In this document: piece by piece, positions 1 through 64,000 of the stretch
Layout of the letters: the number at the start of each line of letters is the position of its first letter
Numbering within the stretch: position 1 is the first letter of the stretch
Source: a virus
Taxonomy: Duplodnaviria > Heunggongvirae > Uroviricota > Caudoviricetes
Reading direction: 5' to 3' (one strand)
Length of the DNA stretch: 64,000 nt
IMG/VR virus record: IMGVR_UViG_3300028805_000076
Location: 8,165-72,164 of that record
Program-made: the position numbers and the translations under genes
The notes under the pieces: model-generated
Told to the model about the DNA's origin: nothing
The model's input: the letters and a program-made list of their open reading frames with translations, nothing else
Databases searched by the model: none

Positions 1-27
1 GGGTATGCTTGTGCAAATTCTGATGAA

Positions 28-240
28 GTGGATGACATAATCGCTTGGCTTGAAAAACAAGGTGAACACAATGCCCAGATAGTAAAAAGAGCTACGACTG
101 AAAAACAAAGAGTCCTTCTTACTGAAACAAATGGTGATGCAAATATAGATTGGGACACTCGTAGCCTTCAAGATGTAAAATTTATGTTGAAGTATGGCTT
201 AGATTACATCAAGAAATTGGAAAAACAAGGATATAACTAA
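28..240 (+). CDS. hypothetical protein
   Basis: ATG-to-stop ORF (70 aa) heading the plus-strand block; no recognisable motif. Confidence 0.4.
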   Translation: MDDIIAWLEKQGEHNAQIVKRATTEKQRVLLTETNGDANIDWDTRSLQDVKFMLKYGLDYIKKLEKQGYN

Positions 241-246
241 ACGACT

Positions 247-504
247 ATGAAAAAAGAAATAACAGTCTGTGACGTATGTGGAAGTAACAAGAATGTAACT
301 TCCCTACAAATGCCAGTGCTGCGTGCATATGATGCTACCGAAGGAAGAATTTCTTTCCGACCAATGACATTGGTTATGAGGCCAATCGACCTTTGTGAAG
401 ATTGCTTGCGCAAGAGTACAAATATCATCGACCTAACCATTATGGGATATGGTGAAGTAAAGATTGTCGAGAACAAAGAACTAACAATTACTAATAGCTT
501 ATAA
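247..504 (+). CDS. small zinc-ribbon protein (two CxxC pairs)
   Basis: CDVCG ... CEDC motifs in an 85-aa ORF; tightly packed after the previous gene. Confidence 0.45.
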   Translation: MKKEITVCDVCGSNKNVTSLQMPVLRAYDATEGRISFRPMTLVMRPIDLCEDCLRKSTNIIDLTIMGYGEVKIVENKELTITNSL

Positions 505-507
505 AAC

Positions 508-1071
508 ATGATTAAAGAAGACTATGTAAGTTTTGAAGTGGCCAAGCGGCTTAAAGAGAAAGGGTTTAACGAGCCTTGTAATGGAAGATATTCATATAGA
601 GGAGGAAATGTTATTATAGAAAACTATCCAATTTCTAATGAGTCATTAAAATATCATCCAAATATAGACGGTATTTCTGCACCAACTCTTCAAATGGCCA
701 TAAAATGGTTAGAAGTAGAGCATAGATTATTAATATTAAAGGATTACGTTAATGTTTTCAACAGTGGCTTTTGGTATCGGTTATCTGTGATGAAGATAAA
801 AGAGGACGGAAGCATTGATGATGTATTTGAGTCCTATTGTATACACGATAAAGACTATAATAACGGTTGTAACAGAATAATAAAATATTGCTTAAAACAA
901 TTTAATATAACCCAACAAGATATGGCAAAATATATAGAAAAAGCTACATTAGTAGCGGAGCTAGAGAGAAGGCGTAGTATAAATTCAAAAAACAAATTAA
1001 ACCTTGTTGCCGAATTTGAGGATAATTATCTCCTTTCTTTCATTGACGAACTTGAAGAGAAAGAAGTGTAG
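508..1071 (+). CDS. hypothetical protein
   Basis: 187-aa ORF, 4-nt spacing to the upstream gene. Confidence 0.5.
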   Translation: MIKEDYVSFEVAKRLKEKGFNEPCNGRYSYRGGNVIIENYPISNESLKYHPNIDGISAPTLQMAIKWLEVEHRLLILKDYVNVFNSGFWYRLSVMKIKEDGSIDDVFESYCIHDKDYNNGCNRIIKYCLKQFNITQQDMAKYIEKATLVAELERRRSINSKNKLNLVAEFEDNYLLSFIDELEEKEV

Positions 1072-1109
1072 CAGGATTGAAACATACACTATAAAATGAA
1101 TTAAATAAT

Positions 1110-1478
1110 ATGCCAATAATCTATCCTAAAAGAATTCGTAAAAAACTTTATTCTTTAAATCTTGAAAAAGTTAAAGAAAGTCTTGCGAAGAATGGTTATA
1201 AATTTATACGAGACGGTGGTTTTAAAAAAGAAGATAAACCATTTAAGTTTTGTAATTATCTCTTCTATATACACCCAGAAACTAAACTCAACATTAGAGT
1301 TGGCTATGACTATCCTTTGTTTGGAAATAGAAATGCCATTTTTGAAATTTGTTATACCAAAAACGGCAATCAATGGTGGACAGATGTCATACCTAATTTC
1401 TCACAAAATTGTTGGAAAGAAGTCAGTGATTGGTATGAGTTAGTAAATGGAAAATACGTAAGAAAGAAAATCATATGA
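1110..1478 (+). CDS. hypothetical protein
   Basis: 122-aa ORF; ATGA overlap with the next ORF. Confidence 0.5.
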   Translation: MPIIYPKRIRKKLYSLNLEKVKESLAKNGYKFIRDGGFKKEDKPFKFCNYLFYIHPETKLNIRVGYDYPLFGNRNAIFEICYTKNGNQWWTDVIPNFSQNCWKEVSDWYELVNGKYVRKKII

Positions 1479-1699
1479 ATTCTATCCAAAAGATTCAATC
1501 AAACAAAAAATTACACTTACCGATTTATAACACATTTAAGAATATGGACGAAAAAACAACTGTAACAGTAATAAGCGGCGTTGAAGGCTATTCGATTTAC
1601 ATAAACAATTATCGAATAGCAGGAAACAAGCCGTGGGGAGGAGGAAAAGTTGTCTGCGAGTTCAAAGTTGACAAGAAAAACATCCTTGAACGATTATAA
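1475..1699 (+). CDS. hypothetical protein
   Basis: 74-aa ORF coupled to the upstream gene by overlap. Confidence 0.4.
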   Translation: MNSIQKIQSNKKLHLPIYNTFKNMDEKTTVTVISGVEGYSIYINNYRIAGNKPWGGGKVVCEFKVDKKNILERL

Positions 1700-1714
1700 C
1701 CATAAATAGGTAGG

Positions 1715-2161
1715 GTGCAACTTAAAAACAATACGACTATGACATTCGGTAAATACAAAGGCACATCGGTCAAAGAGATATTGACTTTCGACCTTCAATA
1801 TATCCTTTGGTGCATAGATAACATAGACAACTTAATGCAGCGTCTGGACGATGCTGACAAGCAGATGTTAAAGTATCTCCTCAAACCCCTTGAAGGCATC
1901 AAAAGCAAAAAAGTAGAGGATATTTTGTCTGCACTGGAAGAAAGAGGCATACTCTCGACATATAGTGATTATGTTGATTCAAATGATGACATTATATTCA
2001 GCATTGACACCATCTACGGATTTGCGAGTACCGCAACACGATGTGGCGAAGCGCTATACATCACCGAGTCTAAGATTCGCTTTATAGAGTCGATGATAAG
2101 CAGGTGGGTAAAAAGCATTGCTACAAAAGAAAGATTAAACAAGATATTCCCCCTATACTAA
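1715..2161 (+). CDS. hypothetical protein (DUF3820-like FGKYKG...YILWC motif)
   Basis: N-terminal FGKYKGTSVKEIL...DLQYILWC resembles the DUF3820 signature. Confidence 0.35.
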   Translation: MQLKNNTTMTFGKYKGTSVKEILTFDLQYILWCIDNIDNLMQRLDDADKQMLKYLLKPLEGIKSKKVEDILSALEERGILSTYSDYVDSNDDIIFSIDTIYGFASTATRCGEALYITESKIRFIESMISRWVKSIATKERLNKIFPLY

Positions 2162-2180
2162 TTATAACCCTAAATAATCT

Positions 2181-2444
2181 ATGAAAGAGCTATCAATAGA
2201 ACAAAAAGCAAAAGCTTACGACGAGGCTATTAAGAAAATACAATCCTATGTTGTAGATGAATACGGTTGTACTCGTATAAAAGTTGTTAATGTTTTCCCC
2301 GAACTCAAAGAGTCAGAGGATGAGAGGATAAGGAAAGAACTATTAAATGCTTTTCAAGAATCAGAAGATTCTCTTTATATGGTTCTAACTCCGTTTAGAA
2401 GAGAATCATTTATTGCTTGGCTTGAAAAACAAGTTAAATTATAA
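2181..2444 (+). CDS. hypothetical protein
   Basis: 87-aa ORF. Confidence 0.4.
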   Translation: MKELSIEQKAKAYDEAIKKIQSYVVDEYGCTRIKVVNVFPELKESEDERIRKELLNAFQESEDSLYMVLTPFRRESFIAWLEKQVKL

Positions 2445-2450
2445 AAAATT

Positions 2451-2810
2451 ATGGGATATTATAAAGCAGGTAAATTTTGGAATAATGAAACTCTATGGAA
2501 ATATGTAAAAGATAAGGAAGCTATAGATGTAGACGTGGCACAATTGTCTAATGCAAATTTCAATGGGTGGAATGCACAAACTGTTGCAGATGCAGCAAAG
2601 GAAATAAAAACAATCTTATCAGTGGATTTAAATTATCCGATTATTATTACACAAGACTATCAGATTGTAGATGGATGCCACAGACTTTTAAAAGTAATGA
2701 TAAATAACGGCACAAGCATAAAGGCAGTAATTATTGATATAGATGCAGATGATTTTCCAACACCCGATTATGACGAATGGAAAGCAGTTCAGCAAAAAAA
2801 CAACCAATAA
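2451..2810 (+). CDS. ParB/Srx-like nuclease domain protein (candidate)
   Basis: IVDGCHRL motif (DGxHR) typical of the ParB N-terminal/sulfiredoxin fold. Confidence 0.35.
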   Translation: MGYYKAGKFWNNETLWKYVKDKEAIDVDVAQLSNANFNGWNAQTVADAAKEIKTILSVDLNYPIIITQDYQIVDGCHRLLKVMINNGTSIKAVIIDIDADDFPTPDYDEWKAVQQKNNQ

Positions 2811-2836
2811 AAAAAATATTGGCTGTTTTTTTTTGT
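2801..2836 (+). terminator. intrinsic terminator candidate
   Basis: caaccaat...attggctg stem followed by T9. Confidence 0.4.
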
Positions 2837-2940
2837 TTTTTAACATTTTTTACTTGTATATCATAAAAATATTCACTACCTTTGCACCATCAAAATTAAT
2901 AATAAAAAAAATAATATTAACAACCAAATAAATAACAATT

Positions 2941-3834
2941 ATGGTATTTACAATTATTAAAGCTATTGCAATCGTATTTGGATTAGTGTGGTTTTATTTA
3001 TGTTTTGGCGGTAATGATAACAATCATGTAAATTGTGATGGTATCAAATTTTACAAATTACAAGATGTTAAAATGCAAAGTCCAATTGCACAAAAGATTT
3101 TCGATTTTTACAAATCAATGTTGTTGGATAAAAAACTGATTTTAGCAGAGGTGTTTTGTGATATTGATTTGCGTAGAGAATGGAATAAAATACGTAATGA
3201 TGAAAATTTGGTAAGTGGTCAAGATGCCAATATTATTGATGCATTAGATACATCTTTTTGTCATTATTTACAAGAAATAGCACCATCAAACATTATTTTA
3301 AATCCAGAAGAAAAATGTTATTTTAATTCTCAATTATGTGTAGTTAATACTGTACAAAAAATTGGAAGGAATGTAACGTATGGTGGAATTAGATTTAATG
3401 AGAATGGTGTAAGAAGTGGTAATTGTACTATATATTCAAATGACGTTAGCGGTTTTAAAGTATTTGATTTTGGTACTGTTGTAGTTACCAATCAACGAAT
3501 TATCTTTAAAGGGGAAAACAAAAACAAAGTAATCCCAATTGGTACAATTCTTAGCGTTGACAATTATGAAGATAATGGGGTAATCATTTCAATGAGTAAT
3601 CGAGAAAATCCAATTATCATTCGATTTAGAGCTGATAAGTGTTTTTATCATCGTCCACAAAGCGAGTACTATTGTTTCTATAATGACTTAAATTGGTTTA
3701 ATAAAGCAATCGATAAAGCATTGTATAAACGTTTAATGCCAAAGGAAGTCCAAGATATTAGAAAAGAAGCGGACGAGTTAAATTTTTTGGTAGCTAAAAA
3801 AACAATGGTTGCCGAAGGATTAGAAACAGAATAG
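2941..3834 (+). CDS. membrane-anchored hypothetical protein
   Basis: N-terminal hydrophobic helix MVFTIIKAIAIVFGLVWFYLCFG; 297 aa. Confidence 0.5.
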   Translation: MVFTIIKAIAIVFGLVWFYLCFGGNDNNHVNCDGIKFYKLQDVKMQSPIAQKIFDFYKSMLLDKKLILAEVFCDIDLRREWNKIRNDENLVSGQDANIIDALDTSFCHYLQEIAPSNIILNPEEKCYFNSQLCVVNTVQKIGRNVTYGGIRFNENGVRSGNCTIYSNDVSGFKVFDFGTVVVTNQRIIFKGENKNKVIPIGTILSVDNYEDNGVIISMSNRENPIIIRFRADKCFYHRPQSEYYCFYNDLNWFNKAIDKALYKRLMPKEVQDIRKEADELNFLVAKKTMVAEGLETE

Positions 3835-3857
3835 TAAATTGCAAGGATATACAATTT

Positions 3858-3905
3858 GGCACCAGTTGGATAAAAAAAATCTGACTAGTGCCTATTTTTT
3901 ATTTT
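3858..3905 (+). terminator. intrinsic terminator (ggcaccagt...actagtgcc + T-run)
   Basis: stem-loop plus T6/T4; a near-identical element recurs at 48250-48297. Confidence 0.5.
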
Positions 3906-3968
3906 ACTTAAAATAGTTACTTTTTTTCTTGTTTTTCCGTCATTTTTTTTATATATTTGTAAAAAAAG

Positions 3969-5669
3969 ATGATGGATAAAAAGCATAGGAAACCTAATGG
4001 GTATTGGAATAATTATGAGCATTGTTATGAAGAAGCACAAAAATACAAAACTAGAGGTGAATTTTCAAAAGGATGTGTTGGTGCATATTATTGGTCAAGA
4101 CTTAATGGCTGGATAGATTCTTTTGATTGGCTAGTGAATAATCAAATATTCGGCAATAACCAAGTAGATTGTGTTTATGCTTATGAATTTAATGACCAAA
4201 ATGCTGTGTATGTTGGTAGAACTTTAATGAGAAGAGTGAATAAGAGGGATTATGAACATAGACACAGAGAATATATAGACAAAAATGGTCATACTCACAC
4301 AAATTATGATGGTGTTTATAATTTTTCGTGTGATAACAAATGTGAAATTCCACCTATTAAGATTTTAAAAAATGATTTAACTCTTGAAGAAGGAAGGTTT
4401 TTTGAAAACGAATATGTTGAATCATACAGAAAAAATGGATGGGCAATTATTAATAAAGGAAAAACTGGAAAAAACAGTGGCTCTATTGGTTCATTAAATA
4501 AGGGAAAATGGAATGAAGAAAAATGTAAAATAATAGCATTAGATTGCAAGTCTTTGTCTGAATTTAAAAGAAAAAATGGTAGTGCATATGAAGCATCACG
4601 TATTAATGGATGGCTTAAAAAATTCGATTGGTTTGAAGATACTAGTCAACTTATTAAAAAAGCACTTCTACAAAAAGATAAAAAGTGGACTGAAGAAGAA
4701 TGTTATAATTTAGCAAAAACTTGTAAAACAAAATCAGAATTTCAAAATAAAAGTAGTAGAGCATATGCTGTTTCACATATTAATGGGTGGATGGAAAAAT
4801 ATACTTGGTTTGTTGATGGTTTCTCTTTAATTGAACCAATAAAATGGACTGAAGAAGAATGCAAAAAAATAGCGGTTAAATGTAAAACAAAATCAGATTT
4901 TAGAAATAAAAACGCTTCTGCATATTATTCAGCACTACATCACGGATGGATAAATAATTATGATTGGTTTATAGATGGAAATATAATTGCTGCTGACAAA
5001 CGAAGAATTTACACAGAAGAAAAATGTTTTGAAATTGCTCAGAATTGTAAAACAAAAGCGGAATTTAAAAAAGAAAATAATACAGCATATAATGTTTCAC
5101 GTATTAATGGTTGGATAAAAAACTATACTTGGTTTAAAAGTGGTATAGGAAAAGATAGAAAATGGTCAGAAAGTAATATTAAATTAGAAGCAACAAAATA
5201 CGTGCATAAACGTGAATTTATGCTTGGCTCAAACGTTGCTTATAGGAAAGCAAAAAAAAATAACATTTTAAAAACTATGTTTAAGATTATGAAATTTAAT
5301 TTTAAAGGTTATTTTGATGTACCTTGTTTCGATTTAGAAATCAATGCTGATATATCTATAAATAGTTATAAATATATACAATTCACACATGAAGAATCTC
5401 AAAAAATTGTGTTTAATTACTACAAAGAAGAAATGCAACAAGGAAATGGAATAAAAGTTAAAAATCTTGGATATGAATTTATTAGACTTACTGGTTTTTA
5501 TGATATATTTCCTAAAAAACCAAGTTGGGAAAAATTTAAAAAAGAATTTTGCCCAATTATTCTTTATACATTTGAAATAAAGGATGATATAATTCTTTTA
5601 ACACCAATTAATGTAAATGAAAATAATAAGATTTTCCAAAATGATAAAAATTTGATTTTGAATTTATGA
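3969..5669 (+). CDS. GIY-YIG nuclease-like protein with six tandem ~48-aa repeats
   Basis: VYAYEF...YVGRT...R...EH fits GIY-YIG; repeated KWTEEEC..CKTKSEF..SAY..S.INGW..Y.WF units. Confidence 0.5.
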   Translation: MMDKKHRKPNGYWNNYEHCYEEAQKYKTRGEFSKGCVGAYYWSRLNGWIDSFDWLVNNQIFGNNQVDCVYAYEFNDQNAVYVGRTLMRRVNKRDYEHRHREYIDKNGHTHTNYDGVYNFSCDNKCEIPPIKILKNDLTLEEGRFFENEYVESYRKNGWAIINKGKTGKNSGSIGSLNKGKWNEEKCKIIALDCKSLSEFKRKNGSAYEASRINGWLKKFDWFEDTSQLIKKALLQKDKKWTEEECYNLAKTCKTKSEFQNKSSRAYAVSHINGWMEKYTWFVDGFSLIEPIKWTEEECKKIAVKCKTKSDFRNKNASAYYSALHHGWINNYDWFIDGNIIAADKRRIYTEEKCFEIAQNCKTKAEFKKENNTAYNVSRINGWIKNYTWFKSGIGKDRKWSESNIKLEATKYVHKREFMLGSNVAYRKAKKNNILKTMFKIMKFNFKGYFDVPCFDLEINADISINSYKYIQFTHEESQKIVFNYYKEEMQQGNGIKVKNLGYEFIRLTGFYDIFPKKPSWEKFKKEFCPIILYTFEIKDDIILLTPINVNENNKIFQNDKNLILNL

Positions 5670-5818
5670 ATAAAAAATGGACTAAAGAAACTTGCTATGA
5701 AGAAGCCAATAAATATAAAAAAAGAGGTGATTTTGCCAAATATTGCGGTTGTGCATATAAGGTAGCAAGGAGAAACAAATGGCTTGATGAATTCTATCCA
5801 AAAAAATACACAAAATAA
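5666..5818 (+). CDS. stand-alone copy of the 48-aa repeat unit (50 aa)
   Basis: ATG overlaps the TGA of the upstream gene; MNKKWTKETCYEEANKYKKRGDFAKYCGCAYKVARRNKWLDEFY matches the repeat consensus. Confidence 0.35.
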   Translation: MNKKWTKETCYEEANKYKKRGDFAKYCGCAYKVARRNKWLDEFYPKKYTK

Positions 5819-5831
5819 CTAAATACACGTA

Positions 5832-5885
5832 ACACAAGAAACAGTCAATTTTCAGTAAAAAAACTGTTTCTTGTGTATTTTCTGG
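5832..5885 (+). terminator. intrinsic terminator (13-bp stem)
   Basis: acacaagaaacag...ctgtttcttgtgt then a T-rich tail; ends the plus block. Confidence 0.55.
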
Positions 5886-5924
5886 TAATTTTTTGAAATT
5901 TTCAGGAAAAAATTAAAAATTTTG

Positions 5925-5968
5925 AAAAAAATAAAAAAAAATTAGTCAGACCATTAAAATCTGACTAA
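5925..5968 (-). terminator. intrinsic terminator for the minus block
   Basis: ttagtcaga...tctgactaa hairpin with an A-run on plus (U-run on minus). Confidence 0.45.
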
Positions 5969-5978
5969 TTAAAGGGGG

Positions 5979-6353
5979 TTATCTATGTTGTAATATGCTG
6001 ATTTTCAGTGTTTTATTGATATTATCGATATGTTCTTCAGAGAGTGTTGTACCGAGATAGTGTATGAATTGCGCATCGCTATTATACCAGAAGCTCCAAC
6101 CTTCATAAGTATTATCCCAAGATAGAGTAGTGTTAATGAAATCTACTCTATTATTTTCAATCATGTAAGGCAGATAAAATTTGATGACATTTTGAATATT
6201 CATTTCAATTTTTTTATCTTTCTTAAAGAAGTTGTTTACTCTGGATAATACCTTTTTATTTTTTATATTATTGGCGAATTTATCTGACAGACCGTTTTGA
6301 TTAATGTATCTGATAAACAAATCAATAAGTAATTTAGTATAATATTCTTTCAT
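5979..6353 (-). CDS. small paralog-family protein (FRFLKDNxAYDxY ... EGxxFW family), member 1
   Basis: start moved to an internal ATG (6353) to match paralog N-termini; C-terminal W..T.EG..FW motif. Confidence 0.5.
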   Translation of the reverse strand: MKEYYTKLLIDLFIRYINQNGLSDKFANNIKNKKVLSRVNNFFKKDKKIEMNIQNVIKFYLPYMIENNRVDFINTTLSWDNTYEGWSFWYNSDAQFIHYLGTTLSEEHIDNINKTLKISILQHR

Positions 6354-6384
6354 AATTATAATTAAATAAATTGTTATACACATA

Positions 6385-6402
6385 GGTACTTAATTAAGTA
6401 CC
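6385..6402. repeat. 18-bp perfect palindrome GGTACTTAATTAAGTACC (copy 1)
   Basis: exact palindrome in an intergenic spacer between tandem minus genes. Confidence 0.8.
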
Positions 6403-6753
6403 CTATTTTCCATTGAATTGAGTAAAATGGTATTTGTGTGATATTAATCTCCAATTATAATCTAAATCCAACCAAAAACTATGCCCTTCAAATGTAGTTC
6501 CCCAATTAAAGAAAATGCTAATCCAAGCATCTGGATGATATTTATGTAGCAACTTATATTTCATATCAGCTTCTGAATCACAATATGGTCTACTAGAAAG
6601 ATAATTTTGCGGATGACATAATGAATAATTCAAATAAGAGTCATAAGCATTATTATCTTTCAAAAATCTAAAAAAATATTTCAAAAATTTAATTTTTAAA
6701 TTGGATTTAATTTCTAATAATTGTTCTACAGTTAATTTTTTAACGTGTGTCAT
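6403..6753 (-). CDS. small paralog-family protein, member 2
   Basis: FFRFLKDNNAYDSYLNY and FNWGTTFEGHSFW motifs. Confidence 0.5.
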   Translation of the reverse strand: MTHVKKLTVEQLLEIKSNLKIKFLKYFFRFLKDNNAYDSYLNYSLCHPQNYLSSRPYCDSEADMKYKLLHKYHPDAWISIFFNWGTTFEGHSFWLDLDYNWRLISHKYHFTQFNGK

Positions 6754-6785
6754 AATAAGAGAAATAAGTAGTGTAAGTATCTATA

Positions 6786-7106
6786 CTATTTTTTTTTTAT
6801 ATACAAATCATCATCTAATAAATCTTTCCATTTGGAATGTAAAAAGCTCCAATATAAGCTTCCTTCATCAGTTTTTCTCCAAACGAAAGCTTCCATTATC
6901 CAACTATATGGGCTTAATCGATTAAAGAATTGTCTTATTAAAGTAGGATTCACATCGTTTGTTTCTTTTATTTTTTTTAATGTTTTATACAAAGGATGTC
7001 CTGGGCACATAGCTGTATGAGACATATTGAACGTATACTTATCATATGCATTCTCATCCTTCAAGAATCTACAGAATTTTGGTATTATATCACTGTTTGC
7101 TTCCAT
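6786..7106 (-). CDS. small paralog-family protein, member 3
   Basis: CRFLKDENAYDKY and WRKTDEGSLYW motifs. Confidence 0.5.
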   Translation of the reverse strand: MEANSDIIPKFCRFLKDENAYDKYTFNMSHTAMCPGHPLYKTLKKIKETNDVNPTLIRQFFNRLSPYSWIMEAFVWRKTDEGSLYWSFLHSKWKDLLDDDLYIKKK

Positions 7107-7130
7107 ATGTTATATATATATAGATATATA

Positions 7131-7148
7131 GGTACTTAATTAAGTACC
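7131..7148. repeat. 18-bp palindrome GGTACTTAATTAAGTACC (copy 2)
   Basis: exact copy. Confidence 0.8.
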
Positions 7149-7155
7149 CCATTTT

Positions 7156-7476
7156 TTATAATACTCCAGCCATAAATTCAAAATTGAATTCATTACCTTT
7201 ATCAATTGACTGAAGAAGCTTTTTCCATTCTATATTAATATCCTTCCAAAAGTAATGGCCTTCTTTTGTTTCTCTCCAAATAAAAGCATAGAATAATAGT
7301 TTTTCTAATCGAGCAGTCTGGTAGATGTATTTATCATAATCCCTTTCGTGTTTTATTGGACTACCATTACAATATATGCCATAATAACAATTGTAAACAA
7401 ATTTATCAAAAGCGTTATGTTGTTTTAACAATCTTTCGAATTTTCCAAGTATTTCTTTACGTCTTTCGTTAGTCAT
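7156..7476 (-). CDS. small paralog-family protein, member 4
   Basis: FERLLKQHNAFDKF and WRETKEGHYFW motifs. Confidence 0.5.
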   Translation of the reverse strand: MTNERRKEILGKFERLLKQHNAFDKFVYNCYYGIYCNGSPIKHERDYDKYIYQTARLEKLLFYAFIWRETKEGHYFWKDINIEWKKLLQSIDKGNEFNFEFMAGVL

Positions 7477-7786
7477 AATTATTAGTTATTTTTTTATATA
7501 AAATTTTCCATTTATAATCAAGTTTTGACCAAAAATCCCAACCTTCTATTGTTTCAGACCACGCAAATGCATCATGAATCAAAAAAGGTAACAAATTATT
7601 TTGTTTCATTCGAATAATGTATAAATCAAAGTTTTTTTCTTTTCTTGCTGGATTACTAGTGCAAAGAACTCCATTATAACAGTAATTTACAAATATGTCA
7701 AAAACTCTCTTTTCCTTTAAAAATCTTTCAAATTTTTTAAGGATATATTTATGTTTGTTTATTGCTCTTGCATATTCTTTATTCAT
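7469..7786 (-). CDS. small paralog-family protein, member 5
   Basis: FERFLKEKRVFDIF and WSETIEGWDFW motifs; 8-nt overlap with member 4. Confidence 0.5.
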   Translation of the reverse strand: MNKEYARAINKHKYILKKFERFLKEKRVFDIFVNYCYNGVLCTSNPARKEKNFDLYIIRMKQNNLLPFLIHDAFAWSETIEGWDFWSKLDYKWKILYKKITNNYD

Positions 7787-7805
7787 ATCTTTGTTGATGT
7801 ATATA

Positions 7806-7823
7806 GGTACTTAATTAAGTACC
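7806..7823. repeat. 18-bp palindrome GGTACTTAATTAAGTACC (copy 3)
   Basis: exact copy. Confidence 0.8.
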
Positions 7824-7988
7824 CTTATATTATTTTTAGCATTTTTTTTGAAAATACAATAAATCAACATAAATATATAAAAAAAAATTGATAACGTCAA
7901 TTATCAAATATTAAAAAATATTAAAAAAAGATGAAGGTCGTTTAAGCCTCCATCTTTAACTGATAGCCAGAAATATAATATCTTTTTG

Positions 7989-8237
7989 TTATTTGAGCTT
8001 GCTTTTAAGATATTCCAACCAACGTTTGTTTACATCAGACCAGAAATCTTTGCCTTGAACTGTTTTCTTGAGGAATAATGGGTAGGTACAGAACTTCTTT
8101 GGGTCTTGAATCATCAATTGGAATTTTGCCTTATCATAGGTCTTCCACTGTGCAAGCATTTCATGCTTAAAAACTGGGTATATCTTTGTACGATATAACC
8201 AGTTAATAAAAAGCTTTACGTATTCGAACTGTGACAT
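7989..8237 (-). CDS. small protein distantly related to the paralog family
   Basis: C-terminal VQGKDFWSDVNKRW resembles the family EGxxFW...W motif. Confidence 0.45.
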   Translation of the reverse strand: MSQFEYVKLFINWLYRTKIYPVFKHEMLAQWKTYDKAKFQLMIQDPKKFCTYPLFLKKTVQGKDFWSDVNKRWLEYLKSKLK

Positions 8238-8241
8238 AAAC

Positions 8242-8484
8242 TTAATAACCGATTACAATACGAGCGTTAATGATTTCGCAAACTGGCATATAATACTTGC
8301 CTTTCACATCAACCAAATCCTTCTGTTTAATATTGGCTTTGTCGAAAGGGAATACATCAGCCAAGACTTTCAACTGATTGTTAATTTTGGTCTGAATATA
8401 GTTTGGGCGATAATCTGATGGGTTGATAATGATAGCTTCTGGTACGAGCTGTTTAACGGTTAAAATTACATCTAATTTTGCCAT
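8242..8484 (-). CDS. hypothetical protein
   Basis: 80-aa ORF, 4-nt spacing to the neighbour. Confidence 0.45.
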   Translation of the reverse strand: MAKLDVILTVKQLVPEAIIINPSDYRPNYIQTKINNQLKVLADVFPFDKANIKQKDLVDVKGKYYMPVCEIINARIVIGY

Positions 8485-8629
8485 AATAGTAAAAAAGTAT
8501 TAAAAGTTGACATTTATGTTTTTTTCGTAATGCAAAATTAATACATTTTTCTGTAAAAAGCAAGTTTTGCAAATTAATTAACCATTTATTAACTGAATAT
8601 ATAAAAAATGTTAACACAATAAAAAAAGT

Positions 8630-8690
8630 TGGTAAAAAATTTGGAGATGCCATAAAAAAGCATTAACTTTGCAGCGAGGGAAATAGATGG
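8630..8690 (+). promoter_or_regulatory. Bacteroides-type promoter with extended conserved motif TAACTTTGCAGCGAGGGAA
   Basis: -7 box TAnnTTTG at 8664-8671 followed by the conserved CAGCGAGGGAA. Confidence 0.45.
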
Positions 8691-8830
8691 TCTTGCTTGG
8701 ATACACAGTTTTATTTGGATGAATTTATGGTGTTATAACCCAATCAAAATAATAGGAATCATTTTGATTTCCCATATATTTTATATATAATAGACATAGT
8801 TATTAACACTTTAATTATTTCTATTATATT

Positions 8831-8995
8831 ATGCTATTCGAAGTAACTGAAAATATTGTAGCTACAACTACAGTCACTGTAGAAGCTGCAAATGAAGATG
8901 AAGCTTATGCAAAAGCTGACGAAATTGTTGCAAATATGGATATTTCACAGTTTATGTTGGGTGCTAAATTGGAGGGAAGTTTGCAGAGAATTTGA
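8831..8995 (+). CDS. small acidic protein (54 aa)
   Basis: ATG..TGA ORF below the track cutoff, between promoter 8664 and terminator 9034; antisense promoter downstream. Confidence 0.35.
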   Translation: MLFEVTENIVATTTVTVEAANEDEAYAKADEIVANMDISQFMLGAKLEGSLQRI

Positions 8996-9033
8996 TTAAT
9001 AGATTCAAAATTTTATGTTTGTTATTTTTGAAA

Positions 9034-9066
9034 GATGTGTTTCACAACACATCTCTTTTTTTTTGT
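9034..9066 (+). terminator. intrinsic terminator (gatgtgt-ttcacaa-cacatc + T10)
   Basis: hairpin followed by a long T-run. Confidence 0.6.
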
Positions 9067-9069
9067 CAT

Positions 9070-9110
9070 CTGATGACGCTGCAATTCCCTCGCTGCAAAG
9101 ATACGACTTT
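9070..9110 (-). promoter_or_regulatory. minus-strand copy of the TATCTTTGCAGCGAGGGAA promoter motif
   Basis: reverse complement of 9081-9103 is TATCTTTGCAGCGAGGGAATTGC. Confidence 0.4.
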
Positions 9111-9213
9111 TTTTTGAAAGTACCAAATATTTCTTGTACTTTAACATTTATTTAACACAATAAAAAAAAGAGCACCACCTTTTGGGTGATGCCCTTTGCA
9201 GAATGTTCACGTG

Positions 9214-9528
9214 TTAGATGAACGTGGTGAATGGAACGAAGTCCGTGCCGTTATCGTACTTAATCGTGCAGTACTTCTCGCTGAAATGGAGACGTACACC
9301 GAAGCGCTGAATAAGAGCGTTCACGCGGCTGCATGTGGTCTTTGAGAAGCGGCAAGGATGATTCTCCATATCGGTAATGGTCACATAATCGCGTGTCGCG
9401 TTGGCGATGTGTACACCGTGGAGGTAAACCTTGGATACACCGTTGCGTGTGATAACTTGCGTATTGCTCTTGAAGAAGTTACGGCCATTCATAATGGCTT
9501 TGTTCATTTCTTTCTCAATCTGTCTCAT
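9214..9528 (-). CDS. hypothetical protein
   Basis: 104-aa ORF directly downstream of a minus promoter. Confidence 0.5.
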   Translation of the reverse strand: MRQIEKEMNKAIMNGRNFFKSNTQVITRNGVSKVYLHGVHIANATRDYVTITDMENHPCRFSKTTCSRVNALIQRFGVRLHFSEKYCTIKYDNGTDFVPFTTFI

Positions 9529-9544
9529 AATTGTTACTGTTTTA

Positions 9545-9600
9545 TTGTTTTTGATGGTGCAAAGATAGGGTATTTTGAGCTAATATGCAAGAAAATATTA
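9545..9600 (-). promoter_or_regulatory. Bacteroides-type promoter (-7 box TATCTTTG on minus)
   Basis: plus-strand gcaaagata at 9560-9567; leader AT-rich. Confidence 0.5.
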
Positions 9601-9649
9601 ATCTTTAACAAAACTTTAACTGATGTGTTAAATTAATGTTAAATAACCA

Positions 9650-9700
9650 GAGAAAGTTGCAAATACCAAATAAAAGTCGTATATTTGCACCATCAAAATT
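9650..9700 (+). promoter_or_regulatory. Bacteroides-type promoter (TATATTTG) with the conserved leader
   Basis: -7 box at 9680-9687 then CACCATCAAAATTAAACAATACATTAAAAAA leader before ATG 9729. Confidence 0.5.
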
Positions 9701-9728
9701 AAACAATACATTAAAAAATATAAGAACT

Positions 9729-10043
9729 ATGACAGTAGCAGAACCCCAATTTCACAAGTTAGCTGACGAATACGAGAAGCTTATCCGCAAATTTTTCAAG
9801 GTAAACAACATCAAGGAAGTTGTTTGCACCGACAAGAAAGAACACTTCTTTGACCTTATTGAAGTAAAGAAAAACGGCACAATGACTGTGTATGCTCACG
9901 GTTTGACCAAGACAACGTGGAAGAAGTTGTATTTCGATTTTACAGTTGATTATGCTATATGTCTTGCCAATATGGAGCACGATTTGTTCTTGCAGCAACG
10001 CCAAGGCAAACACGATAAGTTTAACTTTTATTTTTACGATTGA
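9729..10043 (+). CDS. hypothetical protein
   Basis: start set at ATG 9729, ~40 nt after the promoter; the track ORF began upstream inside the promoter. Confidence 0.5.
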   Translation: MTVAEPQFHKLADEYEKLIRKFFKVNNIKEVVCTDKKEHFFDLIEVKKNGTMTVYAHGLTKTTWKKLYFDFTVDYAICLANMEHDLFLQQRQGKHDKFNFYFYD

Positions 10044-10570
10044 TTATGAATAAGAAGTTTTATGTCATCTTGGGTGACGGTGAGTGTGAACGCGCAATAA
10101 CCCCTCTCTGCGACACTGAAGAAGAGGCAGTTGAAAAAGCCTATAAGGTAACTAATACAATCATTGCAAATAAGAAGGAGTTTTGCAAGAAGCTTCGTGA
10201 AGAAAGTTTCACCACTGATACCAAAGATAATGAGTACTACTTGTTTGGTGCTGATGTCCATTTCATCCCAAACATCTACTACATTTCTGAAGCGGATAAG
10301 GATAGTATTAACGAATCTATTGCTGTTCAATTCCCCATCAAAATCGAATCAAATCGAGAGACGAAGTTTGTTATGTGCTCTTACGACAGCAAACATAACA
10401 TAAACATTATGTCTTTGTTTTGTGACACAGTACCAGAATGCTTGAAAGACTTCGTAGAGTCCAATTATATGGTCTTGATTCCATCAATCATTGAGGATGT
10501 GGTTGGCAATTGGCGCACAGTCATCAACAACAAAGTGTATTTCATTGTTCAGCTTAATGTCTATGCCTAA
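10040..10570 (+). CDS. hypothetical protein
   Basis: 176-aa ORF, ATGA overlap with the upstream gene. Confidence 0.5.
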   Translation: MIMNKKFYVILGDGECERAITPLCDTEEEAVEKAYKVTNTIIANKKEFCKKLREESFTTDTKDNEYYLFGADVHFIPNIYYISEADKDSINESIAVQFPIKIESNRETKFVMCSYDSKHNINIMSLFCDTVPECLKDFVESNYMVLIPSIIEDVVGNWRTVINNKVYFIVQLNVYA

Positions 10571-10730
10571 AAAGTTACATATTGTAGTCCCCAAAGCTTT
10601 GGTGAAGCTTGATAATCTGCAAGTCCGTATGGCTTCAGATTATCCCTACGACAACAAACCAACCTATGACGAAGTGCGCCAAGAGATTATCAAAATCCTT
10701 GATATGTTTGAAGATGTTAGCTATAATTAG
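10557..10730 (+). CDS. hypothetical small protein
   Basis: ATG 10557 gives a 14-nt overlap with the upstream gene; the track ORF (10491) is longer. Confidence 0.35.
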   Translation: MSMPKKLHIVVPKALVKLDNLQVRMASDYPYDNKPTYDEVRQEIIKILDMFEDVSYN

Positions 10731-10769
10731 CTAACATTTTTTTTATGTGTTAAATAAATGTTAAACCGT

Positions 10770-10815
10770 CAAAAATATTTGGCGGTTTCTATAAAAATCC
10801 ATATCTTTGCAGCGA
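10770..10815 (+). promoter_or_regulatory. TATCTTTGCAGCGAGGGAA promoter motif copy
   Basis: -7 box 10802-10809. Confidence 0.4.
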
Positions 10816-10833
10816 GGGAAATATGCATATATA

Positions 10834-10872
10834 TAAAAAAAACCATCCTATCGTATTGATAGGATGGAAAAC
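10834..10872. terminator. bidirectional hairpin terminator (ccatcctatc...gataggatgg)
   Basis: 9-10 bp stem flanked by A-run and A/T tail between convergent genes. Confidence 0.45.
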
Positions 10873-10886
10873 TATGAAAAAAGAAA

Positions 10887-11450
10887 CTACTTTTGTATAA
10901 GGAACCTCGGAATGTTGCAACCAACGAAGTTGCCCAATACAATTAAAGGATAATACTTAAAAGCATATAGCTGAATCAGATAATGTTCGGCAGAGAACAT
11001 ATAATAAGCATCAGCAATACTGTGATACATTCCACTCAATATGAATGCAGCTACACCGAAAACTACTAACAGTTTGTTGCCTTGCCTACCACTATTGACG
11101 ATTAACGTCATAATCAGACCACAACCAATACCCTTAAGGAAGTTATCAAATTGACCATCAACTATTCGGTCATCAATGATATTGCTTGCCATATCGTGCT
11201 CTCCTATAACAAAAGCAACCAATGCACAACCACCGATATTCAAGAGCAGTATGCCAAGTAGCTGTAGCCATTCCTTTGGCTGTTTATAATTGAAGAATCC
11301 AGCTTGCCCCGTGTATAAAGGAAGCTTATATTCAATCACAGCAAGCAATCCAAAGGAGAAAAGTACGCTACCATACACTTGTCCAACGTTCAGATATACC
11401 GCTCCACCAAGGGCAATAAGAACGCCCGATAGGATTGAAGACTTAATCAT
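10887..11450 (-). CDS. integral membrane protein (multi-pass)
   Basis: several long hydrophobic segments across 187 aa. Confidence 0.5.
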   Translation of the reverse strand: MIKSSILSGVLIALGGAVYLNVGQVYGSVLFSFGLLAVIEYKLPLYTGQAGFFNYKQPKEWLQLLGILLLNIGGCALVAFVIGEHDMASNIIDDRIVDGQFDNFLKGIGCGLIMTLIVNSGRQGNKLLVVFGVAAFILSGMYHSIADAYYMFSAEHYLIQLYAFKYYPLIVLGNFVGCNIPRFLIQK

Positions 11451-11788
11451 ATCTTTTCAAGTTTAACGTATGAGTGTACGATATTAGGTACTGTGATTTC
11501 GTCTTCGTCATTCAAGCCATTGAACTCACGAATAGACTGTGCCATTGTTTCACAGTTGCTAACAAAATCAAGTGTTGGATATTTAATCACAAACTCACTT
11601 CCCTTATAGTTAGGACAATAGCCAAAGCCATCATATAGCTGAAAAGTCATTGTATGAGGCTTGTTGTCATTGAAGATATTGTTGGAAGCATCGTCATTGA
11701 ACTGAAACGTCTGAATGCAAATTAATTTGCCATACAGTTTCTCTAAAATTTCTTTTGAAATAGGATTTTTCACTTTATTCATATACAA
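11447..11788 (-). CDS. hypothetical protein
   Basis: 113-aa ORF, ATGA overlap. Confidence 0.5.
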   Translation of the reverse strand: MYMNKVKNPISKEILEKLYGKLICIQTFQFNDDASNNIFNDNKPHTMTFQLYDGFGYCPNYKGSEFVIKYPTLDFVSNCETMAQSIREFNGLNDEDEITVPNIVHSYVKLEKI

Positions 11789-11862
11789 TATAAAATTAAA
11801 ATTTCATATCGTAATTATATATTCAAAATATGAATTACGGTATGAAATTTTATTAAATAATG

Positions 11863-12291
11863 TTAATTCTTCTTCTGTTTGTCTTTCTTGGAAGCTTTAA
11901 CCAATGTAGTACCATCACACGTAACACTAATGTGAAACTTCGAAATACCATTGATTTCAGCAGCCTTCATCTTGAACCATTTGCCGTGGTCTACTGGTAG
12001 ATGTCTATCTGGACAACTTGGGTCTGGTGTTTGGTTTGTCCACAGATGAATCATCTCGTGGATAAGGACTTCAAAGGCAGTTTGCTCTTCCAATTGATAA
12101 TAATCAGTCATCCTAATAACATCAATGCTGAACTCATTTCCGTGAGGGGACAAGTCGATGCACTGTTGAAATTCTCCCAAATGAGTCTTCTTGTGTTCAA
12201 TCTCAAAAACTGGTTCTTTCAATTTATTCTCAAAGAATCTCTTGTTGAAGATAGGGAAGTACTTCTTCATAAACTCAATAGTTGGAATCAT
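11863..12291 (-). CDS. SprT-like zinc metallopeptidase domain protein (HEMIH)
   Basis: FEVLIHEMIHLW HExxH motif. Confidence 0.45.
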   Translation of the reverse strand: MIPTIEFMKKYFPIFNKRFFENKLKEPVFEIEHKKTHLGEFQQCIDLSPHGNEFSIDVIRMTDYYQLEEQTAFEVLIHEMIHLWTNQTPDPSCPDRHLPVDHGKWFKMKAAEINGISKFHISVTCDGTTLVKASKKDKQKKN

Positions 12292-12306
12292 ATTACTGTG
12301 TGATTT

Positions 12307-14178
12307 TTATATTAAACTTGTGTCCTTATGCTGTTGATACATTGACTTCTGACTTGGTACGACCTTGAAAGCCCCTACCATAGTGTGGTACACGAGAAGT
12401 CTCATATTGCCACCGATGCACGTGCCACTGTTCTTGTCAATCTCGGCATCCAAAACGAGAGAGACGCACGAGAGCCCGAAGTCATCAGTTGTGAGATAGT
12501 CACGATTCTTCTCAAGTTGGAATTGCTTGAGCTTGTCAGCTCTGAATCCAAACACGAGACTGTCACTTGTGAAACTGTCAAAACGCTTTACTTGGGAAGA
12601 CACTGCATAATTGTTCTTACCTTGCATATGCGCCTCATTGAAGTAGTCATAGCTACAGTCAATGTTTTTATCCTTCAGCATCTTGTCAAAAATAATCTTT
12701 GCATTCTCTGAACAAGACTTGCGTCCCTTGCAACGACTGAAGAAGAACTCTACCTCTTCTTTGGTCAAGTCTATAGCGAAGTTGCCACAAGGTGCTGAAG
12801 CAAGAACAGATGTAGCATCCAATTCGTTTGCACTGCAAACCCATTCCTTCTCTGTCTTGTCAGTTGGAACATTCTCCCTATCAGCAAAGTTCTGCTCATA
12901 CTGACTGTACTGTGTGGCGTGGAATTTGTTGACGAAGAACAACGTATTCAGTCTTTTGTTTTCAGACCTATATCCACACATACGTCCAAGCAAGGCTTGT
13001 GCAGTTGCAGCAGCAGACAAGCTGTAGTCATACACTAAGTATGTATAGTCCTTGAAGTTGCCGTGAATCGTTACACCAGCTCTGAATGCACCCTTGATTA
13101 ACACGAGAAGTGGTTTGGTAGGTATCTTTTGTTCCAAGAGAATAGGAAGTGTCACACCTTCGAACTTCTTGTTGAACTCAATGGCATCTATTTGTTCCTT
13201 GAGCCTATCAGAAAGCTTGTCATAGTTGAGCTTGCTTGTTGAAGCATCCATTTGATAGACATCAAAATTATACTTCACGAAGTTACGCTCTACCAATTCC
13301 TCATTCTTGCGTGTACGCACGAAGAAGATACCGTCAATGCCATCAGCCTTGCAACGAGTCAAGCCCTCACGAAGGGCAAGCAGAATGTCTCCAACATCCT
13401 CACAGTGTGACTTTGCATCGTGGACGAGTCCTTCATTGATGTACTCGCTGACTCCAACGTAACCACTGTTTGTTGGAAGCTCGATAATCTCCTTGCACTC
13501 ATTGACATCAGATATTACCTCGCTGAAAGGCGTTGCAGATACTGAAACAATGTAGATGTTACGAGAAATAAGCTCGTTTGGATTTCTCCAATTGATGCCT
13601 TGCTTCTCCAAGAACTGTGTGAGCTTATTCTTCTTGCCGCTACCGTAATGACATTCGTCAATGAAAAGAATGGAATTGTCAATAGAGCCATCAAAGCCCA
13701 TCAAGTCACTGTTTTTAAGAAGAAAATACTTCTTTTGTGTCTTGTACTTCAAAGAACGCTTTCCATTGTAGGTGTTCTCTACGGTTGCATCGCTGACTTG
13801 CTTGATGACACGCTCGAACGTTTGCTCCTTAAGACCACAGTCATTCATACCACAAAGGAAGAAGAACTTGTTGACCATCATAGTCTTATCCAAGTGCAAT
13901 GCATTGACAATATTAACAACAGCATTCACTGCACCAGTTTTTCCACTCTGCATCTTTGCAACTAGAATCACGTGGTTACGTCTTGTTTCTGCTCGATTGA
14001 AAGCCAAAAGTATATTCTTTGCACATTCAATTTGGGTGTCGTGTATATAACCATCGCACCCAATAGAGCCACTTCTGAATAAATTGTTATCAGACGATAA
14101 AATAAGATTTGTAATTACTTCTGTTTGAGTAAGAGTTTCTGTCATAGTTATTTTAATATTTTTGCAAAAATACACCAA
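12307..14178 (-). CDS. SF2 DExH-box helicase/ATPase family protein
   Basis: Walker A AKMQSGKTG, motif II FIDECH, motif III SAT, motif VI QALLGRMCGYR. Confidence 0.55.
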   Translation of the reverse strand: MVYFCKNIKITMTETLTQTEVITNLILSSDNNLFRSGSIGCDGYIHDTQIECAKNILLAFNRAETRRNHVILVAKMQSGKTGAVNAVVNIVNALHLDKTMMVNKFFFLCGMNDCGLKEQTFERVIKQVSDATVENTYNGKRSLKYKTQKKYFLLKNSDLMGFDGSIDNSILFIDECHYGSGKKNKLTQFLEKQGINWRNPNELISRNIYIVSVSATPFSEVISDVNECKEIIELPTNSGYVGVSEYINEGLVHDAKSHCEDVGDILLALREGLTRCKADGIDGIFFVRTRKNEELVERNFVKYNFDVYQMDASTSKLNYDKLSDRLKEQIDAIEFNKKFEGVTLPILLEQKIPTKPLLVLIKGAFRAGVTIHGNFKDYTYLVYDYSLSAAATAQALLGRMCGYRSENKRLNTLFFVNKFHATQYSQYEQNFADRENVPTDKTEKEWVCSANELDATSVLASAPCGNFAIDLTKEEVEFFFSRCKGRKSCSENAKIIFDKMLKDKNIDCSYDYFNEAHMQGKNNYAVSSQVKRFDSFTSDSLVFGFRADKLKQFQLEKNRDYLTTDDFGLSCVSLVLDAEIDKNSGTCIGGNMRLLVYHTMVGAFKVVPSQKSMYQQHKDTSLI

Positions 14179-14220
14179 AAATCTGTAAAAAGCAAAAATA
14201 CAACTACATTTAACTTGAAA

Positions 14221-14463
14221 TTAACATATTTCATAAAATTTCTTAATACTGTCCATTATACTGAATAACTCAAAATTTGACAGTGCTGTCAGCTTATAGA
14301 TATAACCAAGAGGGAATTGAATCTTTCCAATTCCATCCTCAATAAATACATTAATATCAGTTGTCCCGTAATTAACATAAACGTTTGGAATTGAAAGACG
14401 ATATTGTTCATCTTCTTTACCATATCTTCGCATCAGCTTATGTATTCCCAATAATAGATTCAT
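14221..14463 (-). CDS. hypothetical protein
   Basis: 80-aa ORF. Confidence 0.45.
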   Translation of the reverse strand: MNLLLGIHKLMRRYGKEDEQYRLSIPNVYVNYGTTDINVFIEDGIGKIQFPLGYIYKLTALSNFELFSIMDSIKKFYEIC

Positions 14464-14488
14464 ATTATATAGTATTATATGTATATAA

Positions 14489-14506
14489 GGTACTTAATTA
14501 AGTACC
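14489..14506. repeat. 18-bp palindrome GGTACTTAATTAAGTACC (copy 4)
   Basis: exact copy, followed 18 nt later by a hairpin with a T-run. Confidence 0.8.
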
Positions 14507-14519
14507 CTATTCTTAATGT

Positions 14520-14556
14520 GCAAAAGCATCAGCTTTCACAAGCTAATGCTTTTTAG
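14520..14556 (+). terminator. hairpin + T5 (loop contains TTTCACAAG)
   Basis: gcatcagc-tttcacaa-gctaatgc then ttttt. Confidence 0.4.
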
Positions 14557-14595
14557 AACCCACGAAAAAATAGGTAAAGTTATGAAGAAAGTATG

Positions 14596-14685
14596 TTGGT
14601 AGAGATGGATTTGAACCACCGAAGCCTCATAAGAGGCGACTGTGCCACTAAACACAGCCCCATTTGACCGCTTTGGTATCTACCG
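14596..14685 (-). tRNA. class-II-like tRNA (long variable arm), atypical 8-nt anticodon loop, anticodon unresolved
   Basis: acceptor cGGTAGA/TCTACCa, D arm CCA-AAGCGGTCAAA-TGG, T arm GGTGG-TTCAAAT-CCATC, variable hairpin GCCTC-TTAT-GAGGC; anticodon stem CTGTG/CACAG encloses TTTAGTGG. Confidence 0.45.
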
Positions 14686-14687
14686 AA

Positions 14688-14779
14688 TGGTTGATAGAGA
14701 GGGATTCGAACCCTCGAAGCCTCCGAAGAGGCGGTTGAGCTACTAACACAACCCCATTTGACCGCTTTGGTATCTATCG
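14688..14779 (-). tRNA. class-II-like tRNA, paralog of the previous, encoded CCA, anticodon unresolved
   Basis: same 5' half; T arm GAGGG-TTCGAAT-CCCTC; 3' end TCTATCA-A-CCA; loop region TTAGTAG. Confidence 0.45.
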
Positions 14780-14872
14780 GGTAATTAAACCATCATTGTG
14801 TCTTAATTACAATACGATTATATACACAAAAGCGGTCAAACAGAAATGTTTTTTGTTAATAAGTGTTAAGAT

Positions 14873-15325
14873 TTACTTCAAATACAAGTTCTCCAAACGG
14901 TTGTTGAACTTATTACCATCTTTATGGAAAAGACGATGACCACCTTCTATTGAGCCATTGAATGTTTCATAGACAAGATAACAAGCTGTAAGCTGTACTT
15001 GCCCCCACATACTGCGATTCAAGCGAACTGTCGGATTCTTGTGGCTTTTGTTTGCTGTCTGCTTCATAACATGCTTGGTGTATTTGTTGCGAATACGACC
15101 AAGGTTTGAAGCCTCATAGCCAATATATGGGGAATCTTTCCAAAACTCAATTTCATCCACGTCATAGTTGATAACAAGCCATCCATATTCATCAGAAAGA
15201 TAGTTGTTGATGGCATCATAATCGTCAGCTTCAATGTAATTTGGAAGCTCTACCTCGGTTGGAAGGGTGATGTCTTCGCCATCAGTCTTCCATACAATGT
15301 TAATAGCTTTATATTTACAATCCAT
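14873..15325 (-). CDS. HNH homing endonuclease (NUMOD4 + HNH_3-like)
   Basis: YIGYEASNLGRIRN (NUMOD4-like) and GGHRLFHKDGNKFNNRLENL (HNH); start set at ATG 15325 below the promoter. Confidence 0.6.
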   Translation of the reverse strand: MDCKYKAINIVWKTDGEDITLPTEVELPNYIEADDYDAINNYLSDEYGWLVINYDVDEIEFWKDSPYIGYEASNLGRIRNKYTKHVMKQTANKSHKNPTVRLNRSMWGQVQLTACYLVYETFNGSIEGGHRLFHKDGNKFNNRLENLYLK

Positions 15326-15334
15326 AGTGATATT

Positions 15335-15380
15335 GTTTTTTAACGCTGCAAAGATAGGTAAAAATCGGCAATGCTGCAAG
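15335..15380 (-). promoter_or_regulatory. Bacteroides-type promoter (TATCTTTGCAGCG on minus)
   Basis: plus gctgcaaagata 15346-15356. Confidence 0.5.
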
Positions 15381-15424
15381 ATTTAACGACACTTTAACAA
15401 AACATTAACCAATATGTTAAATTA

Positions 15425-15485
15425 AAGTTAAAGTACCAGAAATATTTGGAATTGTAGTGAAAAAGCTCTATCTTTGCAGCGAGGA
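15425..15485 (+). promoter_or_regulatory. repeat-module promoter TTAAAGTACCAGAAATATTTGG...TATCTTTGCAGCGAGG
   Basis: -33 TTTG and -7 TATCTTTG (15469-15476); module repeated at 17460, 20925, 23770. Confidence 0.45.
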
Positions 15486-15498
15486 AAATAGCGTACGG

Positions 15499-15537
15499 CA
15501 AAAAAAATGGCATCATCTCATTTCGAGATAATGCCAT
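15499..15537 (-). terminator. intrinsic terminator for minus gene 15556-16005
   Basis: aatggcat...atgccatt stem with an A8 run on plus (U8 on minus). Confidence 0.5.
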
Positions 15538-15555
15538 TCCTTAATGATGTCAGTG

Positions 15556-16005
15556 TTATGGAATTGTTATCTTTCCCTCGGCAATTTCATCCTTCAATTT
15601 GTCGATAAAAGATACAAGCCCATCAGCATACTCCTTCAAGTCATCCCAATCCGTGCGACTCTCGCACAAGTCTTCGGGTGAACTCTTTGACAAGTCACAG
15701 TAGTACAAATCGTTGTCATACTCCATTTCGCCATAAGCAAGCTTTTCAAAACAGTTTGTGACTTCGCCATAACATTGATAGGAATATCCTTTGGAAATCA
15801 TCTTTTTCATTGCGAAGCTCCAATATTCTGACTCGTTGCGTCTGCGGTCAGCGAAGTATTCTTGAACTGTCACCAATTGGCCGTTAGCTTCGATATACTC
15901 TTGTATAGCTGCTTCACGTTCAAGCCCTATCTTATTAGAATTGTTGAGAGCTTCGATAAAGCTCTTCCATTGGCTGTCCGTGTTATACTTGTAAATCTTC
16001 AACAT
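15556..16005 (-). CDS. hypothetical acidic protein
   Basis: 149-aa ORF. Confidence 0.5.
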   Translation of the reverse strand: MLKIYKYNTDSQWKSFIEALNNSNKIGLEREAAIQEYIEANGQLVTVQEYFADRRRNESEYWSFAMKKMISKGYSYQCYGEVTNCFEKLAYGEMEYDNDLYYCDLSKSSPEDLCESRTDWDDLKEYADGLVSFIDKLKDEIAEGKITIP

Positions 16006-16017
16006 AGCTTTAATTGT

Positions 16018-16338
16018 TTACTTTTCAACATGCTCTTGCTGAATTTCACCACAGCACAACATAATGTCTCCGTAGGTGATGTCTCTTGGCTGTAACTCGT
16101 CCAAACCGCGATAGCAAAGAACTTCCTCTGCAAGCTTCTTGTGCCTTACCACATACTCACGTTTAGGATACGTTATCAAGATACGCTGTGGGGCTGTAGT
16201 GTCCTCTTTGTCAGCCAACTTGCCAATTGCGAACCCATTGAAGCACTCTACGTCATAACAGTGCTCCTTATCGTCTTTGAAGAACTTCTTGTCATAAAAG
16301 ACAATATCTTGTTCAAAAATTACATTTTTTCTTGCCAT
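16018..16338 (-). CDS. hypothetical protein
   Basis: 106-aa ORF. Confidence 0.5.
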   Translation of the reverse strand: MARKNVIFEQDIVFYDKKFFKDDKEHCYDVECFNGFAIGKLADKEDTTAPQRILITYPKREYVVRHKKLAEEVLCYRGLDELQPRDITYGDIMLCCGEIQQEHVEK

Positions 16339-16341
16339 AGT

Positions 16342-16500
16342 TTACTTGAATATAGTTACAATTTTGTTACGAGGAATACGGTTTTCGCGGCAGAAGGTCA
16401 CAGCTTCAGTATATTTGTCGAACTCGTTTCTTTCGTCCATTGAGACAAAATCGTCAATCTTGACCGAAGCCCATACAATATATTTCTTTTCCTTCTTCAT
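16342..16500 (-). CDS. small protein (52 aa)
   Basis: ATG 16500..TAA 16342, coupled 3 nt from both neighbours; below the ORF-track cutoff. Confidence 0.35.
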   Translation of the reverse strand: MKKEKKYIVWASVKIDDFVSMDERNEFDKYTEAVTFCRENRIPRNKIVTIFK

Positions 16501-16503
16501 AGC

Positions 16504-16596
16504 TTAATTCTCACCGTTAGTCATAAACACTTCAATAAGCTTGGGAATAAAGCCACAAAAGGCTACAATACCGAAAAATACGAATGGATGCATCAT
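16504..16596 (-). CDS. 30-aa hydrophobic peptide
   Basis: MMHPFVFFGIVAFCGFIPKLIEVFMTNGEN, ~45 nt after a promoter/leader module. Confidence 0.3.
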   Translation of the reverse strand: MMHPFVFFGIVAFCGFIPKLIEVFMTNGEN

Positions 16597-16629
16597 AATA
16601 GTATTGGTTTTTATTGTTAGTACTTGTTT

Positions 16630-16680
16630 TAATTTCACTGTGCAAATATAGTGCTTTTAATTGACACCGCAAACAAAAAC
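16630..16680 (-). promoter_or_regulatory. Bacteroides-type promoter (TATATTTG on minus)
   Basis: plus caaatata 16643-16650 with the conserved leader. Confidence 0.45.
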
Positions 16681-16762
16681 AGTAAGTTTAACAAAAGTTT
16701 AACTGTATTGTTAAAAAATGTAAAATGGCACTGACTTGCCACTGTCAGTGCCATCGAGTCAA

Positions 16763-17335
16763 TCAAGCTCTCTTGCCTTTTGAAGTGTTGTGGGCTTGTG
16801 TGCCATACTCCTTCCAACCAAAGGTTGCAGCTACGAAAGGACGAATGCTCTTGGTGCGCTTGAAGAACTTCTCTTCGGTGTCGATAACTCCATTGACAAT
16901 ATCATTCACGATTTTCTCTGCCTCATCGTGTGTATCAACATAACGATAGACAACATAGTTCCATCCATCGTGGTGAGCGCCTTCAGCACGAACATTGTAC
17001 TTGTCTGCATAGAAGCAAACATCGTCACAGCCGATACTTGTGGTAAGCACTTTATTGACGTTAGTGCCAATAATCTTGCCTCCTTTTCTGCGGCCATACC
17101 AAAATCCAGCATCAACGAAACCTACGATATAGCCAACCCCTTCAATATTGAGGTTGCAAACTTCATCGTAAAGCCCATCCAAAATGCATTGATAGACCCT
17201 TTCATTGTCAATATCTTCAACGTCACAGTCATTGCACTCTGCAAGCATTTCGCGTGTTTCCTTAACAACCTCTTCGTCATAACAGTCAAAACTGCTGAAG
17301 ATAGTGAGCTTCACTTGCTTAATGTTCTTTGCCAT
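16763..17335 (-). CDS. hypothetical protein
   Basis: start set at ATG 17335 (MAKNIKQ) ~45 nt below the promoter. Confidence 0.5.
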   Translation of the reverse strand: MAKNIKQVKLTIFSSFDCYDEEVVKETREMLAECNDCDVEDIDNERVYQCILDGLYDEVCNLNIEGVGYIVGFVDAGFWYGRRKGGKIIGTNVNKVLTTSIGCDDVCFYADKYNVRAEGAHHDGWNYVVYRYVDTHDEAEKIVNDIVNGVIDTEEKFFKRTKSIRPFVAATFGWKEYGTQAHNTSKGKRA

Positions 17336-17369
17336 AGTTTTATTTGCTTTTAATGTTAGTAATTGTTTT

Positions 17370-17410
17370 AATTTCACGGTGCAAAGATAGGGAAAAAATC
17401 AATACCATCC
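17370..17410 (-). promoter_or_regulatory. promoter + conserved leader (TATCTTTGCACCGTGAAATTAAAACAATTACTAACATTAAAA)
   Basis: plus gcaaagata 17382-17389. Confidence 0.55.
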
Positions 17411-17459
17411 AACTTTTTTCTTAACATTAACAAAACTTTAACCGATATGTTAAATTAAT

Positions 17460-17515
17460 GTTAAAGTACCAGAAATATTTGGAATTGTCACCAAAAACCC
17501 TTATCTTTGCAGCGA
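17460..17515 (+). promoter_or_regulatory. repeat-module plus promoter TATCTTTGCAGCGAGGGAAAGAGCATACAGC
   Basis: -7 box 17502-17509. Confidence 0.45.
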
Positions 17516-17552
17516 GGGAAAGAGCATACAGCTACTTGTCATCAAAAGAGAC

Positions 17553-17588
17553 AAAAAAAAGGACACCCGACAGTAGTCGGATGCCCTC
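17553..17588 (-). terminator. intrinsic terminator downstream of the tRNA-Leu 3' exon
   Basis: ggacacccgac-agta-gtcggatgccc with an A8 run on plus. Confidence 0.55.
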
Positions 17589-17621
17589 CAAACAATTATT
17601 ACTAACCTTAAAAACACGTTG

Positions 17622-17670
17622 TAGCTCAAGTGGGATTCGAACCCACACGGTCGAATGACCAAGGGATTTT
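17622..17670 (-). tRNA. tRNA-Leu(UAA) 3' exon (positions 35-84)
   Basis: AAAATCCCT-TGGTCATTCGACCG-TGTGGGTTCGAATCCCAC-TTGAGCTA; near-identical to the 3' half of E. coli tRNA-Leu(UAA). Confidence 0.7.
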
Positions 17671-18451
17671 CTTACTACTCTTGCTTTGATACAAGCCAAC
17701 TTCGTGAGTTGTTGTAGTCTGGACTATTTCTTCACCATGCCAATTTGGTTTAGGTGTTTCGTATATAGTCTCTACGCCATTTAGGATAAATATCCATTTA
17801 GTAAGCCATCGCCAAAGTTTATGTCACCATAAACAAGGTTTCTGTTTGTTAGCGAAATTCTACTTCCCAATATTTTTTATTTATTGTTTTTTCCTTTCGG
17901 AAAGGAAGCACTCTTAATGTTTAGACCTCGATAATTATCTGTTTGTGCGTGGCAATTAGGGCATAAAATTTCAAGATTCTCTAATCTATCATCGGTTGTT
18001 ATTCCATTTTTATGGTGTAACTCCAATGGTATTTTTTTACCCATCCATTTTGTAAGCCCACAACATTCACATTTTTCTTCTTTAATTTGTTCTCTAAAAA
18101 GCCTATTTTTTAATTTATAAGAACTATAATGAGAATTCTCAACTAATAATTCATCGGTTTTTATTTGGCGTTTAGGATTAAATTTTAAACCTATATTCCA
18201 ACCTTTACCCGTAAAATGTGAAATATCAATTTCATACTTTTCAATAATTTTATGAAGAGTATTATAATTCCCACCACAAGGTTTTAAATTAAAAAACCTA
18301 AGCATTTCAGCAATACTATGTGAACATTTTGCTGCTTCTACATATTCTTCTTTCGTTCTTTCTTTTCTCATATCATATTACTTTAATAATAAATAGTACG
18401 ATATGAGAAAAAGTAATCACGAAATTATGACTATATTTTGGCCTTTACCAA
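17671..18451 (-). other. group-I-like intron in the tRNA-Leu anticodon loop (U34/A35), carrying an HNH ORF
   Basis: classic tRNA-Leu(UAA) intron position; exon ends in U, intron ends in G; R-like AGACUAUAUAC and S-like GAAAUAGUCC elements after the ORF. Confidence 0.6.
17877..18371 (-). CDS. HNH endonuclease (intron-encoded)
   Basis: CECCG...ELHHKNGITTDDRLENLEILCPNCH. Confidence 0.65.
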   Translation of the reverse strand: MRKERTKEEYVEAAKCSHSIAEMLRFFNLKPCGGNYNTLHKIIEKYEIDISHFTGKGWNIGLKFNPKRQIKTDELLVENSHYSSYKLKNRLFREQIKEEKCECCGLTKWMGKKIPLELHHKNGITTDDRLENLEILCPNCHAQTDNYRGLNIKSASFPKGKNNK

Positions 18452-18486
18452 AAGTCCCTAGTGTCTACCAATTCCACCACTGAGCC
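18452..18486 (-). tRNA. tRNA-Leu(UAA) 5' exon (positions 1-34)
   Basis: GGCTCAG-TG-GTGGAATTGGTAGACAC-T-AGGGA-CTT matches tRNA-Leu D-arm TGGTGGAATCGGTAGACAC and anticodon stem AGGGA/TCCCT. Confidence 0.7.
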
Positions 18487-18530
18487 ATCATTTTTGCTAT
18501 TATATAAAATAAATATAACAAACAAAAAAA

Positions 18531-18767
18531 TTAGGCTCGTAAGGCTTCAAGTTTTTCCTCTATTGCCTTTGGTGTGATAGCTTCACCGCCACCGAAGTAA
18601 ACAGTGCCGTAATAGGTGTCATCGAAAGAGTCATAGACTTCATAACGGCCATTGCCGATAATGCTCAAGTCCACTTCTCCATAACCTTTAACGTAATATG
18701 ATGTCTTCTTCATTGTTGTAAGTTTCAAATTAAATGGGGCGCTTGCTTTTCTTCGGAAGCGCCCCAA
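18531..18767 (-). CDS. hypothetical protein
   Basis: 78-aa ORF. Confidence 0.45.
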   Translation of the reverse strand: MGRFRRKASAPFNLKLTTMKKTSYYVKGYGEVDLSIIGNGRYEVYDSFDDTYYGTVYFGGGEAITPKAIEEKLEALRA

Positions 18768-18780
18768 CAGTTAAAATTGG

Positions 18781-19329
18781 TTAGCTTGCAGCTACAGTCA
18801 CTACTTCAGATGCTACAGTTGGAGTCGAGTCTGAAATTGCCTCTGAAACCATAGAAACGAGCTTCTTCACATCGATGCTCTTTTCCTTGGAATTGTAAGC
18901 CGTGAGTGGAAGAGTATCCACAGCAGACTTGAAAAGCTCAAAGTCAGTGGTGACAGTGTTGTAGATACTGTAAGCTGCGTGGTACACGCGGTCGCTTGGA
19001 TGCGCGTATCCGAAGTGTGCTCCGAAGTACTTGGCGAACTCTACGATTGCCTTGGCGGTTTCTGCGTTCCACTTCGTATGAGCTGCAACAAAGCCGCTCA
19101 ACTTGTATGCGGAAGACGTACAACCTACATAGGTGAGACACGTCATTGGAACACTCATTTCGTCAGCTATCTTGATGGCCTCCTTGCAGACCTTCTTGAG
19201 AAGACCGTACTGACGAAGGTTCAACGAAGGTGCAACAGCCATAATGCGAATGGCATCGTTGAGGCTCTTCTTTGCAAAGTCAGCACCAAGAATTGCACAC
19301 AGATTCTCTAAAGTAATTTTCTTTGCCAT
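18781..19329 (-). CDS. hypothetical protein
   Basis: 182-aa ORF. Confidence 0.5.
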   Translation of the reverse strand: MAKKITLENLCAILGADFAKKSLNDAIRIMAVAPSLNLRQYGLLKKVCKEAIKIADEMSVPMTCLTYVGCTSSAYKLSGFVAAHTKWNAETAKAIVEFAKYFGAHFGYAHPSDRVYHAAYSIYNTVTTDFELFKSAVDTLPLTAYNSKEKSIDVKKLVSMVSEAISDSTPTVASEVVTVAAS

Positions 19330-19364
19330 AGTTGTAATTTGTTTTTTAATGTTAGTAAAATTTG

Positions 19365-19640
19365 TTAAAGTAAATTGTTCTCCTTGAGCATCGATTCTAA
19401 ATCGGAAGTCTCAAAGACATAGCAATAGTCTTCCAACTCTCTATCGTATCCGACATTGTGGTCAAGAACAGTGTCTGCATCAAGCTCTCCGACTTCAGTG
19501 CCATCTACCTTTACGGTGAACTTCTCGTCAGTGAAAGGATTTTCACTATCTGCATCGAACGAGTAGGTCAAGCTAACCTTGCGTCCGTCAGCCGTATCAA
19601 AATTGATAGGCGCTAATAAAGTTTCTACAAAAAGTCTCAT
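19365..19640 (-). CDS. hypothetical acidic protein
   Basis: 91-aa ORF 25 nt below a promoter. Confidence 0.5.
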   Translation of the reverse strand: MRLFVETLLAPINFDTADGRKVSLTYSFDADSENPFTDEKFTVKVDGTEVGELDADTVLDHNVGYDRELEDYCYVFETSDLESMLKENNLL

Positions 19641-19654
19641 AATCGTGTTGTTTA

Positions 19655-19700
19655 TTAATTTTTACACCGCAAAGATACAGGAGATTTTTGAATTTTCCAA
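19655..19700 (-). promoter_or_regulatory. Bacteroides-type promoter (TATCTTTG on minus)
   Basis: plus caaagata 19670-19677. Confidence 0.5.
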
Positions 19701-19799
19701 GAAATTTTACGTCTTTAACATTATTTTAACATTTCAGTTAACAAATGTTAGTTCTGACGAAAGTCTTCGGCATAGCCTTCTTTGTTTTTTTAATGTTAA

Positions 19800-19976
19800 T
19801 TACTGTGCGATACCTAACACCCAAGAAGCCCTAAAGTACTTCAAAGCTTGTGTCGGTGTCATTGGCTTTGGTGTTTTTTCCATTGTAGGCTGTGAAGCAA
19901 GAAGCCCACGTTTGCCACTATAGCACACCTTCCAATTTGTGAACCTTTCGGTTATTGTTACGATTTCTTTATCCAT
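19800..19976 (-). CDS. small protein (58 aa)
   Basis: ATG 19976 ~30 nt below promoter 20006-20013; below the ORF-track cutoff. Confidence 0.3.
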   Translation of the reverse strand: MDKEIVTITERFTNWKVCYSGKRGLLASQPTMEKTPKPMTPTQALKYFRASWVLGIAQ

Positions 19977-19994
19977 AGTCTTGTTTGTTTTTTA

Positions 19995-20035
19995 ATTTCA
20001 CGGTGCAAAGATAAGGAAAAAATCAATACCATCAA
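19995..20035 (-). promoter_or_regulatory. promoter + conserved leader
   Basis: plus caaagata 20006-20013. Confidence 0.5.
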
Positions 20036-20092
20036 AGAATTTTCAGTTATTTAACCAGTTTTTAACATATGTGTTAATTGAATTTAACAAAA

Positions 20093-20110
20093 GGTACTTA
20101 TTTAAGTACC
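20093..20110. repeat. palindrome variant GGTACTTATTTAAGTACC (copy 5)
   Basis: 8-bp arms intact, centre changed. Confidence 0.7.
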
Positions 20111-20385
20111 CCATATGCATATATACAAACAAAAAAAAATGGACACAGTTTCACAACTATATCCATTTTATCTTTTACCTTGTGCCACTTTCACAAGCTC
20201 GTCACACGGTAACACATCTTTCATCTTATCGAGTGTTGTGTTTTTTCATTAATTTTGTTTTTCAGTTTATAAAAATACTCGATAAAAAATCCTTTGCCAT
20301 CACTCTTTCCTCTAATATAAATATATACAATTTTTTATTAAAATCAAAATTTATTCATATTTTTTTTTAATTTTTTTTTTGTTTA

Positions 20386-20813
20386 TTAAATATACTCCAA
20401 TACCTCACAGTAGATTTTTTCCCTCTCTTCGTCAGTCAAGACAAGCTCTTCACAGTTCTCGTCTTCGAAAGTATTACCGCACCATACTTCGATGTTACCT
20501 TCTTCGTTAACTACGAGACAGTCCACACGAGCACCATTGTGACGAATGCCGAAGTCACTTACAGTGATGCAGTTGTCTTCATATTCTTCAAAAAGGTCGT
20601 AAATACAAGTTTCAACACTTCCAATAACGTTACTGTTTTCTTTTTTGATGTTAATACTTTATAGTGTTGCCACACACCATCATTTACACACTGTTGAGCA
20701 AGCTCTTCAGCTTCTTCCTTGGTTTTGAACTTCTTTGGGCTAATACACACACCTTGCTTTGCCAAAGCAATCAAGAACCATTTTTTATTTGAATTGTTAT
20801 TAGTTGTTGCCAT
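20386..20813 (-). CDS. hypothetical protein; two frames joined by a putative -1 frameshift at A AAA AAG
   Basis: 0-frame ORF 20559-20813; the -1 frame is open for 84 codons (20386-20646) with no ATG, starting exactly at the heptamer (minus strand, 20640-20646). Confidence 0.35.
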
Positions 20814-20829
20814 ACATCTTTGTTTTTTT

Positions 20830-20860
20830 CTTGGTGCAAAGTTACGAAATTAATAGCATA
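20830..20860 (-). promoter_or_regulatory. Bacteroides-type promoter (TAACTTTG on minus)
   Basis: plus caaagtta 20837-20844. Confidence 0.5.
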
Positions 20861-20924
20861 TCAGCAAGAAATAATACTGTATTAACAAATTTTTAACAGT
20901 ATAGTTAAATCCAAGTTAAAGTAC

Positions 20925-20970
20925 CAGAAATATTTTGTACTCTCACGAAAAAGCCCTATCTTTGCAGCGA
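20925..20970 (+). promoter_or_regulatory. repeat-module plus promoter TATCTTTGCAGCGAGGGAAAGAGCATACAGC
   Basis: -7 box 20957-20964; the first ~40 transcribed nt match copy 17510-17550. Confidence 0.45.
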
Positions 20971-21007
20971 GGGAAAGAGCATACAGCTACTTGTCATCAG
21001 AAGACAC

Positions 21008-21037
21008 AAAAAAAGCATCGAGCATAATGCCCGATGC
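21008..21037 (-). terminator. intrinsic terminator downstream of tRNA-Gln
   Basis: gcatcgagc-ataat-gcccgatgc with an A7 run on plus. Confidence 0.5.
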
Positions 21038-21074
21038 AAAAACATTAAAAAACAATAACTATTAACAAAGCTTG

Positions 21075-21147
21075 TTGTCCCTCCAAGACTCGAACTCGGA
21101 CTTTCAGACTCAAATTCTGACGTGCTAACCATCTACACCAAGGGACA
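21075..21147 (-). tRNA. tRNA-Gln(UUG)
   Basis: acceptor TGTCCCT/AGGGACA, anticodon stem TCAGA/TCTGA, loop ATTTGAG, T arm CCGAG-TTCGAGT-CTTGG. Confidence 0.7.
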
Positions 21148-21149
21148 GT

Positions 21150-22125
21150 GTTGAATTGCTTTTATAAATATATAAAAAAATAAAATATAAAGCAAATAGA
21201 AAAGAAAAAAAAAGTGCCGATGGGAGCCAACGTGCCAAGTGCCGTGCGATAGTGGGGACTTTCTCATATTCATAGGTCCGCACCTTGCAGTGCGTAGGGG
21301 CGATTGTTGTAGCTCTCATCGGCTTTTACCCAAGGGCCGACTGTGCGGCATAGTTATGCGGCATTAACTATCCTAACTCATTTATTTTGCCGCTAATAAT
21401 GAGATTATTGGAACCTTGGTTTCAAGGGGCATTCTCGTGGACTCGATGGCGTAGAAAGGCGCAAGTATCTGCTGTTCGGAGTGGCACAGTGACCGCGTAA
21501 AGCGTGTTATAGTTTGTGCAGACTCGGAATAATGTCTCTCGTGGGAACCGCGTAAACATAAACGTGCGGTAAAATGAGACTTACGTAATGCGTTGTAGCA
21601 CCTTGGATAGGATATAATCGCCTATCCACGAAAATGCCCGAAAATTTATATTTCCTTAGCTTGAATATCGAATTCTATCTTGTCGATGTGCATAACTTGT
21701 GCGCTTGTTGAGCTAATATTATACATGCAGTTTGTTCAATGCACCAAGTATAGAAGAAATTAACAGTTTTAATTGGGCTGTCCCCTAATGTGCTGCCTCA
21801 TAGCTGTAGGATTTACAAGTTACACTTACCTTTAGATTCATTTCTCAATTAATAATTTTGATTTACCCTCAAAGGGGTCGGTCTCTTGCATTCATCGGTA
21901 TGTCGGTCAGTTAAGTTGTTGATTATTACCGTATATAAAATTATAATAAAATCTATGATTCTACTACATTTTATTTCTTGCTTCAACGAAACACTGCTTT
22001 TTAGGAACATAAAGTTCGGCCATCCACAGTTGGTTTCTCCACAAGCGTAAATTCGGTAGTACGGCTACCTATTTTTTATTAGAATATGTGTTAACTGTTA
22101 CAAACCCCACTGTTTGGTTGGGCTA
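21150..22125. ncRNA. ~1-kb ORF-free GC-enriched region; candidate large structured RNA
   Basis: no ORF of 60 aa or more on either strand apart from one that overlaps the tRNA; many local hairpins (e.g. ggatagg-atataatcg-cctatcc); composition visibly richer in G+C than the flanks. Confidence 0.3.
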
Positions 22126-22251
22126 TCACTTTGCCCAATAACTACCCTCTTTGGCGAAGATGCTGTAACGAATCTCGTCCTTACCAAACTTGTGCGGTAC
22201 TGCGAAAACGCGCTTGCTTTCTACTGCTGCATTAAAACGTCCTTTTGCCAT
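22126..22251 (-). CDS. small protein (41 aa)
   Basis: ATG 22251 ~40 nt below promoter 22294-22301. Confidence 0.3.
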   Translation of the reverse strand: MAKGRFNAAVESKRVFAVPHKFGKDEIRYSIFAKEGSYWAK

Positions 22252-22284
22252 AGTTGTTAGTTGTTTTTATTTGTTTTATTAATT

Positions 22285-22315
22285 TTGACGATGCAAAGAT
22301 AGGGTATTTATCGTT
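22285..22315 (-). promoter_or_regulatory. Bacteroides-type promoter
   Basis: plus caaagata 22294-22301. Confidence 0.5.
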
Positions 22316-22344
22316 ACCATCCAAGAAATTTTAGGTCTTTAACA

Positions 22345-22620
22345 TTATTTTAACACTTCGTGAACAATATTCAAACTTGTGACTACTGAATGAGTGTCAT
22401 TTGTATTATAAGTGTACTCACAATACATAACGTCATTGCCATCAGAATTGGTTATCTTAACAACACATTTGTTTTCATTTGGGTCAAGATTCTCAACAAC
22501 GATTGACAGATTTTCGCCCAAAACTTTTTTTAAGTTTGCCACTAAAGATTGCGGAAGATAGGAAATAACCATTCCCACACCAATTCCCAAACGATTGAAA
22601 ATATCTTGTAATACTGTCAT
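22345..22620 (-). CDS. hypothetical protein
   Basis: 91-aa ORF. Confidence 0.45.
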   Translation of the reverse strand: MTVLQDIFNRLGIGVGMVISYLPQSLVANLKKVLGENLSIVVENLDPNENKCVVKITNSDGNDVMYCEYTYNTNDTHSVVTSLNIVHEVLK

Positions 22621-22626
22621 ACCTTA

Positions 22627-22774
22627 TTTATTATTTATGTTTGCGAATAAATACATAAGATGTAAAAGAAGCTGAAGAACATTGGTCTTTCTTTTCATCT
22701 TCAATAATTGGAGATATGTAATAAGCATTATCCATTATCTCAAGTTTTGTTCCATTTGCATTATTTACCAACAT
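22627..22774 (-). CDS. small protein (48 aa) candidate
   Basis: ATG ~22774 about 30 nt below promoter 22804-22811. Confidence 0.25.
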
Positions 22775-22794
22775 AGTTGTTACTGTTTTTTAAT

Positions 22795-22825
22795 TTCGTA
22801 ACACAAAGATATAATAAATAATAAT
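22795..22825 (-). promoter_or_regulatory. Bacteroides-type promoter
   Basis: plus caaagata 22804-22811. Confidence 0.45.
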
Positions 22826-22944
22826 CAAATCCAAGAAATAACTGTGAAAAAATATTAATGTGAATAGATTTTAACATTTAAGTACCCTATATAATAATGG
22901 CTTGACGATTATCGCCAAGCCATCTATCTGCAAGTCAGAAGAGA

Positions 22945-23646
22945 TTAGGCATAGACAAAGGTGATTGACTTGCTTGGGTCATACTCCATCACGTCAGTGC
23001 CATCACTTGCCATCTTGAGAAGAGCGTGAATGCCTTTCGTGGTCGCTGTTATATTTTCACCGATACGCTCGTTGAGCTGCTTGATGCCCAAACGTTTGCC
23101 ATCTTTCGAGCCATAGACCACTTCCTTGCCCTTATACATTGGATTCGCATAGAGCTGCGCTTCAACGCACCCATCAGCTATCTTGTTGATTGCGGTGAGC
23201 ATATCGTCCATTGCATAGGCAAGCTTCTCGATATAGCCGTAAATGTCCTTGTCTGACTTCTTCGCTATCTTCTCTATTTTAATAGCCGCATCAGTTGCTT
23301 TGTGGTGAGCTTCCACAAATTCCTCGAAATGTGGCTGAATATGCTCGTCACGAACGATTGTGCGCCAAATGTTGCCCCACTGCTTGTATCCGTGACGGAA
23401 GTAAGCCATATAGCTCTTGGAGAGCTTGAAGCTCGTGTTGATGTTTGCCACTTGCATTGCCAAGAGACGCATAGCGGTGACACTGCGCTTCTTCTTCGCT
23501 GCCCTCTTCTCGTCTGCTTCTGCTTCCTTCTTCTTGGCTCTCTTCATTTCCTTGTACTCACGAAGTGATACCTTGCTTCCATCACTCAAATAGATTGTTG
23601 TCTCGTCCAAATAATCGGACACACTGAAAGAACGATTCTTTGCCAT
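22945..23646 (-). CDS. hypothetical protein
   Basis: start set at ATG 23646 (MAKNRSF) ~45 nt below the promoter. Confidence 0.5.
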   Translation of the reverse strand: MAKNRSFSVSDYLDETTIYLSDGSKVSLREYKEMKRAKKKEAEADEKRAAKKKRSVTAMRLLAMQVANINTSFKLSKSYMAYFRHGYKQWGNIWRTIVRDEHIQPHFEEFVEAHHKATDAAIKIEKIAKKSDKDIYGYIEKLAYAMDDMLTAINKIADGCVEAQLYANPMYKGKEVVYGSKDGKRLGIKQLNERIGENITATTKGIHALLKMASDGTDVMEYDPSKSITFVYA

Positions 23647-23649
23647 ATT

Positions 23650-23705
23650 GCTATTGTTTTTAATGTTAGTAATTGTTTTAATTTCACGGTGCAAAGTTAC
23701 GCATT
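23650..23705 (-). promoter_or_regulatory. promoter + conserved ~60-nt leader module
   Basis: plus caaagtta 23692-23699; aatgttagtaattgttttaatttcacggtgcaaag shared with 17340-17390. Confidence 0.55.
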
Positions 23706-23769
23706 TTTTTTGACTCAACCAAATTTTTTACAAAAAAAATGATGCCTATTAAGTTTATTTAACAATTGT

Positions 23770-23835
23770 GTTAAATTCAGGTTAAAGCCATTAAAATATT
23801 TTGTACTCTCACAAAAAAGCACTATCTTTGCAGCG
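23770..23835 (+). promoter_or_regulatory. repeat-module plus promoter TATCTTTGCAGCGAGGGAA
   Basis: -7 box 23823-23830. Confidence 0.45.
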
Positions 23836-23854
23836 AGGGAATTGAGTGTGGTCA

Positions 23855-23872
23855 GATACTTAATTAAGTACC
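23855..23872. repeat. palindrome copy 6 (GATACTTAATTAAGTACC)
   Basis: one substitution from the consensus; lies ~25 nt after the plus promoter. Confidence 0.7.
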
Positions 23873-23887
23873 CTATTTGGCAGCACA

Positions 23888-23930
23888 AAAAATGGCATCG
23901 ACTTTCACAAGCCAATGCCATTTTTCTTTT
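23888..23930 (+). terminator. intrinsic terminator (loop TTTCACAAG)
   Basis: aatggcatcgac-tttcacaa-gccaatgccatt + tttttctttt. Confidence 0.5.
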
Positions 23931-24042
23931 ATATTCCTACTGTACCTTTGTGGTAAAGTGCTATTCGTGCGCTCCCTCGGAACAGTAAAAATATAAATAG
24001 CTTAAAGTTTCAATTTAGTGCACTGTAGAAACTTTTTTTTCA

Positions 24043-24528
24043 CTAATTTCTATCATCTTCCTCGTCAGACTGCTTATGATAGTCTTCATCATTCTCGGTG
24101 CTCCAAACAACCTTGCGCTCTTCTTGGTCATATATTTCAATGTCATCACTGTGAGAGTCACCCCACCAATAATCGGCAACTGCTGAAGCAATAACATCGG
24201 CCAAATAATCCGAAGAATATAGAATATCGTCTTCTCGACCGACAATGCGCTGACAATAACGGTCTTGGTCTTGGTACTCATAATCGCGTGTGCGCTTGTT
24301 GTAAAACGTCTCATAAGAGTCGCTAATACAAAGCCAATCAATCAACAGTTCGGGGTCGTGCTCGAAAAGGTCATCAAGCTCGGTCTCTTCAATTCCATCG
24401 GGGTAATACTCTTCCAAAAGCTCTTGAAGCTTCTTAATTTCGTCCTCGGTGAAAAGGTCATAGACAACTTGTGCGCCACGTGACCACTTAATGTCGGTCA
24501 AATTCTTTTCTTTATAGACTTTAATCAT
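24043..24528 (-). CDS. hypothetical acidic protein
   Basis: 161-aa ORF. Confidence 0.5.
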   Translation of the reverse strand: MIKVYKEKNLTDIKWSRGAQVVYDLFTEDEIKKLQELLEEYYPDGIEETELDDLFEHDPELLIDWLCISDSYETFYNKRTRDYEYQDQDRYCQRIVGREDDILYSSDYLADVIASAVADYWWGDSHSDDIEIYDQEERKVVWSTENDEDYHKQSDEEDDRN

Positions 24529-24559
24529 ATCAGTAGAAATTAAAAGTTAATAATTATTG

Positions 24560-24590
24560 TTTTGACGGTGCAAAGTTAGTAAAAATATCA
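24560..24590 (-). promoter_or_regulatory. Bacteroides-type promoter
   Basis: plus caaagtta 24571-24578. Confidence 0.5.
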
Positions 24591-24658
24591 ATACCACCCA
24601 AATATTTCATCAAAAAAATGAATATTATTCACATTATTTAACATATCAGCTATATATG

Positions 24659-24676
24659 GGTACTTATTTAAGTACC
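24659..24676. repeat. palindrome variant GGTACTTATTTAAGTACC (copy 7)
   Basis: same variant as copy 5. Confidence 0.7.
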
Positions 24677-24864
24677 TATTAACAAATGCCCAAACCAAAT
24701 TGATGGAATGGGCATTTTGTTTAGAATAAGCTAACTGAAAGCCTCATAAGCCACAAGATACCGAAGTATCCTATACATACTGTTGCCACACACACGATAA
24801 AGCAACACAGTATGAAAGCCAAGTATTTGGCATAATCGAGCACCTCTTTCATAACAGTACTGTA

Positions 24865-25392
24865 TTAGACTTCAAGCTCCACAAGAGGCACCCAAATTTT
24901 GGTGCTGCCTACTCTCTCATTGGGGGTGTGCCAACTGCTTTCATCGGCATCGTTTGGAGTGTCAAAATAATTGCGGTGTGCCACAAAATCCTTCATACGT
25001 GCCTTCTTCTCTGCTTCAGTGTGGACACCCATAACATCCCAAATGTCTTCGTCACTCACAGTAAAGTGATTGCCCTTAAGTGGACCGTACACGAGCATCG
25101 AGACTTGCGTTGTCTCTTGCTTGTTTGCATCGAGCTTAACCACGATATGCGCGGTAGAGTCATTGTTGGTATTCATACCCACTTTGACAACCTTGAAGAA
25201 CGTGGTGTGCTTGCCTTGAATGCACTTGAAGAAACTGTATTCAACATACACAGTGCGCACCTCCTTAAACTTTGGATGCTTGTCATAATCATCCTTATTG
25301 GCCTTCCACCAAGAATTGGCTGCGGTAGTGGTTGGAAACTCTGCAACTGCATTTGCAGTGCCATCGGTGTAATAAACCTTGATTTGATACAT
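24865..25392 (-). CDS. hypothetical protein
   Basis: 175-aa ORF. Confidence 0.5.
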   Translation of the reverse strand: MYQIKVYYTDGTANAVAEFPTTTAANSWWKANKDDYDKHPKFKEVRTVYVEYSFFKCIQGKHTTFFKVVKVGMNTNNDSTAHIVVKLDANKQETTQVSMLVYGPLKGNHFTVSDEDIWDVMGVHTEAEKKARMKDFVAHRNYFDTPNDADESSWHTPNERVGSTKIWVPLVELEV

Positions 25393-25399
25393 AGCTTTG

Positions 25400-25455
25400 T
25401 TGTTTTTTAATGTTAGTACTATTGTTTAATTTTCACGGTGCAAAGGTACGCATTT
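25400..25455 (-). promoter_or_regulatory. promoter + conserved leader module
   Basis: plus caaaggta 25441-25448. Confidence 0.55.
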
Positions 25456-25544
25456 TTTTTGAATTGTGCAATAGTTTACCCAAAAAAAATGCATTTTATT
25501 AACATCATTTAACATTTGCCCCTATTTCAGCTATAAAAGACTGT

Positions 25545-25590
25545 TCAGAGCTGTATGCTCTTTCCCTCGCTGCAAAGATAGTGGTTTTTT
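25545..25590 (-). promoter_or_regulatory. second upstream promoter, minus-strand copy of TATCTTTGCAGCGAGGGAAAGAGCATACAGC
   Basis: reverse complement of 25550-25580. Confidence 0.4.
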
Positions 25591-25711
25591 CAATACAATC
25601 CAAATTTTTTGGCAAGAAAATGCATTTCATTTAGATTATTTAACATTTGGCCATATAGATACAAAAAAATGCCCACACTTTTCAGTGTAGGCATTGCAAG
25701 CATCTGCCGTG

Positions 25712-26056
25712 TTACTCTTCGTCTTCAGTGCAGATTTCAATCAACGCGCAAGCGCAAGAAGGAAGAGAAGGCTGTGCTTTGTGATAGACCGCCATCATAA
25801 AATCGTCAAAGACACTACGAGCGCGAATGGCATCAATCAAGTGCTCCAAATTCTTGATGCGGAGTGTCTCGATGTCGCGTGTCTCGTCACCCCACTTGAT
25901 AGTGACGTGCTTTGTCACTTTGTCTTGAGCAAGTGTGTAGTAGTCGGCTTTGTAATGCTCAAACTTTGCAAGCACAACCACTTCGGTGTTATAACTCTTC
26001 ATCAACTCAACGATAGCGGCAACAAGTGCCATCTTGTAAAGACCTTTGTAAAACAT
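25712..26056 (-). CDS. hypothetical protein
   Basis: 114-aa ORF. Confidence 0.5.
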   Translation of the reverse strand: MFYKGLYKMALVAAIVELMKSYNTEVVVLAKFEHYKADYYTLAQDKVTKHVTIKWGDETRDIETLRIKNLEHLIDAIRARSVFDDFMMAVYHKAQPSLPSCACALIEICTEDEE

Positions 26057-26059
26057 AGT

Positions 26060-26115
26060 TTTGTTGTTTTAATGTTAGTAACTCTTGTTTAATTTTCACG
26101 GTGCAAAGATAGTGC
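26060..26115 (-). promoter_or_regulatory. promoter + conserved leader module
   Basis: plus caaagata 26104-26111. Confidence 0.55.
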
Positions 26116-26188
26116 TTTTTTCAATACCATCCAAATTTTTTGCCAATAAAATGCATTTTGTTTAGTTTTTTTAACATTTGGGGCTATA

Positions 26189-26206
26189 GATACTTATTTT
26201 AGTACC
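26189..26206. repeat. degenerate palindrome copy 8 (GATACTTATTTTAGTACC)
   Basis: arms largely conserved. Confidence 0.5.
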
Positions 26207-26259
26207 CAAATATATAATGAAAAATGCCCCACACTGAAAAGTGTGGGGCATCCTCTGCG

Positions 26260-26802
26260 TTAGTCGCGCTCGTAGCGCTTATTTCCTTGCCAAATGCGAA
26301 CGATGTTCGTGACAGTGATGTCCTTGACCTCAACAACCTCTTCGGGAGTCAAGCCATATTCGAGCTGCTTCTTGCAAACTGAATGGCTGCGAAGGAAGGT
26401 TTTGATTTCGGCTTCCTCTTCGGGAGTAGCTTCGCGCCCATCAACGAAATACGTGCTTGTTACCTTGCTATTGCCGTTAGATGCGATGCGAAGATAAGTT
26501 ACTGTGGGGTCGGTGTCCTTCGTGAGGAAATAAGGATAATCGCTCCACGAACGGCCTGTGGGCTTGTCCTCTTCGTAAGGCTTGGATTCTACGTCAATAC
26601 CCAACTCCTTGGCTCTGCGCTCTATTGTGGAGCTGTAGCCTCTGCCGATAGCGATGTTGTGGTAGTGACTTGCCTTCGTCACACGTCCGTAAAACTTGTT
26701 ACCCCTCTTGTTCATTGTGGGGACTGTCACAATATCCATCTCTACACCGAAGGTGTTGCGCTTGATGGACTTAACCACCTCTTCTAAAGTCATTTTTGTC
26801 AT
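26260..26802 (-). CDS. hypothetical protein
   Basis: 180-aa ORF. Confidence 0.5.
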   Translation of the reverse strand: MTKMTLEEVVKSIKRNTFGVEMDIVTVPTMNKRGNKFYGRVTKASHYHNIAIGRGYSSTIERRAKELGIDVESKPYEEDKPTGRSWSDYPYFLTKDTDPTVTYLRIASNGNSKVTSTYFVDGREATPEEEAEIKTFLRSHSVCKKQLEYGLTPEEVVEVKDITVTNIVRIWQGNKRYERD

Positions 26803-26804
26803 AG

Positions 26805-26865
26805 CTTTGTTGTTTTAATGTTAGTAGCTGTTGTTTAATTTTCACGGTGCAAAGGTACGCATTTT
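26805..26865 (-). promoter_or_regulatory. promoter + conserved leader module
   Basis: plus caaaggta 26850-26857. Confidence 0.55.
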
Positions 26866-26999
26866 TTTTGGCACCACCAAATATTTTGCCAAAAAAATGC
26901 ATTTTATTAACATCATTTAACAGTTCAGCTATATTTCAGCTATATACAAAAATTTCGCGTATAAACGCTTTTTTATTCCAAATGATAAATCTATCCACT

Positions 27000-27390
27000 G
27001 AATAATTAAAATGCAAAATAGAGCCATTTCTGCGCAAATATGGGCATATTTCCGTATATACACGCGTATATGCGTATGCGTGGGCATATATGGGTATATG
27101 GATGGGGCATATACCTAACTATTGGGGGCGATGCCTCCCCCACCCTCCCCCTCCTACGCATCCCCTCCCCCCGACCGAGTTTTTGGGGGCTTACCAAACG
27201 GCAACGGTTTCTTGAATAAAATTTTCCAGAAATTTTTGTCTTTTTGAGGAAGGGGGTGGGGTGTTTTAATTATTGAGTGGTTTTAAAAAAATTCCAGAAA
27301 AATTTTTCTATAATTTTATAGAGCTGATATTATAATTAATTTTGGTATTTTTTTATCGTTTCATATATTTATATAAAAATACATTTATAA
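27000..27390. repeat. low-complexity G/C-tract region with short direct repeats, no ORF
   Basis: gggcatat repeated 4 times; a ~40-nt polypyrimidine tract then gaggaagggggtggggtg; ttccagaaa(a)atttttg/c twice; AT-rich stretch before 27392. Confidence 0.5.
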
Positions 27391-27391
27391 T

Positions 27392-27697
27392 ATGAAAAAT
27401 ATAATTAGATTAACAGAAAATGACTTACATAGAATAGTAAAGAATGCAGTAACAAGAATATTAACTGAAGGTAATCAATGGATTGGCGATTTTGGTAGAG
27501 AGAATTTCAATATGTTGCAACAGAAAGTAAATGATTGTGGTGGGGCGTGTTCATTTTCATTGAATGGTACAGATTTTACGATAACACCTAGCCAAAGAGG
27601 TTTTTTAATACAAAGCGGAACTGATTTTGGATATGAATCGTTTCAAATAGATTCTGCGTTGAAAGCTGCTTGGAAATATTATAATGGTGTGAGATAA
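27392..27697 (+). CDS. protein with an N-terminal IRLTEN-type domain (paralogs at 30959-31453 and 54866-55321)
   Basis: MKNIIRLTENDLHRIVKNAVTRILTEG shared with MKNRIRLTENQLTNIIKECVRDIL and MAKKIRLTENELRNVVAESVKRVL. Confidence 0.5.
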   Translation: MKNIIRLTENDLHRIVKNAVTRILTEGNQWIGDFGRENFNMLQQKVNDCGGACSFSLNGTDFTITPSQRGFLIQSGTDFGYESFQIDSALKAAWKYYNGVR

Positions 27698-27725
27698 TTA
27701 TACTATTATGTAAAGTAAAGAATAA

Positions 27726-27770
27726 ATAAGCAACCAATATTTTAATTTATTGGTTGCTTATTTTTTTATC
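27726..27770. terminator. bidirectional terminator hairpin (aagcaaccaata...tattggttgctt)
   Basis: 12-bp stem + T7 between convergent genes; a paralogous copy at 30915-30958. Confidence 0.5.
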
Positions 27771-28454
27771 TTTTTCCAAGAGTTTCAAAAGTGATTTAGT
27801 TCTTTTGATTGTTTCTTTTGCTGCTTCAGCAAGTGTTTTACCATTGAAATCTTTTTCGTCTTTTTCTTTCTTGCTTGTATATCCTCTGTGTGGATATTGA
27901 AAATAATTGTTAAAAAGATTTACATTTGTCAACAGATTCTTGTTGGTAATGCTGAAATTAAAATTGAGTGTTATTTGTTCGTACAGTATTGGCAACTTGT
28001 TAATGTGGTTATCGTCTTCAGCACGAACTATGTAACCATGAATCAAATTAACGGTAATTGTATGTTCGTTTATAATCTGTTTGTCTATGCAGATGTTAAA
28101 TGACGAGTCACCTATCCAACCGTATTCTTCTCCTATTTCAATTGAATCGTAGAACTGATGTGCAAGATTGAATGGTTCTGTTCCGAATACTTCGCAATAG
28201 CACATGTAGTATAAGGTTAAAGTATTGAGATAAGAACGTCCATAAAGCCAATTTGTATCTGCGTGTTTTTCGTCAAGTATTACCTCATCTTGATTGACAA
28301 AATAGAAAGCATAATACAGTTGGCAATATTTTCCAAAATCATATTTTATCATACTCTTTCTGTAGAATTTGTCATTAGTTGCAAACTTGACAAGACGTTT
28401 CTTTTTTGCTGCATCGAGCAGATTGAGGATGTCTTTAATTGTAATTTGAACCAT
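27747..28454 (-). CDS. hypothetical protein, paralog of 30105-30824
   Basis: clear full-length similarity (ITIxxILNLLDxAK...GTEPxNLA...EIGxEYGW). Confidence 0.5.
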   Translation of the reverse strand: MVQITIKDILNLLDAAKKKRLVKFATNDKFYRKSMIKYDFGKYCQLYYAFYFVNQDEVILDEKHADTNWLYGRSYLNTLTLYYMCYCEVFGTEPFNLAHQFYDSIEIGEEYGWIGDSSFNICIDKQIINEHTITVNLIHGYIVRAEDDNHINKLPILYEQITLNFNFSITNKNLLTNVNLFNNYFQYPHRGYTSKKEKDEKDFNGKTLAEAAKETIKRTKSLLKLLEKDKKISNQ

Positions 28455-28511
28455 ATATGTTTTTATTATTGAATTAAATCATATGTATTCCATCTGATAA
28501 CACAATCTTTT

Positions 28512-28955
28512 TCAGATTCGATGGAATAAGAAAGACCAATTTGGTGGAAAACAAAACGTAGGTTTTTTTTCCAATAAGTATCCACAAGAATAATAATAAT
28601 ATGTTTCTGCAATATCCCACAAGCGTGGATAATAGATTTCTTTTTGAAAATTATTTTTTGCCTCATTAACCTTTTGGACAATATCATCTAATAGTTCCTT
28701 ATATTTTTCCCCATAACGAGTTTCCTTAAAAACTCTGTTTTTAAATTCAATATCTTCCTTTATTAAATTTTCAACATATTCATCGAGTTCTTTTTCTGAC
28801 AATGACAATAGTTTTGGGTCGATTTCTTTAAAATGATAATCGTCTTTAGGGTTTATAGCCATAGCAAAATTTGCATCATATCTACAGCCATAAATTTTTC
28901 CTTTATGGGTAATGAAATAAATCAAATTCTTATAGCGATTGTTAAATTTTGACAT
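28512..28955 (-). CDS. hypothetical protein
   Basis: 147-aa ORF. Confidence 0.5.
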   Translation of the reverse strand: MSKFNNRYKNLIYFITHKGKIYGCRYDANFAMAINPKDDYHFKEIDPKLLSLSEKELDEYVENLIKEDIEFKNRVFKETRYGEKYKELLDDIVQKVNEAKNNFQKEIYYPRLWDIAETYYYYSCGYLLEKKPTFCFPPNWSFLFHRI

Positions 28956-29047
28956 TTTTTCTGCGACTTATGCGCATTTTGCTTGGAATTCAGAACCAAG
29001 TGCAAGATAAGTTTTTACTTCTTCTTGTGTCATAATATAATTAAAAT

Positions 29048-29569
29048 TTACTTATTATTGTAATAGTATTGTGTGTTTTTGATTGAATTTGTTGGTATAA
29101 TTTTTGTCAGCACTATTTTATCGGAGATGATTTCACCGTATTCGTTCACGTAATATTGTGTTCCTTTTGGCAAGTATCCTTCTATGAGGTATGCTGTTGC
29201 ATCTTTAAAGAAATTATCTTTAAGCAGATATGTTGTGATGTTATATATTGATTGGTCTAAGAACGTTACCACTCCAACACTTAACCTCTTTATTCCACCA
29301 AATATGCTACCAATTACAAATGGGTTCACCTTGCATTTTGAAGCGTCATAGCTATGAAAACCTTGGTTTCCCCTGTATGTTTTACTTTCTTTATTGTAGG
29401 ATATATCAATGGTTGTCTGATATTCTTTGTCTAGTATGTAGTTGAATGAGGTATACCAGTAACCGCACAATTGTCCAAATCTCATTTTGCACACCTTAAA
29501 GATTTTGACAGTACCGTCAGAGACAAGTGGGATTGGTGGCAATGGTGATGCGTTTTTAGTCCAGCACAT
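29048..29569 (-). CDS. hypothetical protein
   Basis: 173-aa ORF. Confidence 0.5.
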   Translation of the reverse strand: MCWTKNASPLPPIPLVSDGTVKIFKVCKMRFGQLCGYWYTSFNYILDKEYQTTIDISYNKESKTYRGNQGFHSYDASKCKVNPFVIGSIFGGIKRLSVGVVTFLDQSIYNITTYLLKDNFFKDATAYLIEGYLPKGTQYYVNEYGEIISDKIVLTKIIPTNSIKNTQYYYNNK

Positions 29570-29590
29570 GTTGTTATGTTTTTTTTTGTT

Positions 29591-29752
29591 TTAGAAATAT
29601 ATGAATTCTTCTGATGTTGAAATAACTTCCTTTTGTTCACCCCACAGTAGTGCTACTTGTACATTGCAGCCGCTATCGCAATATTTACAATCTGATGTGA
29701 TAGATATTTTAAGGTTATCCTTGATTAATTGGATTATTTCTGTTTTACTCAT
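29591..29752 (-). CDS. small Cys-rich protein (53 aa)
   Basis: ATG overlaps the stop of the upstream gene; CKYCDSGC motif. Confidence 0.3.
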   Translation of the reverse strand: MSKTEIIQLIKDNLKISITSDCKYCDSGCNVQVALLWGEQKEVISTSEEFIYF

Positions 29753-30108
29753 TTGACTATATATTTGTTTGGATTTGTCAGAATATCGTTAAGTTTTTTT
29801 TCAGCATCTTCCTTTGTATCGAAGTATGTTCTGTTTACGCTTGTTGTTCCTTTTCTCCATTGAACGAGTTGGCAGTTGTCAAGTTGTTTACCTTTGTAGA
29901 TACATAGTCCATATTCTGATGTATAGTCACCCCATGTGATGGTCTTGCAGATGAAATACATTGTCTTGGTGTTTATTTTTTCACCGAGGACGTTATAGTT
30001 GCTTGTTGTATATTCCTTTACGCTGTAGGTTACTGCTGTTGGATTTTCGTCACCGATTGATTTCCAACTATTGAACCAATCGATTATTTTATTGAAAAAA
30101 TTTTTCAT
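29749..30108 (-). CDS. hypothetical protein
   Basis: 119-aa ORF. Confidence 0.5.
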   Translation of the reverse strand: MKNFFNKIIDWFNSWKSIGDENPTAVTYSVKEYTTSNYNVLGEKINTKTMYFICKTITWGDYTSEYGLCIYKGKQLDNCQLVQWRKGTTSVNRTYFDTKEDAEKKLNDILTNPNKYIVK

Positions 30109-30824
30109 TTTTTATTTTTGATTTTTTTAAGTATTTCCAATGCCTTTTTGTTTCTCTTGATAGTCATTTTTGTAGACGTGATGATGTCAAATGCTTTATC
30201 TGGAAGTGGTGCGATTGTTTCTTCCTTTCCGTTTACAATTATTGTTGTGGTCAATGGGTAGTGTGCTTGATTTGGGTATTCGAATATTGCATCTAAACGC
30301 TTGATTTCTTCCAATAAATTTTCATTTTTTGGATTGATTTTAAAGCATTCGGTATATTCTTCGGAGAACATTGGCAAACCAGCGTTACTGTTGCAATAAA
30401 GTAATTTTACGGTAATTGTTCCGTTTTCAGACAATTGTTTGTCTGTACATATATTGAATGGGTTTCCGTGCCATCCGTATTCACCGCCTATTTCGATATA
30501 GTCGAACAGTTCTTGTGCAAGATTGTATGGTTCTGTACCGAATAATTCAAGATAGCACTTATAGTAAGCGCCTACTGTAACAATATATCGTTTGCCGCAC
30601 ACATATTCTTTTCCTCTGAAATATTCTGTATCTATATGTTTGTGGTCCAATGGTACTTCATTATACACATCGAAGCAGTAATACAGATAGCGGTAATCAC
30701 CGAAAAAATCGTTTTCTATCCAATCATTCTGCTTGAAGACATCGTTGCTTCCATACTTTACCAAGCCCCTTTCTTTTGCCACATCGAGCAGATTGAGGAT
30801 TTCATTGATTGTAATCTTAACCAT
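30105..30824 (-). CDS. hypothetical protein, paralog of 27747-28454
   Basis: see paralog. Confidence 0.5.
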   Translation of the reverse strand: MVKITINEILNLLDVAKERGLVKYGSNDVFKQNDWIENDFFGDYRYLYYCFDVYNEVPLDHKHIDTEYFRGKEYVCGKRYIVTVGAYYKCYLELFGTEPYNLAQELFDYIEIGGEYGWHGNPFNICTDKQLSENGTITVKLLYCNSNAGLPMFSEEYTECFKINPKNENLLEEIKRLDAIFEYPNQAHYPLTTTIIVNGKEETIAPLPDKAFDIITSTKMTIKRNKKALEILKKIKNKK

Positions 30825-30847
30825 ATTCTTTTATGTGTTATATATTT

Positions 30848-30878
30848 TTTCTTATTGCAAAGATACTGAATATATTTT
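30848..30878 (-). promoter_or_regulatory. Bacteroides-type promoter
   Basis: plus caaagata 30858-30865. Confidence 0.45.
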
Positions 30879-30914
30879 ATATTATCAAGATAATTTTGTT
30901 AAAATAGGTTAAAA

Positions 30915-30958
30915 TAAAAAAAGCAACCAATATTTGATTTATATTGGCTGCTTTAATA
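30915..30958. terminator. hairpin paralogous to 27726-27770
   Basis: agcaaccaatat...atattggctgct. Confidence 0.4.
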
Positions 30959-31453
30959 TTAAGCTCTGAAGTCATTTTTATCGAAATGTTGTTGCCCATA
31001 GAAGTTGTTAAGGTGTTGCGCTCTTCTTTTTGCTCTTGCTGCGCTTTGTGTTCTTGCCCTTGGTGGTATGAATTCTGCATTTGGCACTTCGTCAACGTAG
31101 TCTCCCTTCTTGTCCACGTAGCGTTTCAAGCTTCTGTTGCCGTATTCGTTGTTACGAGGTATATGGTTGCTTGCGAAGTATGTATTCTTATCCTTGTCAT
31201 ATGGATTTGCTGGTTTCATTGTCATTACATCATTGAACAAATCGTATTCTGCGTCCTCATCGTTGTTCACGTCTGCGTAGGTTTGTGCAAGTTGGTCTGC
31301 TCTTTGCTTTTGTCCTTTTTCTATCATTTTGTCGTGAGCTGACTTGACTGTTGCATATGAAAGACCTTGGCCGTGAGCTTCGAGTATATCTCTAACGCAT
31401 TCTTTTATTATATTGGTCAATTGGTTTTCTGTTAATCTGATTCTATTTTTCAT
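30959..31453 (-). CDS. IRLTEN-domain protein (paralog)
   Basis: N-terminal MKNRIRLTENQLTNIIKECVRDIL. Confidence 0.5.
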   Translation of the reverse strand: MKNRIRLTENQLTNIIKECVRDILEAHGQGLSYATVKSAHDKMIEKGQKQRADQLAQTYADVNNDEDAEYDLFNDVMTMKPANPYDKDKNTYFASNHIPRNNEYGNRSLKRYVDKKGDYVDEVPNAEFIPPRARTQSAARAKRRAQHLNNFYGQQHFDKNDFRA

Positions 31454-31573
31454 AAAATTGCATTTTACAATAAATATAAAATAATTCTATAAAGAAATGA
31501 AAATGTATTATATAAAAATGGGGATAGTAACTAAATACTACCTCCATTTTTATTTGTCAGCTTAATTTTAGTT

Positions 31574-32419
31574 CTAACGCTTGCCTATAGCGCTTGACAT
31601 ATCGAGCATCATATTGGAACCGCTCATAACGGTTGGCACTGTTCCGTTCCACTTCTCAATCCAATCCTCTTGTACGATGAGTGGGCTAAGTGAAGCTGCG
31701 ATGGTGCGGTTGTAGTATGCTTCAGCGTCTGCCTTAATCTGCATAGCCTCTGCTGCACCCTTTGCTTCTGCGATACGAATCTTTGCCTCTGCTTCAGCCT
31801 CCTTGACTTTATTTTCTGCCTTGAGAGCTGACTGTACGGCTGCGTTCTTTTCGTTAATCATCTGTGCGAGTGACTGAGGAGGCGTAATCTGTGATGTGAA
31901 TTCCTCCACGATGAATCCCTCGTCCATAAGGGATGATTCGAGGCGATTGCGCACGTCACGCTCGAAGTTTGCGCGATTTGACATAAGTGAGTCTGACGTG
32001 TACTGATTTGCGCATGTACGGTAAGCTTCGTAGATACAAGTGCGGATGTATCCGTTCTCAAGGTCTTCGATACCCTTACGGTACTTGACAAAGATGTCGC
32101 AAGCCTTCTCAGGGTTGATGCGGTAAGCGATTGTCGGGTCCATCGAGAATACTGAAGCGTCCTTTGCGTTGACGTTGAATGCCTCGTAGTTCTTACGCTG
32201 AATGAATGTTGGGTATGTGAACACGCTTGTGGTGATTGGGTTATAGAATACCCATCCCTTGCAAGTACCTTCCACTCCACCATAGTCTTGCTCATTAGCT
32301 GACCACTTATGGAACTTGATACCGATTTCACCCGAATCGATTACGGAGCAAGAAGCTGCACATAAGCTGATGAGGATAAACGCAATCACTGAAGAAATGA
32401 TTAACTTAATGTTGCCCAT
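31574..32419 (-). CDS. SPFH/band-7 (prohibitin/HflC-like) lipoprotein
   Basis: signal peptide with LCAASC lipobox-like segment; C-terminal coiled-coil AEAEAKIRIAEAKGAAEA typical of SPFH proteins. Confidence 0.5.
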   Translation of the reverse strand: MGNIKLIISSVIAFILISLCAASCSVIDSGEIGIKFHKWSANEQDYGGVEGTCKGWVFYNPITTSVFTYPTFIQRKNYEAFNVNAKDASVFSMDPTIAYRINPEKACDIFVKYRKGIEDLENGYIRTCIYEAYRTCANQYTSDSLMSNRANFERDVRNRLESSLMDEGFIVEEFTSQITPPQSLAQMINEKNAAVQSALKAENKVKEAEAEAKIRIAEAKGAAEAMQIKADAEAYYNRTIAASLSPLIVQEDWIEKWNGTVPTVMSGSNMMLDMSSAIGKR

Positions 32420-32461
32420 TTTGTTTTAATTTTTTTAAAGGTTTATAATGTTGATTAATTT

Positions 32462-32492
32462 TAACACTGCAAAGATACGGACTTTTTTTTGT
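32462..32492 (-). promoter_or_regulatory. Bacteroides-type promoter
   Basis: plus caaagata 32470-32477. Confidence 0.45.
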
Positions 32493-32538
32493 ATTTGCAA
32501 GTAAATTTTGTTAAAAGAAGTTAACTGTGTTATTTTTT

Positions 32539-33072
32539 TTAATTATTATTGGAAAGACCTAATTCCTTTTGTAACTTGTAATATAGGTTAAGCTTTGCTT
32601 TACGTTCGTTCTCTTCCCACGTTTCTTTATCTGTGATAATATGTTGGAGGTATTCGTCAGACCAAGTTAGCTGATATACTGGGAATCTTACAATAGCTCC
32701 GTTGTCACAATGTCCTTCGACAGTATGGTTTCTATGGTTAAAATAATAACGGTTAACTTTGGTAAAGTTGATGTCCTTTTTTGCCAAGTAATATCCTACT
32801 CTTTTGCAATTGTTTTGGAAAACAGAATCCATGATTTCATAATCTTCCAAAAAGCCTTCACCCACTGGTATTTCCCATCTTACTTCTGCTTCACTGCAAA
32901 TTGGTAGAATGGAATATCCAAGCTGATTAAGTATTCTTTGAACTTCATCTGAAGGGTAAGGAATCAAGATTGATTTTTTGCCCAACTTCTTTGCCTCTTG
33001 CACTTGTTGTTGAATGTTTTGGATTCTTTCGTCATCATAGAAGATGTTATATTCTTGTGTTGGCATAATCAT
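32539..33072 (-). CDS. hypothetical protein
   Basis: start set at ATG 33072 (MIMPTQEY), which removes the overlap with the upstream gene. Confidence 0.45.
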   Translation of the reverse strand: MIMPTQEYNIFYDDERIQNIQQQVQEAKKLGKKSILIPYPSDEVQRILNQLGYSILPICSEAEVRWEIPVGEGFLEDYEIMDSVFQNNCKRVGYYLAKKDINFTKVNRYYFNHRNHTVEGHCDNGAIVRFPVYQLTWSDEYLQHIITDKETWEENERKAKLNLYYKLQKELGLSNNN

Positions 33073-33080
33073 TTTGTATA

Positions 33081-33383
33081 TTATTTTGTAGGAACCAAAG
33101 GTTCGAAATATGTTAAATCTTCTGGATATTCTTTTAAGAAAAGCTCGCACTTTCGTCTTTTAAGAACTGCAATTTGCTGTTCGATTTGGTCAAGCTTATA
33201 TTGCATAACTTCTGATTTAGGGACAAATTTATAAGTGGCTTGATACTCCTTCAGATATTTATCGAAGAAATAATATCTATGACCGATTGTTAGACAACCC
33301 TTTTCATCTACAGCTCCATAGCTTACAACTTTGCAGCCATCTTCAACATAAGTCATTTTGACGTACTTGTACTTTCCTTCCAT
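33081..33383 (-). CDS. tandem paralog family (Y.Y.K.T...YG..D....L), member 1
   Basis: MEGKYKYVKMTYVEDGCKVVSYGAVD similar to the neighbours. Confidence 0.5.
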   Translation of the reverse strand: MEGKYKYVKMTYVEDGCKVVSYGAVDEKGCLTIGHRYYFFDKYLKEYQATYKFVPKSEVMQYKLDQIEQQIAVLKRRKCELFLKEYPEDLTYFEPLVPTK

Positions 33384-33388
33384 ATGTT

Positions 33389-33676
33389 TTAAAAATAAAT
33401 CAATTTAACTGCTGATTCTGAAGACACATTATCTTTTCTTTTTCTAAGTTCGTTCATTTGTTCAAGAATGAATTTCCTTTTATGGTTTTCGACTACAATT
33501 CTTGGTACTTCATCAAATCTTGTATCAACAAGTAATTTTTTAAACAACTCGAAATCCAAATGTATATAGTTATAATGAAATATATTTGTTTTTGTATCCA
33601 ATACGCCAAAACGATAATTGTAAGGCTTATTAGTATTAGATGTCATTTTGTAGAACTTATAGTTGTCTTCTTCCAT
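33389..33676 (-). CDS. tandem paralog family, member 2
   Basis: MEEDNYKFYKMTSNTNKPYNYRFGVLD...EVPRIVVENHKRKFILEQMNELRKRK. Confidence 0.5.
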   Translation of the reverse strand: MEEDNYKFYKMTSNTNKPYNYRFGVLDTKTNIFHYNYIHLDFELFKKLLVDTRFDEVPRIVVENHKRKFILEQMNELRKRKDNVSSESAVKLIYF

Positions 33677-33678
33677 GC

Positions 33679-33969
33679 TTAAACGTAATGACTGATATAT
33701 ATTAATTCTTTTGGTTTTTCCGCATAGATTTTTTCTTTTCTTTCTCTAAGCTTATTAAGTTGTTCAAGCAATTTTTTCTGCTTATAAACCATAACTTCGG
33801 TTTTTGTAACTTCCTCGAAAGTGTAGTATGGGCTAAATCGTTTATACAAATCAAAATCATAGGAAAAGTTACCTACACACAAACAATTTGTTCTAGTGTT
33901 TACCGCACCGTATTTGATTGCTTTTGAGCTTTTATGTGTTATTTTAATGTATTTATATTCGTCTGTCAT
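33679..33969 (-). CDS. tandem paralog family, member 3
   Basis: MTDEYKYIKITHKSSKAIKYGAVN...LLEQLNKLRERK. Confidence 0.5.
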   Translation of the reverse strand: MTDEYKYIKITHKSSKAIKYGAVNTRTNCLCVGNFSYDFDLYKRFSPYYTFEEVTKTEVMVYKQKKLLEQLNKLRERKEKIYAEKPKELIYISHYV

Positions 33970-34286
33970 TTCTTCTTTTGATGAATTGGTGGTACAAAAT
34001 CACTTATTAAAACCAAGTCTTTTGGCTCTTCATAATCAGTTTGATGTATTCTTGACCTAAGAGCGTTGATTTGGTCAAGGATATATCGTTTTTTATTGTT
34101 TAGTACAACAATTTTTGGTACTTCCTAAAACGTTAAACAATCTCGACCGATTTTAGACTTGTATGTATTAAAATTCAGTATTGCGCCAGTTCTCAAGTAT
34201 ATTTGATTGTTTTCATCTACACAACAATAATGAACTTGTTGTGTACATTTGTTAGTAACTTTATAGTATTTAAAATTTTCTACCAT
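33966..34286 (-). pseudogene. tandem paralog family, member 4, interrupted by an in-frame TAG (codon 54)
   Basis: MVENFKYYKVTNK...F*EVPKIVVLNNKKRYILDQINALRSR; the family alignment continues in frame after TAG at 34125-34127. Confidence 0.4.
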
Positions 34287-34304
34287 TGTCTAATGATTAA
34301 TTTC

Positions 34305-34330
34305 TGTATTGCAAAGATACATATTTAATT
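34305..34330 (-). promoter_or_regulatory. Bacteroides-type promoter
   Basis: plus caaagata 34312-34319. Confidence 0.45.
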
Positions 34331-34408
34331 TAACACTTGAAAGTAAAAAGTGTTAAAAAAACAAAAAAAAGAGAGTAACATTTAAGTTTCTCTCTTTTTT
34401 ATTTTTTG

Positions 34409-35644
34409 TTAATCGATATGAAGAACTTTCTTAAACATATCCACGACATCTTCATGACCAGTATGTTTTCCTTTATCCTCACTAATCTTGCAAGTATCGG
34501 AGAAGAATGGGTAATTACTGTTCTCTTTGATTGCAAGGAGCTTGATAACGATATTCATTGGTTTGATTTCATCTACGATACCTTTCCAATCGTTTGTCCA
34601 AGCTGTTCCTATACCATAACTGATTTTAGGATATTCTTTTCCAATGACTTTCTGGATATGGCAAGCATCATCGATTGACAATGCATTACTGAAGATGATT
34701 ATCTTTTCCTTTGGGTCGATGCCAAGAGAGCTGTATTTGTCACAAATCTTGTGGAACTGTTCGAAGTTGTCACCACTATCAATTCGAAGTCCATCGAAAC
34801 AGTTTGCAAAGTCTTTGTTGAAGTTTCGAGCAAAGGCATCGAAGCCGTAGGTATCATACAAGTATGTTCCCAAAGCACCCTTGAATGTATGTCTCCATTT
34901 TTCCATTGCAATCTTATTGGCAAGCAGTGGACCATACAGACCAGCGATACCGCTAATCCATTCGTGTGCCATTGTTCCGATTGGTGTGGTGTTGTACTTC
35001 ATTGCAAGGTAAACGTTAGATGTACCAACGCACTTGCCATTTGTTTGACAAAGTGGTGATAGGAATGTTGGTCTATTTTTGGTTGCATTAAGCATTGCTT
35101 TGAGAGCAGTTTCCTCCGTTTCGAAAGAAGAACGTCTTCGAGTGCCGAAATCAGCCCATACGCATCCATTGTCAATCATTTGTGCTGCCTTGACAAACGA
35201 CTTTGTATAATACTTTTTGTAATCGAATTTTTTGTCAAGTTCAGTAATCTTGTAATAGAGTTCTGAAACGATTGCAAGAACCATTACTTCTAGCAGAACA
35301 GTTTCTGCCCACAGACCTTCGAAAATGATATGCAGATGCCCATCTGTATCTTGTGAAACGTTAACAAGGTCGGAATTGAATCGGAAACCACGAAGATAAG
35401 TGAAGAACCATTGTGGAAGGTACTTGCACTTTTCCTTCATAAAGTTTATTTCCTCTTCTGTGATTGTCAATGTTTCGAGAGTTTGTATTTCGGCTTTTAA
35501 GAATTGGTCAAAATGTTTTGGATAAACTGTTTTGTTCCTATCAACAAACTCGTACCTTACGATTGCATCTGGAAAGTTATCCACGATTGCGCAGCACATT
35601 GTAAGTTTGTACAAGTCTGTATCTGTAAAGTGTTTAATAATCAT
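34409..35644 (-). CDS. NAPRTase-family phosphoribosyltransferase (PncB/NadV-like; NAD salvage)
   Basis: TDLYKLTM, FGTRRRS and GTMAHEW motifs; start set at ATG 35644, 5 nt below the upstream gene. Confidence 0.6.
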   Translation of the reverse strand: MIIKHFTDTDLYKLTMCCAIVDNFPDAIVRYEFVDRNKTVYPKHFDQFLKAEIQTLETLTITEEEINFMKEKCKYLPQWFFTYLRGFRFNSDLVNVSQDTDGHLHIIFEGLWAETVLLEVMVLAIVSELYYKITELDKKFDYKKYYTKSFVKAAQMIDNGCVWADFGTRRRSSFETEETALKAMLNATKNRPTFLSPLCQTNGKCVGTSNVYLAMKYNTTPIGTMAHEWISGIAGLYGPLLANKIAMEKWRHTFKGALGTYLYDTYGFDAFARNFNKDFANCFDGLRIDSGDNFEQFHKICDKYSSLGIDPKEKIIIFSNALSIDDACHIQKVIGKEYPKISYGIGTAWTNDWKGIVDEIKPMNIVIKLLAIKENSNYPFFSDTCKISEDKGKHTGHEDVVDMFKKVLHID

Positions 35645-35648
35645 AAAA

Positions 35649-36092
35649 CTATTCTTCTGTTTCTTTGTTAGTTTCTGTTGGTGTAGTTTTCTTACTTTCG
35701 TATGGATTGGTAAGGAATTCGAATACTTCCTCCTTGTTGTCGGCAAAATCGAAAGCGTTGTTACTTGAAAGATGGGCTATGATGATGTCTTCAACTTCAT
35801 CGTTACGGTCTTCTACAGTCCACTCACCGAACGACATATCATCATATACGATATAGCAATTACGGAGAGTAATGGCCATTCTATCGGTGGACTTGATTTC
35901 CTTGCCGTGCACACAAACGCATTCTACAGTTTCACCGTCTTCTGTCGTAATCTTGTCAACACTGACGCTGAATACATTGAATGCATTTGCTCCGTGTGGG
36001 TATACGTGAGCGAATTTCTTGTTAAGAAGAGCTTCTACTACCTCTTTAATCTTTTCAACTGCCACTTGGGTCTTTGTAATTACTTCTGCCAT
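35649..36092 (-). CDS. hypothetical acidic protein
   Basis: 147-aa ORF. Confidence 0.5.
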   Translation of the reverse strand: MAEVITKTQVAVEKIKEVVEALLNKKFAHVYPHGANAFNVFSVSVDKITTEDGETVECVCVHGKEIKSTDRMAITLRNCYIVYDDMSFGEWTVEDRNDEVEDIIIAHLSSNNAFDFADNKEEVFEFLTNPYESKKTTPTETNKETEE

Positions 36093-36119
36093 TTAATTGA
36101 ATTTTTTAAGTTGTTTTAA

Positions 36120-36148
36120 TTACAATGCAAAGATACACCTTTTTTCAT
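36120..36148 (-). promoter_or_regulatory. Bacteroides-type promoter
   Basis: plus caaagata 36128-36135. Confidence 0.45.
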
Positions 36149-36178
36149 TAAAAAGCAAGAAATAATTTATAAAATATG

Positions 36179-36448
36179 TTAAAACCCACATATTGCGCAT
36201 AGCATGCTTTCTATTGGGTTATCAAACTTCATCATATGGTCATTTCGTATTCTACCATCCTCTTGAATGTCATATCTAACGTTTTTATACATTATATAAT
36301 AACCATTTACACCAGCTTGTGCAATTTGAGCTTGCACATAATATAATTGCAATTCGTTATGAATTATTCCTATGCATTCATTTTCTGGTGAAAATACTTT
36401 CATAGTGAAATTCTGTATTTGTTTGGTTGGTAATACATTAATTGCCAT
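36179..36448 (-). CDS. hypothetical protein
   Basis: 89-aa ORF. Confidence 0.45.
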   Translation of the reverse strand: MAINVLPTKQIQNFTMKVFSPENECIGIIHNELQLYYVQAQIAQAGVNGYYIMYKNVRYDIQEDGRIRNDHMMKFDNPIESMLCAICGF

Positions 36449-36453
36449 AATTT

Positions 36454-36669
36454 CTAATGTTCACAAATAAAATAAAACTTGTTGTTACAAAAGGGGCAAG
36501 TGAAGACTTCTTTCCATCTCATTGTTACGCCATACTTACCATCTTCAACTTTTTCTACGTCTTGTATTTCTACAGACAAGTCATTATAGTTTTTCAAATA
36601 AGAATCTACATTTTCCCCACAATGCGGACATAATGGGGAATAATCTTTATCGTGTAATATTTCTTTCAT
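36454..36669 (-). CDS. zinc-ribbon protein (CPHCG...CPFCN)
   Basis: two CxxC pairs. Confidence 0.45.
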   Translation of the reverse strand: MKEILHDKDYSPLCPHCGENVDSYLKNYNDLSVEIQDVEKVEDGKYGVTMRWKEVFTCPFCNNKFYFICEH

Positions 36670-36896
36670 CAGTCATTAATTTTTTTGCGCATAACATCAC
36701 CATTTGTGTCAGTAATGTATATGTATTTATTCTTTTCAGATGGAAGAGAATTGCTGATAGACCATTCTGAATCGTTTTCGCTTACCAATAAGATGGAACC
36801 GTCAGACCATTTGCACCTATAATACTTTCCATCATATCCAACTATCATTACAGTATGTTTACCGTCAGTGATTGCATCACCTATTTTAAATTTCAT
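36669..36896 (-). CDS. hypothetical protein
   Basis: 75-aa ORF, coupled. Confidence 0.45.
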   Translation of the reverse strand: MKFKIGDAITDGKHTVMIVGYDGKYYRCKWSDGSILLVSENDSEWSISNSLPSEKNKYIYITDTNGDVMRKKIND

Positions 36897-37210
36897 ATCT
36901 CATTATAACCTTTTATTATTTTAAGATTTGGGTTAAAAAACACATTTCCAATCACATGATAAGCAAAATCCCTAATCCAATCGCCAACTATTGTTTCTAC
37001 AAATTCAAACGAATTATGATAATCAGAAGCAGTTGACATAATTTTGTGATTGTTATCCAAGAATATCTCTTGTCTTACTGGTGCTCTGTCTGAACACAAT
37101 CCATCACCATTATAATTCGATTCTAAAACGTCACCAACATAAATTGGTGTTCCAATGCAATCATAAATACCAGTAAACTGTCTGCAATCATATTTATATG
37201 GAATATACAT
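36893..37210 (-). CDS. hypothetical protein
   Basis: 105-aa ORF, ATGA overlap. Confidence 0.45.
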   Translation of the reverse strand: MYIPYKYDCRQFTGIYDCIGTPIYVGDVLESNYNGDGLCSDRAPVRQEIFLDNNHKIMSTASDYHNSFEFVETIVGDWIRDFAYHVIGNVFFNPNLKIIKGYNEI

Positions 37211-37460
37211 AATTTTATGATTTTAAGTGTTCTATACTGTAGTTAGTATATACATTTTTATTTTCAAACAGAAAAAAACACCTTGGATTTTTTATTCCAA
37301 AGTATTTTTTAATCCAATCAATTTACCCAAACTTCTTCATCGTAGGAATCTTTTTCGATTGCGTTTCTGTAGAATTCGATTTCATCAATAGAAACTGGTT
37401 TATAGTTGTTAGCATCGACACCAACATCGTAACCGAATGGTTTACAGCAAATAGTCATAA

Positions 37461-37925
37461 TTATTTTCTTGTATATTTTTTTTCAATGTGATACATATTT
37501 TTAGTTGCCTTAAGAGCAAGCCCATCTTCTATAAGGTTTTCTGTATCAAAGAAGTTAGAAAGAAGAAAGGCATCGGCTTTTCTTGTATATTTAGCAAAAA
37601 CAAATGGAGAATTCTTCTCTGCATAATCATCATCCTCATGTTCGAGTTCAAAGATTGGCTGATTGAGTAAATCAGCAAATATATCCTTTTCAACTTGCAT
37701 CATTGACTCTGGTTGACGCAAATATGGTTTGATTTCTGATACGTAGGCTTGAATAGCTCCTTTGTCATCAATTGGCTTGAAATTAAACAAAAAATTACCG
37801 TCACCATCATCAAACCCACCTATGAGTTCTAGTGGTTGTGTATAACCGTCTACCTTGCACTTTACGTGATAGGGGGCTAATGCACATAAAACAGTAAACA
37901 TTTTAAATTTTTGTTCGTTTGTCAT
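37461..37925 (-). CDS. hypothetical protein
   Basis: 154-aa ORF. Confidence 0.5.
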   Translation of the reverse strand: MTNEQKFKMFTVLCALAPYHVKCKVDGYTQPLELIGGFDDGDGNFLFNFKPIDDKGAIQAYVSEIKPYLRQPESMMQVEKDIFADLLNQPIFELEHEDDDYAEKNSPFVFAKYTRKADAFLLSNFFDTENLIEDGLALKATKNMYHIEKKYTRK

Positions 37926-37940
37926 AATTATTTTTTTTAA

Positions 37941-38138
37941 TTAAGTATTTAATGTTGGTTGTACAATAACACCATCTTTAATTAATTTAATGGAAATAGG
38001 CTCTTGCATACAAATATCAAAATCGTCTTTGTAATATTCATTGAATACACTGATAGCTGATGTTAGACTATCTGCGGCAACAGCAACCTTTTTACACAAT
38101 TCACTGTGCTCTATTTCATATAAGTTCATCGTATCCAT
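37941..38138 (-). CDS. hypothetical protein
   Basis: 65-aa ORF. Confidence 0.4.
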   Translation of the reverse strand: MDTMNLYEIEHSELCKKVAVAADSLTSAISVFNEYYKDDFDICMQEPISIKLIKDGVIVQPTLNT

Positions 38139-38472
38139 TTTTTTCTCTTTCTAAACGTAATAATGTCCATAAATCTCTTCGCGCATGGCTCATTTCCCAA
38201 GGATAGTCGGTTAAGTTTCCATGTATATCCATAAAGATTTTAATAGTTTCGTTTCCAATAACGTCATTTGAATCTCTATGACCAACAAAATAGAAATCGT
38301 TAAGAATACTAATGTCGTGAGCTTTATGAATATATTTTACAACGTTAACCCTAAACTTATTGACTTGCTCTGCTGTCAAATCTCCAACAAATTCATCATT
38401 AACAAATAATTTGATTGTATTGTTTTCTACTTGTGGAATTTGAAGAGCAGTTTCTTTCTCTGTCATATTCAA
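38116..38472 (-). CDS. hypothetical protein
   Basis: 118-aa ORF. Confidence 0.45.
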   Translation of the reverse strand: MNMTEKETALQIPQVENNTIKLFVNDEFVGDLTAEQVNKFRVNVVKYIHKAHDISILNDFYFVGHRDSNDVIGNETIKIFMDIHGNLTDYPWEMSHARRDLWTLLRLEREKNGYDELI

Positions 38473-38479
38473 TTTTGTT

Positions 38480-39271
38480 TTAATTGTACATTCCTTCTTT
38501 AGCTTTAAGAGCGTAGCCTTTCAAAATTAGACCATTAAAATCAATATGATGATAATTTAGAAAGTCAAATATTGCTGAATTTGGAACTTTTGTTCCATCT
38601 TCAAGGTGGGCATAAATGTCAAAAGAGTAATATTCCTCACATTCCTCGTCTGTCATATCTTCCATTGGGCGAAGATATGGTTTTATATCCTCAAGGTCAT
38701 GCCAGTGATGACCACTATCAACAATAACAAAGTCATCTTCTATAGTAAAAGCACCAATAATTGTAGAATTTGATTCATAATGAGTAATTGTTTCATCATT
38801 CAAATCATTTACGTTAGTAATATTGAAAGATAACTTTATCTTTGTGTTTGTACCAACTCTAGCAGCTAAATCACTGAATATTAATCTTTTTTCCACTAGC
38901 GCCAAAGGATAGATGTCTCTGACATCAAGAATTCTTCTCTCAACAATGTTTTCCCTTGGGAATATGTATTCAAACTCGTTGAGAATCTTATACCTTGATA
39001 CAGTAAACTCGTTAATTGTAAAGCCATTAGATACAAGTTCCTCCAAATCTCTTTTTGAGAACCACTTCTGTAGTGTTTCTTTGGATGGTGCACTTGCAAA
39101 CCATCTTGTTCCCTCTTCTCCGTAGATTGGGTCGAATTCCATTGGCAAATCACGGCATTTACCGTCTGTCAACATGTCGAACAAAGGTTCCCATGTGCCA
39201 TCGAACTTACGCCACAATCCTTTTTCTTGTTGGGTGTGCTCAACCCTATATACTTTAATATTGCCCATCAT
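38480..39271 (-). CDS. hypothetical protein
   Basis: 263-aa ORF. Confidence 0.5.
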   Translation of the reverse strand: MMGNIKVYRVEHTQQEKGLWRKFDGTWEPLFDMLTDGKCRDLPMEFDPIYGEEGTRWFASAPSKETLQKWFSKRDLEELVSNGFTINEFTVSRYKILNEFEYIFPRENIVERRILDVRDIYPLALVEKRLIFSDLAARVGTNTKIKLSFNITNVNDLNDETITHYESNSTIIGAFTIEDDFVIVDSGHHWHDLEDIKPYLRPMEDMTDEECEEYYSFDIYAHLEDGTKVPNSAIFDFLNYHHIDFNGLILKGYALKAKEGMYN

Positions 39272-39295
39272 AACTCTATAGTACCTAATTCAAAT

Positions 39296-39553
39296 TTATC
39301 TTTGTTTATTTTTTGCATATTCACTATATTTATTTGAAATTTTGTGCCAAAATTCATATCCATCTTCTGTACACGAGAAAAAAAATGCGGTTTCAATCAA
39401 ATCTATTCTGTCTAAATGTACTATAACATACATAGCCCAATTAACCCAGTTGTAAAATCTAATGTGGTGGCTCTTAAAGAAAGCGTTGAAATATTTCTCA
39501 TAAACTCCGTTATCTTTCAAGAATCGTAAAAAGTCAATTAGTGTTTTATTCAT
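39296..39553 (-). CDS. small paralog-family protein (second array), member 6
   Basis: LIDFLRFLKDNGVYEKYF ... CTEDGYEFW. Confidence 0.5.
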   Translation of the reverse strand: MNKTLIDFLRFLKDNGVYEKYFNAFFKSHHIRFYNWVNWAMYVIVHLDRIDLIETAFFFSCTEDGYEFWHKISNKYSEYAKNKQR

Positions 39554-39812
39554 TATATACTTGTTTTAAATCAACTAAAATTTTATACCAAAAATCATAT
39601 CCCTCATTTGAAGAAGCAAATGTAAATGCCCCTCCAAGAATATAATTTTTAGGTATTGTAAAATTAGACAATCTACGCTCAGCCCAATTCAGCCAATATT
39701 TTGTTTTGTCTTGATTACCTATCATTCTATATGAAAAAAAATTTTCAAAATAAGCATTATACGCTGAATGGTCTTTTAACACCCTTAAAAACTGCTTTAT
39801 TGTTTCATTCAT
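39546..39812 (-). CDS. small paralog-family protein, member 7
   Basis: IKQFLRVLKDHSAYNAYF ... SSNEGYDFW. Confidence 0.5.
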   Translation of the reverse strand: MNETIKQFLRVLKDHSAYNAYFENFFSYRMIGNQDKTKYWLNWAERRLSNFTIPKNYILGGAFTFASSNEGYDFWYKILVDLKQVYNE

Positions 39813-40081
39813 AATTTAATTTTATCAAGTTCGCTTACAATATCCCACCAAAATTCTGAACCTTCTTCGGAAAATGAAAAACTGAATGCACCACTAACAA
39901 GCATAGAAATTTCTCTACCAAATACTTCACCATTTAAGCACATATTAGCCCAATATTTCCAATATGTATATGGGTCAACATCATCTATTTGACGGCTTGA
40001 AAAGAAATTGTTGAAATATTTCTCATAAGCCCCCTTATTTTTCAATATTCTGAAAAAGAGCTGTATATTTTTTTCGTTCAT
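39809..40081 (-). CDS. small paralog-family protein, member 8
   Basis: IQLFFRILKNKGAYEKYF ... SEEGSEFWW. Confidence 0.5.
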   Translation of the reverse strand: MNEKNIQLFFRILKNKGAYEKYFNNFFSSRQIDDVDPYTYWKYWANMCLNGEVFGREISMLVSGAFSFSFSEEGSEFWWDIVSELDKIKL

Positions 40082-40181
40082 ATTGCAAATATATTAAAAA
40101 AAAAAGTAATATACAATGATAAACAGTTAAATTATGTTAAATGGCAACAATTCGTATTTTTTACCAACTGTTGCCATAATT

Positions 40182-40931
40182 TTAGACTATCTTAAACGTT
40201 TCTGTATCAAGTATATATGCTGCTGCATTGTCAAGCATTTTGCAGTTACCGAATTCCATTATATCACCATATGCTACTTTGTAGTCTTTATCATAATAAG
40301 CTTGTATAGTGTGGCCGAATACTTGCTTGATGTTTCTGATTTTATTGTCTTCTTTAGCTACATCTTCTTGCGTTTCGTGTACGTCTGCCCAAATGCAAGA
40401 GCTGAAAGCATCATATCCACCTCTGTAGAACGATACCATATAAAACAATTCCATTCCATTTGGACTGTTTGGCAATTCATTTAATGTAGTGCTGATTAAG
40501 TTAATGTCTATTTCTTTATCGCCAAATACTTTGTTATACCAAGAACTATTGATTCCTGCGTGGGTAAACAATATATCATCAGCAACGAATGAAATATTGA
40601 ATAAATTAAGCTTCTCTACAAACAATGAATGGATTTCATCATGATGTTCTTTAGAATGCCTACTATGATAATATGACAGATTATAATAGCTGTCATATAC
40701 ATATGGGAAATCGTGGTTTCCAAGCAGAAGCACTACTTTTTCCATATTTTCTTGCTTGAATGCTATAATCTGTTTGAAAATATCGATTGCAGTCAAAACA
40801 TCTATATGCTCAAAGTCATATGGGTCTAAATAGTCACCAAGGAATATAACCTTGTCATATTGAGATATATCTTCACACGGCTTTTTCCAAAAATCTCTAC
40901 CGTGAACATCTGGTATTACTAAAATTTTCAT
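40182..40931 (-). CDS. calcineurin-like metallophosphoesterase
   Basis: DVHG, GDYLD and GNHD motifs. Confidence 0.6.
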   Translation of the reverse strand: MKILVIPDVHGRDFWKKPCEDISQYDKVIFLGDYLDPYDFEHIDVLTAIDIFKQIIAFKQENMEKVVLLLGNHDFPYVYDSYYNLSYYHSRHSKEHHDEIHSLFVEKLNLFNISFVADDILFTHAGINSSWYNKVFGDKEIDINLISTTLNELPNSPNGMELFYMVSFYRGGYDAFSSCIWADVHETQEDVAKEDNKIRNIKQVFGHTIQAYYDKDYKVAYGDIMEFGNCKMLDNAAAYILDTETFKIV

Positions 40932-41057
40932 ATCTTAAAAATTGTAAATATATCGATATTATATAAAAAAAATATTAGAATAAAAAAAAATTACTATTAT
41001 ATTATATTTTAATTTAGTTCTAAAATACCTTATATTTATTATTATAAATATAAAATT

Positions 41058-44000
41058 ATGGAGATAACTAATAGTATTGTCAAGAATTGTTTAACTGAAT
41101 ATGTACAAGATAGGTTTCAATTATTGACTGAAGACCAAAAAAGAACAATTCGCAACAAAATAACAAGGGGTGTTTCATCAAGAGTACCTCATCGTGTCGA
41201 TGATACCAAAATGATTGAGAAATTGGTTGATGATATATGGAATACATATGTTCTTCACCCACTTCACGATGGGGTTCATCATAGGCAAAATGATGAAATC
41301 ACTATAATCAATCAGAACATTGAAAGATTGATTCCATATGTTATAAAACAAAAAAGTGATAATGAATCTGAAAATGTTACTTACTATATTACAACAAATC
41401 CAAGAATTCGTAACAGTTGGGAGAACTTGATACAATCACAAAGGCAGAACAGAAATGTAACTTTGTGGGGAAACGATGGTGGAGATTTGACTTATTGGGA
41501 TGTAAACAAACGTTATAATGATGCTGTAAATTCTGCTAAAAACACTAAAATTGAAGGCAAGTACCATTACTCTGTTTACAAGGTAGAAAACTACGATACA
41601 CCAATTGAAGGGTTGGGAATGACAGTTAGTGAACTTGGACAGTATACTGGAGGAAAAGGCTCGCTAAAATGTGTTCCGTTGTGCTATACACAATCTCTAA
41701 ATACGTATAACAATTACACAAAAGGCAATGAATACAACATGTATGCTCTACTGCGTGACGGTTGGCAGAATGAACCATGCAAAATGACAGAAGGTTATCC
41801 ATTGGACAGCTATGGTTTGTCAATACTATTTGTAATTGTAGACCCTAATGGAAACATTGCATACAACAATGTAAGATGGAATCACGGACCAAAGGGGTAT
41901 CCAAGAAGTGTTGACAATATATTCACTTATAAGGAATTGGCAGAAATTGTTGGTAGCGATGTAATGGAACAAATTAACACTACTGCTGATGTGGACCAAT
42001 CGTTACGTTTTACATATGAGGTTGAAACTAAACTTAAAGAAGGTCAAGATATTAACGACATATTTATGTCTAAAGGTACAGAACGCTGTGGTTATATACC
42101 AGTTTGTTATATGCATAAATGGAATTTTCTTGATTCTTCAAAGTCTTTGTTATGTGACGAATGGTTCGATGGTGTTGGTAGTTTTCATCCAAATGGTTTT
42201 AGTTATGTCTATAAAAGCAACTTATATAACTTTATTGATTTTAATGGAGAACTTGTTTGGGATAGACCGCTTGAAGAATGGTTTAATCACATTGATTCGT
42301 GGTCATTTGATGTTTATGGCTTGTGTAGGGTTATGAAAGACTATCATTATAATTGGTTAAAGACTGATGGTACACTATTATTTAATAACCAACAACAAGA
42401 ATGGCTAGATAGAGCTAGTGATTTTCATAATCAAATTGCTTATATAAAATTACATGGTAAATACAATTATATTAGAACTGATGGTTCATTGGTTTGGGAT
42501 TATGATGACACACAATATTGGTTTGATGATGTTGCTGATAAAGGTTTTAATAACTCCAATGTTGCTATGGTAACAATTGACAGATTGGTTAATTTATTGA
42601 AAACAGATGGAACACTAGTTTGGAATAAACCACCTGAATTATGGTTTAATCACATTGTTGCTAATGATAGTAACAAAGATATATACCAAGTAGAACGTTC
42701 CAATAAATATAATTTCTTAAGAATGGATGGTACATTGGTTTGGCAGAAACCTTTTAATGAATGGTTTACATCAATTGGAGCATTCTATAATGGTTTGGCA
42801 AAAGTAACTACATCATTTGGTGAAACATATAATTTTATTAAAATGGACGGAACATTGCTGTTTGACGAAACAGATGATACAAAACATTTTGATAAAATTG
42901 GTAATTTCGCTAGTGGACCAGCATTTGTTTGCATAAATAATAAATATAATTTCATTAGAGAAGACGGAACTTATATTTGGGATAAACCAATAGGGCAATG
43001 GTTTGATAGTGTTAGCGAATATTTTAGAGAAGGTTTTGCTTGTGTGCGCAAGAAAGGAGTTGCAAATTTTATATCTACAGAAGGAAAGTTGTTATGGAAG
43101 AAACCATTAAAAGATTGGTTCAGTGGTGTAGACCCTTTTTATCAAGGGATAGCACAAGTACGAAAGAATGGCAAAAATAATTACATACGAACAAACGGGA
43201 AATTAGTTTTGAATAAACCATTTGATGAGTGGTTTTTCTGGATGGGTAAGGTTATAAATAGCCCTAATATATTTATTGTAAGAGATGCAATGAGATATAA
43301 CTATATTAAAGATGGTGAATTGTTATATAACCAACCGCATACAAAATGGTTTACTGATATAAGCAGAATGCTTGATAAAATCAATGATAATATATCTGGC
43401 TTCCTTGTACAAAAGGGATATAGGCACAATTTCTTGAAACTTGATGGAACACTTCTCAATAGCAGTTTCGTAAGTAAAAGTGAATTAGAATCTATAATTC
43501 GAAGAATAAAACATCAATCGTCCAATATACAAGAATCCTTAAGGGAATATGTAACTAAAAATTTACAACTTCTTACTGAAGACCAGAAGAAGACAATTCG
43601 TAACAAGATTGCAAGAGGTATTGTTTCAATGACTAATCTTGATGTAAACAGTACAGAAGTACAATCGTTAGTAGATAATGTTTGGAACATTTACGTTGTA
43701 CACCCAATTGAAGGCGAAAAGCGTCAGAATGACGAGATTACTGTAATTAATCAGAACATTGAAAGATTAGTACCGTATGTATTGAAGCAAAATGATTCTG
43801 AAAATTACTTTATAAGCAGCAATCCAAGGATTCGTAAAAGTTGGGAAAACTTGATACAAACCCAAAGGCAGAACAGACAAACCAATATATGGCAAGACAA
43901 TGATAATTTGCTTTATTGGAACACAAATAAAAAGTATAATGATGCAATAAATGCAGCAACAAGTGAAGAAATTAAAGGCAAGTATCATTATAGTGTGTAT

Positions 44001-47000
44001 AAGATAGAAGATTACAATACACCAATTGAAGGCTTGGGAATGACTGTTACAGAACTTGGCAAGTATACTGGTGGACAAGGCGCAGTTCCTTTGTGTTATA
44101 CACAATCTCAAGGTACATATAACAGTTATACTGAAAACAATCAATTTAATATGTATGCTGTGTTGCGTGATGGATGGCAGAATGAACCTTGTGAGATTGA
44201 AGAAGATTATCCATTGGATAGCTACGGTTTATCAATGATATTTGTAATTATTGATGAAAATGGAAAGATTGAATACAGTAATGTTAGATGGAATCACGGA
44301 CCAAGAAATTACAAAAGAAGTGTTGACAACATATTCTCGTACAATGAATTGAGGGATATTGTTGGAAGTAATGTAATTAAGCAAGTTGGGGCAAATGTAG
44401 AAATAGACACATCGTTACAATTGACATATGAGGTAGAGAAAAAGTTGAAACAAGACTTATCTATTTACCAAATATTTGGTAATGTTGGCTTTTTTAATGA
44501 CGGTTTGGCAAAGGTTTTCTATTCTGGTTTATACAATTACATAGATTCATCTGGAGACTTACTAACTGATGAATGGTTTGACTTTTGTTCTCCATTTCAA
44601 AATGGGCTTGCTGTGGTACGAAAAGGACATAAGGCAAATTATATAAAGACAGACGGTACTTATTTATACAACACAGATAATACTGATGATTGGTTTACTA
44701 TGGCAAGTTATTTTGATGAAAATGGTTCTGCTATCGTTGGAAAGAATCATAAATACAATTTTATTCTAAAAGATGGTACATTCATTTGGAAAGGTGAATG
44801 GTTTGATTGGGTTGGTGATTTTATTAATGATATTGCTCTAGTTAAAAAAGATAACAAAGCTAATTTTTTAAGATTTGATGGTACATTAGTTTGGAATTAT
44901 GAAAATACAAATGATTGGTTTAATGATGCTACTAATTTTAGTGCGGATTATCATGTCTCATTGGTTCAAAAAAATGGTAAATTTAATTATTTGAAGACTG
45001 ATGGTACATTTGTTTGGAATTATCTTGACACAAAGAAATGGTTTGATGGTTCTTATCATTTTTTTGATGGTATAGCTCAAGTTAAAGTCAACTATAAACA
45101 TGAAGAAAAATGGAACTACCTCAAACTAGATGGAACTTTTTTATGGAAGAAGCCACTAAAACAGTGGTTTGATAATGCTTATAGGTTTGATGAAGGTGTT
45201 GGTATAATAGAATATAAAGGCAAAAAAAATTGGTTAACAGCCAAAGGTGAAATATTTTGTCAAGATATGTGGTTTGATGGGGTTGGAACATTTCACGAAG
45301 GGATTACTAAAGTAGAAATAAACGGTAAATTTAACTTTTTAAATAGTAATGCTAAGTTATTGTGGGGGTCTTACGATGACACAACAGATTGGTTTGATTA
45401 CGTTGATAGGATTGAGCAAGGGTATGCTAAAGTAAGAAAACAAGGACGTTGGAACATATTACGACCAGATGGTAAATTATTGTGGGATTATTCAAATCCT
45501 CAAGATTGGTTTAATAATATTGGACCACTTGATAAAGAAGAAATAATATCTGTTTCAAAAGATGGTAAAAGTAATTATTTAAATCTTCAAGGTAAACTTC
45601 TAAACCAAAATTGGTTTGATAGTTGTTTTGTATTTGAGAATGGAGTTGGTAAAGTTCAAAAAGACCAACACATGAATCTAATCAGAAAAGATGGCACATT
45701 TGTATGGAACAGACCATTGAAAGATTGGTTTATTTTCATTGGCGAAGTAGACGATTTTGGTTGTGCAGAGGTATACACACATTATCAAGGTGCAACTGTT
45801 GGTAACGTATTGAAAATAGAAGATGGTACGTTACTGTGGAAGAAAAGTCCAAAATTCTGGTTTCGTTACATTGACGTTAATGAGATATTACCAAATGGTG
45901 TAAAAGGTTATAGAGTCTCAAAGGCAATAAAGACTATGATGAAATATAACTTCTTAAAGTTAGATGGTACTCTTCTTTTCAAAACATTTTTATCTGTTCA
46001 CAGCTATAAGTTGGCAATGAATGCTTTAAGTAATAATGATAATCAAATAATACAAGAATCTTTACGAGAATATGTTAAAGATAAGTCGTTGTTGGCTGAA
46101 GCCGATTCACGAATTAAGGGAACTAGAAACACAATTAAAAGGGGTATTGCTGCAATAACCAAACTTGACATTAATGACCCTATTGTAGAAAACTTGACAA
46201 ATGATGTTTGGAATACTTATGTTGTTCATCCTATCGCAAATGAAAATCGTCAGCTTGACGAATATATTGCCATTAGGAATAATGCTGACAGACTTCTTAT
46301 GTACGCTGTAAAACAGAACCAAGATGGTACATATTACATAACAAAAAATCCACGTTTGAAAAATGGCTTTGAGAATCTTATTCAAGCACAAAGGAAAGAT
46401 AATACAAAACAAATACTTGATAATAATGCAAATTTGTTCCAATGGTATAACACACAGAAATACAATCAAGCATTGGAAAACTTACAAGCCAATAGTAAAA
46501 AAATACAAGAAGGCAAATATAGTTACAAAGCATATCCAATCACTGATTTTTATGATAACATTAAAGGCTTGGGAATGACTGTTGAAGACCTTGGGGAGTG
46601 GACTGGTAGTGAAGAAGCTGTCGAATTGTGCTATACTCAATCTGAAGATACGTATAACCAATATACACACGGCAACAAATACAATATGTATGCTTTATTG
46701 CGCCAAGGTTGGCAAGACGAGCCTTGTGAGAAAGGAGAAGGTTATCCTTATGACAGCTACGGTCTTTCTATGATATTCGTAATTATCGATTATAATGGTG
46801 ATATAGCTACAAGTAATGTTAGATGGAATCACGGTGACAATTCTTATTCTAATGTAGATAATATGTTCACCTATTCTAAATTAGTACAAATTGTTGGTTC
46901 TAACATACTTAATAAAATACATTGTACATATAATGATGACATAACTCGTAATATGTCACTTATAGTAAGACTTGAAAAAGCTTTAAGCAATATTGATGCA

Positions 47001-48194
47001 ACTGATGTTGATTCATTTTGCGATGCTTTCGATAACATTTCACGCCAATATGAAGATTTGGAAAATGTTGAGCTATTTACTCTTGGAAGTGATAGGCTAA
47101 TAACCGTAGAATATGAAGAAACATATGCAAATATATATGATATAAAAGAGAAGCATTTTATTTCCGATGAATGGTTTTCTAGTATTTCGAATTATTCATG
47201 CGGCTATAGTACAGTACAATTCTTAAATGATGGAACATGGAATTTTATTGATGAAGAAGGCAATTTTTTAAATGACAAGCGTTATGACCACTGTTATGAT
47301 TTTGACAACGGATACGCTGTTGTTAAAAATAATCAAGAAATGTATGAAGTAATAAATATAAAAGGTGAATCATTATTTACCACAGATAGACGAGTCAGGT
47401 TTATTGGAGAAGAACGTGTAGCTTATGAAGACATTAATTATTCTTTATTATTGGATATGCGCGGTAAAAAAGTAGTTGACACATATTTTGATTATATTGG
47501 TTATTTTTACTGCGAAGGATATATTACAGTAAGTGTTGATAATAGAGTTAATTTTATAGACGCAAATGGAAAATATTTATCAGACGTTTGGTATCTTGAT
47601 GTTGAAAGACCATTTTCAAACGGCTGTGCTATAGTTAAATATGATAATGGTATGATAAATATGATTAATAAAAAATGTCAAAAGCTACTTAAAGAAGATG
47701 CTATAAGATGGAAAACAATGTATGATTATGTATATGAGAATGTATTGTACTATATATTTGATTTAGGCAGTCGTATTAAAGAATTTGTAAAAACAAACGG
47801 TCAAATTATATGTGATGCTCTAACTTTTAGTGATTCAAATAAACTTAGGAGGTTAAAAATACAATTTTTAGATTATAGTTGGAACTATTTAAAAGATGAT
47901 GGTACAATGTTATTACCATATAATTGTTATGAAATTTCAAATTTCTATGAGCATGATTATATTCAAGATATAAAGTTTGCAATTATCAAAAAAGAACCAA
48001 GTAAAGAATGTATTATTGATGTAAACGGAAATGAAATGACAGAAGAATATATATCAATGTATCCTTTAACAAGAACTGAAAACTATGTTGCTTTAGGTGT
48101 AAAAGGTCCAGATGATGGTTACAAAATTGATTATCAGTTTAACGCAATACCAATAAGTAAGGATGAATTTGTTAAGATGATAATGGATAATTAA
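41058..48194 (+). CDS. giant protein (2378 aa) of three tandem ~820-aa modules: unknown N-terminal Cys/His domain + KWG-like beta-propeller repeats
   Basis: module N-termini LTEDQKRTIRNKI...NQNIERL..YV.KQ at ~aa 1, ~820 and ~1660; conserved block YHYSVYK..GLGMTV.ELG.YTG...CYTQS..YN.YT..N.YNMYA.LR.GWQ.EPC...YP.DSYGLS..FVI.D.NG....NVRWNHG; then dozens of (K)YNFI..DGT..W..P...WFD....F..G.A.V repeats. Confidence 0.6.
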   Translation: MEITNSIVKNCLTEYVQDRFQLLTEDQKRTIRNKITRGVSSRVPHRVDDTKMIEKLVDDIWNTYVLHPLHDGVHHRQNDEITIINQNIERLIPYVIKQKSDNESENVTYYITTNPRIRNSWENLIQSQRQNRNVTLWGNDGGDLTYWDVNKRYNDAVNSAKNTKIEGKYHYSVYKVENYDTPIEGLGMTVSELGQYTGGKGSLKCVPLCYTQSLNTYNNYTKGNEYNMYALLRDGWQNEPCKMTEGYPLDSYGLSILFVIVDPNGNIAYNNVRWNHGPKGYPRSVDNIFTYKELAEIVGSDVMEQINTTADVDQSLRFTYEVETKLKEGQDINDIFMSKGTERCGYIPVCYMHKWNFLDSSKSLLCDEWFDGVGSFHPNGFSYVYKSNLYNFIDFNGELVWDRPLEEWFNHIDSWSFDVYGLCRVMKDYHYNWLKTDGTLLFNNQQQEWLDRASDFHNQIAYIKLHGKYNYIRTDGSLVWDYDDTQYWFDDVADKGFNNSNVAMVTIDRLVNLLKTDGTLVWNKPPELWFNHIVANDSNKDIYQVERSNKYNFLRMDGTLVWQKPFNEWFTSIGAFYNGLAKVTTSFGETYNFIKMDGTLLFDETDDTKHFDKIGNFASGPAFVCINNKYNFIREDGTYIWDKPIGQWFDSVSEYFREGFACVRKKGVANFISTEGKLLWKKPLKDWFSGVDPFYQGIAQVRKNGKNNYIRTNGKLVLNKPFDEWFFWMGKVINSPNIFIVRDAMRYNYIKDGELLYNQPHTKWFTDISRMLDKINDNISGFLVQKGYRHNFLKLDGTLLNSSFVSKSELESIIRRIKHQSSNIQESLREYVTKNLQLLTEDQKKTIRNKIARGIVSMTNLDVNSTEVQSLVDNVWNIYVVHPIEGEKRQNDEITVINQNIERLVPYVLKQNDSENYFISSNPRIRKSWENLIQTQRQNRQTNIWQDNDNLLYWNTNKKYNDAINAATSEEIKGKYHYSVYKIEDYNTPIEGLGMTVTELGKYTGGQGAVPLCYTQSQGTYNSYTENNQFNMYAVLRDGWQNEPCEIEEDYPLDSYGLSMIFVIIDENGKIEYSNVRWNHGPRNYKRSVDNIFSYNELRDIVGSNVIKQVGANVEIDTSLQLTYEVEKKLKQDLSIYQIFGNVGFFNDGLAKVFYSGLYNYIDSSGDLLTDEWFDFCSPFQNGLAVVRKGHKANYIKTDGTYLYNTDNTDDWFTMASYFDENGSAIVGKNHKYNFILKDGTFIWKGEWFDWVGDFINDIALVKKDNKANFLRFDGTLVWNYENTNDWFNDATNFSADYHVSLVQKNGKFNYLKTDGTFVWNYLDTKKWFDGSYHFFDGIAQVKVNYKHEEKWNYLKLDGTFLWKKPLKQWFDNAYRFDEGVGIIEYKGKKNWLTAKGEIFCQDMWFDGVGTFHEGITKVEINGKFNFLNSNAKLLWGSYDDTTDWFDYVDRIEQGYAKVRKQGRWNILRPDGKLLWDYSNPQDWFNNIGPLDKEEIISVSKDGKSNYLNLQGKLLNQNWFDSCFVFENGVGKVQKDQHMNLIRKDGTFVWNRPLKDWFIFIGEVDDFGCAEVYTHYQGATVGNVLKIEDGTLLWKKSPKFWFRYIDVNEILPNGVKGYRVSKAIKTMMKYNFLKLDGTLLFKTFLSVHSYKLAMNALSNNDNQIIQESLREYVKDKSLLAEADSRIKGTRNTIKRGIAAITKLDINDPIVENLTNDVWNTYVVHPIANENRQLDEYIAIRNNADRLLMYAVKQNQDGTYYITKNPRLKNGFENLIQAQRKDNTKQILDNNANLFQWYNTQKYNQALENLQANSKKIQEGKYSYKAYPITDFYDNIKGLGMTVEDLGEWTGSEEAVELCYTQSEDTYNQYTHGNKYNMYALLRQGWQDEPCEKGEGYPYDSYGLSMIFVIIDYNGDIATSNVRWNHGDNSYSNVDNMFTYSKLVQIVGSNILNKIHCTYNDDITRNMSLIVRLEKALSNIDATDVDSFCDAFDNISRQYEDLENVELFTLGSDRLITVEYEETYANIYDIKEKHFISDEWFSSISNYSCGYSTVQFLNDGTWNFIDEEGNFLNDKRYDHCYDFDNGYAVVKNNQEMYEVINIKGESLFTTDRRVRFIGEERVAYEDINYSLLLDMRGKKVVDTYFDYIGYFYCEGYITVSVDNRVNFIDANGKYLSDVWYLDVERPFSNGCAIVKYDNGMINMINKKCQKLLKEDAIRWKTMYDYVYENVLYYIFDLGSRIKEFVKTNGQIICDALTFSDSNKLRRLKIQFLDYSWNYLKDDGTMLLPYNCYEISNFYEHDYIQDIKFAIIKKEPSKECIIDVNGNEMTEEYISMYPLTRTENYVALGVKGPDDGYKIDYQFNAIPISKDEFVKMIMDN

Positions 48195-48249
48195 AAAGTG
48201 AACTATATACTTGTTGACACCGAAAAATTATTTATGCAAAATTTAAAAA

Positions 48250-48297
48250 ATTGGCACCAGTTAGGTAAAAAAATCTGACTGATGCCATTTTTTTGTA
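48250..48297 (+). terminator. intrinsic terminator, paralog of 3858-3905
   Basis: ggcaccagt...actgatgcc + T7. Confidence 0.5.
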
Positions 48298-48329
48298 TAT
48301 TCTAAAATATTTATAGATAAATAATGGAG

Positions 48330-48371
48330 ATAGAGTAAAATCTGATTTTGCTCAGACTATTTTTTTTTTAA
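48330..48371 (+). terminator. hairpin + T10
   Basis: gagtaaaa-tctga-ttttgctc then tttttttttt; a related element at 59670-59711. Confidence 0.45.
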
Positions 48372-48392
48372 TTGAATTAAAATCATTATATT

Positions 48393-49124
48393 ATGTTATA
48401 TCTAAAATTATTTCAAACGGAACAAGAAAGACAAGCGTGTACAGAGACACAAGAATATGTGTCTTATACAAAAGAAAGTGATAAGGTGAATATACACCCA
48501 AAAGCATTATTCTGTAAATTAACACTTAACAATGGTGAAGTGGTTGAAATTGAAGGTAGTGGAGAATTAACATATGCTATGACAATACCATATACAGCAA
48601 CAACAGTCAGTGTTGAAATTGGTGACATATGTACAAGTATTAGTTATAGTGTTTTCTATGGTTGTAGTGGATTAACAAGTGTAACAATAGGAAATAGTGT
48701 TACAAGTATTGGTTATGCTGCTTTCCGTAATTGTAGTGGTTTAACAAGTTTAGATTTAGGCAATGGTGTTACAAGTATTGGTAGGGAGGCTTTCTATGGT
48801 TGTAAATCATTAACAAGTATAACGATACCAGATAGTGTTACAAGTATTGGTGAGGGTGCTTTCGAAGATTGTAATCCATTAACAAGTGTAACAATAGGAA
48901 ATAGTGTTACAAGTATTGGTGCTACTGCTTTCTATAATTGTAATAATTTAACTAGTATTACCTCATTAGCAACAACAGCACCATCAATTTCAAATAATAC
49001 ATTCCGATATGTAAAAACAAGTGGTACATTATATGTTCCACAAGGTAGTAGTGGATATGATACTTGGATGCAGAATGCAGACTATTATTTAGGAAAATAT
49101 AATTGGACTAAGGTAGAGCAATAA
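48393..49124 (+). CDS. BspA-type leucine-rich-repeat protein (copy 1)
   Basis: repeated NSVTSIG.xAF.xC..LTS.TI units. Confidence 0.55.
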   Translation: MLYLKLFQTEQERQACTETQEYVSYTKESDKVNIHPKALFCKLTLNNGEVVEIEGSGELTYAMTIPYTATTVSVEIGDICTSISYSVFYGCSGLTSVTIGNSVTSIGYAAFRNCSGLTSLDLGNGVTSIGREAFYGCKSLTSITIPDSVTSIGEGAFEDCNPLTSVTIGNSVTSIGATAFYNCNNLTSITSLATTAPSISNNTFRYVKTSGTLYVPQGSSGYDTWMQNADYYLGKYNWTKVEQ

Positions 49125-49227
49125 TATTTTTTTTATTCAGCAAATGATATAGACCCAGAAGACAATGATACTCCACTTTAATTAATGATATGCAATTTTG
49201 CACTAGTTAAGTAAATTAAAAGCAATA

Positions 49228-49273
49228 AAAGCCAAATACAAGCAATATACTGCAAGTATTTGGCTTTATTTGT
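49228..49273 (+). terminator. intrinsic terminator (gccaaatac...gtatttggc + TTTATTTG)
   Basis: 9-bp stem; identical element at 60555-60600. Confidence 0.55.
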
Positions 49274-49375
49274 ATAATTATTCAAATTTTCAATTCAATG
49301 TCTACAAATATATAATTCAAAGAAAATTTGGCATCAGTTGGTAATTAATTTACCAAACTGGTGCCAAATTGTATA

Positions 49376-49645
49376 TCATTGCCTATTTTTTAATTGCATT
49401 CTGTTCATTACATAAACAGCCTCTTCTTCACAGTCGAATTCCAAGCTTTGCTCGAACCATAATGAGGTATATCCAAAAAAGTAGTTGCAAGCGATAACAT
49501 ATCGAGTTTTGCCATTTCTTTGCTTTTTGATTATTTTATACCTTTTAGCAAAACTTGCATATTCACCGTTTGTCTGTATAGCGTGATAGTGCAAATATAA
49601 TGCAATAAAAGGTGATAAAAGAAGCATCCCTAAAATAAATCCCAT
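49376..49645 (-). CDS. small membrane protein
   Basis: N-terminal hydrophobic helix. Confidence 0.4.
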   Translation of the reverse strand: MGFILGMLLLSPFIALYLHYHAIQTNGEYASFAKRYKIIKKQRNGKTRYVIACNYFFGYTSLWFEQSLEFDCEEEAVYVMNRMQLKNRQ

Positions 49646-49709
49646 AGTAGTAATTTTTTTTTACGATGCAAATATAGCAATATTAATTGATATTAGCAAT
49701 TTTTTTTAG

Positions 49710-51230
49710 TTAAAAATCGTTAATAGTGCTTTCCATCATTTCTATATCCACCTCACCTTTATCTATACGCTTGCTTTCCAACAAGAAGAAAGCCTCTGTT
49801 TTAAGCTTGAACGCTTCTTTTATTTCATCGCCAACGATTCTCAATACAAAGCCTTCACGAGGTACTTTATTATGACAGAGAGGTTCATTCTTTTCCATAA
49901 AGAATCTTTTTTCCTTACCAAGAAGTTCAAGTACATTTTCATTCCAATGATTTTTGGTATCAACTTCTGGATAAAAATCAGCCAACTTGCCACGGAAAAG
50001 CACGTCAAGTACGAAAAGCCTGTCAGCAATTTCTGGGCGTTCATTCATTAGATTCTTTGTCCAATTTATCACTTCATCAACTTCCCATTCTTTTTTAGAG
50101 CCATCTTCGTTAGTTGTTGTTATTCTATATGGCATAAATTTGTTATGACCAACTTCACATCCATAATCGTAATTTCCAGTAGCAAACATTTTTTGCAAGC
50201 CAGTTTCATAACCAAAAATTTCGCCATAAACGGTCATACCTTCTTGTATAGCCCCTTTCAATATCTCGTTATATTCAGCCCATACGTCTGTTTTATAATA
50301 ACATTCTGTGCTATTTTCGTTGATATATTGGTTTCTAATTTGGTGTCTAGATGAATATATGGTATCATATACATATTCTATCTTTTGGAATTTGATAGGC
50401 AATGAATGGCAAACCTTATTCACTATGTTGGTTAGCCAACCAAATGGTGTACTATATTGCTTTGGTCTTTTTGTTAGAACATTTGCAAATATGGCAGAAG
50501 TGCCATGTATTTTAGTAGTAATAATTACTTCAGTATCTGGTTTAATCAAATTAAAATTCTTCTTAAGTGGCTGTGTGTCATAATGAAAGAAGAATTGACC
50601 TGGAATCATTCGGTCATATCGTTTGATTTTATTTTGGCTCCACGTATATTCTCGTACAATTCTTTTTTTCGGTGGTATATATGGAACATATGCTTTGATA
50701 AACAATTCACCATTGACAGTATCAAAGTCGTAACCGATATAATCCTTCAAATTGATATTAACTATTTCTGGGCAAAACTTTTCCATTGTTTCTATACTAA
50801 ACAAGAAACCGCTAGAAGCAACACCTCTAAGTCTAATCATTTTTACTCTTCGGTGTTTGGTAAAAAAACCAGTGTTTTCTTTAATCAACGATTCCAATCT
50901 TGAAACTTCTTCCAAATCTTGATTTGTTTTTGCCAATTGAAGCTGTGTAAGGAGTTTACCTACTTGAACAGCATTTGCGTTCTTGTCGAATTCGCTTTGT
51001 TCAAACAGATTATTTACTGACAAGAACCGTTCATTCAATTGTGTTTCATTTTCAGCATAGAACATCAAATCACCTTGCTTTACCAAATCTCGTCTGACTA
51101 CAATTGTTTGCCCGTTTACTTTTGTTGATGCAAGAAAATCAGAATTTGGTATAGGTTCAATCTCGCCAACCTCAATGATTGACGCACAGTATTCGTGGTT
51201 TATATGTTCTGATTGTTCTAGTATTTTCAT
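49710..51230 (-). CDS. RNA ligase, Rnl2-like nucleotidyltransferase with a ~200-aa N-terminal extension
   Basis: motif I TKIHGTS (T4 Rnl2 is KIHGTN), motif IV EGFVLR, motif V FKLK. Confidence 0.55.
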   Translation of the reverse strand: MKILEQSEHINHEYCASIIEVGEIEPIPNSDFLASTKVNGQTIVVRRDLVKQGDLMFYAENETQLNERFLSVNNLFEQSEFDKNANAVQVGKLLTQLQLAKTNQDLEEVSRLESLIKENTGFFTKHRRVKMIRLRGVASSGFLFSIETMEKFCPEIVNINLKDYIGYDFDTVNGELFIKAYVPYIPPKKRIVREYTWSQNKIKRYDRMIPGQFFFHYDTQPLKKNFNLIKPDTEVIITTKIHGTSAIFANVLTKRPKQYSTPFGWLTNIVNKVCHSLPIKFQKIEYVYDTIYSSRHQIRNQYINENSTECYYKTDVWAEYNEILKGAIQEGMTVYGEIFGYETGLQKMFATGNYDYGCEVGHNKFMPYRITTTNEDGSKKEWEVDEVINWTKNLMNERPEIADRLFVLDVLFRGKLADFYPEVDTKNHWNENVLELLGKEKRFFMEKNEPLCHNKVPREGFVLRIVGDEIKEAFKLKTEAFFLLESKRIDKGEVDIEMMESTINDF

Positions 51231-51236
51231 AGTAAG

Positions 51237-51905
51237 CTATTCTAATTTTTGGCATTCTTCTTCAGAGTACAAAGAATGCAGTTTATTAATCCACCAAGCG
51301 GTTTTGACTTTAACTGATGGTCGTTGTTGACCTTTCATTAATGTTGAACGTTTGAAAACAACACCTTCCTTGATATTAAGTGGGTTGCCAATATCGGTTA
51401 TTTTTTGTATTTGTGAAATTATGTCATAATCTAAAGACCCAACATATACAAGTTGAGCCACTTCAATTCCACAATCAGAAAACAATTTCCAAAAAATATT
51501 TGGTTCTATATATCCTTTCTTTTTCAAGAAAACATCAATTAGAGCCAAATGCATATCATCACCTTCGACATGTTTACCAGCAAAAGATTGCTCACCATAC
51601 CATTCAAAAAAGAATGTTATTTCGTCAATGCCGTTAAACACACCTTTTTTCTTTGAATTTTCAGCAATAATATTTTCAAGTATTTCTCCGTATTTAGATG
51701 CTTTGAAAAATTTTACTGCGTCTCCAAGCTGTTCGCTGTTTTCATCTACTGTAACTGTTCTTGAGCCATAATTAGCCCATTGCTTCTTTTTACAATTATA
51801 TGCCGCACAAAAATTTTGCCCGTCCAACTTATTAAAACCCCAAACAGTTTCACCTTTCAGTGTACCATCGTCTTGTATTCTAGGAATACTGTTATAATGT
51901 TTCAT
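51237..51905 (-). CDS. second covalent nucleotidyltransferase (RNA/DNA ligase-like adenylyltransferase domain)
   Basis: motif I NKLDGQN (KxDG), EGVVFK, VKVK. Confidence 0.45.
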   Translation of the reverse strand: MKHYNSIPRIQDDGTLKGETVWGFNKLDGQNFCAAYNCKKKQWANYGSRTVTVDENSEQLGDAVKFFKASKYGEILENIIAENSKKKGVFNGIDEITFFFEWYGEQSFAGKHVEGDDMHLALIDVFLKKKGYIEPNIFWKLFSDCGIEVAQLVYVGSLDYDIISQIQKITDIGNPLNIKEGVVFKRSTLMKGQQRPSVKVKTAWWINKLHSLYSEEECQKLE

Positions 51906-51916
51906 ATGAATTAACC

Positions 51917-52186
51917 TTAAGTAGCGTGTTTAAAGAATTTACGGATTACTATCCAATACGTGCACACTAAAGTGAATACAGAAATCCCATGCTCAACATA
52001 AATGAATTTAATGTCTTCGTTAGAAAAATCCTTGCAAATCAAATTACGGATTATTACTAAAGCAAAGCACACAATATACATTACAAATAAAAATATTTGT
52101 TGCCAAGGTTTAATACTCATATTTATTATTATTTTGTTCTTATTATTCGTCACTGCCAATATATTTGCATAAACAAATAAAGGCAA
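51917..52186 (-). CDS. small membrane protein
   Basis: two hydrophobic segments. Confidence 0.4.
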   Translation of the reverse strand: MPLFVYANILAVTNNKNKIIINMSIKPWQQIFLFVMYIVCFALVIIRNLICKDFSNEDIKFIYVEHGISVFTLVCTYWIVIRKFFKHAT

Positions 52187-52376
52187 TTATTAAAATTACA
52201 GTCCACATACTATTTCTATTTTAAGGCCACGTCCATGATTTAACATATCAATGAACTCTTGAATGGAAATTTCCTTTATTTCTGTATATGATTCACTATG
52301 ATTTCGTTTGCAAGACAAACAGCATCTGTCACATTCTATTATTGTACCGAAAGGCATACAATCATAATAAGTAATT

Positions 52377-52640
52377 TTAACTGTCTTTTGTATTGAAAAT
52401 TACAGCTCTATCAATCAATAGTGTGGAATCGTCAGTAGAAAAGACTTGTTTACCATTAAAGAAATGTTCACATCCAAGTTCGCTGATGGATATTATTTTC
52501 CTTTGGGCAGAAATTCCATAATCAGAATTAGATAGATTATTTTCTAGCATTTTCGCAGCATTATCAAACGAATTGGATACAACATAAAATGTACCCAATC
52601 CATTTGTTGTTATTCTATACAATTTAATATCACTCATCAT
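52377..52640 (-). CDS. hypothetical protein
   Basis: 87-aa ORF. Confidence 0.4.
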   Translation of the reverse strand: MMSDIKLYRITTNGLGTFYVVSNSFDNAAKMLENNLSNSDYGISAQRKIISISELGCEHFFNGKQVFSTDDSTLLIDRAVIFNTKDS

Positions 52641-53146
52641 TTAAAATTCTTCCAGTTTTCAAAACTCATCATAATAAAATAATATTTATCGAATGGCTTT
52701 ATTTGAAACCATACGCGATTATTACTATTATTGCCTTGGATAAAATATGCCCCATATATCTTATTATTAACATCTATAACAGAATCTTCATTAATTTTAT
52801 CACATCCGCAACATTGATAATTTGGATGAAAAGTAAAATAATCAACAAGAAAATTGAAATTTTCCTTAATGGTTTCAGCGTTATAACTATCGTGGTCAGT
52901 CACCCACAACTTGTAAACCTTTCCGCTTATAGTGTCAATATATACGTTTACATTATGATATAAGTAATTACCAAAAAAGTATTCACGATTATTAATATGT
53001 TTTGGAACAAAACCTTTTTGGCATAGCTGTTCCTTGACAGTTTCATAAGAGCCATCAATTTGGATACCATTGAATGTGGTTATATTTTGGCTAAATGAAA
53101 CTATAGTACAGAATAAAAATGTTAATAATAAGAATATGTGTTTCAT
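52637..53146 (-). CDS. secreted hypothetical protein
   Basis: signal peptide MKHIFLLLTFLFCTIVSFSQ. Confidence 0.45.
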   Translation of the reverse strand: MKHIFLLLTFLFCTIVSFSQNITTFNGIQIDGSYETVKEQLCQKGFVPKHINNREYFFGNYLYHNVNVYIDTISGKVYKLWVTDHDSYNAETIKENFNFLVDYFTFHPNYQCCGCDKINEDSVIDVNNKIYGAYFIQGNNSNNRVWFQIKPFDKYYFIMMSFENWKNFK

Positions 53147-53159
53147 TTAAATTACCGAT

Positions 53160-53513
53160 TTATGCATTAACTGGATAATCTTCTCTCCAATACTTTGTAG
53201 ATTCAGATGTTTCTTCAACTTCTTTGTCTGAATTCATATATTCAACAAATTTACCTTCATCGAAACCAAAACTAAAATTACTGAAAAATTTACCAAAATA
53301 CAAAAGAGCTTTTTTAATTGTCGCAGTTTTGCCTTGCTTGACACCTTTGTTAAGGACATCCGTCAATGTATCTCCAGTTGGATTATCTACGCATTCTTGT
53401 GCGGCAGAAATATATGCATCAATGGCGGCATCATATGCCGCTTGATTATATTTGTATTTAGTGGCAAAAGCTTTTGCCTTTTCGGTAATAACGTCTCGCA
53501 TATTTTTTTTCAA
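53160..53513 (-). CDS. hypothetical protein
   Basis: 117-aa ORF. Confidence 0.45.
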   Translation of the reverse strand: MKKNMRDVITEKAKAFATKYKYNQAAYDAAIDAYISAAQECVDNPTGDTLTDVLNKGVKQGKTATIKKALLYFGKFFSNFSFGFDEGKFVEYMNSDKEVEETSESTKYWREDYPVNA

Positions 53514-53519
53514 ATATTG

Positions 53520-53888
53520 TTAGAAATTTTGACGTGGAGCAAGGTCAATCTCGTCAAGCAATTTACGAATGTTAACACCATTTCTAGCCGCATCCTCAAG
53601 AATTTCCTTAACCTTTGCGGTCTGTTCTTCATCAAGTTCACTCTTACGAGCTTCAACGAGTCTTAGCAAGTGGTCTTCAAACTTTTCAACAGCTTCCTTA
53701 GTATCCATTGTATTAAGAACACTCTCAATTGCATTTAGGCAAATGTCGTTTACATTGACACGTTTGCCAAAATCAGCAGCCTTGTCCTTGAACTGTTCAC
53801 TCACTTCTGTTGCAGTCTTTGCTGCGGATGAAATAAGCTCTTGCATACGAGCATTCAATTCATCAAAATTAATCTTAAAATTTTTCAT
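53520..53888 (-). CDS. hypothetical protein (helical, acidic)
   Basis: 122-aa ORF. Confidence 0.45.
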   Translation of the reverse strand: MKNFKINFDELNARMQELISSAAKTATEVSEQFKDKAADFGKRVNVNDICLNAIESVLNTMDTKEAVEKFEDHLLRLVEARKSELDEEQTAKVKEILEDAARNGVNIRKLLDEIDLAPRQNF

Positions 53889-53939
53889 AATTTAACTTAT
53901 TGTTTAAAAAAGTGAATAATTTGTTGTATACATAGTATC

Positions 53940-54383
53940 TTAATTTAAATACATAACACCATCTTGAGGTGAAATATAACAATCAAAAACATAATTTGAG
54001 TATTTAACCCTCCACGTATCAGATGTTACCCAAAGGTTTTTTTGAGCAAATTCATCAATTTGTGAAATAAAGTCAGAATAGCTTAAATTACTTCTTAAAA
54101 TTTTAGCTAATGAAACGAATGTTTCTGTATTAAATGTTGTAGCATAATAAGGTTGATATAAAGTATGAATTGTATGCTTGCCATAAATATTTATTCCAAT
54201 TTTATCATTTAAACATGAAATGTCAAAATGATATGTATCAAATGCCCTTCCTATAAAAACTTTTTGACCATCAATAAAATATTTAGCTGATATTTTTTCT
54301 GCAAGTTTATTTAAAAATTCCAATTGTGTCATATAATTGTATGATTTGTACTGTGAGTATATAGTAAAAAAAATAAAAAACAA
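53940..54383 (-). CDS. hypothetical protein
   Basis: 147-aa ORF. Confidence 0.45.
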   Translation of the reverse strand: MFFIFFTIYSQYKSYNYMTQLEFLNKLAEKISAKYFIDGQKVFIGRAFDTYHFDISCLNDKIGINIYGKHTIHTLYQPYYATTFNTETFVSLAKILRSNLSYSDFISQIDEFAQKNLWVTSDTWRVKYSNYVFDCYISPQDGVMYLN

Positions 54384-54469
54384 AAAAAATTGTAAAAAAA
54401 AATCATCTTGAATTTTTTTTGATTACACATATATTTATATATATAATATTTTTTAATTCAAATAAAACA

Positions 54470-54856
54470 ATGAATACAAGAAGGTTAATAAGAGAGTCAA
54501 GAAGATTTAGAAAAATGCTAGGTGAAGCATATGGTGATGATATGCCTCAAATGAGAGGTGGTCAAGGCCAAATGCCTAATGATGGCGCAATGCCTAACCA
54601 AGGTGGTCAAATGCAGCAGTCTATGAATGATGAATATATGGAGACAAATGAGGGTGAAGCAAATGCGCCTTATGAGGAAGAAACTGAACACAACAATGTA
54701 ATTGACCAAATCAGACAATTGGCTATCAAGGGTATTGCTCAATATGCAGATGATATTGAATCAGAGCAATATCAATCGTTAAAGAAGATTTGGCTTTTGA
54801 CAGATAAGTTCTATGAAGGACTTGAAAACGAAGAAGGAAATAATGTTAAAAAATAA
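54470..54856 (+). CDS. Q/G/M-rich hypothetical protein
   Basis: start set at MNTRRLIRE; the track ORF began in an AT-rich spacer. Confidence 0.4.
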   Translation: MNTRRLIRESRRFRKMLGEAYGDDMPQMRGGQGQMPNDGAMPNQGGQMQQSMNDEYMETNEGEANAPYEEETEHNNVIDQIRQLAIKGIAQYADDIESEQYQSLKKIWLLTDKFYEGLENEEGNNVKK

Positions 54857-54865
54857 GTAAATACA

Positions 54866-55321
54866 ATGGCAAAAAAGATAAGATTAACAGAAAACGAATT
54901 GCGTAATGTTGTTGCAGAATCAGTAAAAAGAGTACTTAAGGAAATGCAGTATGGAACAGCTGGTTATGCATCTGGTAGAGCAGCTAGGCAAGCAGCAAAT
55001 CCTAGTTTTGGGCAAAAAATAAATGATAGACTAGGAGGCATGTTCGGTAAAACTTCACAAGAATATGCAGACCAATCGGCAAGAATAAGAAGAATGGGAC
55101 AAGAGAAAGCTGATAATGCTGATAAGGCGTATTATGATAAGCAATGCCAATTAGACCCAGCTTTCGCTGAACAATACCCTACATTTAACGATTATAAATA
55201 TAGAGGTTATTCAAATACAAAACAATTTAAAGATGAATATAACAGTGGTAGAAATGGTAATCCATATTATAAACGAGGAAAAGGGTTTACAAGTGATATT
55301 CCAAAGTTCGGTAATTCATAA
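54866..55321 (+). CDS. IRLTEN-domain protein (third paralog)
   Basis: MAKKIRLTENELRNVVAESVKRVLKE. Confidence 0.5.
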   Translation: MAKKIRLTENELRNVVAESVKRVLKEMQYGTAGYASGRAARQAANPSFGQKINDRLGGMFGKTSQEYADQSARIRRMGQEKADNADKAYYDKQCQLDPAFAEQYPTFNDYKYRGYSNTKQFKDEYNSGRNGNPYYKRGKGFTSDIPKFGNS

Positions 55322-55352
55322 AAATTAATTATAGATAAAATAGTTTATTTGT

Positions 55353-55952
55353 ATGTCTTTACTTTTAAAAATACCAGAAAAATTTCAACCTATTAGATAT
55401 ATAGAAGAAGTTATATCACAATTTATCACAGAAGCTGTTGATAAAGTAATAGATGATGATAGATATAATCATTGTGGATTTGAAATGCTTATTGGTATTC
55501 CAGGTTGCGGTAAATCAACATATATAAAAAAAATACAGATAGATAATGCTGATATTGTTGTTATAAGTCCAGATAATATTCGTAGAGAATTAACTAGCAA
55601 TGTATCAGACCAATCACAAAATGTAAATGTTTGGAATATTGCGTTAGAAAAAATAATTCAGAACATTTCTAATGGCAAATATGTAATATTAGATGCAACA
55701 AATGTTAGCACTTATTATCGAACACAATTGCTTAATAACATAAAAAATGCTGTCGGTAATAACGTTAAAACATATGCAACTGTATTTTATAGTGACCCAG
55801 ATATATCCAAAAAAAGAATATCAACAGATATTGCAAATGGTATAGATAGAGCCAATGTTCCATATGAAATCATTGATAAGATGTATGAAGATTATTTGGA
55901 AACATTGCAAACTATTAAAACAGAAGGTTTTGATAAAATATTTTGGCAATGA
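55353..55952 (+). CDS. P-loop polynucleotide-kinase-like protein
   Basis: GIPGCGKST Walker A and ILDATN; small ~200-aa kinase fold near the RNA ligases. Confidence 0.45.
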   Translation: MSLLLKIPEKFQPIRYIEEVISQFITEAVDKVIDDDRYNHCGFEMLIGIPGCGKSTYIKKIQIDNADIVVISPDNIRRELTSNVSDQSQNVNVWNIALEKIIQNISNGKYVILDATNVSTYYRTQLLNNIKNAVGNNVKTYATVFYSDPDISKKRISTDIANGIDRANVPYEIIDKMYEDYLETLQTIKTEGFDKIFWQ

Positions 55953-55975
55953 TATATATTTATTATTATAATTAA

Positions 55976-56013
55976 CAAAAAAAGACCAAGATTTATGTCT
56001 TGGTCTTTTTTTG
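55976..56013. terminator. bidirectional terminator (gaccaagat...tcttggtc)
   Basis: A7 upstream, T7 downstream. Confidence 0.55.
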
Positions 56014-56244
56014 TTTCTTTATCAATTCTTTTTCTTGATAATCAAATTTCTCAATCTTGTATTCTGTTTTTCTTTTTGTGCTTTTAGTAATTGATTTTGA
56101 TTTGTCACAGCATTGTTTCAGAACTACCTCCAATTCTTCGGCAGTGTCAGTTATTGGTGTAAAGGTCTCTTGGAACCACTTTGTCCAAGTGATTCCAGAG
56201 TTAGAGAAATATTCATATCTGCTTATAATCCTATATTTTTCCAT
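55993..56244 (-). CDS. hypothetical protein
   Basis: 83-aa ORF. Confidence 0.4.
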   Translation of the reverse strand: MEKYRIISRYEYFSNSGITWTKWFQETFTPITDTAEELEVVLKQCCDKSKSITKSTKRKTEYKIEKFDYQEKELIKKQKKTKT

Positions 56245-56291
56245 ACATTATAAAATGTATATAGTAAATATTGGAAAATAAAGAGTTATTA

Positions 56292-56447
56292 CTCCTTTTT
56301 CTTGAATTTCTTGACAATCCAATCCTTGATTGCCTTTATTTTGTCAATTGCCTTGATTACGAACGATGGCAATTCATTTGTCTTATATGCTGTATAGATA
56401 ATATAAGACAAAAATAAAATGATTAAAATGTAAATTACTTTTGCCAT
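56292..56447 (-). CDS. small membrane protein (51 aa) candidate
   Basis: MAKVIYILIILFLSYIIYTAY hydrophobic helix. Confidence 0.25.
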
Positions 56448-56510
56448 AATATAATGTTTTTTTTAATTCTTTATTGTTTCAGAATATTTATAAATAAATA
56501 TTTCGCTTAA

Positions 56511-57671
56511 ATGAAAAAGGAAGAATTAATTGAAATAAAGAAAGATAAAACTGGTACTGGTTTGCTTATAGAGCACGATGGATATATCAAACCAAACAGT
56601 CAACTAATCAAGGAAAGTATGGATGGTGAATGGCATTGTCCATTTCCATTCGTAGTTGATGCCGTATTTCAAAAGGCTGACGTAAAAAATGCGAATGGTC
56701 GTATTTATCCAAGAAAAATACTTGAAAGGGAAATTGAAAACTATCAGCAAAAAATACGTGAACATAGAGCACTAGGGGAATGCTATACACCAGATGTATT
56801 AGTCTTATGTGTAGATGGTTGGAAATGTATTTCTAGTATCACAGAAAATGATTCTGTATTAACTTTAAACACCTCTACCAACGAAATTGAAATCCAAAAA
56901 GTATCCAAAAAAATTGAATATGATTATGATGGTGAAATGATTAGGTTAGAAAGCAGTAACATATCTGATTTAGTTACACCAAATCATGGGTATCCAATAT
57001 ATAATGATAAAGATATTTTTGAAAATTTTTACACTGCTGAAGACATATTTAATGGTAATATAAATAATATTGAAAAATGTTATATTCCTAAATTTGTACC
57101 ATCTTTTGCTAATTGTGTTTCATTAAACAAAAATAAATTAATAGTTACAAAAGAAAATTATTGTGGGAAAGTAATGTGTATAGAAGTACCAAATCATACT
57201 TTTTACGTTATGTCAAATGGTAAATGCCATTGGAGTAAAAACTGCAATCACCCTAGTGATTCCACTATAGACCTTGGAAGAATCAGCCATAATATCATTG
57301 AATTGCATTGGGAAGGAAATACAGTAGTAGGTAAGCTTGAATTGAATATCAGTGAAGGTTTTAGAAGAAGCGGTATTTGCTCAACTCTTGGTGATACTGT
57401 TGCTAATCTTCTATTGAATGGCTATAAGATTGGTGTATCTTCTAGAGCAGTAGGAAGCGTAGAACAGAAACTTGGTGTACTAGTGGTTGGAGATGACCTA
57501 GAACTTATTTGTTGGGATGTGGTTAGCGACCCTAGTACAAATAATGCTTGGATAAGTATGAATGGTAAAGAAGAAATGCAAACTTGGATTGAAAATAAAG
57601 AAAATGTTGGAAATTCAAAAAATATTATTTCTGAAAAAATTACCAAAATAAAAAATATTTTAAATGGTTAG
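56511..57671 (+). CDS. protein with a mini-intein; extein resembles a T4 gp21-like prohead protease (low confidence)
   Basis: Hint blocks: CYTPDVLVL..DGWKCISSI (A), LVTPNHGYPIY (B), VMCIEVPNHTFYVMSNG (F), SKN|C (G). Confidence 0.5.
   Translation: MKKEELIEIKKDKTGTGLLIEHDGYIKPNSQLIKESMDGEWHCPFPFVVDAVFQKADVKNANGRIYPRKILEREIENYQQKIREHRALGECYTPDVLVLCVDGWKCISSITENDSVLTLNTSTNEIEIQKVSKKIEYDYDGEMIRLESSNISDLVTPNHGYPIYNDKDIFENFYTAEDIFNGNINNIEKCYIPKFVPSFANCVSLNKNKLIVTKENYCGKVMCIEVPNHTFYVMSNGKCHWSKNCNHPSDSTIDLGRISHNIIELHWEGNTVVGKLELNISEGFRRSGICSTLGDTVANLLLNGYKIGVSSRAVGSVEQKLGVLVVGDDLELICWDVVSDPSTNNAWISMNGKEEMQTWIENKENVGNSKNIISEKITKIKNILNG
56781..57242 (+). other. mini-intein (Hint domain, 154 aa, no endonuclease domain)
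   Basis: Cys1 at aa 91, terminal Asn at aa 244, +1 Cys. Confidence 0.5.
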
Positions 57672-57691
57672 TTCGAAGATTATATCCCAAA

Positions 57692-58678
57692 ATGATATTT
57701 ATTAATATAAATATTATTTTTTGTATGGGTAAAAAATTAACAACAGAAACGTTTAAAATACAATTAGAAAAAGAACATCCAAATCTAGAATTGTTATCTG
57801 AATATAATGGAAATAAAAATTATATAACTGTACGATGTAAAATACATAACTACGTTTTTAATACAAAACCAAATTGGCTTCATAAAGGGCAAGGATGCCA
57901 AAAATGTTATGATGAAAAAAGAGGTGAAACAACAAGGAAAAAAATAGAAGATTTTATAAAAGAAGCGAATTTAATTCATAAAAATAAATATGATTATTCT
58001 AACGTTGTTTATAAAAACAATAAAGCCAAAATCTGTATAATTTGCCCAATTCATGGTGAATTTTGGCAAACTCCAAATAAACATTTAAGTGGTCAAGGAT
58101 GTCCAAAATGTTCTGGTAAAAATAAAACAACAGAAGAAATTATTGATATTTTCAACAAAATTCACAAAAATTATTATAACTATAATAAAGTTGAATATAA
58201 AAATAATAAAGCTAAAATATGCATAATTTGTCCTATTCATGGTGAATTTTGGCAAACACCAGAAAAACATATTCAAGGAGAGGGTTGTCCATTATGTAAA
58301 TCTAGTAAATTAGAAATGACTGTTAGAAATTTTTTATTAGATAATAATATTGATTTCATAAGGCAAGCCAAATTTAATTGGCTAGGCAAACAATCATTAG
58401 ATTTTTATTTGCCAATATATAATATTGCAATCGAATGCCAAGGAGAACAACATTTTAAAGAATTTAGTGGGAAATTTAAACTTAAAAATACATTAGATAA
58501 AAGAATACAATTAGATATAACAAAAAATGATTTATGTAACAAAAATGGGATAAAAATATTTTATTTCTTTAATAGAAAATGGGAACATAAATCTTTAGAT
58601 AAAATTTTCAATAACATATATAATTCCAATGTGATATTTGAAAATGAAATTAGTAAATTAAAAGATATTTTAAGTTAA
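57692..58678 (+). CDS. zinc-finger repeat protein with a C-terminal DUF559/Vsr-like PD-(D/E)xK nuclease domain
   Basis: two ~60-aa repeats ...CPIHGEFWQTP.KH..G.GCP.C; C-terminal DFYLPIYNIAIECQGEQH. Confidence 0.45.
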   Translation: MIFININIIFCMGKKLTTETFKIQLEKEHPNLELLSEYNGNKNYITVRCKIHNYVFNTKPNWLHKGQGCQKCYDEKRGETTRKKIEDFIKEANLIHKNKYDYSNVVYKNNKAKICIICPIHGEFWQTPNKHLSGQGCPKCSGKNKTTEEIIDIFNKIHKNYYNYNKVEYKNNKAKICIICPIHGEFWQTPEKHIQGEGCPLCKSSKLEMTVRNFLLDNNIDFIRQAKFNWLGKQSLDFYLPIYNIAIECQGEQHFKEFSGKFKLKNTLDKRIQLDITKNDLCNKNGIKIFYFFNRKWEHKSLDKIFNNIYNSNVIFENEISKLKDILS

Positions 58679-58683
58679 TAGTT

Positions 58684-58875
58684 ATGGCCGATAAGGATGA
58701 TATTATAAAAATTCACAAAAAGATAAAATTCCAAACAATTTGTCCAATTTGTGACACAGAAATACATTTTTCAATGTGGAACATTATATTTGGTTTTAGC
58801 CCAGCAGAATCATTAATGTGTCCATATTGTACAAGCAAATTTGAACTTACTGACGAAAATATGCAACACATATAA
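58684..58875 (+). CDS. zinc-ribbon protein
   Basis: CPICD...CPYC. Confidence 0.4.
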   Translation: MADKDDIIKIHKKIKFQTICPICDTEIHFSMWNIIFGFSPAESLMCPYCTSKFELTDENMQHI

Positions 58876-58904
58876 ACATTTTCATACGGAAGAATATGAG
58901 ATTA

Positions 58905-58947
58905 TAAAAAAAACACAATCATATTAATGATTGTGTTTTTTTTTTGC
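58905..58947 (+). terminator. intrinsic terminator (acacaatcat...tgattgtgt + T10)
   Basis: hairpin + T-run. Confidence 0.55.
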
Positions 58948-58983
58948 TGTTGCCGTTATTATAAATAACTTATTATCAGACAA

Positions 58984-59472
58984 TTAGTACGCGAGTATAG
59001 CGTAGTCAAATCTCAAGGTAATCTGAATTTCTGCCAAATCATCTGATGAATAATCAAGTGTTTGGAAGTTTGCCTTTGTACACATAGTGTTCTTCAGAAT
59101 CCACTTGGATACAACAACACCAGTTGGGTCAAGCATTTCAAGCTCAACATCACGCTTATAGCCAGCAGCATAACCTTGACGTCCTGTAACTGATTCAGAA
59201 TGAAGTCTCACCCATTCCATTACAGCTTGCGATGCCGAAGGTCCAATTGGGTCTCTCAAAGTTACATCCATTGTATCCCAAGTATAACGGCCAACAACCC
59301 AAGTAGAAGTGTTCAAGAAAGGAATTTCTGTATCCTTCTGACTAATCTGTGGACGAGCTGCTGATTTGCACCACCACTCTTGTATACCTAAATCTGCTGG
59401 AAATCTCAAGAGCCATCTATTTTTTCTTAGAGGCTCATAATTCAACGGCATTTTTAAAAGTAAATCCGACAT
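58984..59472 (-). CDS. contractile-tail tube protein (T4 gp19-like) candidate
   Basis: N-terminal KNRWLLRF and C-terminal EIQITLRFDYAIL resemble gp19-family motifs. Confidence 0.4.
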   Translation of the reverse strand: MSDLLLKMPLNYEPLRKNRWLLRFPADLGIQEWWCKSAARPQISQKDTEIPFLNTSTWVVGRYTWDTMDVTLRDPIGPSASQAVMEWVRLHSESVTGRQGYAAGYKRDVELEMLDPTGVVVSKWILKNTMCTKANFQTLDYSSDDLAEIQITLRFDYAILAY

Positions 59473-59669
59473 AATTAATTAATTATTTAATAATATATTA
59501 TTTTATATATAAATATAGTAAATATATTTTTTTAAAAAAAACATTTAAAAAAAAATTAATTTTTTTGATAATGAGATATAATTTGATACTATTCGTGTGA
59601 TTTAATTACTTACTGATACCAATTTTCTTTTTCATAAAGATATTTATATAAAAATAAAATAATGAAGAT

Positions 59670-59711
59670 AGTCTGAGTAAATCTGATTTACTCAGACTTT
59701 TTTTTTTGTAA
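59670..59711 (+). terminator. intrinsic terminator (agtctgagtaaa-tctga-tttactcagact + T11)
   Basis: 12-bp perfect stem. Confidence 0.6.
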
Positions 59712-59910
59712 AAAAATCTATAAATATATTATATCTAAAATTATTTCAAACTGAAGCAGAAAGACAAGCGTGTGCTGAAACACAAGAATATGTGTCATAT
59801 ACAGTAGAAAGTGATAAGGTGAATATACATTATGAACCATTTTTTGCAAATTAACACTCAATAATGGAGAAGTTATAGAAATTGAAGGAAGTGGCGAATT
59901 AACAAATGCT

Positions 59911-60543
59911 ATGACAATTCAATATTCAGCAACAACAGTTAGTGCTGAAATTGGCAATAAATGCACAAGTATTGGCGAATATGCTTTTGAAAATATTGAA
60001 AGTGATGCTGGTTTTGGTTTGCTAACAACAGTCAATATTTCTAATGGTGTTACAAGTATTGGTGAGGGTGCTTTCGCTTATTGTACATCATTAACAAGTG
60101 TTACCATACCAAATAGTGTTACAAGTATTGGTGCAGTTGCTTTCTATGGTTGTACCTCATTATCAAGTATCACAATTCCAAATAGTGTTACAAGTATTGG
60201 TGAATGTACTTTCCAAAATTGTACATCTTTATCTAGCATAACAATACCAAATAGTGTTACAAGTATTAGTCAATTGACTTTCGATAATTGTACATCTTTA
60301 TCTAGTATAACAATACCAAATAGTGTTACAAGTATTGGTAAAAATGTTTTCAATAGTTGCACATCATTAACAAGTATTACATCGTTAGCCACAACAGCAC
60401 CATCAATTTCAAATATTACATTCAGAAATGTAAAAACTGGTGGTACATTATATGTTCCAAGTGGCAGCAGTGGTTATGACGTATGGATGGGAACTGGAAT
60501 CTATTATTTAGGAAAATATAATTGGACAAAAGTAGAACAATAA
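59911..60543 (+). CDS. BspA-type LRR protein (copy 2; the N-terminal region upstream is degenerate)
   Basis: same repeat units and identical C-terminus; 59737-59910 is homologous to the copy-1 N-terminus but lacks the ATG and has a 1-nt deletion. Confidence 0.5.
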   Translation: MTIQYSATTVSAEIGNKCTSIGEYAFENIESDAGFGLLTTVNISNGVTSIGEGAFAYCTSLTSVTIPNSVTSIGAVAFYGCTSLSSITIPNSVTSIGECTFQNCTSLSSITIPNSVTSISQLTFDNCTSLSSITIPNSVTSIGKNVFNSCTSLTSITSLATTAPSISNITFRNVKTGGTLYVPSGSSGYDVWMGTGIYYLGKYNWTKVEQ

Positions 60544-60554
60544 CAAGCACAATA

Positions 60555-60600
60555 AAAGCCAAATACAAGCAATATACTGCAAGTATTTGGCTTTATTTGT
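60555..60600 (+). terminator. intrinsic terminator identical to 49228-49273
   Basis: gccaaatac...gtatttggc. Confidence 0.55.
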
Positions 60601-60627
60601 ATAATTATTCAAAATTTCTATTCAATG

Positions 60628-61224
60628 TCAACAAGTATATAGTTCCTTTTTTTTATTTCTCATTTCCTTAATAGGGAGCATCAAATCTTCATATCCATAA
60701 ATTTTAGAACCAATATATTCCTTGCAATATGACTTTCTCATCAGTCGATTGTTATATTTTCCCAATTCGAATTGTGTGGATGATTTTGTCCTTTTCTTTC
60801 CATCAAACTGTGTTGGCCTCCAATTTTTGTCTTTACTTAATGCTTCGCCCATTTTTTCGTGAGCTGTCTTTATATATAGTTTATAATCGTGATTTTCATC
60901 TGACAGAGCTTTTACAATACCTCCACAAAAATTACAAATTCTCCTTGATAGTCCCAAACCTTGATAATCTGGTAGTATTACTATTCTGCTGATGCTCATT
61001 CCATAAGGTATACCAGTTCTTGGTGTATTTATTAATCCAACAAAAGCTATAGGCACATCATTCCATTCAAATATAAAGCATTTACACGATGGATTGAGCT
61101 TTTCAGTCAAATAATGATGTCTATAGAATCCAAGTGTATACCAAGCACTTGGTTCAACTCTTCTCACAGTTAGATTTATTTTTGGTTTTTCTCCTTTCTC
61201 CTTATATATTAATCGGTTTTGCAT
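60628..61224 (-). CDS. GNAT-family acetyltransferase-like protein
   Basis: RIVILPDYQGLGLSRRI fits GNAT motif A. Confidence 0.45.
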   Translation of the reverse strand: MQNRLIYKEKGEKPKINLTVRRVEPSAWYTLGFYRHHYLTEKLNPSCKCFIFEWNDVPIAFVGLINTPRTGIPYGMSISRIVILPDYQGLGLSRRICNFCGGIVKALSDENHDYKLYIKTAHEKMGEALSKDKNWRPTQFDGKKRTKSSTQFELGKYNNRLMRKSYCKEYIGSKIYGYEDLMLPIKEMRNKKKELYTC

Positions 61225-61906
61225 CGCTTAAAATCTCTTTTTCATCTAATTTATTGTATTCCTCATATGGTTGATGACCAGCATATATAAAATGTTCTAT
61301 TTCACATTCATTGTTTTTCTGTTTGTTAAGATTAAACACCCAATCTGGTTGTAACCATTCTATTATATCAAAATGGCAAGATGCTAGAATAATATGCATA
61401 TTATGTTTTCTAATATATCTTTGCAGTGCGAAAGACATTGATTTAGCGACATCTCTGTTAACTACGCTTGTAAATTCATCAATGAATATGGTATCCCCAT
61501 CCTTTGCTGTTCCAATTTTCCAAGCTAGTTCAAAACGCGCAAATTCACCATTACTTAATTGGCCTACTCTTCGCAACAATGTAGGAATACTTGATAAACC
61601 GATACCAAAATATAGTTCACATACTTCTTCTGGTGATTTATTTGGAAATTGTGCAATGATTGGTTTTTCATAGTTATAGGCTATTTCTGTAGTCCCTACC
61701 CTCAATTTATTAAGGACGGTGGATTTGCCGCTACCGCTATTACCTAATATTATTCCTATATTCCATTCAAATGACGAAAGTTCCTCTTCGTTAATCATTG
61801 GAACTATTGTTGTCGTTTGTTCTCTGTTTTGAATATCAAATTTCTCATATAGATATTCTGTATATTCACTATTAATAATGTTTGATGTTAAAATTATATT
61901 AGACAT
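61202..61906 (-). CDS. minimal ABC-type ATPase
   Basis: Walker A GNSGSGKST, signature-like LSNGE, Walker B IFIDEF, H-loop SCH. Confidence 0.5.
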   Translation of the reverse strand: MSNIILTSNIINSEYTEYLYEKFDIQNREQTTTIVPMINEEELSSFEWNIGIILGNSGSGKSTVLNKLRVGTTEIAYNYEKPIIAQFPNKSPEEVCELYFGIGLSSIPTLLRRVGQLSNGEFARFELAWKIGTAKDGDTIFIDEFTSVVNRDVAKSMSFALQRYIRKHNMHIILASCHFDIIEWLQPDWVFNLNKQKNNECEIEHFIYAGHQPYEEYNKLDEKEILSDAKPINI

Positions 61907-62008
61907 ATAAAGTTAATTTATGTTAATTATATAAATATTTTTTTAATTTACAAAAGAGTATTTAATGAAAAAATATACTATTTATGTTTAAGAAAAGAGT
62001 TTCATGTC

Positions 62009-62407
62009 ATGGCTATTGCAAAAAAGAAAAAAAAGAATAGAGTAAAGGGTAGAAAATATGTGAGCTTTGGTGGATGGAATGATTTTGTACACAGTGAGCA
62101 TCAAAATTTTAACAAAATACCCACTAAATTAATATATATTGACAAGCTAAAAGAACTTGAAGATTCAATCGAAGAAGGACAAGGGCAAGCTGTTAATATA
62201 AAAGGTGGTGACAATATCACTATAAAAAAAGGGGATAATAATAGTGTTACGATAGGTGTTAAATTGGAAAAAAATCACGAAGAACATTACAGCAGTGGTT
62301 CTTATGTAATTAAGTCTGGTTCAAATCTTGATGAAATAGTTGAAATTTTAATTAAATCTGTTAATGAAAATGCAGATGCTATAGATGGTGAAAAAATTAA
62401 CATTTAA
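62009..62407 (+). CDS. hypothetical protein
   Basis: 132-aa ORF. Confidence 0.45.
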   Translation: MAIAKKKKKNRVKGRKYVSFGGWNDFVHSEHQNFNKIPTKLIYIDKLKELEDSIEEGQGQAVNIKGGDNITIKKGDNNSVTIGVKLEKNHEEHYSSGSYVIKSGSNLDEIVEILIKSVNENADAIDGEKINI

Positions 62408-62427
62408 AAAAAAACAATAACTAAATT

Positions 62428-64000
62428 ATGTCAAATTCTATTGTACAACAAAAACTTTTGCAATTCTTAAGAACTAAAAACATTTATGCTAATAGAATTG
62501 CAGCAACACAAGCCTTAATGTCTTTAACACCAGCAGTATTTGGGGACAAAGATTGTGATGGTGCACCTATTCTTGCCCGATATAAAGATGATGAAGGTCA
62601 AATTAAGACTGTTATTGGTGTATGCTACTATGAAAATGGTAAGTTCTCAGTAACTGTATATGACGATGGTTCAGATTATTATGAGGAACTTGCAGAAATG
62701 CTCAACCAAGTCATTGATAGTGTTGGACTTGAAGTTGTTGACGATGTAATCACCTATGTCGCTGACCCAAACTGTGAATTGATTGCTAATGCAAATACTG
62801 TAAAGGAAGCAATTGATATACTAGGCAACACGCTCGAAGATTTGGAATACAAGATTGAAGAAATTGAACCCGAATCTGGTGAAACAGAAGTATATAAGAA
62901 GTATCAATTAATTGATAACGAAGGATTTGGACACGGCACAATTTCAATTCCTAAGGATAAGTTCCTTGAAAAAGCTGAATTGGTTCAAAGATACCAAAAG
63001 GATGGGAAATGGATTGAGGAACCAGCTTTGGAATTAACATTTGTACTTGCTGATGGTTCGACCGAAATTGTTGACATCCCTATCAAGGACTTGATTGATA
63101 CTACAGATATTGCTTCAGATAAAGAGTTGAAGGCTGTTGAAGATGCTATTGGCGGTGAGTATGATGCTGAAAATAATGTGTTCAATCTTGATATGGATGG
63201 TCAAGTTATTGGCGATGCAACAACTGTTGTTGAAGCACTTGAAGCACTTGACTTGAAGATGAGTGAGCAAAGTGGTATTACACCTATTTCGGTTGATACA
63301 AGTGGTGGAACAATATCGCTTAACTATAATGATTGTGAATTAGCTGGTCTCCAAGTGAACGAAGAAAAGCTTGATGTATCATTTGATTTCGGAACATTCG
63401 AATATGACATAGTTGTCGCAGAATCTGCTGATGATATTGATGCTATTGACAATCCTAATGAAACTATTCTTATTTTGAACAGTCAAGATGGCGTTTCAGC
63501 ATTGGCAAACAAGACTTTCAAGTCAATCACATATAAGGATGATGCAATTGAAGCTGATTCAAGGATGAATGTTTCTGATAGCTTGACTTTGGATAATGTT
63601 ACTGTGGAAGGACCAAAGGGTACTTCAAACGGTGCTTTGTTGTATACAGCTCCAGTAGTAAACATCAACAATTCTTCTGTTAAAAGCGGTTCTACGGTAT
63701 ACAATGTATTCGAACAATTGTCAAATGGTCCAGAACTTACTGAATTCAATGCAAACCACGTTATCGTTGATAATACAGATTTGAAGCATAACGTATTCAA
63801 TATTTATAAGGTAGCTAACGATGCAGTAATTACTATTAAGAATAGCTACTTCAATATGGATATGAACAATTCAAATGCTTTGAGACTTGCTAACTATACA
63901 AACTCAACTGGTGTAACAGTTGTATTTGAAAATGTAGGTTGGACATATGAAAATGCTTCTTATACCGCAAGTAGCCTTGATTGGGCTGGACTTGTAATAT
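62428..64000 (+). CDS. large structural-like protein (5' partial; runs off the window end)
   Basis: open frame from ATG 62428 to the window end (>520 codons), absent from the ORF track because there is no stop; S/T/N-rich segments are beta-helix-like. Confidence 0.4.
   Translation, partial: MSNSIVQQKLLQFLRTKNIYANRIAATQALMSLTPAVFGDKDCDGAPILARYKDDEGQIKTVIGVCYYENGKFSVTVYDDGSDYYEELAEMLNQVIDSVGLEVVDDVITYVADPNCELIANANTVKEAIDILGNTLEDLEYKIEEIEPESGETEVYKKYQLIDNEGFGHGTISIPKDKFLEKAELVQRYQKDGKWIEEPALELTFVLADGSTEIVDIPIKDLIDTTDIASDKELKAVEDAIGGEYDAENNVFNLDMDGQVIGDATTVVEALEALDLKMSEQSGITPISVDTSGGTISLNYNDCELAGLQVNEEKLDVSFDFGTFEYDIVVAESADDIDAIDNPNETILILNSQDGVSALANKTFKSITYKDDAIEADSRMNVSDSLTLDNVTVEGPKGTSNGALLYTAPVVNINNSSVKSGSTVYNVFEQLSNGPELTEFNANHVIVDNTDLKHNVFNIYKVANDAVITIKNSYFNMDMNNSNALRLANYTNSTGVTVVFENVGWTYENASYTASSLDWAGLVI

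Follow-up and report, generated by a model that had tools for sequence, protein, structure and literature searches.

Phage RNA repair is a recognised form of counter-defence, and the question raised by this locus is whether two adjoining genes for ligase-like proteins and a nearby kinase gene, in the genome of a giant phage from the gut, remotely related to the Lak megaphages, represent such a system. A first-pass annotation of the window (the whole 64,000-nucleotide stretch of DNA analysed here) had suggested as much, and the three ORFs it described are present, each containing every motif that had been quoted from its translation. The reading we favour, to which we attach a probability of roughly 0.6, is that these genes belong to a dispersed 'heal-and-seal' RNA repair set extending over ~16 kb (40182-55952) of a Prevotella-type megaphage. 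The set looks like a further instance of the kit with which phages commonly mend RNA that host defences have cut, and adds a well-resolved case from gut Bacteroidota, the megaphages of which are poorly annotated. The relevant features are as follows.

40182-40931, minus strand: 249-aa calcineurin-like binuclear metallophosphoesterase (MPE) ORF, PF00149
49376-49645, minus strand: 89-aa ORF with a hydrophobic N-terminus, directly downstream of the Rnl5 gene
49710-51230, minus strand: 506-aa Rnl5-type ligase ORF, OB module plus nucleotidyltransferase domain
51237-51239, minus strand: TAG stop of the 222-aa gene, in frame with the Rnl5 ATG
51237-51905, minus strand: 222-aa nucleotidyltransferase ORF, a stand-alone Rnl2/REL1-like domain
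55353-55952, plus strand: 199-aa polynucleotide 5'-OH kinase ORF of the bacterial Pnkp clade
55974-56015, no strand: perfect 19-bp hairpin with A and T runs on its flanks

Against this reading, the four genes do not form a single operon in the window; the kinase gene lies on the opposite strand to the ligases and 3.4 kb from them, and the MPE gene is 8.8 kb from the ligases, on the far side of a 7-kb gene. The fold and family of each protein, the conservation of catalytic residues and the recurring linkage of the genes are established here; the reactions catalysed, the RNA acted on, the sequence of the steps and a part in counter-defence are inferred.

Two ligases of distinct lineages

The 506-aa protein is a predicted nick-sealing RNA ligase of the Rnl5 (DraRnl/NgrRnl) type. 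It comprises an N-terminal OB module (residues ~1-180), a disordered linker (~186-197) and a nucleotidyltransferase domain (~230-480), with no C-terminal domain, the motif V lysine being residue 477 and the chain ending at residue 506. The same arrangement, of an OB module and then a nucleotidyltransferase domain with nothing past motif V, is found in NgrRnl (PDB 5cot, 6vt*) and in DraRnl, the ligase of Deinococcus radiodurans, the motif I of which, TEKLHG (PMC1807946), shares the pattern T-x-K-x-H-G with the phage protein. This motif pattern and the other properties of DraRnl and the Rnl5 family have been described previously (PMC1807946, PMC5397189). The 506-aa protein had first been taken for an Rnl2-type ligase carrying a non-standard N-terminal domain of ~200 aa. 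Instead, that region is the OB module by which the Rnl5 family is defined, as it matches Pfam PF21189 (PHA02142 OB-fold; residues 16-66, E 5.6e-8), can be aligned to the N-terminus of NgrRnl both by phmmer and by the family profile, and retains the RLRG segment conserved in the N domain of Rnl5 enzymes. Similarly, when the AF2 model (pLDDT 83.7) was searched with Foldseek, the top 13 matches were all to NgrRnl over the full length (E 8e-14, TM(target) 0.68); the whole chain superposes, although sequence identity is ~15%. The protein is also longer than is typical of the family, at 506 aa against ~340, because its OB module contains an additional helical hairpin of ~40 aa (at ~67-120) and its nucleotidyltransferase domain has inserts as well. 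Unlike DraRnl and NgrRnl, it is a phage enzyme, the gene for which is linked to one encoding a metallophosphoesterase.

The catalytic domain matches PF09414 RNA_ligase (residues 234-475, 36.6 bits, E 6.6e-9), and PHROG 968 'RNA ligase' matches the protein along its full length (E 9e-44). By contrast, the score against NCBIfam TIGR02306 RNA_lig_DRB0094 (37 bits, E 1.7e-9) is far under the cut-off of 151.15, which indicates a divergent member of the family rather than an equivalog. The translation contains KIHGTS, EGFVLR and FKLK motifs, and across 34 homologues K240-I-H-G, S293/R295, E337, Y412/G414, E459-G460 and K475/K477 are invariant or nearly so, with K240, H242, G243, S293, R295, E337, E459, G460, K475 and K477 all invariant in the family. 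K240 is the predicted AMP-accepting lysine.

The adjacent 222-aa protein is, on the evidence of its sequence, a stand-alone Rnl2/REL1-like nucleotidyltransferase domain without a nucleic-acid-binding domain. It contains motifs I (K26-L-D-G), Ia, III (E101), IIIa (D124), IV (E180-G) and V (K199, K201), with NKLDGQN, EGVVFK and VKVK in the translation, and K26, D28, G29, E101, D124, E180, G181, K199 and K201 are invariant in its family. Like the larger ligase, it exceeds the PF09414 gathering score of 27 bits (residues 20-201, 35.2 bits, E 1.7e-8). In fold, the AF2 model (pLDDT 95, pTM 0.91) agrees with T4 Rnl2 and REL1, all six nucleotidyltransferase motifs of which are present, the best Foldseek matches being TbREL1 (1xdn, 5.7e-10) and T4 Rnl2 (2hvr and 1s68, 1e-8 to 3e-9), and TbREL1 is likewise matched when the family profile is compared with the PDB (2.7e-4). 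The protein differs from both in having KLDG, not KIHG, as motif I and in identity, which is 12-14%. It also lacks any OB or other C-terminal domain, including the helical C-terminal domain on which T4 Rnl2 depends both in step 2 of the reaction and in binding nicked duplexes (PMC3884662). As the chain ends 21 residues past motif V, matches PHROG 548 over profile positions 3-239 of 341 only, and has homologues of 200-230 aa, the resemblance to Rnl2 is confined to the catalytic domain.

These homologues constitute a large, uncharacterised family of stand-alone phage proteins of ~200-225 aa, widespread in huge phages; 468 representative clusters were found at 50% identity, nearly all of 200-230 aa, for which the source annotations gave no useful family name. 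Within the compared stretch of 49300-56000, the 222-aa gene is the sole instance of DNA-level conservation with Lak phages. One tentative suggestion, which we consider doubtful, is that the family is an uncharacterised clade of minimal polynucleotide ligases, consisting of bare adenylyltransferase domains of ~200-225 aa. Were this so, the substrate-binding domain may be supplied in trans, only pre-adenylylated ends may be sealed, or the target of adenylylation may be something other than a nick. Split arrangements of this kind have precedents, as an OB-fold partner supplies binding in trans to trypanosome REL1, and T5-like phages have a DNA ligase of two subunits. A search for a conserved immediate neighbour that might be such a partner turned up the healing enzymes, Rnl5 and, in three loci, a ClpP-like protease, and nothing else. 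A domain-less ligase-like family conserved to this degree could define the minimal requirements of strand sealing.

Both proteins are thus placed by profile and fold searches in the ATP-dependent RNA ligase superfamily, as the covalent lysine nucleotidyltransferases they were originally supposed to be. RNA ligases come far ahead of DNA ligases in the two fold searches, and the possibility that either protein is a DNA-ligase fragment was therefore rejected. In the Foldseek results for both, Rnl1 structures rank below those of Rnl5 and Rnl2 and align over the catalytic core only. Nor are the two ligases recent paralogues; the profile-profile alignment between them covers motifs IV-V only, at a probability of 5%, implying distinct lineages.

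The junction between the ligase genes

A feature absent from the first-pass annotation is that the two ligase ORFs share a frame and are separated by a TAG and two codons (...KLE TAG L T MKILEQ...), such that reading the TAG as glutamine, as in genetic code 15, would generate a two-headed ligase of 731 aa, whether always or late in infection through a suppressor tRNA. Lak phages reassign TAG to glutamine (10.1101/356790), an in-frame TAG in the Lak-A1 Rnl5 gene aligns with Gln198 of the window protein, and for five of the window's 12 ORFs that end in TAG, a second stop, TAA or TGA, follows within three codons. Such a fusion nevertheless appears very improbable. The 222-aa protein of all 11 relatives compared terminates after the equivalent ...LE, and the stop codon there is TAA in eight and TGA in one, with TAG in two; in one of them, locus L008, the Rnl5 gene adjoins the 222-aa gene across a TAA. 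Since other stop codons, TAA or TGA, close the gene at this point in relatives, the ORFs represent two genes, consistent with Rnl5 homologues beginning at positions equivalent to residues 1-3 of the window protein. Other signs of recoding are missing from the window, in which dropping TAG as a stop brings no unusual gain in coding length, the ligase pair are the only real genes that would merge, no tRNA with a CTA anticodon was found and in-frame adjacency across a TAA is common. Furthermore, the kinship of this phage with Lak is distant, Lak being absent from the matches listed for its tail-tube protein. Read-through was accordingly rejected as the main reading of the junction.

A kinase of the bacterial Pnkp clade

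The 199-aa protein is a stand-alone polynucleotide 5'-kinase of the bacterial Pnkp clade, with predicted activity on 5'-OH ends. Following an N-terminal extension of ~40 aa, it has a P-loop at residues 48-55, the general-base motif D74-x-x-R77 and, further along as in the Pnkp kinase fold, D114 and R123, with GIPGCGKST and ILDATN present in the translation; the P-loop residues G48..K54 S55, along with D74, R77, D114 and R123, are invariant in its family. It surpasses the gathering score of Pfam PF13671 AAA_33 (56.1 bits, E 6.6e-15), meaning that the motif matches in all three ORFs of the first-pass annotation are beyond chance, and it matches PHROG 505 'polynucleotide kinase' as well as the kinase region, and that region only, of NCBIfam bacter_Pnkp (positions 12-153 of 851, E 6.4e-11). 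When compared with the PDB, the family profile matches the full kinase domain of Clostridium thermocellum Pnkp (CthPnkp; 4gp7, 154 positions, 3.8e-23), followed by Pnkp1 (3e-15), PSTK (7e-14) and T4 Pnk (1e-7). Matches to phrog_761 (1e-3) and adk (0.006) are marginal against this, and a thymidylate or nucleotide kinase was rejected in favour of the polynucleotide-kinase-like identity first suggested. Homologues in Bacillus phages are annotated as polynucleotide kinases and adjoin genes annotated as RNA or tRNA ligases. The Lak genomes, by contrast, yielded no homologue of this kinase, a point against the heal-and-seal reading.

A metallophosphoesterase and its linkage to the ligases

The MPE encoded at 40182-40931, which had gone unremarked in the first-pass annotation, is a candidate 2',3'-cyclic phosphodiesterase and 3'-phosphatase for the healing of 3' ends. 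It matches Pfam PF00149 (E 2.1e-8), and it shows the metal-binding motifs of the lambda-phosphatase/Pnkp type (DxH, GDxxD, GNH(D/E), H and GH) as D8-x-H10, G32-D33-x-x-D36, G71-N72-H73-D74, H124 and H207, none of which varies among six homologues. Activity on RNA ends is proposed from linkage of the gene to the ligases, and the enzyme is a candidate for that role in keeping with the 2',3'-cyclic phosphodiesterase activity of two other metallophosphoesterases, the CthPnkp phosphatase domain and lambda phosphatase (PMC2190708). However, its similarity to characterised enzymes is weak and generic, the best sequence matches being PP1 and ApaH (E 0.03-0.06), such that its substrates could instead be nucleotides or proteins. 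This leads to a different view of the locus, in which the genes do not cooperate, the MPE acting on signalling nucleotides or proteins and the kinase on some other substrate, with their linkage reflecting the clustering of accessory genes in a variable region. The annotation of Lak phosphodiesterases as cyclic-nucleotide enzymes by Devoto et al. would fit such a scenario, as would the finding that six of 11 related loci have no partner gene within 8 kb of the 222-aa gene.

Comparison of related phages makes this absence of cooperation quite improbable. Homologues of Rnl5 and the MPE are 1.9-3.1 kb apart in all 15 Lak genomes, which represent the A, B and C groups, whereas the chance of a given gene lying within 8 kb of another in a genome of ~450 kb is ~4%, as a rough estimate rather than a formal test. 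Rnl5-MPE is therefore a conserved gene pair across Lak-type phages, and one that offers a testable RNA-end-healing context for Rnl5, the physiological role of which is, to our knowledge, still described as largely uncharted. Against the heal-and-seal reading, the 222-aa gene is ~40 kb from Rnl5 in Lak genomes; elsewhere it is accompanied by different partners. In loci L007 and L012, the MPE, the 222-aa ligase, a T4-type Pnk kinase and Rnl5 are encoded on one strand within 8-10 kb; L008 has an HD-kinase fusion with the 222-aa ligase and Rnl5, L006 an HD-kinase fusion with the 222-aa ligase, and L010 the MPE with the 222-aa ligase. The distance from the MPE to the 222-aa gene in L007, L010 and L012 is 0.9-3.1 kb from end to start, or 1.3-3.3 kb by the ends of tblastn matches, and in MT835470 an Rnl5 homologue is 2.4 kb from a T4-type Pnk. 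Overall, three unrelated types of kinase, in independent lineages, and two types of phosphoesterase occur beside the same ligases. Such swapping of unrelated healing enzymes is what selection on end healing as a function would be expected to produce, and thus provides comparative evidence for a pathway, arguing for heal-and-seal RNA repair. The window kinase, the profile of which matches no nucleotide kinase well, also fits poorly with a set of unconnected activities. In recurring together in related megaphages, the genes behave as the first-pass annotation, for which a lack of any co-occurrence would have been decisive, had anticipated.

Proposed pathway

In the heal-and-seal reading, the MPE would open and then take off the 3' phosphate at a break, the Pnkp-type kinase would add a phosphate to the 5'-OH, and a ligase adenylylated on its motif I lysine (K240 of the Rnl5 enzyme, K26 of the 222-aa enzyme) would pass AMP to the 5'-phosphate and seal the break. 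In line with the Mn-dependent sealing of 3'-OH/5'-PO4 duplex nicks, with RNA as the 3'-OH strand, that characterises its family, the Rnl5 enzyme would act on nicks held in a duplex, as in stems that have been broken or in RNA:DNA hybrids where the 3'-OH belongs to RNA, its N-terminal OB module serving both nick recognition and adenylylation. By analogy with the isolated domain of T4 Rnl2, the 222-aa enzyme probably self-adenylylates and seals pre-adenylylated ends, with full sealing probably requiring a partner in trans.

A rival proposal is that the set serves replication or repair of the phage DNA, with Rnl5 sealing nicks that have a ribonucleotide 3'-OH, such as primer remnants or misincorporated rNMPs, and with DNA ends being cleaned by the kinase and the phosphoesterase. 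In favour of this proposal, the Shuman-lab literature describes HD-Pnk enzymes and kinases of the bacterial Pnkp type as healing the ends of both DNA and RNA, and the fold assignments fit it equally well. The nicks sealed by DraRnl have RNA on the 3'-OH side and either DNA or RNA as the 5'-phosphate strand, and deletion of the enzyme renders Deinococcus sensitive to ionising radiation and slower to reassemble its genome. Recovery from DNA damage is thus the one function in the cell demonstrated for any Rnl5 enzyme (PMC5397189), which counts against the heal-and-seal reading. A function in DNA metabolism nonetheless seems unlikely, as within the window there is no link between these genes and those for replication proteins, and a review of jumbo phages finds the same combination of enzymes with phage tRNAs and other RNA repair genes and interprets it as directed against host RNases (PMC7824862).

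Relation to known repair systems

The set has features in common with bacterial Pnkp. The window kinase is in the same clade as those of C. thermocellum Pnkp and of Pnkp1 from Pnkp-Rnl-Hen1, the MPE is in the calcineurin/lambda-phosphatase superfamily, as is the Pnkp phosphatase domain, and both systems include a ligase. The kinase, though, is a separate chain unfused to metallophosphoesterase or ligase domains, and the three activities, combined in one polypeptide in bacterial Pnkp, are here distributed between separate polypeptides over 16 kb, with ligases that are Rnl5-type and Rnl2-like in place of the Rnl4-type ligase domain. No methyltransferase, Hen1 included, was detected among the ~50 larger window ORFs scanned; RlaP, RtcB, 2H and Tpt1 were likewise absent from the ORFs scanned.

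The set also resembles T4 Pnkp with Rnl1, in that a phage kinase and phosphatase heal the ends and an ATP-dependent phage ligase seals them, as is proposed here, and the relatives L007 and L012 use a T4-type kinase. However, the kinase in the window is not fused to a HAD phosphatase, and the window lacks an Rnl1-type ligase bearing a tRNA-specific C-terminal domain. T4 Rnl1 repairs breaks in the anticodon loop, for which the Rnl1 type is specialised. The ligase types found in the window, Rnl5 and Rnl2, favour nicks in duplexes over such breaks (PMC3884662), an observation that counts against the heal-and-seal reading. An RNA ligase serving the repair of tRNA had already been ascribed to Lak genomes (bioRxiv 10.1101/356790). 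In the window, the connection with phage-encoded tRNAs drawn by the first-pass annotation was rejected, as the one tRNA to pass Rfam, a tRNA-Gln at 21075-21147, is ~28 kb away and neither ligase is of the Rnl1 type.

The pairing of two ligases, initially considered unusual, is not so. T4 encodes both Rnl1 and Rnl2 (PMC3884662), and the 2021 survey by Iyer et al. reports up to three Rnl paralogues in jumbo phages (PMC7824862). The survey describes sets similar to the one in the window, in which several non-redundant Rnl paralogues occur with polynucleotide kinases and phosphoesterases, the latter being of calcineurin-like or HD type in a few phages; it divides the ATP-dependent ligases of phages into Rnl1, Rnl2 and rare divergent groups, and took in Lak-B8 and XacN1 (PMC7824862), the latter of which has a homologue of the 222-aa protein. 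Multi-ligase repair sets are consequently already described in jumbo phages and current understanding is not overturned, while neither the Rnl5 and MPE pair nor the domain-less family of ~220-aa ligases is singled out in the passages of the survey consulted (PMC7824862).

Flanking features

The 89-aa ORF at 49376-49645, which has no family match in Pfam or PHROG, is probably co-transcribed with the Rnl5 gene. At the other end of the locus, the hairpin at 55974-56015 lies between the kinase gene and the convergent gene that follows it, and looks like a bidirectional terminator.

Two adjacent RNA ligase-like genes

The three ORFs that the first-pass annotation had grouped as an RNA repair module are all present in the ORF calls, with every motif quoted for them found in the translations, and a phosphoesterase gene can be added as a putative fourth component.

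Genes of the putative repair system in the window
40182-40931 (-): calcineurin-like metallophosphoesterase, 249 aa, all metal ligands conserved
49710-51230 (-): predicted Rnl5-type RNA ligase, 506 aa
51237-51905 (-): putative bare adenylyltransferase domain, 222 aa
55353-55952 (+): predicted polynucleotide kinase, 199 aa

The window has a G+C content of 33%, and its sole matches at the DNA level are the Lak megaphages of Prevotella; within the stretch compared (49300-56000) only the 222-aa gene matches Lak DNA, at 66-70% identity. Kinship with Lak is distant: Lak is not among the listed matches of the window's tail-tube protein. The locus recurs in near-identical form at the end of an IMG/VR contig of 387 kb.

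Both adjacent proteins score above the Pfam gathering threshold for PF09414 (RNA_ligase). The longer, which matches phrog_968 (RNA ligase) over its full length in PHROGs (E 9e-44), is predicted from sequence and modelled fold to be an Rnl5-type ligase. Its N-terminal 'extension' matches PF21189, the OB-fold domain of PHA02142-type ligases, and its nearest NCBIfam model is TIGR02306, the family of Deinococcus DRB0094 (DraRnl), albeit with a score far under the equivalog cut-off. The N-terminus of Naegleria NgrRnl was found in the PDB both by the single sequence and by a 34-sequence profile, and the 13 best PDB matches of the AlphaFold2 model (mean pLDDT 83.7) are all NgrRnl, aligned over the whole chain (E about 1e-13, TM 0.68 by target); REL1, T4 Rnl2 and Rnl1 rank far lower, with the catalytic core alone aligned. 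The original assignment to the Rnl2 type is thus superseded, and the supposedly non-standard architecture therefore turns out to define a known clade. In motif I (TTKIHGTS) the protein shows the K-x-H-G pattern of DraRnl (TEKLHG; PMC1807946), and 29 residues separate the motif V lysine from the chain end. Three features make the protein longer than the ~340-aa Rnl5 prototypes: the OB module carries a helical hairpin (about residues 67-120), there is a disordered linker, and the catalytic domain has inserts. The Rnl5 clade was already known in phages (PMC1807946, PMC5397189), and its members are annotated as 'RNA ligase' in hundreds of actinophage records.

The 222-aa protein, a match to phrog_548 (RNA ligase), gives a very confident structure model (pLDDT 95), with the Rnl2-family catalytic domains of trypanosome REL1 and T4 Rnl2 as its best matches. 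These similarities uphold its earlier description as a second covalent nucleotidyltransferase; having neither a C-terminal domain nor an OB module, it is predicted to be a bare adenylyltransferase domain. When separated from the rest of T4 Rnl2, the catalytic domain self-adenylylates and seals a pre-adenylylated nick, while neither binding nor sealing a normal one (PMC3884662). The catalytic residues are all invariant in a 53-sequence alignment with identity down to ~30%, and an exhaustive search delineated 468 representative clusters, nearly all of 200-230 aa. Close homologues are mostly on contigs of tens to hundreds of kb; the only deposited phage genomes encoding the protein are Lak, three huge uncultured phages and the Xanthomonas jumbo phage XacN1. 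Comparison of the two window ligases led to the rejection of recent paralogy between them.

A TAG codon between the ligase genes

The 222-aa ORF ends in TAG, with the Rnl5 ATG in the same frame two codons downstream, such that read-through would fuse the two proteins. In parts of their genomes, Lak phages translate TAG as glutamine (10.1101/356790), and in Lak-A1 the Rnl5 gene is itself split by an in-frame TAG (5017-5019 of the extracted locus; about 443016 of MK250016.1); in the alignment this codon falls precisely on the window protein's Gln198. Fusion is nevertheless unlikely, though possible: the 222-aa protein ends at the same ...LE residue in 11/11 relatives, nine of which use TAA or TGA, and in L008, a related megaphage locus, the two genes are adjacent with TAA between them. 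Freeing TAG gains no more coding length in the window than expected and merges no other pair of real genes, and in-frame adjacency across TAA is also common there. From these sequence comparisons we conclude that the ORFs represent two genes. The Lak-A1 codon is an independent illustration of TAG = Gln in Lak and shows that the Rnl5 gene there is translated with TAG recoded.

In five of the 12 TAG-terminated window ORFs (examples being 2941-3834, 24043-24528, 31574-32419, 508-1071 and 6403-6753), a second stop, TAA or TGA, follows within one to three codons, against about 15% expected from composition (roughly P 0.03, uncorrected). Such stops could guard against read-through, given that relatives recode TAG, or could reflect chance.

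Candidate end-healing enzymes

The kinase belongs to the AAA_33 P-loop family in Pfam and matches phrog_505 (polynucleotide kinase). A 25-sequence profile aligned over its full length with the kinase domain of Clostridium thermocellum Pnkp (E 3.8e-23), followed by Pnkp1 of a Pnkp-Rnl-Hen1 system, seryl-tRNA(Sec) kinase, T4 Pnk and mammalian PNKP, with nucleotide kinases essentially absent from the matches. The P-loop, an Asp-x-x-Arg motif and downstream Asp and Arg residues are invariant in the family, and phage homologues are annotated as polynucleotide kinases; in Bacillus Tsamsa-like phages these adjoin genes annotated as RNA or tRNA ligase. Taken together, this bears out the initial reading and therefore argues against a nucleotide or thymidylate kinase.

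The phosphoesterase is a natural candidate for 3'-end healing by analogy, because the phosphatase domain of bacterial Pnkp and lambda phosphatase, of the same superfamily, have 2',3'-cyclic phosphodiesterase activity (PMC2190708). Since it resembles characterised enzymes only weakly in sequence, the assignment rests on gene linkage: a homologue lies 1.9-3.1 kb from that of Rnl5 in every Lak genome of groups A, B and C. In the window the two genes are 8.8 kb apart, separated on the opposite strand by a BspA-type LRR protein (48393-49124) and a 2378-aa WG-repeat protein (41058-48194, +). Three large modules resembling one another make up the latter; an ...LLTEDQK.TIRNKI... region opens each of them, and numerous beta repeats containing WG (PF14903, E 5e-28) come after it.

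Associations in related megaphages

ORFs around the 222-aa gene were clustered in 11 related megaphage loci.

Loci with partner genes
L007, L012: phosphoesterase, 222-aa gene, T4-type polynucleotide kinase and Rnl5, on one strand within 8-10 kb
L008: HD-kinase fusion (1889-3220), 222-aa gene, Rnl5
L006: HD-kinase fusion (1938-3266), 222-aa gene
L010: phosphoesterase, 222-aa gene

The fusions (442-443 aa; Pfam HD and AAA_33), about 5 kb upstream of the 222-aa gene, join an N-terminal HD phosphohydrolase to a C-terminal P-loop kinase, which is the architecture of bacterial HD-Pnk end-healing enzymes. MT835470, a human gut phage record, has a T4-type kinase and an Rnl5 homologue 2.4 kb apart. One relative encodes a kinase 58% identical to that of the window and, 9.5 kb away, a third kind of ~220-aa PF09414 protein (L018 20070-20552; L019 15419-15901) with the motifs ...GENLYGEH..., EGVVMR and CKYVR, and with no similarity to either window ligase by tblastn.

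The genes thus do recur together in related megaphages, with at least one partner in five of the 11 loci; the other six have no partner within 8 kb of the 222-aa gene. In Lak, ~40 kb separate the 222-aa gene from Rnl5, and the window kinase has no detected homologue. The linkage is loose, yet the same ligases are repeatedly accompanied by kinases of three unrelated types and phosphoesterases of two types, a pattern difficult to account for unless the healing of ends and their sealing work in concert.

Three loci also have a ClpP-like protease subunit (PF00574; E 2e-71 in L007) between the healing enzyme and the 222-aa gene (L007 7090-7749; L012 7040-7699; L008 5334-5924), for which the window has no counterpart in that position.

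Proposed function and relation to earlier work

At an RNA break, the phosphoesterase would restore the 3'-OH, the kinase would add the 5'-phosphate and a ligase, acting through lysyl-AMP, would seal the ends. The suggestion of a kit against anticodon-nuclease damage is retained as general RNA repair; the claim of anticodon-loop repair is weaker, because both ligase types favour duplex-held nicks (PMC3884662) and no Rnl1-type, tRNA-specialised ligase is present. Nor does the proposed link to phage tRNAs add anything, since the only confirmed tRNA in the window is ~28 kb away. The system may instead serve DNA nicks that contain ribonucleotides, a role suggested for DraRnl (PMC5397189).

The gene set is of an already described kind: Devoto et al. 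pointed out that Lak genomes encode an RNA ligase and suggested a role in tRNA repair (10.1101/356790), and Iyer et al. (PMC7824862), analysing jumbo phages with Lak-B8 included, described multiple non-redundant RNA ligase paralogues, three of them in XacN1, working with polynucleotide kinases and with phosphoesterases, the latter being calcineurin-like or HD-type in a few phages. What is added here is modest: the 506-aa ligase is placed explicitly in Rnl5, its pairing with the phosphoesterase is shown to be conserved, relatives are seen to exchange one healing enzyme for another, and the ~220-aa ligase-like proteins without appended domains are delineated as a large family.

Other features of the window

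Two adjacent 91-92-nt tRNA-like genes (14595-14779 and 14873-15325, both -), one with a four-base 'anticodon', were called by ARAGORN, both under the Rfam tRNA threshold, and adjoin an HNH/NUMOD4 homing-endonuclease-like ORF; tRNAs with unusual introns are reported from Lak phages. A 328-aa protein (57692-58678, +) with repeated ~50-aa treble-clef/DUF723 zinc-ribbon units is possibly related to homing endonucleases, and a homologue lies directly upstream of the 222-aa ligase gene in the related locus L003 (about 6431-7795).

A nicotinate phosphoribosyltransferase is present at full length (34409-35644, -; E 1e-35 to 1e-44 for the NAPRTase N and catalytic domains); NAD-salvage genes of this type have been proposed as a counter to host defences that deplete NAD. 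In XacN1, too, the gene homologous to that of the 222-aa protein is near an NAD synthetase gene (locus L024). The ORF at 10887-11450 (-), a clear match to the formate/nitrite transporter family (PF01226, E 7e-16), is an auxiliary gene unusual for a phage. Finally, a 386-aa protein (56511-57671, +; ...GECYTPDVLVLCVDGW ... HWSKNCNHP) matches the T4-type prohead core protease in its C-terminal part only (Peptidase_S77, E 1.4e-18), and weak matches to intein/Hint models at residues ~97-237 (Intein_splicing E 3.3e-4, below cut-off) suggest that this head-maturation protease may contain an intein.

Follow-up and report, generated by a model that had tools for sequence, protein, structure and literature searches.

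Class 1 inteins usually carry an aspartate at position 4 of block F (F:4). In those of phages, the penultimate histidine, at position 6 of block G (G:6), is known to have given way to Gly, Lys or Ser (PMC5050341), and departures at both G:6 and F:4 are known polymorphisms, the canonical residues not being needed for intein membership (PMC2807308, PMC5050341, PMC7891396). Among phages, inteins with an N-terminal cysteine (Cys1) occur in genes of nucleotide metabolism and packaging, as in the NrdA of the T5-like Salmonella phage Shivani, the nucleotidyltransferase (NT) of mycobacteriophage Alice and the thymidylate synthase of Corynebacterium phage P1201. These share a signature of Cys1, VTPNH, a Cys at F:4, and Gly or Lys at G:6 followed by Asn. 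A further relative, the AceL NrdHF-1-1 intein (6ZGQ; PMC7891396), comes from an Antarctic contig of phage-like character; it belongs to class 3 and is naturally split. The WCT triplet of class 3 comprises Trp at B:12, Cys at F:4 and Thr at G:5, in place of which AceL, a proven member of class 3, has MCT (PMC7891396).

The locus described here lies in a 64,000-nucleotide stretch of viral DNA (the window). Residues C91-N244 of one of its encoded proteins very probably constitute a genuine mini-intein, a protein-splicing element of the HINT fold that resides in the gp21-type protease of a large AT-rich phage and would be spliced via Cys1. Among the samples in which the phage is present are ERZ27256871 and SRR9006654. 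A literature search combining intein with gp21 or with prohead, head maturation or capsid maturation protease returned no description of such an element, and in the Jug-phage paper prohead protease genes are called fragmented or divergent, nothing more. Across 50,697 GenBank phage records, no such intein was found in an annotated prohead protease; the sole match among them was LR756508.1, an unannotated 484-kb metagenomic phage. The gp21-type prohead protease is an insertion site that was not found described, and the intein is otherwise ordinary.

The interrupted protease

The precursor is encoded at positions 56511..57671 (this and all other features lie on the plus strand) and comprises 386 amino acids plus a stop codon. 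By its sequence it is clearly assigned as a T4 gp21-type prohead core serine protease, a member of Peptidase_S77, interrupted by the mini-intein. An earlier note on this DNA had described the sequence around the insert as loosely resembling the T4 gp21 family, which understated the case. In a Pfam scan, the precursor matches PF03420 (Peptidase_S77) at 1.4e-18, its 67.5 bits being well above the cut-off of 27, with the match falling into two stretches, one on each side of the intein, and phrog_207 (head maturation protease) matches at 2.4e-36. The structure of T4 gp21 (PDB 5JBL) likewise aligns in two pieces, precursor residues 47-94 and 247-358, which flank the insert. It was the sole match when the whole precursor was searched against the PDB with phmmer, a search that returned no intein. 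The likeness to T4 gp21 consists of an alignment that spans both catalytic motifs, ALGE-x-NHP with the His and GVSSRxxGS with the Ser. T4 gp21 is also of the same length class as the intein-free homologs of the window protease, and its identity to the window extein is low (38-40 bits by phmmer).

The N-extein (M1-E90; 56511..56780) ends in ...REHRALGE, as placed by end-to-end alignment with intein-free homologs. The C-extein (C245-G386; 57243..57668) begins with the +1 Cys (Cys245; codon 57243-57245), followed by Asn, the catalytic His247 and Pro, and this CNHP motif does not vary among homologs, whether or not they carry an intein. T4 gp21, which has no intein, reads GELNHP, whereas the clade of the window protease has at that Leu position the Cys that would serve as the +1 nucleophile. 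Both His247 and the catalytic Ser310 (codon 57438-57440) are invariant and align with the two residues that are replaced by Ala in the 5JBL chain of T4 gp21. The triad of gp21-type proteases is His-Ser-Asp (PMC5694885), and its third member is probably Asp336, a position assigned by eye.

The mini-intein occupies 154 amino acids or 462 bp (56781..57242) between E90 and C245, and is numbered here C1-N154. Its insertion point is situated two residues ahead of His247, which is aligned with an active-site position of 5JBL. The earlier note had placed the element at exactly these coordinates, at what would be the catalytic His motif, and had quoted Hint blocks A, B, F and G, all of which are present. 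Block A (CYTPDVLVL..DGWKCISSI) opens with the nucleophile Cys1 (codon 56781-56783), which is invariant in 27 of 27 mini-inteins and in all 120 homologs, and is present in 234 of 246 related copies. When clade members lacking Cys1 were sought among the 12 apparent exceptions, nine proved to be alignment offsets, with a Cys one or two residues upstream, and the other three were not convincing. Since none of the 12 is convincing, this search gives no support to the dispensability of Cys1.

Block B (T66-P-N-H69-G-Y71, within VTPNH; 56976..56993) contributes an invariant Thr at B:7 and an invariant His at B:10, along with Tyr at B:12, a position that is Tyr or Phe within the gp21 intein family and Met, Phe, Leu or Ile across the wider clade. 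In block F (C133-I-E-V-P-N138-H139, VMCIEVPNHTFYV; 57177..57197), C133, N138 and H139 are invariant. C133 is the F:4 residue, and its counterparts in the alignment are the position-4 Asp of the KlbA intein of Methanocaldococcus jannaschii (Mja) and C124(A) of AceL NrdHF. Block G (H150-W151-S152-K153-N154, or HWSKN followed by C; 57228..57242) has invariant H150 and N154 and a nearly invariant W151, with Ser or Thr at G:5 in the gp21 intein homologs. The terminal Asn (N244 of the precursor; codon 57240-57242) is followed by Cys in 120 of 120 homologs. In all, the 27 mini-inteins, a diverse set, show no variation at C1, T66, H69, C133, N154 and C+1, and the splice junctions are likewise invariant in the 120 homologs.

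The canonical assisting residues are missing from the window intein, which has Lys rather than His at G:6 and Cys rather than Asp at F:4. The earlier note had called the penultimate Lys atypical, a description that is right by the textbook consensus and fails within the family, where G:6 is Lys in 90 of the 120 homologs, Ser in 15, Gly in 12 and His in only 3.

Empty, full-length and reduced alleles

The insertion is polymorphic among close relatives. Intein-free homologs of 227-238 amino acids read ALGE|CNHPS, and one of these (P0121; 231 amino acids), encoded in a syntenic contig, shares 93% identity with the spliced extein. At the DNA level, syntenic contig L001 lacks exactly nucleotides 56781-57242 (462 bp). 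The empty site reads ...CTAGGGGAA|TGCAATCACCC... across the insertion point. In amino acid sequence, the N-extein and its L001 counterpart agree at 100% of positions, at a dS of 0.08, and dS rises from 0.08 upstream of the insertion site to 0.47 downstream, possibly a mosaic boundary. The alignment of eight IMG/VR relatives also breaks at residue 91. The extein thereby aligns to intein-free homologs with a clean insertion of 154 amino acids, and the possibility raised in the earlier note, that these residues form an integral domain of the protease, is ruled out.

Other close relatives carry at the same site an intein of 335-374 amino acids with a LAGLIDADG nuclease, and PF14528 was found in the homologous full-length insert of P0029. 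The window element has no such domain, as the earlier note had proposed: a Pfam scan of the 154 amino acids returned no LAGLIDADG or HNH match, and they align to both ends of the 360-370-amino acid alleles with about 213 residues missing, including both LAGLIDADG-type motifs. The scar of the lost homing endonuclease domain lies at 57065..57137 (approximately residues 185-209 of the precursor; NNIEKCYIPKFVPSFANCVSLNKNK), where 73 nucleotides replace 712 nucleotides of the full-length allele of contig L006. The window element is derived from an intein of about 365 amino acids with a LAGLIDADG homing endonuclease at this same site, the domain having later been lost. With its nuclease gone, the element is therefore no longer capable of homing by itself. 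It may persist because an essential gene requires precise splicing.

In related proteases, a second intein site is found immediately past the catalytic His, and homologs number roughly 2,700. This second site, the nuclease-bearing full-length relatives and the invariant Cys at F:4 did not feature in the earlier note.

Identity of the element and its proposed route of splicing

The profile search that the earlier note had proposed for the Hint blocks gave a divided answer. Curated profiles fell short: on the window intein, Pfam Intein_splicing (PF14890) reached 20.9-22.4 bits, below its gathering cut-off of 35.8, and PT-HINT reached 17-18 bits, below its cut-off of 27.7, and an NCBIfam scan of the intein gave zero matches. 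A profile of the family itself, in contrast, reached intein sequences in the PDB, the best match being the Mja KlbA intein (2e-6) and the second the AceL NrdHF intein (4.5e-5). Additionally, a search with just the 154 amino acids reached 3874 cluster representatives at E<=1e-3, and relatives of the element are located in proteins that pass Pfam Intein_splicing (for example 165 bits for P0231 and 52.3 bits for P0251). The AF2 model of the intein has a pLDDT of 96.4 and a pTM of 0.90. When this model was searched against the PDB with Foldseek, all 35 matches at E<=1e-3 were intein, bacterial intein-like or hedgehog HINT structures, with a probability of 1.0. The best of these was 6ZGQ (TM 0.81, E 5.6e-8), the other matches having TM <=0.72. 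The failure of the curated profiles is set aside because the family profile reaches PDB inteins and the fold search returns only HINT and intein structures.

The element is also under purifying selection. Values of dN/dS in the splicing domain are 0.04-0.2, similar to those of the exteins and rough in that dS is near saturation in several comparisons, and the low ratio extends to the comparison with a second mini-intein in which the same stretch is deleted, at a dS of about 1. Base composition carries no signal of foreign origin, the intein GC of 0.26 against 0.34 for the exteins being inside the local range, and a family-profile scan of the six-frame translation of the whole window found no further copies of the mini-intein.

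From these residues, the element is probably active in splicing, and the following order of steps is proposed. The active-site strand of the 386-residue, 44-kDa precursor would be interrupted, and hence the precursor would have no protease activity. Upon folding of the intein, Cys1, aided by T66 and H69 of block B, would convert the E90-C91 peptide bond into a thioester, and the N-extein would be handed to the +1 Cys245. Cyclisation of Asn154 would then free the intein without a penultimate His, for which the invariant H139 or H150 may stand in. Finally, an S-to-N shift would restore the native ...ALGE-CNHPS... junction (...HRALGE-CNHPSDSTIDLGR...) and yield a protease of 232 amino acids and ~26 kDa, with the architecture of the intein-free homologs, alongside an excised intein of ~18 kDa.

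An alternative assigns the first attack on the N-terminal junction to C133 rather than Cys1, either as a class 3-type route or with both routes in use, in which a branched thioester would form at block F and the N-extein would then pass to Cys+1. C133 is invariant at F:4 and aligned with the branch-point Cys124 of the AceL class 3 intein, which is by far the best structural match. Both inteins have Ser or Thr at G:5 and lack a His at G:6, and in each a Pro kinks block F (VPGK in AceL, VPNH in the window intein; PMC7891396). Among about 200 related copies, nearly all have Cys at F:4, Ser, Thr or Cys at G:5 and Gly at G:6. However, the operational definition of class 3 demands the absence of an N-terminal Cys (PMC7891396), and related mycobacteriophage inteins that combine Cys1 with a Cys at F:4, such as Alice NT, are treated as class 1 (PMC5050341). 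The window intein has an invariant Cys1 where class 3 inteins have no Cys, Ser or Thr, and its equivalent of the WCT triplet is Y71 (B:12), C133 (F:4) and S152 (G:5), with Tyr in place of Trp. Class 3 inteins with an N-terminal nucleophile are reportedly known from the work of Tori & Perler in 2011. The strong retention of Cys1, which is invariant here and essentially clade-wide, argues for its use, and a first attack by C133 is considered unlikely.

A broader proposal, similarly doubtful, treats the entire clade as mechanistically hybrid: the block F Cys would be the first nucleophile, whether in use or switchable, with Cys1 kept. Such a clade would represent the long-postulated intermediate from class 1 to class 3 for at least one class 3 lineage. 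The gp21 intein clade is very large and phage-borne, often with several copies per protein, and is characterised by an invariant Cys1 and F:4 Cys, by Ser, Thr or Cys at G:5 and by the lack of a penultimate His. The AceL intein, its only structurally characterised close relative, has lost Cys1 and follows the class 3 route.

Splicing might also be conditional. Disulfide or metal chemistry among C1, C133 and C+1 would delay splicing until a given redox state or stage of infection, thereby making the intein a timer of protease activation and not a selfish insert alone. These three active-site cysteines are invariant, the class 3 DnaB intein of mycobacteria has been shown to splice in response to redox state and zinc (PMC6195587, PMC7360933), and premature activity of a prohead protease would in principle be harmful. 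Yet the 93% identical relative on the syntenic contig manages without an intein, such that no essential regulatory role is needed, and alleles of all three kinds (empty, with a nuclease and without one) occur side by side, as is classically the case for a selfish homing element. A regulatory function of this kind is accordingly held to be improbable.

It is more improbable again that the element is a decayed HINT domain that no longer splices, either retained or cleavage-only in the manner of a bacterial intein-like domain, in which case the gene would either be a pseudogene or encode a protease with one additional domain. The sub-threshold profile scores, the lack of a penultimate His and of a block F Asp, the prior loss of the homing endonuclease, and the rank of bacterial intein-like domains as third to eighth in the Foldseek search all speak for decay. 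On the other hand, none of the residues needed for the four splicing steps varies, whether C1, TxxH, the Asn at the end or the +1 Cys, and the dN/dS of the splicing domain is low. Bacterial intein-like domains are without a +1 nucleophile and yield mostly cleavage products (PMC7664689), whereas the +1 Cys is invariant here, and an insert that stayed in place so near the catalytic His, two residues away, would disrupt the active site of an essential enzyme. Lastly, an intervening sequence acting at the RNA or DNA level and open in frame by chance, such as a group I intron of the sort abundant in related jumbo gut phages (PMC12880540), can practically be dismissed, given that no real intron emerged when 56000-58800 was scanned with Rfam, that a 154-codon open frame has a chance probability of about 7e-6 at the local base composition, and that the element has protein-level conservation, a low dN/dS and a confidently predicted HINT fold.

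Significance and comparison with known inteins

The element adds the T4-type prohead protease to the host proteins of inteins, at a site two residues from the catalytic His that is consistent with the preference of inteins for essential genes and their most conserved, least deletable positions. All three stages of the homing cycle are found at this one site, which provides a compact natural dataset on the gain, decay and loss of inteins in uncultured large phages. For annotation, the element accounts for prohead protease genes that seem too long or divergent in such phages. For intein biochemistry and engineering, it offers a small (154 amino acids), cysteine-rich intein that is preceded by Glu at -1 and followed by Cys, Asn and His at +1, +2 and +3. 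In the make-up of its active site it is intermediate between class 1 inteins and AceL, a fast intein of class 3, and it is thus a cheap test case for whether an F:4 Cys can be catalytic despite the presence of Cys1.

Inteins that interrupt the active-site region of a protease are also cited for the chloroplast ClpP of Chlamydomonas eugametos and the Lon of Pyrococcus abyssi (reference lists of PMC5050341 and PMC4031507), the ClpP intein being noted for its unusual junction residues as well. The likeness is drawn from this literature alone, and both proteases are unrelated to gp21 in fold and in organism. The class 2 mini-intein of Mja KlbA (2JMZ) resembles the window intein in its similar size, lack of a penultimate His and +1 Cys, and differs in its Ala1, its Asp at F:4, its archaeal origin and its host protein.

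The AceL intein, in addition to the Cys at F:4, Ser or Thr at G:5, absence of a penultimate His and block F Pro kink, has a comparable length of ~150 amino acids and a hydrophobic, non-Trp residue at B:12. It has Ala1 and a +1 Ser, and is encoded in two genes with an intervening GIY-YIG gene, in a ribonucleotide reductase host. The window intein, in contrast, is contiguous and resides in a protease, begins with an invariant Cys1, is followed by Cys at +1 and is only 18% identical to the AceL intein. The Cys1 phage inteins of Shivani, Alice and P1201 have N-terminal halves that are 33-41% identical to that of the window intein (phrog_85, 1e-8). They occupy other hosts and insertion sites, and most have a homing endonuclease and Ser or Thr at +1, whereas the signature running from Cys1 through VTPNH and the F:4 Cys to the terminal Asn is common to all of them and to the intein of the window protease.

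The insert and its host protease

The segment at nt 56781-57242 (+) lies within a 386-aa precursor ORF (56511-57671, + strand) and encodes residues C91 to N244, here numbered C1 to N154, with C245 as the next residue; the coordinates and intein motifs quoted in the earlier note are all present in this ORF. At the base composition of the window (33% GC overall, 26% in the segment), 154 codons without a stop would arise by chance with a probability of about 7e-6, and no Rfam family matched in the intein region. The Pfam family Peptidase_S77 (prohead core protein serine protease) matches the precursor in two stretches on either side of the insert at 67.5 bits (cut-off 27), PHROG 207, a head maturation protease, matches at 2.4e-36, and T4 gp21 (5JBL), the sole solved structure reached by sequence, matches residues 47-94 and 247-358, with a gap that coincides exactly with the insert position. 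The kinship to T4 gp21 proposed in the earlier note thus stands, but it is closer than the "loosely" used there. H247 and S310 are invariant among the protease homologs and align with two alanines of the crystallised 5JBL chain, which is a catalytically inactive variant. Considered with the His-Ser-Asp triad described for T4 gp21 (PMC5694885), these alignments place the insert two residues ahead of the catalytic His.

Curated profiles are by themselves insufficient to decide intein identity: Intein_splicing and PT-HINT of Pfam score the insert at 20.9-22.4 and 17-18 bits, below their cut-offs of 35.8 and 27.7, and the NCBIfam search returned no match. A search of 1.84 billion proteins with the 154 residues alone, however, retrieves 3874 cluster representatives (E<=1e-3). 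Many of these relatives are giant multi-intein proteins well above the Pfam intein cut-offs; P0231, in which Hint, Hom_end and LAGLIDADG_3 domains are also present, reaches an Intein_splicing score of 165 bits, and the protease P0251 one of 52 bits. A family profile built from 27 mini-inteins of the same insertion site, searched against the PDB, did find inteins, namely those of Methanocaldococcus jannaschii (Mja) KlbA (2e-6) and AceL NrdHF (4.5e-5), along with the Spl DnaX mini-intein and a bacterial intein-like domain. An AlphaFold model from the same alignment (pLDDT 96.4, pTM 0.90) yields HINT domains throughout as its Foldseek PDB matches at E<=1e-3. It is these sequence relatives, profile matches to solved structures and predicted fold that settle the intein nature of the segment and, with the insertion polymorphism, leave the original reading as a 154-aa mini-intein essentially correct. 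Accordingly, nt 56781-57242 almost certainly encode an intein in a gp21-type protease.

Empty, full-length and nuclease-less alleles

All 120 top matches to the whole precursor are interrupted at the same position and fall into two size classes, one of about 380 aa with inserts of 143-175 aa (40 proteins) and one of about 600 aa with inserts of 317-374 aa (80 proteins). With the conceptually spliced extein as query, numerous proteins of 227-238 aa are matched, best of all P0121 (231 aa; 93% identity over 99% of the query). The alignment contains exactly 154 gapped columns between ...ALGE and CNHPS.... The alignment to intein-free homologs thus confirms a clean insertion polymorphism, and the 154 residues are not an integral domain of the family. 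P0121 is encoded on a syntenic contig, L001, which lacks nt 56781-57242 and whose empty site, ...CTAGGGGAA joined directly to TGCAATCACCC..., fuses both window junctions. Among IMG/VR relatives, many of them on contigs of 200-400 kb, eight have a break at residue 91 and approximately 26 are uninterrupted.

Nucleotide identity to L001 is 97.9% over window positions 55970-56793 and 89.1% over 57243-58685. Correspondingly, dS rises from 0.08 in the N-extein (56511-56780) to 0.47 in the C-extein (57243-57668). Because divergence jumps at the insertion site, a recombination boundary is suggested there, which may have been left by co-conversion during homing or by a recombination event that removed or introduced the intein. 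A second presence/absence polymorphism lies some 0.8 kb ahead of the intein, where L001 (4561-5458; window position ~55975), otherwise 94-98% identical, has an extra ~900 bp between an AAA_33 kinase-like gene and an 83-aa ORF; this segment, without counterpart in the window, holds an ORF of 296 aa for which neither Pfam nor PHROG gave a match.

In P0002 (599 aa) and P0004 (594 aa), respectively 88% and 81% identical overall, the same site is occupied by an intein of 367 aa, of which the first ~103 and last ~42 residues align with the window intein. The ~213 residues between these two parts, missing from the window intein, hold two LAGLIDADG-type motifs (...MKFMGIYLSEGD... and ...FVLGDGRIRGD...), in agreement with the absence of a homing endonuclease remarked on earlier; the homologous insert of P0029 matches PF14528 (LAGLIDADG_3) at 1e-11. 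In the gene, 73 nt (57065-57137) stand in place of 712 nt of the P0004 gene. This replacement and the missing LAGLIDADG part show that the window intein derives from a homing intein by deletion. Close relatives have empty, nuclease-bearing and nuclease-less alleles side by side, as in the classical homing cycle.

The protease gene is followed directly by a 328-aa ORF (57692-58678, +) that resembles a free-standing homing endonuclease and also adjoins the intein-free allele in L001. This ORF matches phrog_559 'HNH endonuclease' (1.2e-63), phrog_9084 'homing endonuclease', and Pfam DUF723 and treble-clef zinc finger families, and KNNKAKICIICPIHGEFWQTP occurs in it twice as an internal tandem duplication. 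The source of the window is a 141-kb metagenomic contig of an AT-rich phage, and other genes in the window encode a gp19-type tail tube protein, an SF2 helicase, an NAPRTase, an RNA ligase and a 2378-aa WG-repeat protein (41058-48194, +; WG-containing beta repeats at 5e-28 as its sole clear Pfam signal).

Conservation and probable splicing route

Invariant in all 27 mini-inteins are C1, T66 and H69 of the block B TxxH motif, C133, N138 and H139 of block F, H150, N154 and the +1 Cys, and the C-terminal junction xN-C(N/D)HP is found in 120 of 120 homologs. Nei-Gojobori dN/dS ratios of the window against three further alleles, including the mini-intein P0003 with the same internal deletion (dS ~1), are 0.04-0.2 in the splicing domain and 0.03-0.17 in the exteins; with dS near saturation these ratios are approximate, yet their direction clearly points to a nuclease-less intein maintained in a functional state. 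Typical of nuclease-less phage inteins and probably active, the window intein would very likely splice.

The penultimate Lys had been called atypical. The usual His is indeed absent, but Lys is the norm at this protease site (K in 90, S in 15, G in 12 and H in 3 of 120 homologs), and phage class 1 inteins with Gly, Lys or Ser in place of this His are on record (PMC5050341). The invariant C133 at block F position 4 was overlooked in the earlier note. This position is usually Asp in class 1 inteins, and a Cys there marks class 3 (PMC2807308), in which the block F Cys is the first nucleophile. In profile alignments C133 corresponds to the position-4 Asp of the KlbA intein and to the branch-point Cys of the AceL NrdHF intein (residue 124; replaced by Ala in the crystal). 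The latter is by a clear margin the best structural match of the predicted model (Foldseek TM 0.81); it has Ala1, an MCT triplet instead of WCT and Gly at G:6, and follows a class 3 mechanism despite partly class 1-like behaviour (PMC7891396). These likenesses speak for a class 3-like or dual route, which is nonetheless improbable given the strict retention of Cys1. Because Cys1 is so kept, ordinary class 1 initiation is favoured, and C133 may take the assisting role usually filled by Asp.

Related inteins in other phages

Among 50,697 GenBank phage records, only one, an unannotated 484-kb metagenomic phage, contains an intein-bearing homolog of the protease. No paper describing an intein in a gp21-type protease came up in literature searches; of prohead protease genes, a Jug-phage study says only that they are fragmented or divergent (PMC12880540). 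The host protein and insertion site are therefore new as far as these searches reach, and the type of intein is known.

Uncultured phages have members of the same clade in numerous other genes, often in several copies per protein: eight stretches of P0231 (2602 aa) match the window intein, P0263 (1150 aa) has three such inteins, and others lie in P0233 (Mu-type portal, 1276 aa) and P0239 (RNA ligase, 1379 aa), with Cys1, F:4 Cys and G:6 Gly common to all copies in these four proteins. The prohead proteases P0246 (770 aa) and P0251 (763 aa) each have a pair of inteins of the clade, separated by just five residues, which bracket the catalytic His (...ALGE-intein 1-CDHPD-intein 2-SAV...). Across the collected proteins, 137 have an intein at the first site (before C-N/D-H-P), 33 at the second (after H-P-x) and two at both. 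These paired sites, along with the block F Cys, raise the mechanistic interest of the family.

Over approximately 200-250 related intein copies from diverse proteins, Cys1 is essentially universal, TxxH is conserved, B:12 is M/F/L/I/Y, F:4 is nearly always Cys and G:5 is S/T/C; G:6 is Gly in 175 of 203 and G:7 Asn in 194 of 203, and the +1 residue is Ser (138), Cys (31) or Thr (30). The searchable literature yielded no discussion of what the pairing of Cys1 with F:4 Cys means mechanistically. As a sequence, this combination is already known, since the annotated inteins in NrdA of the T5-like phage Shivani and in the nucleotidyltransferase of mycobacteriophage Alice have the same residue signature as the clade.
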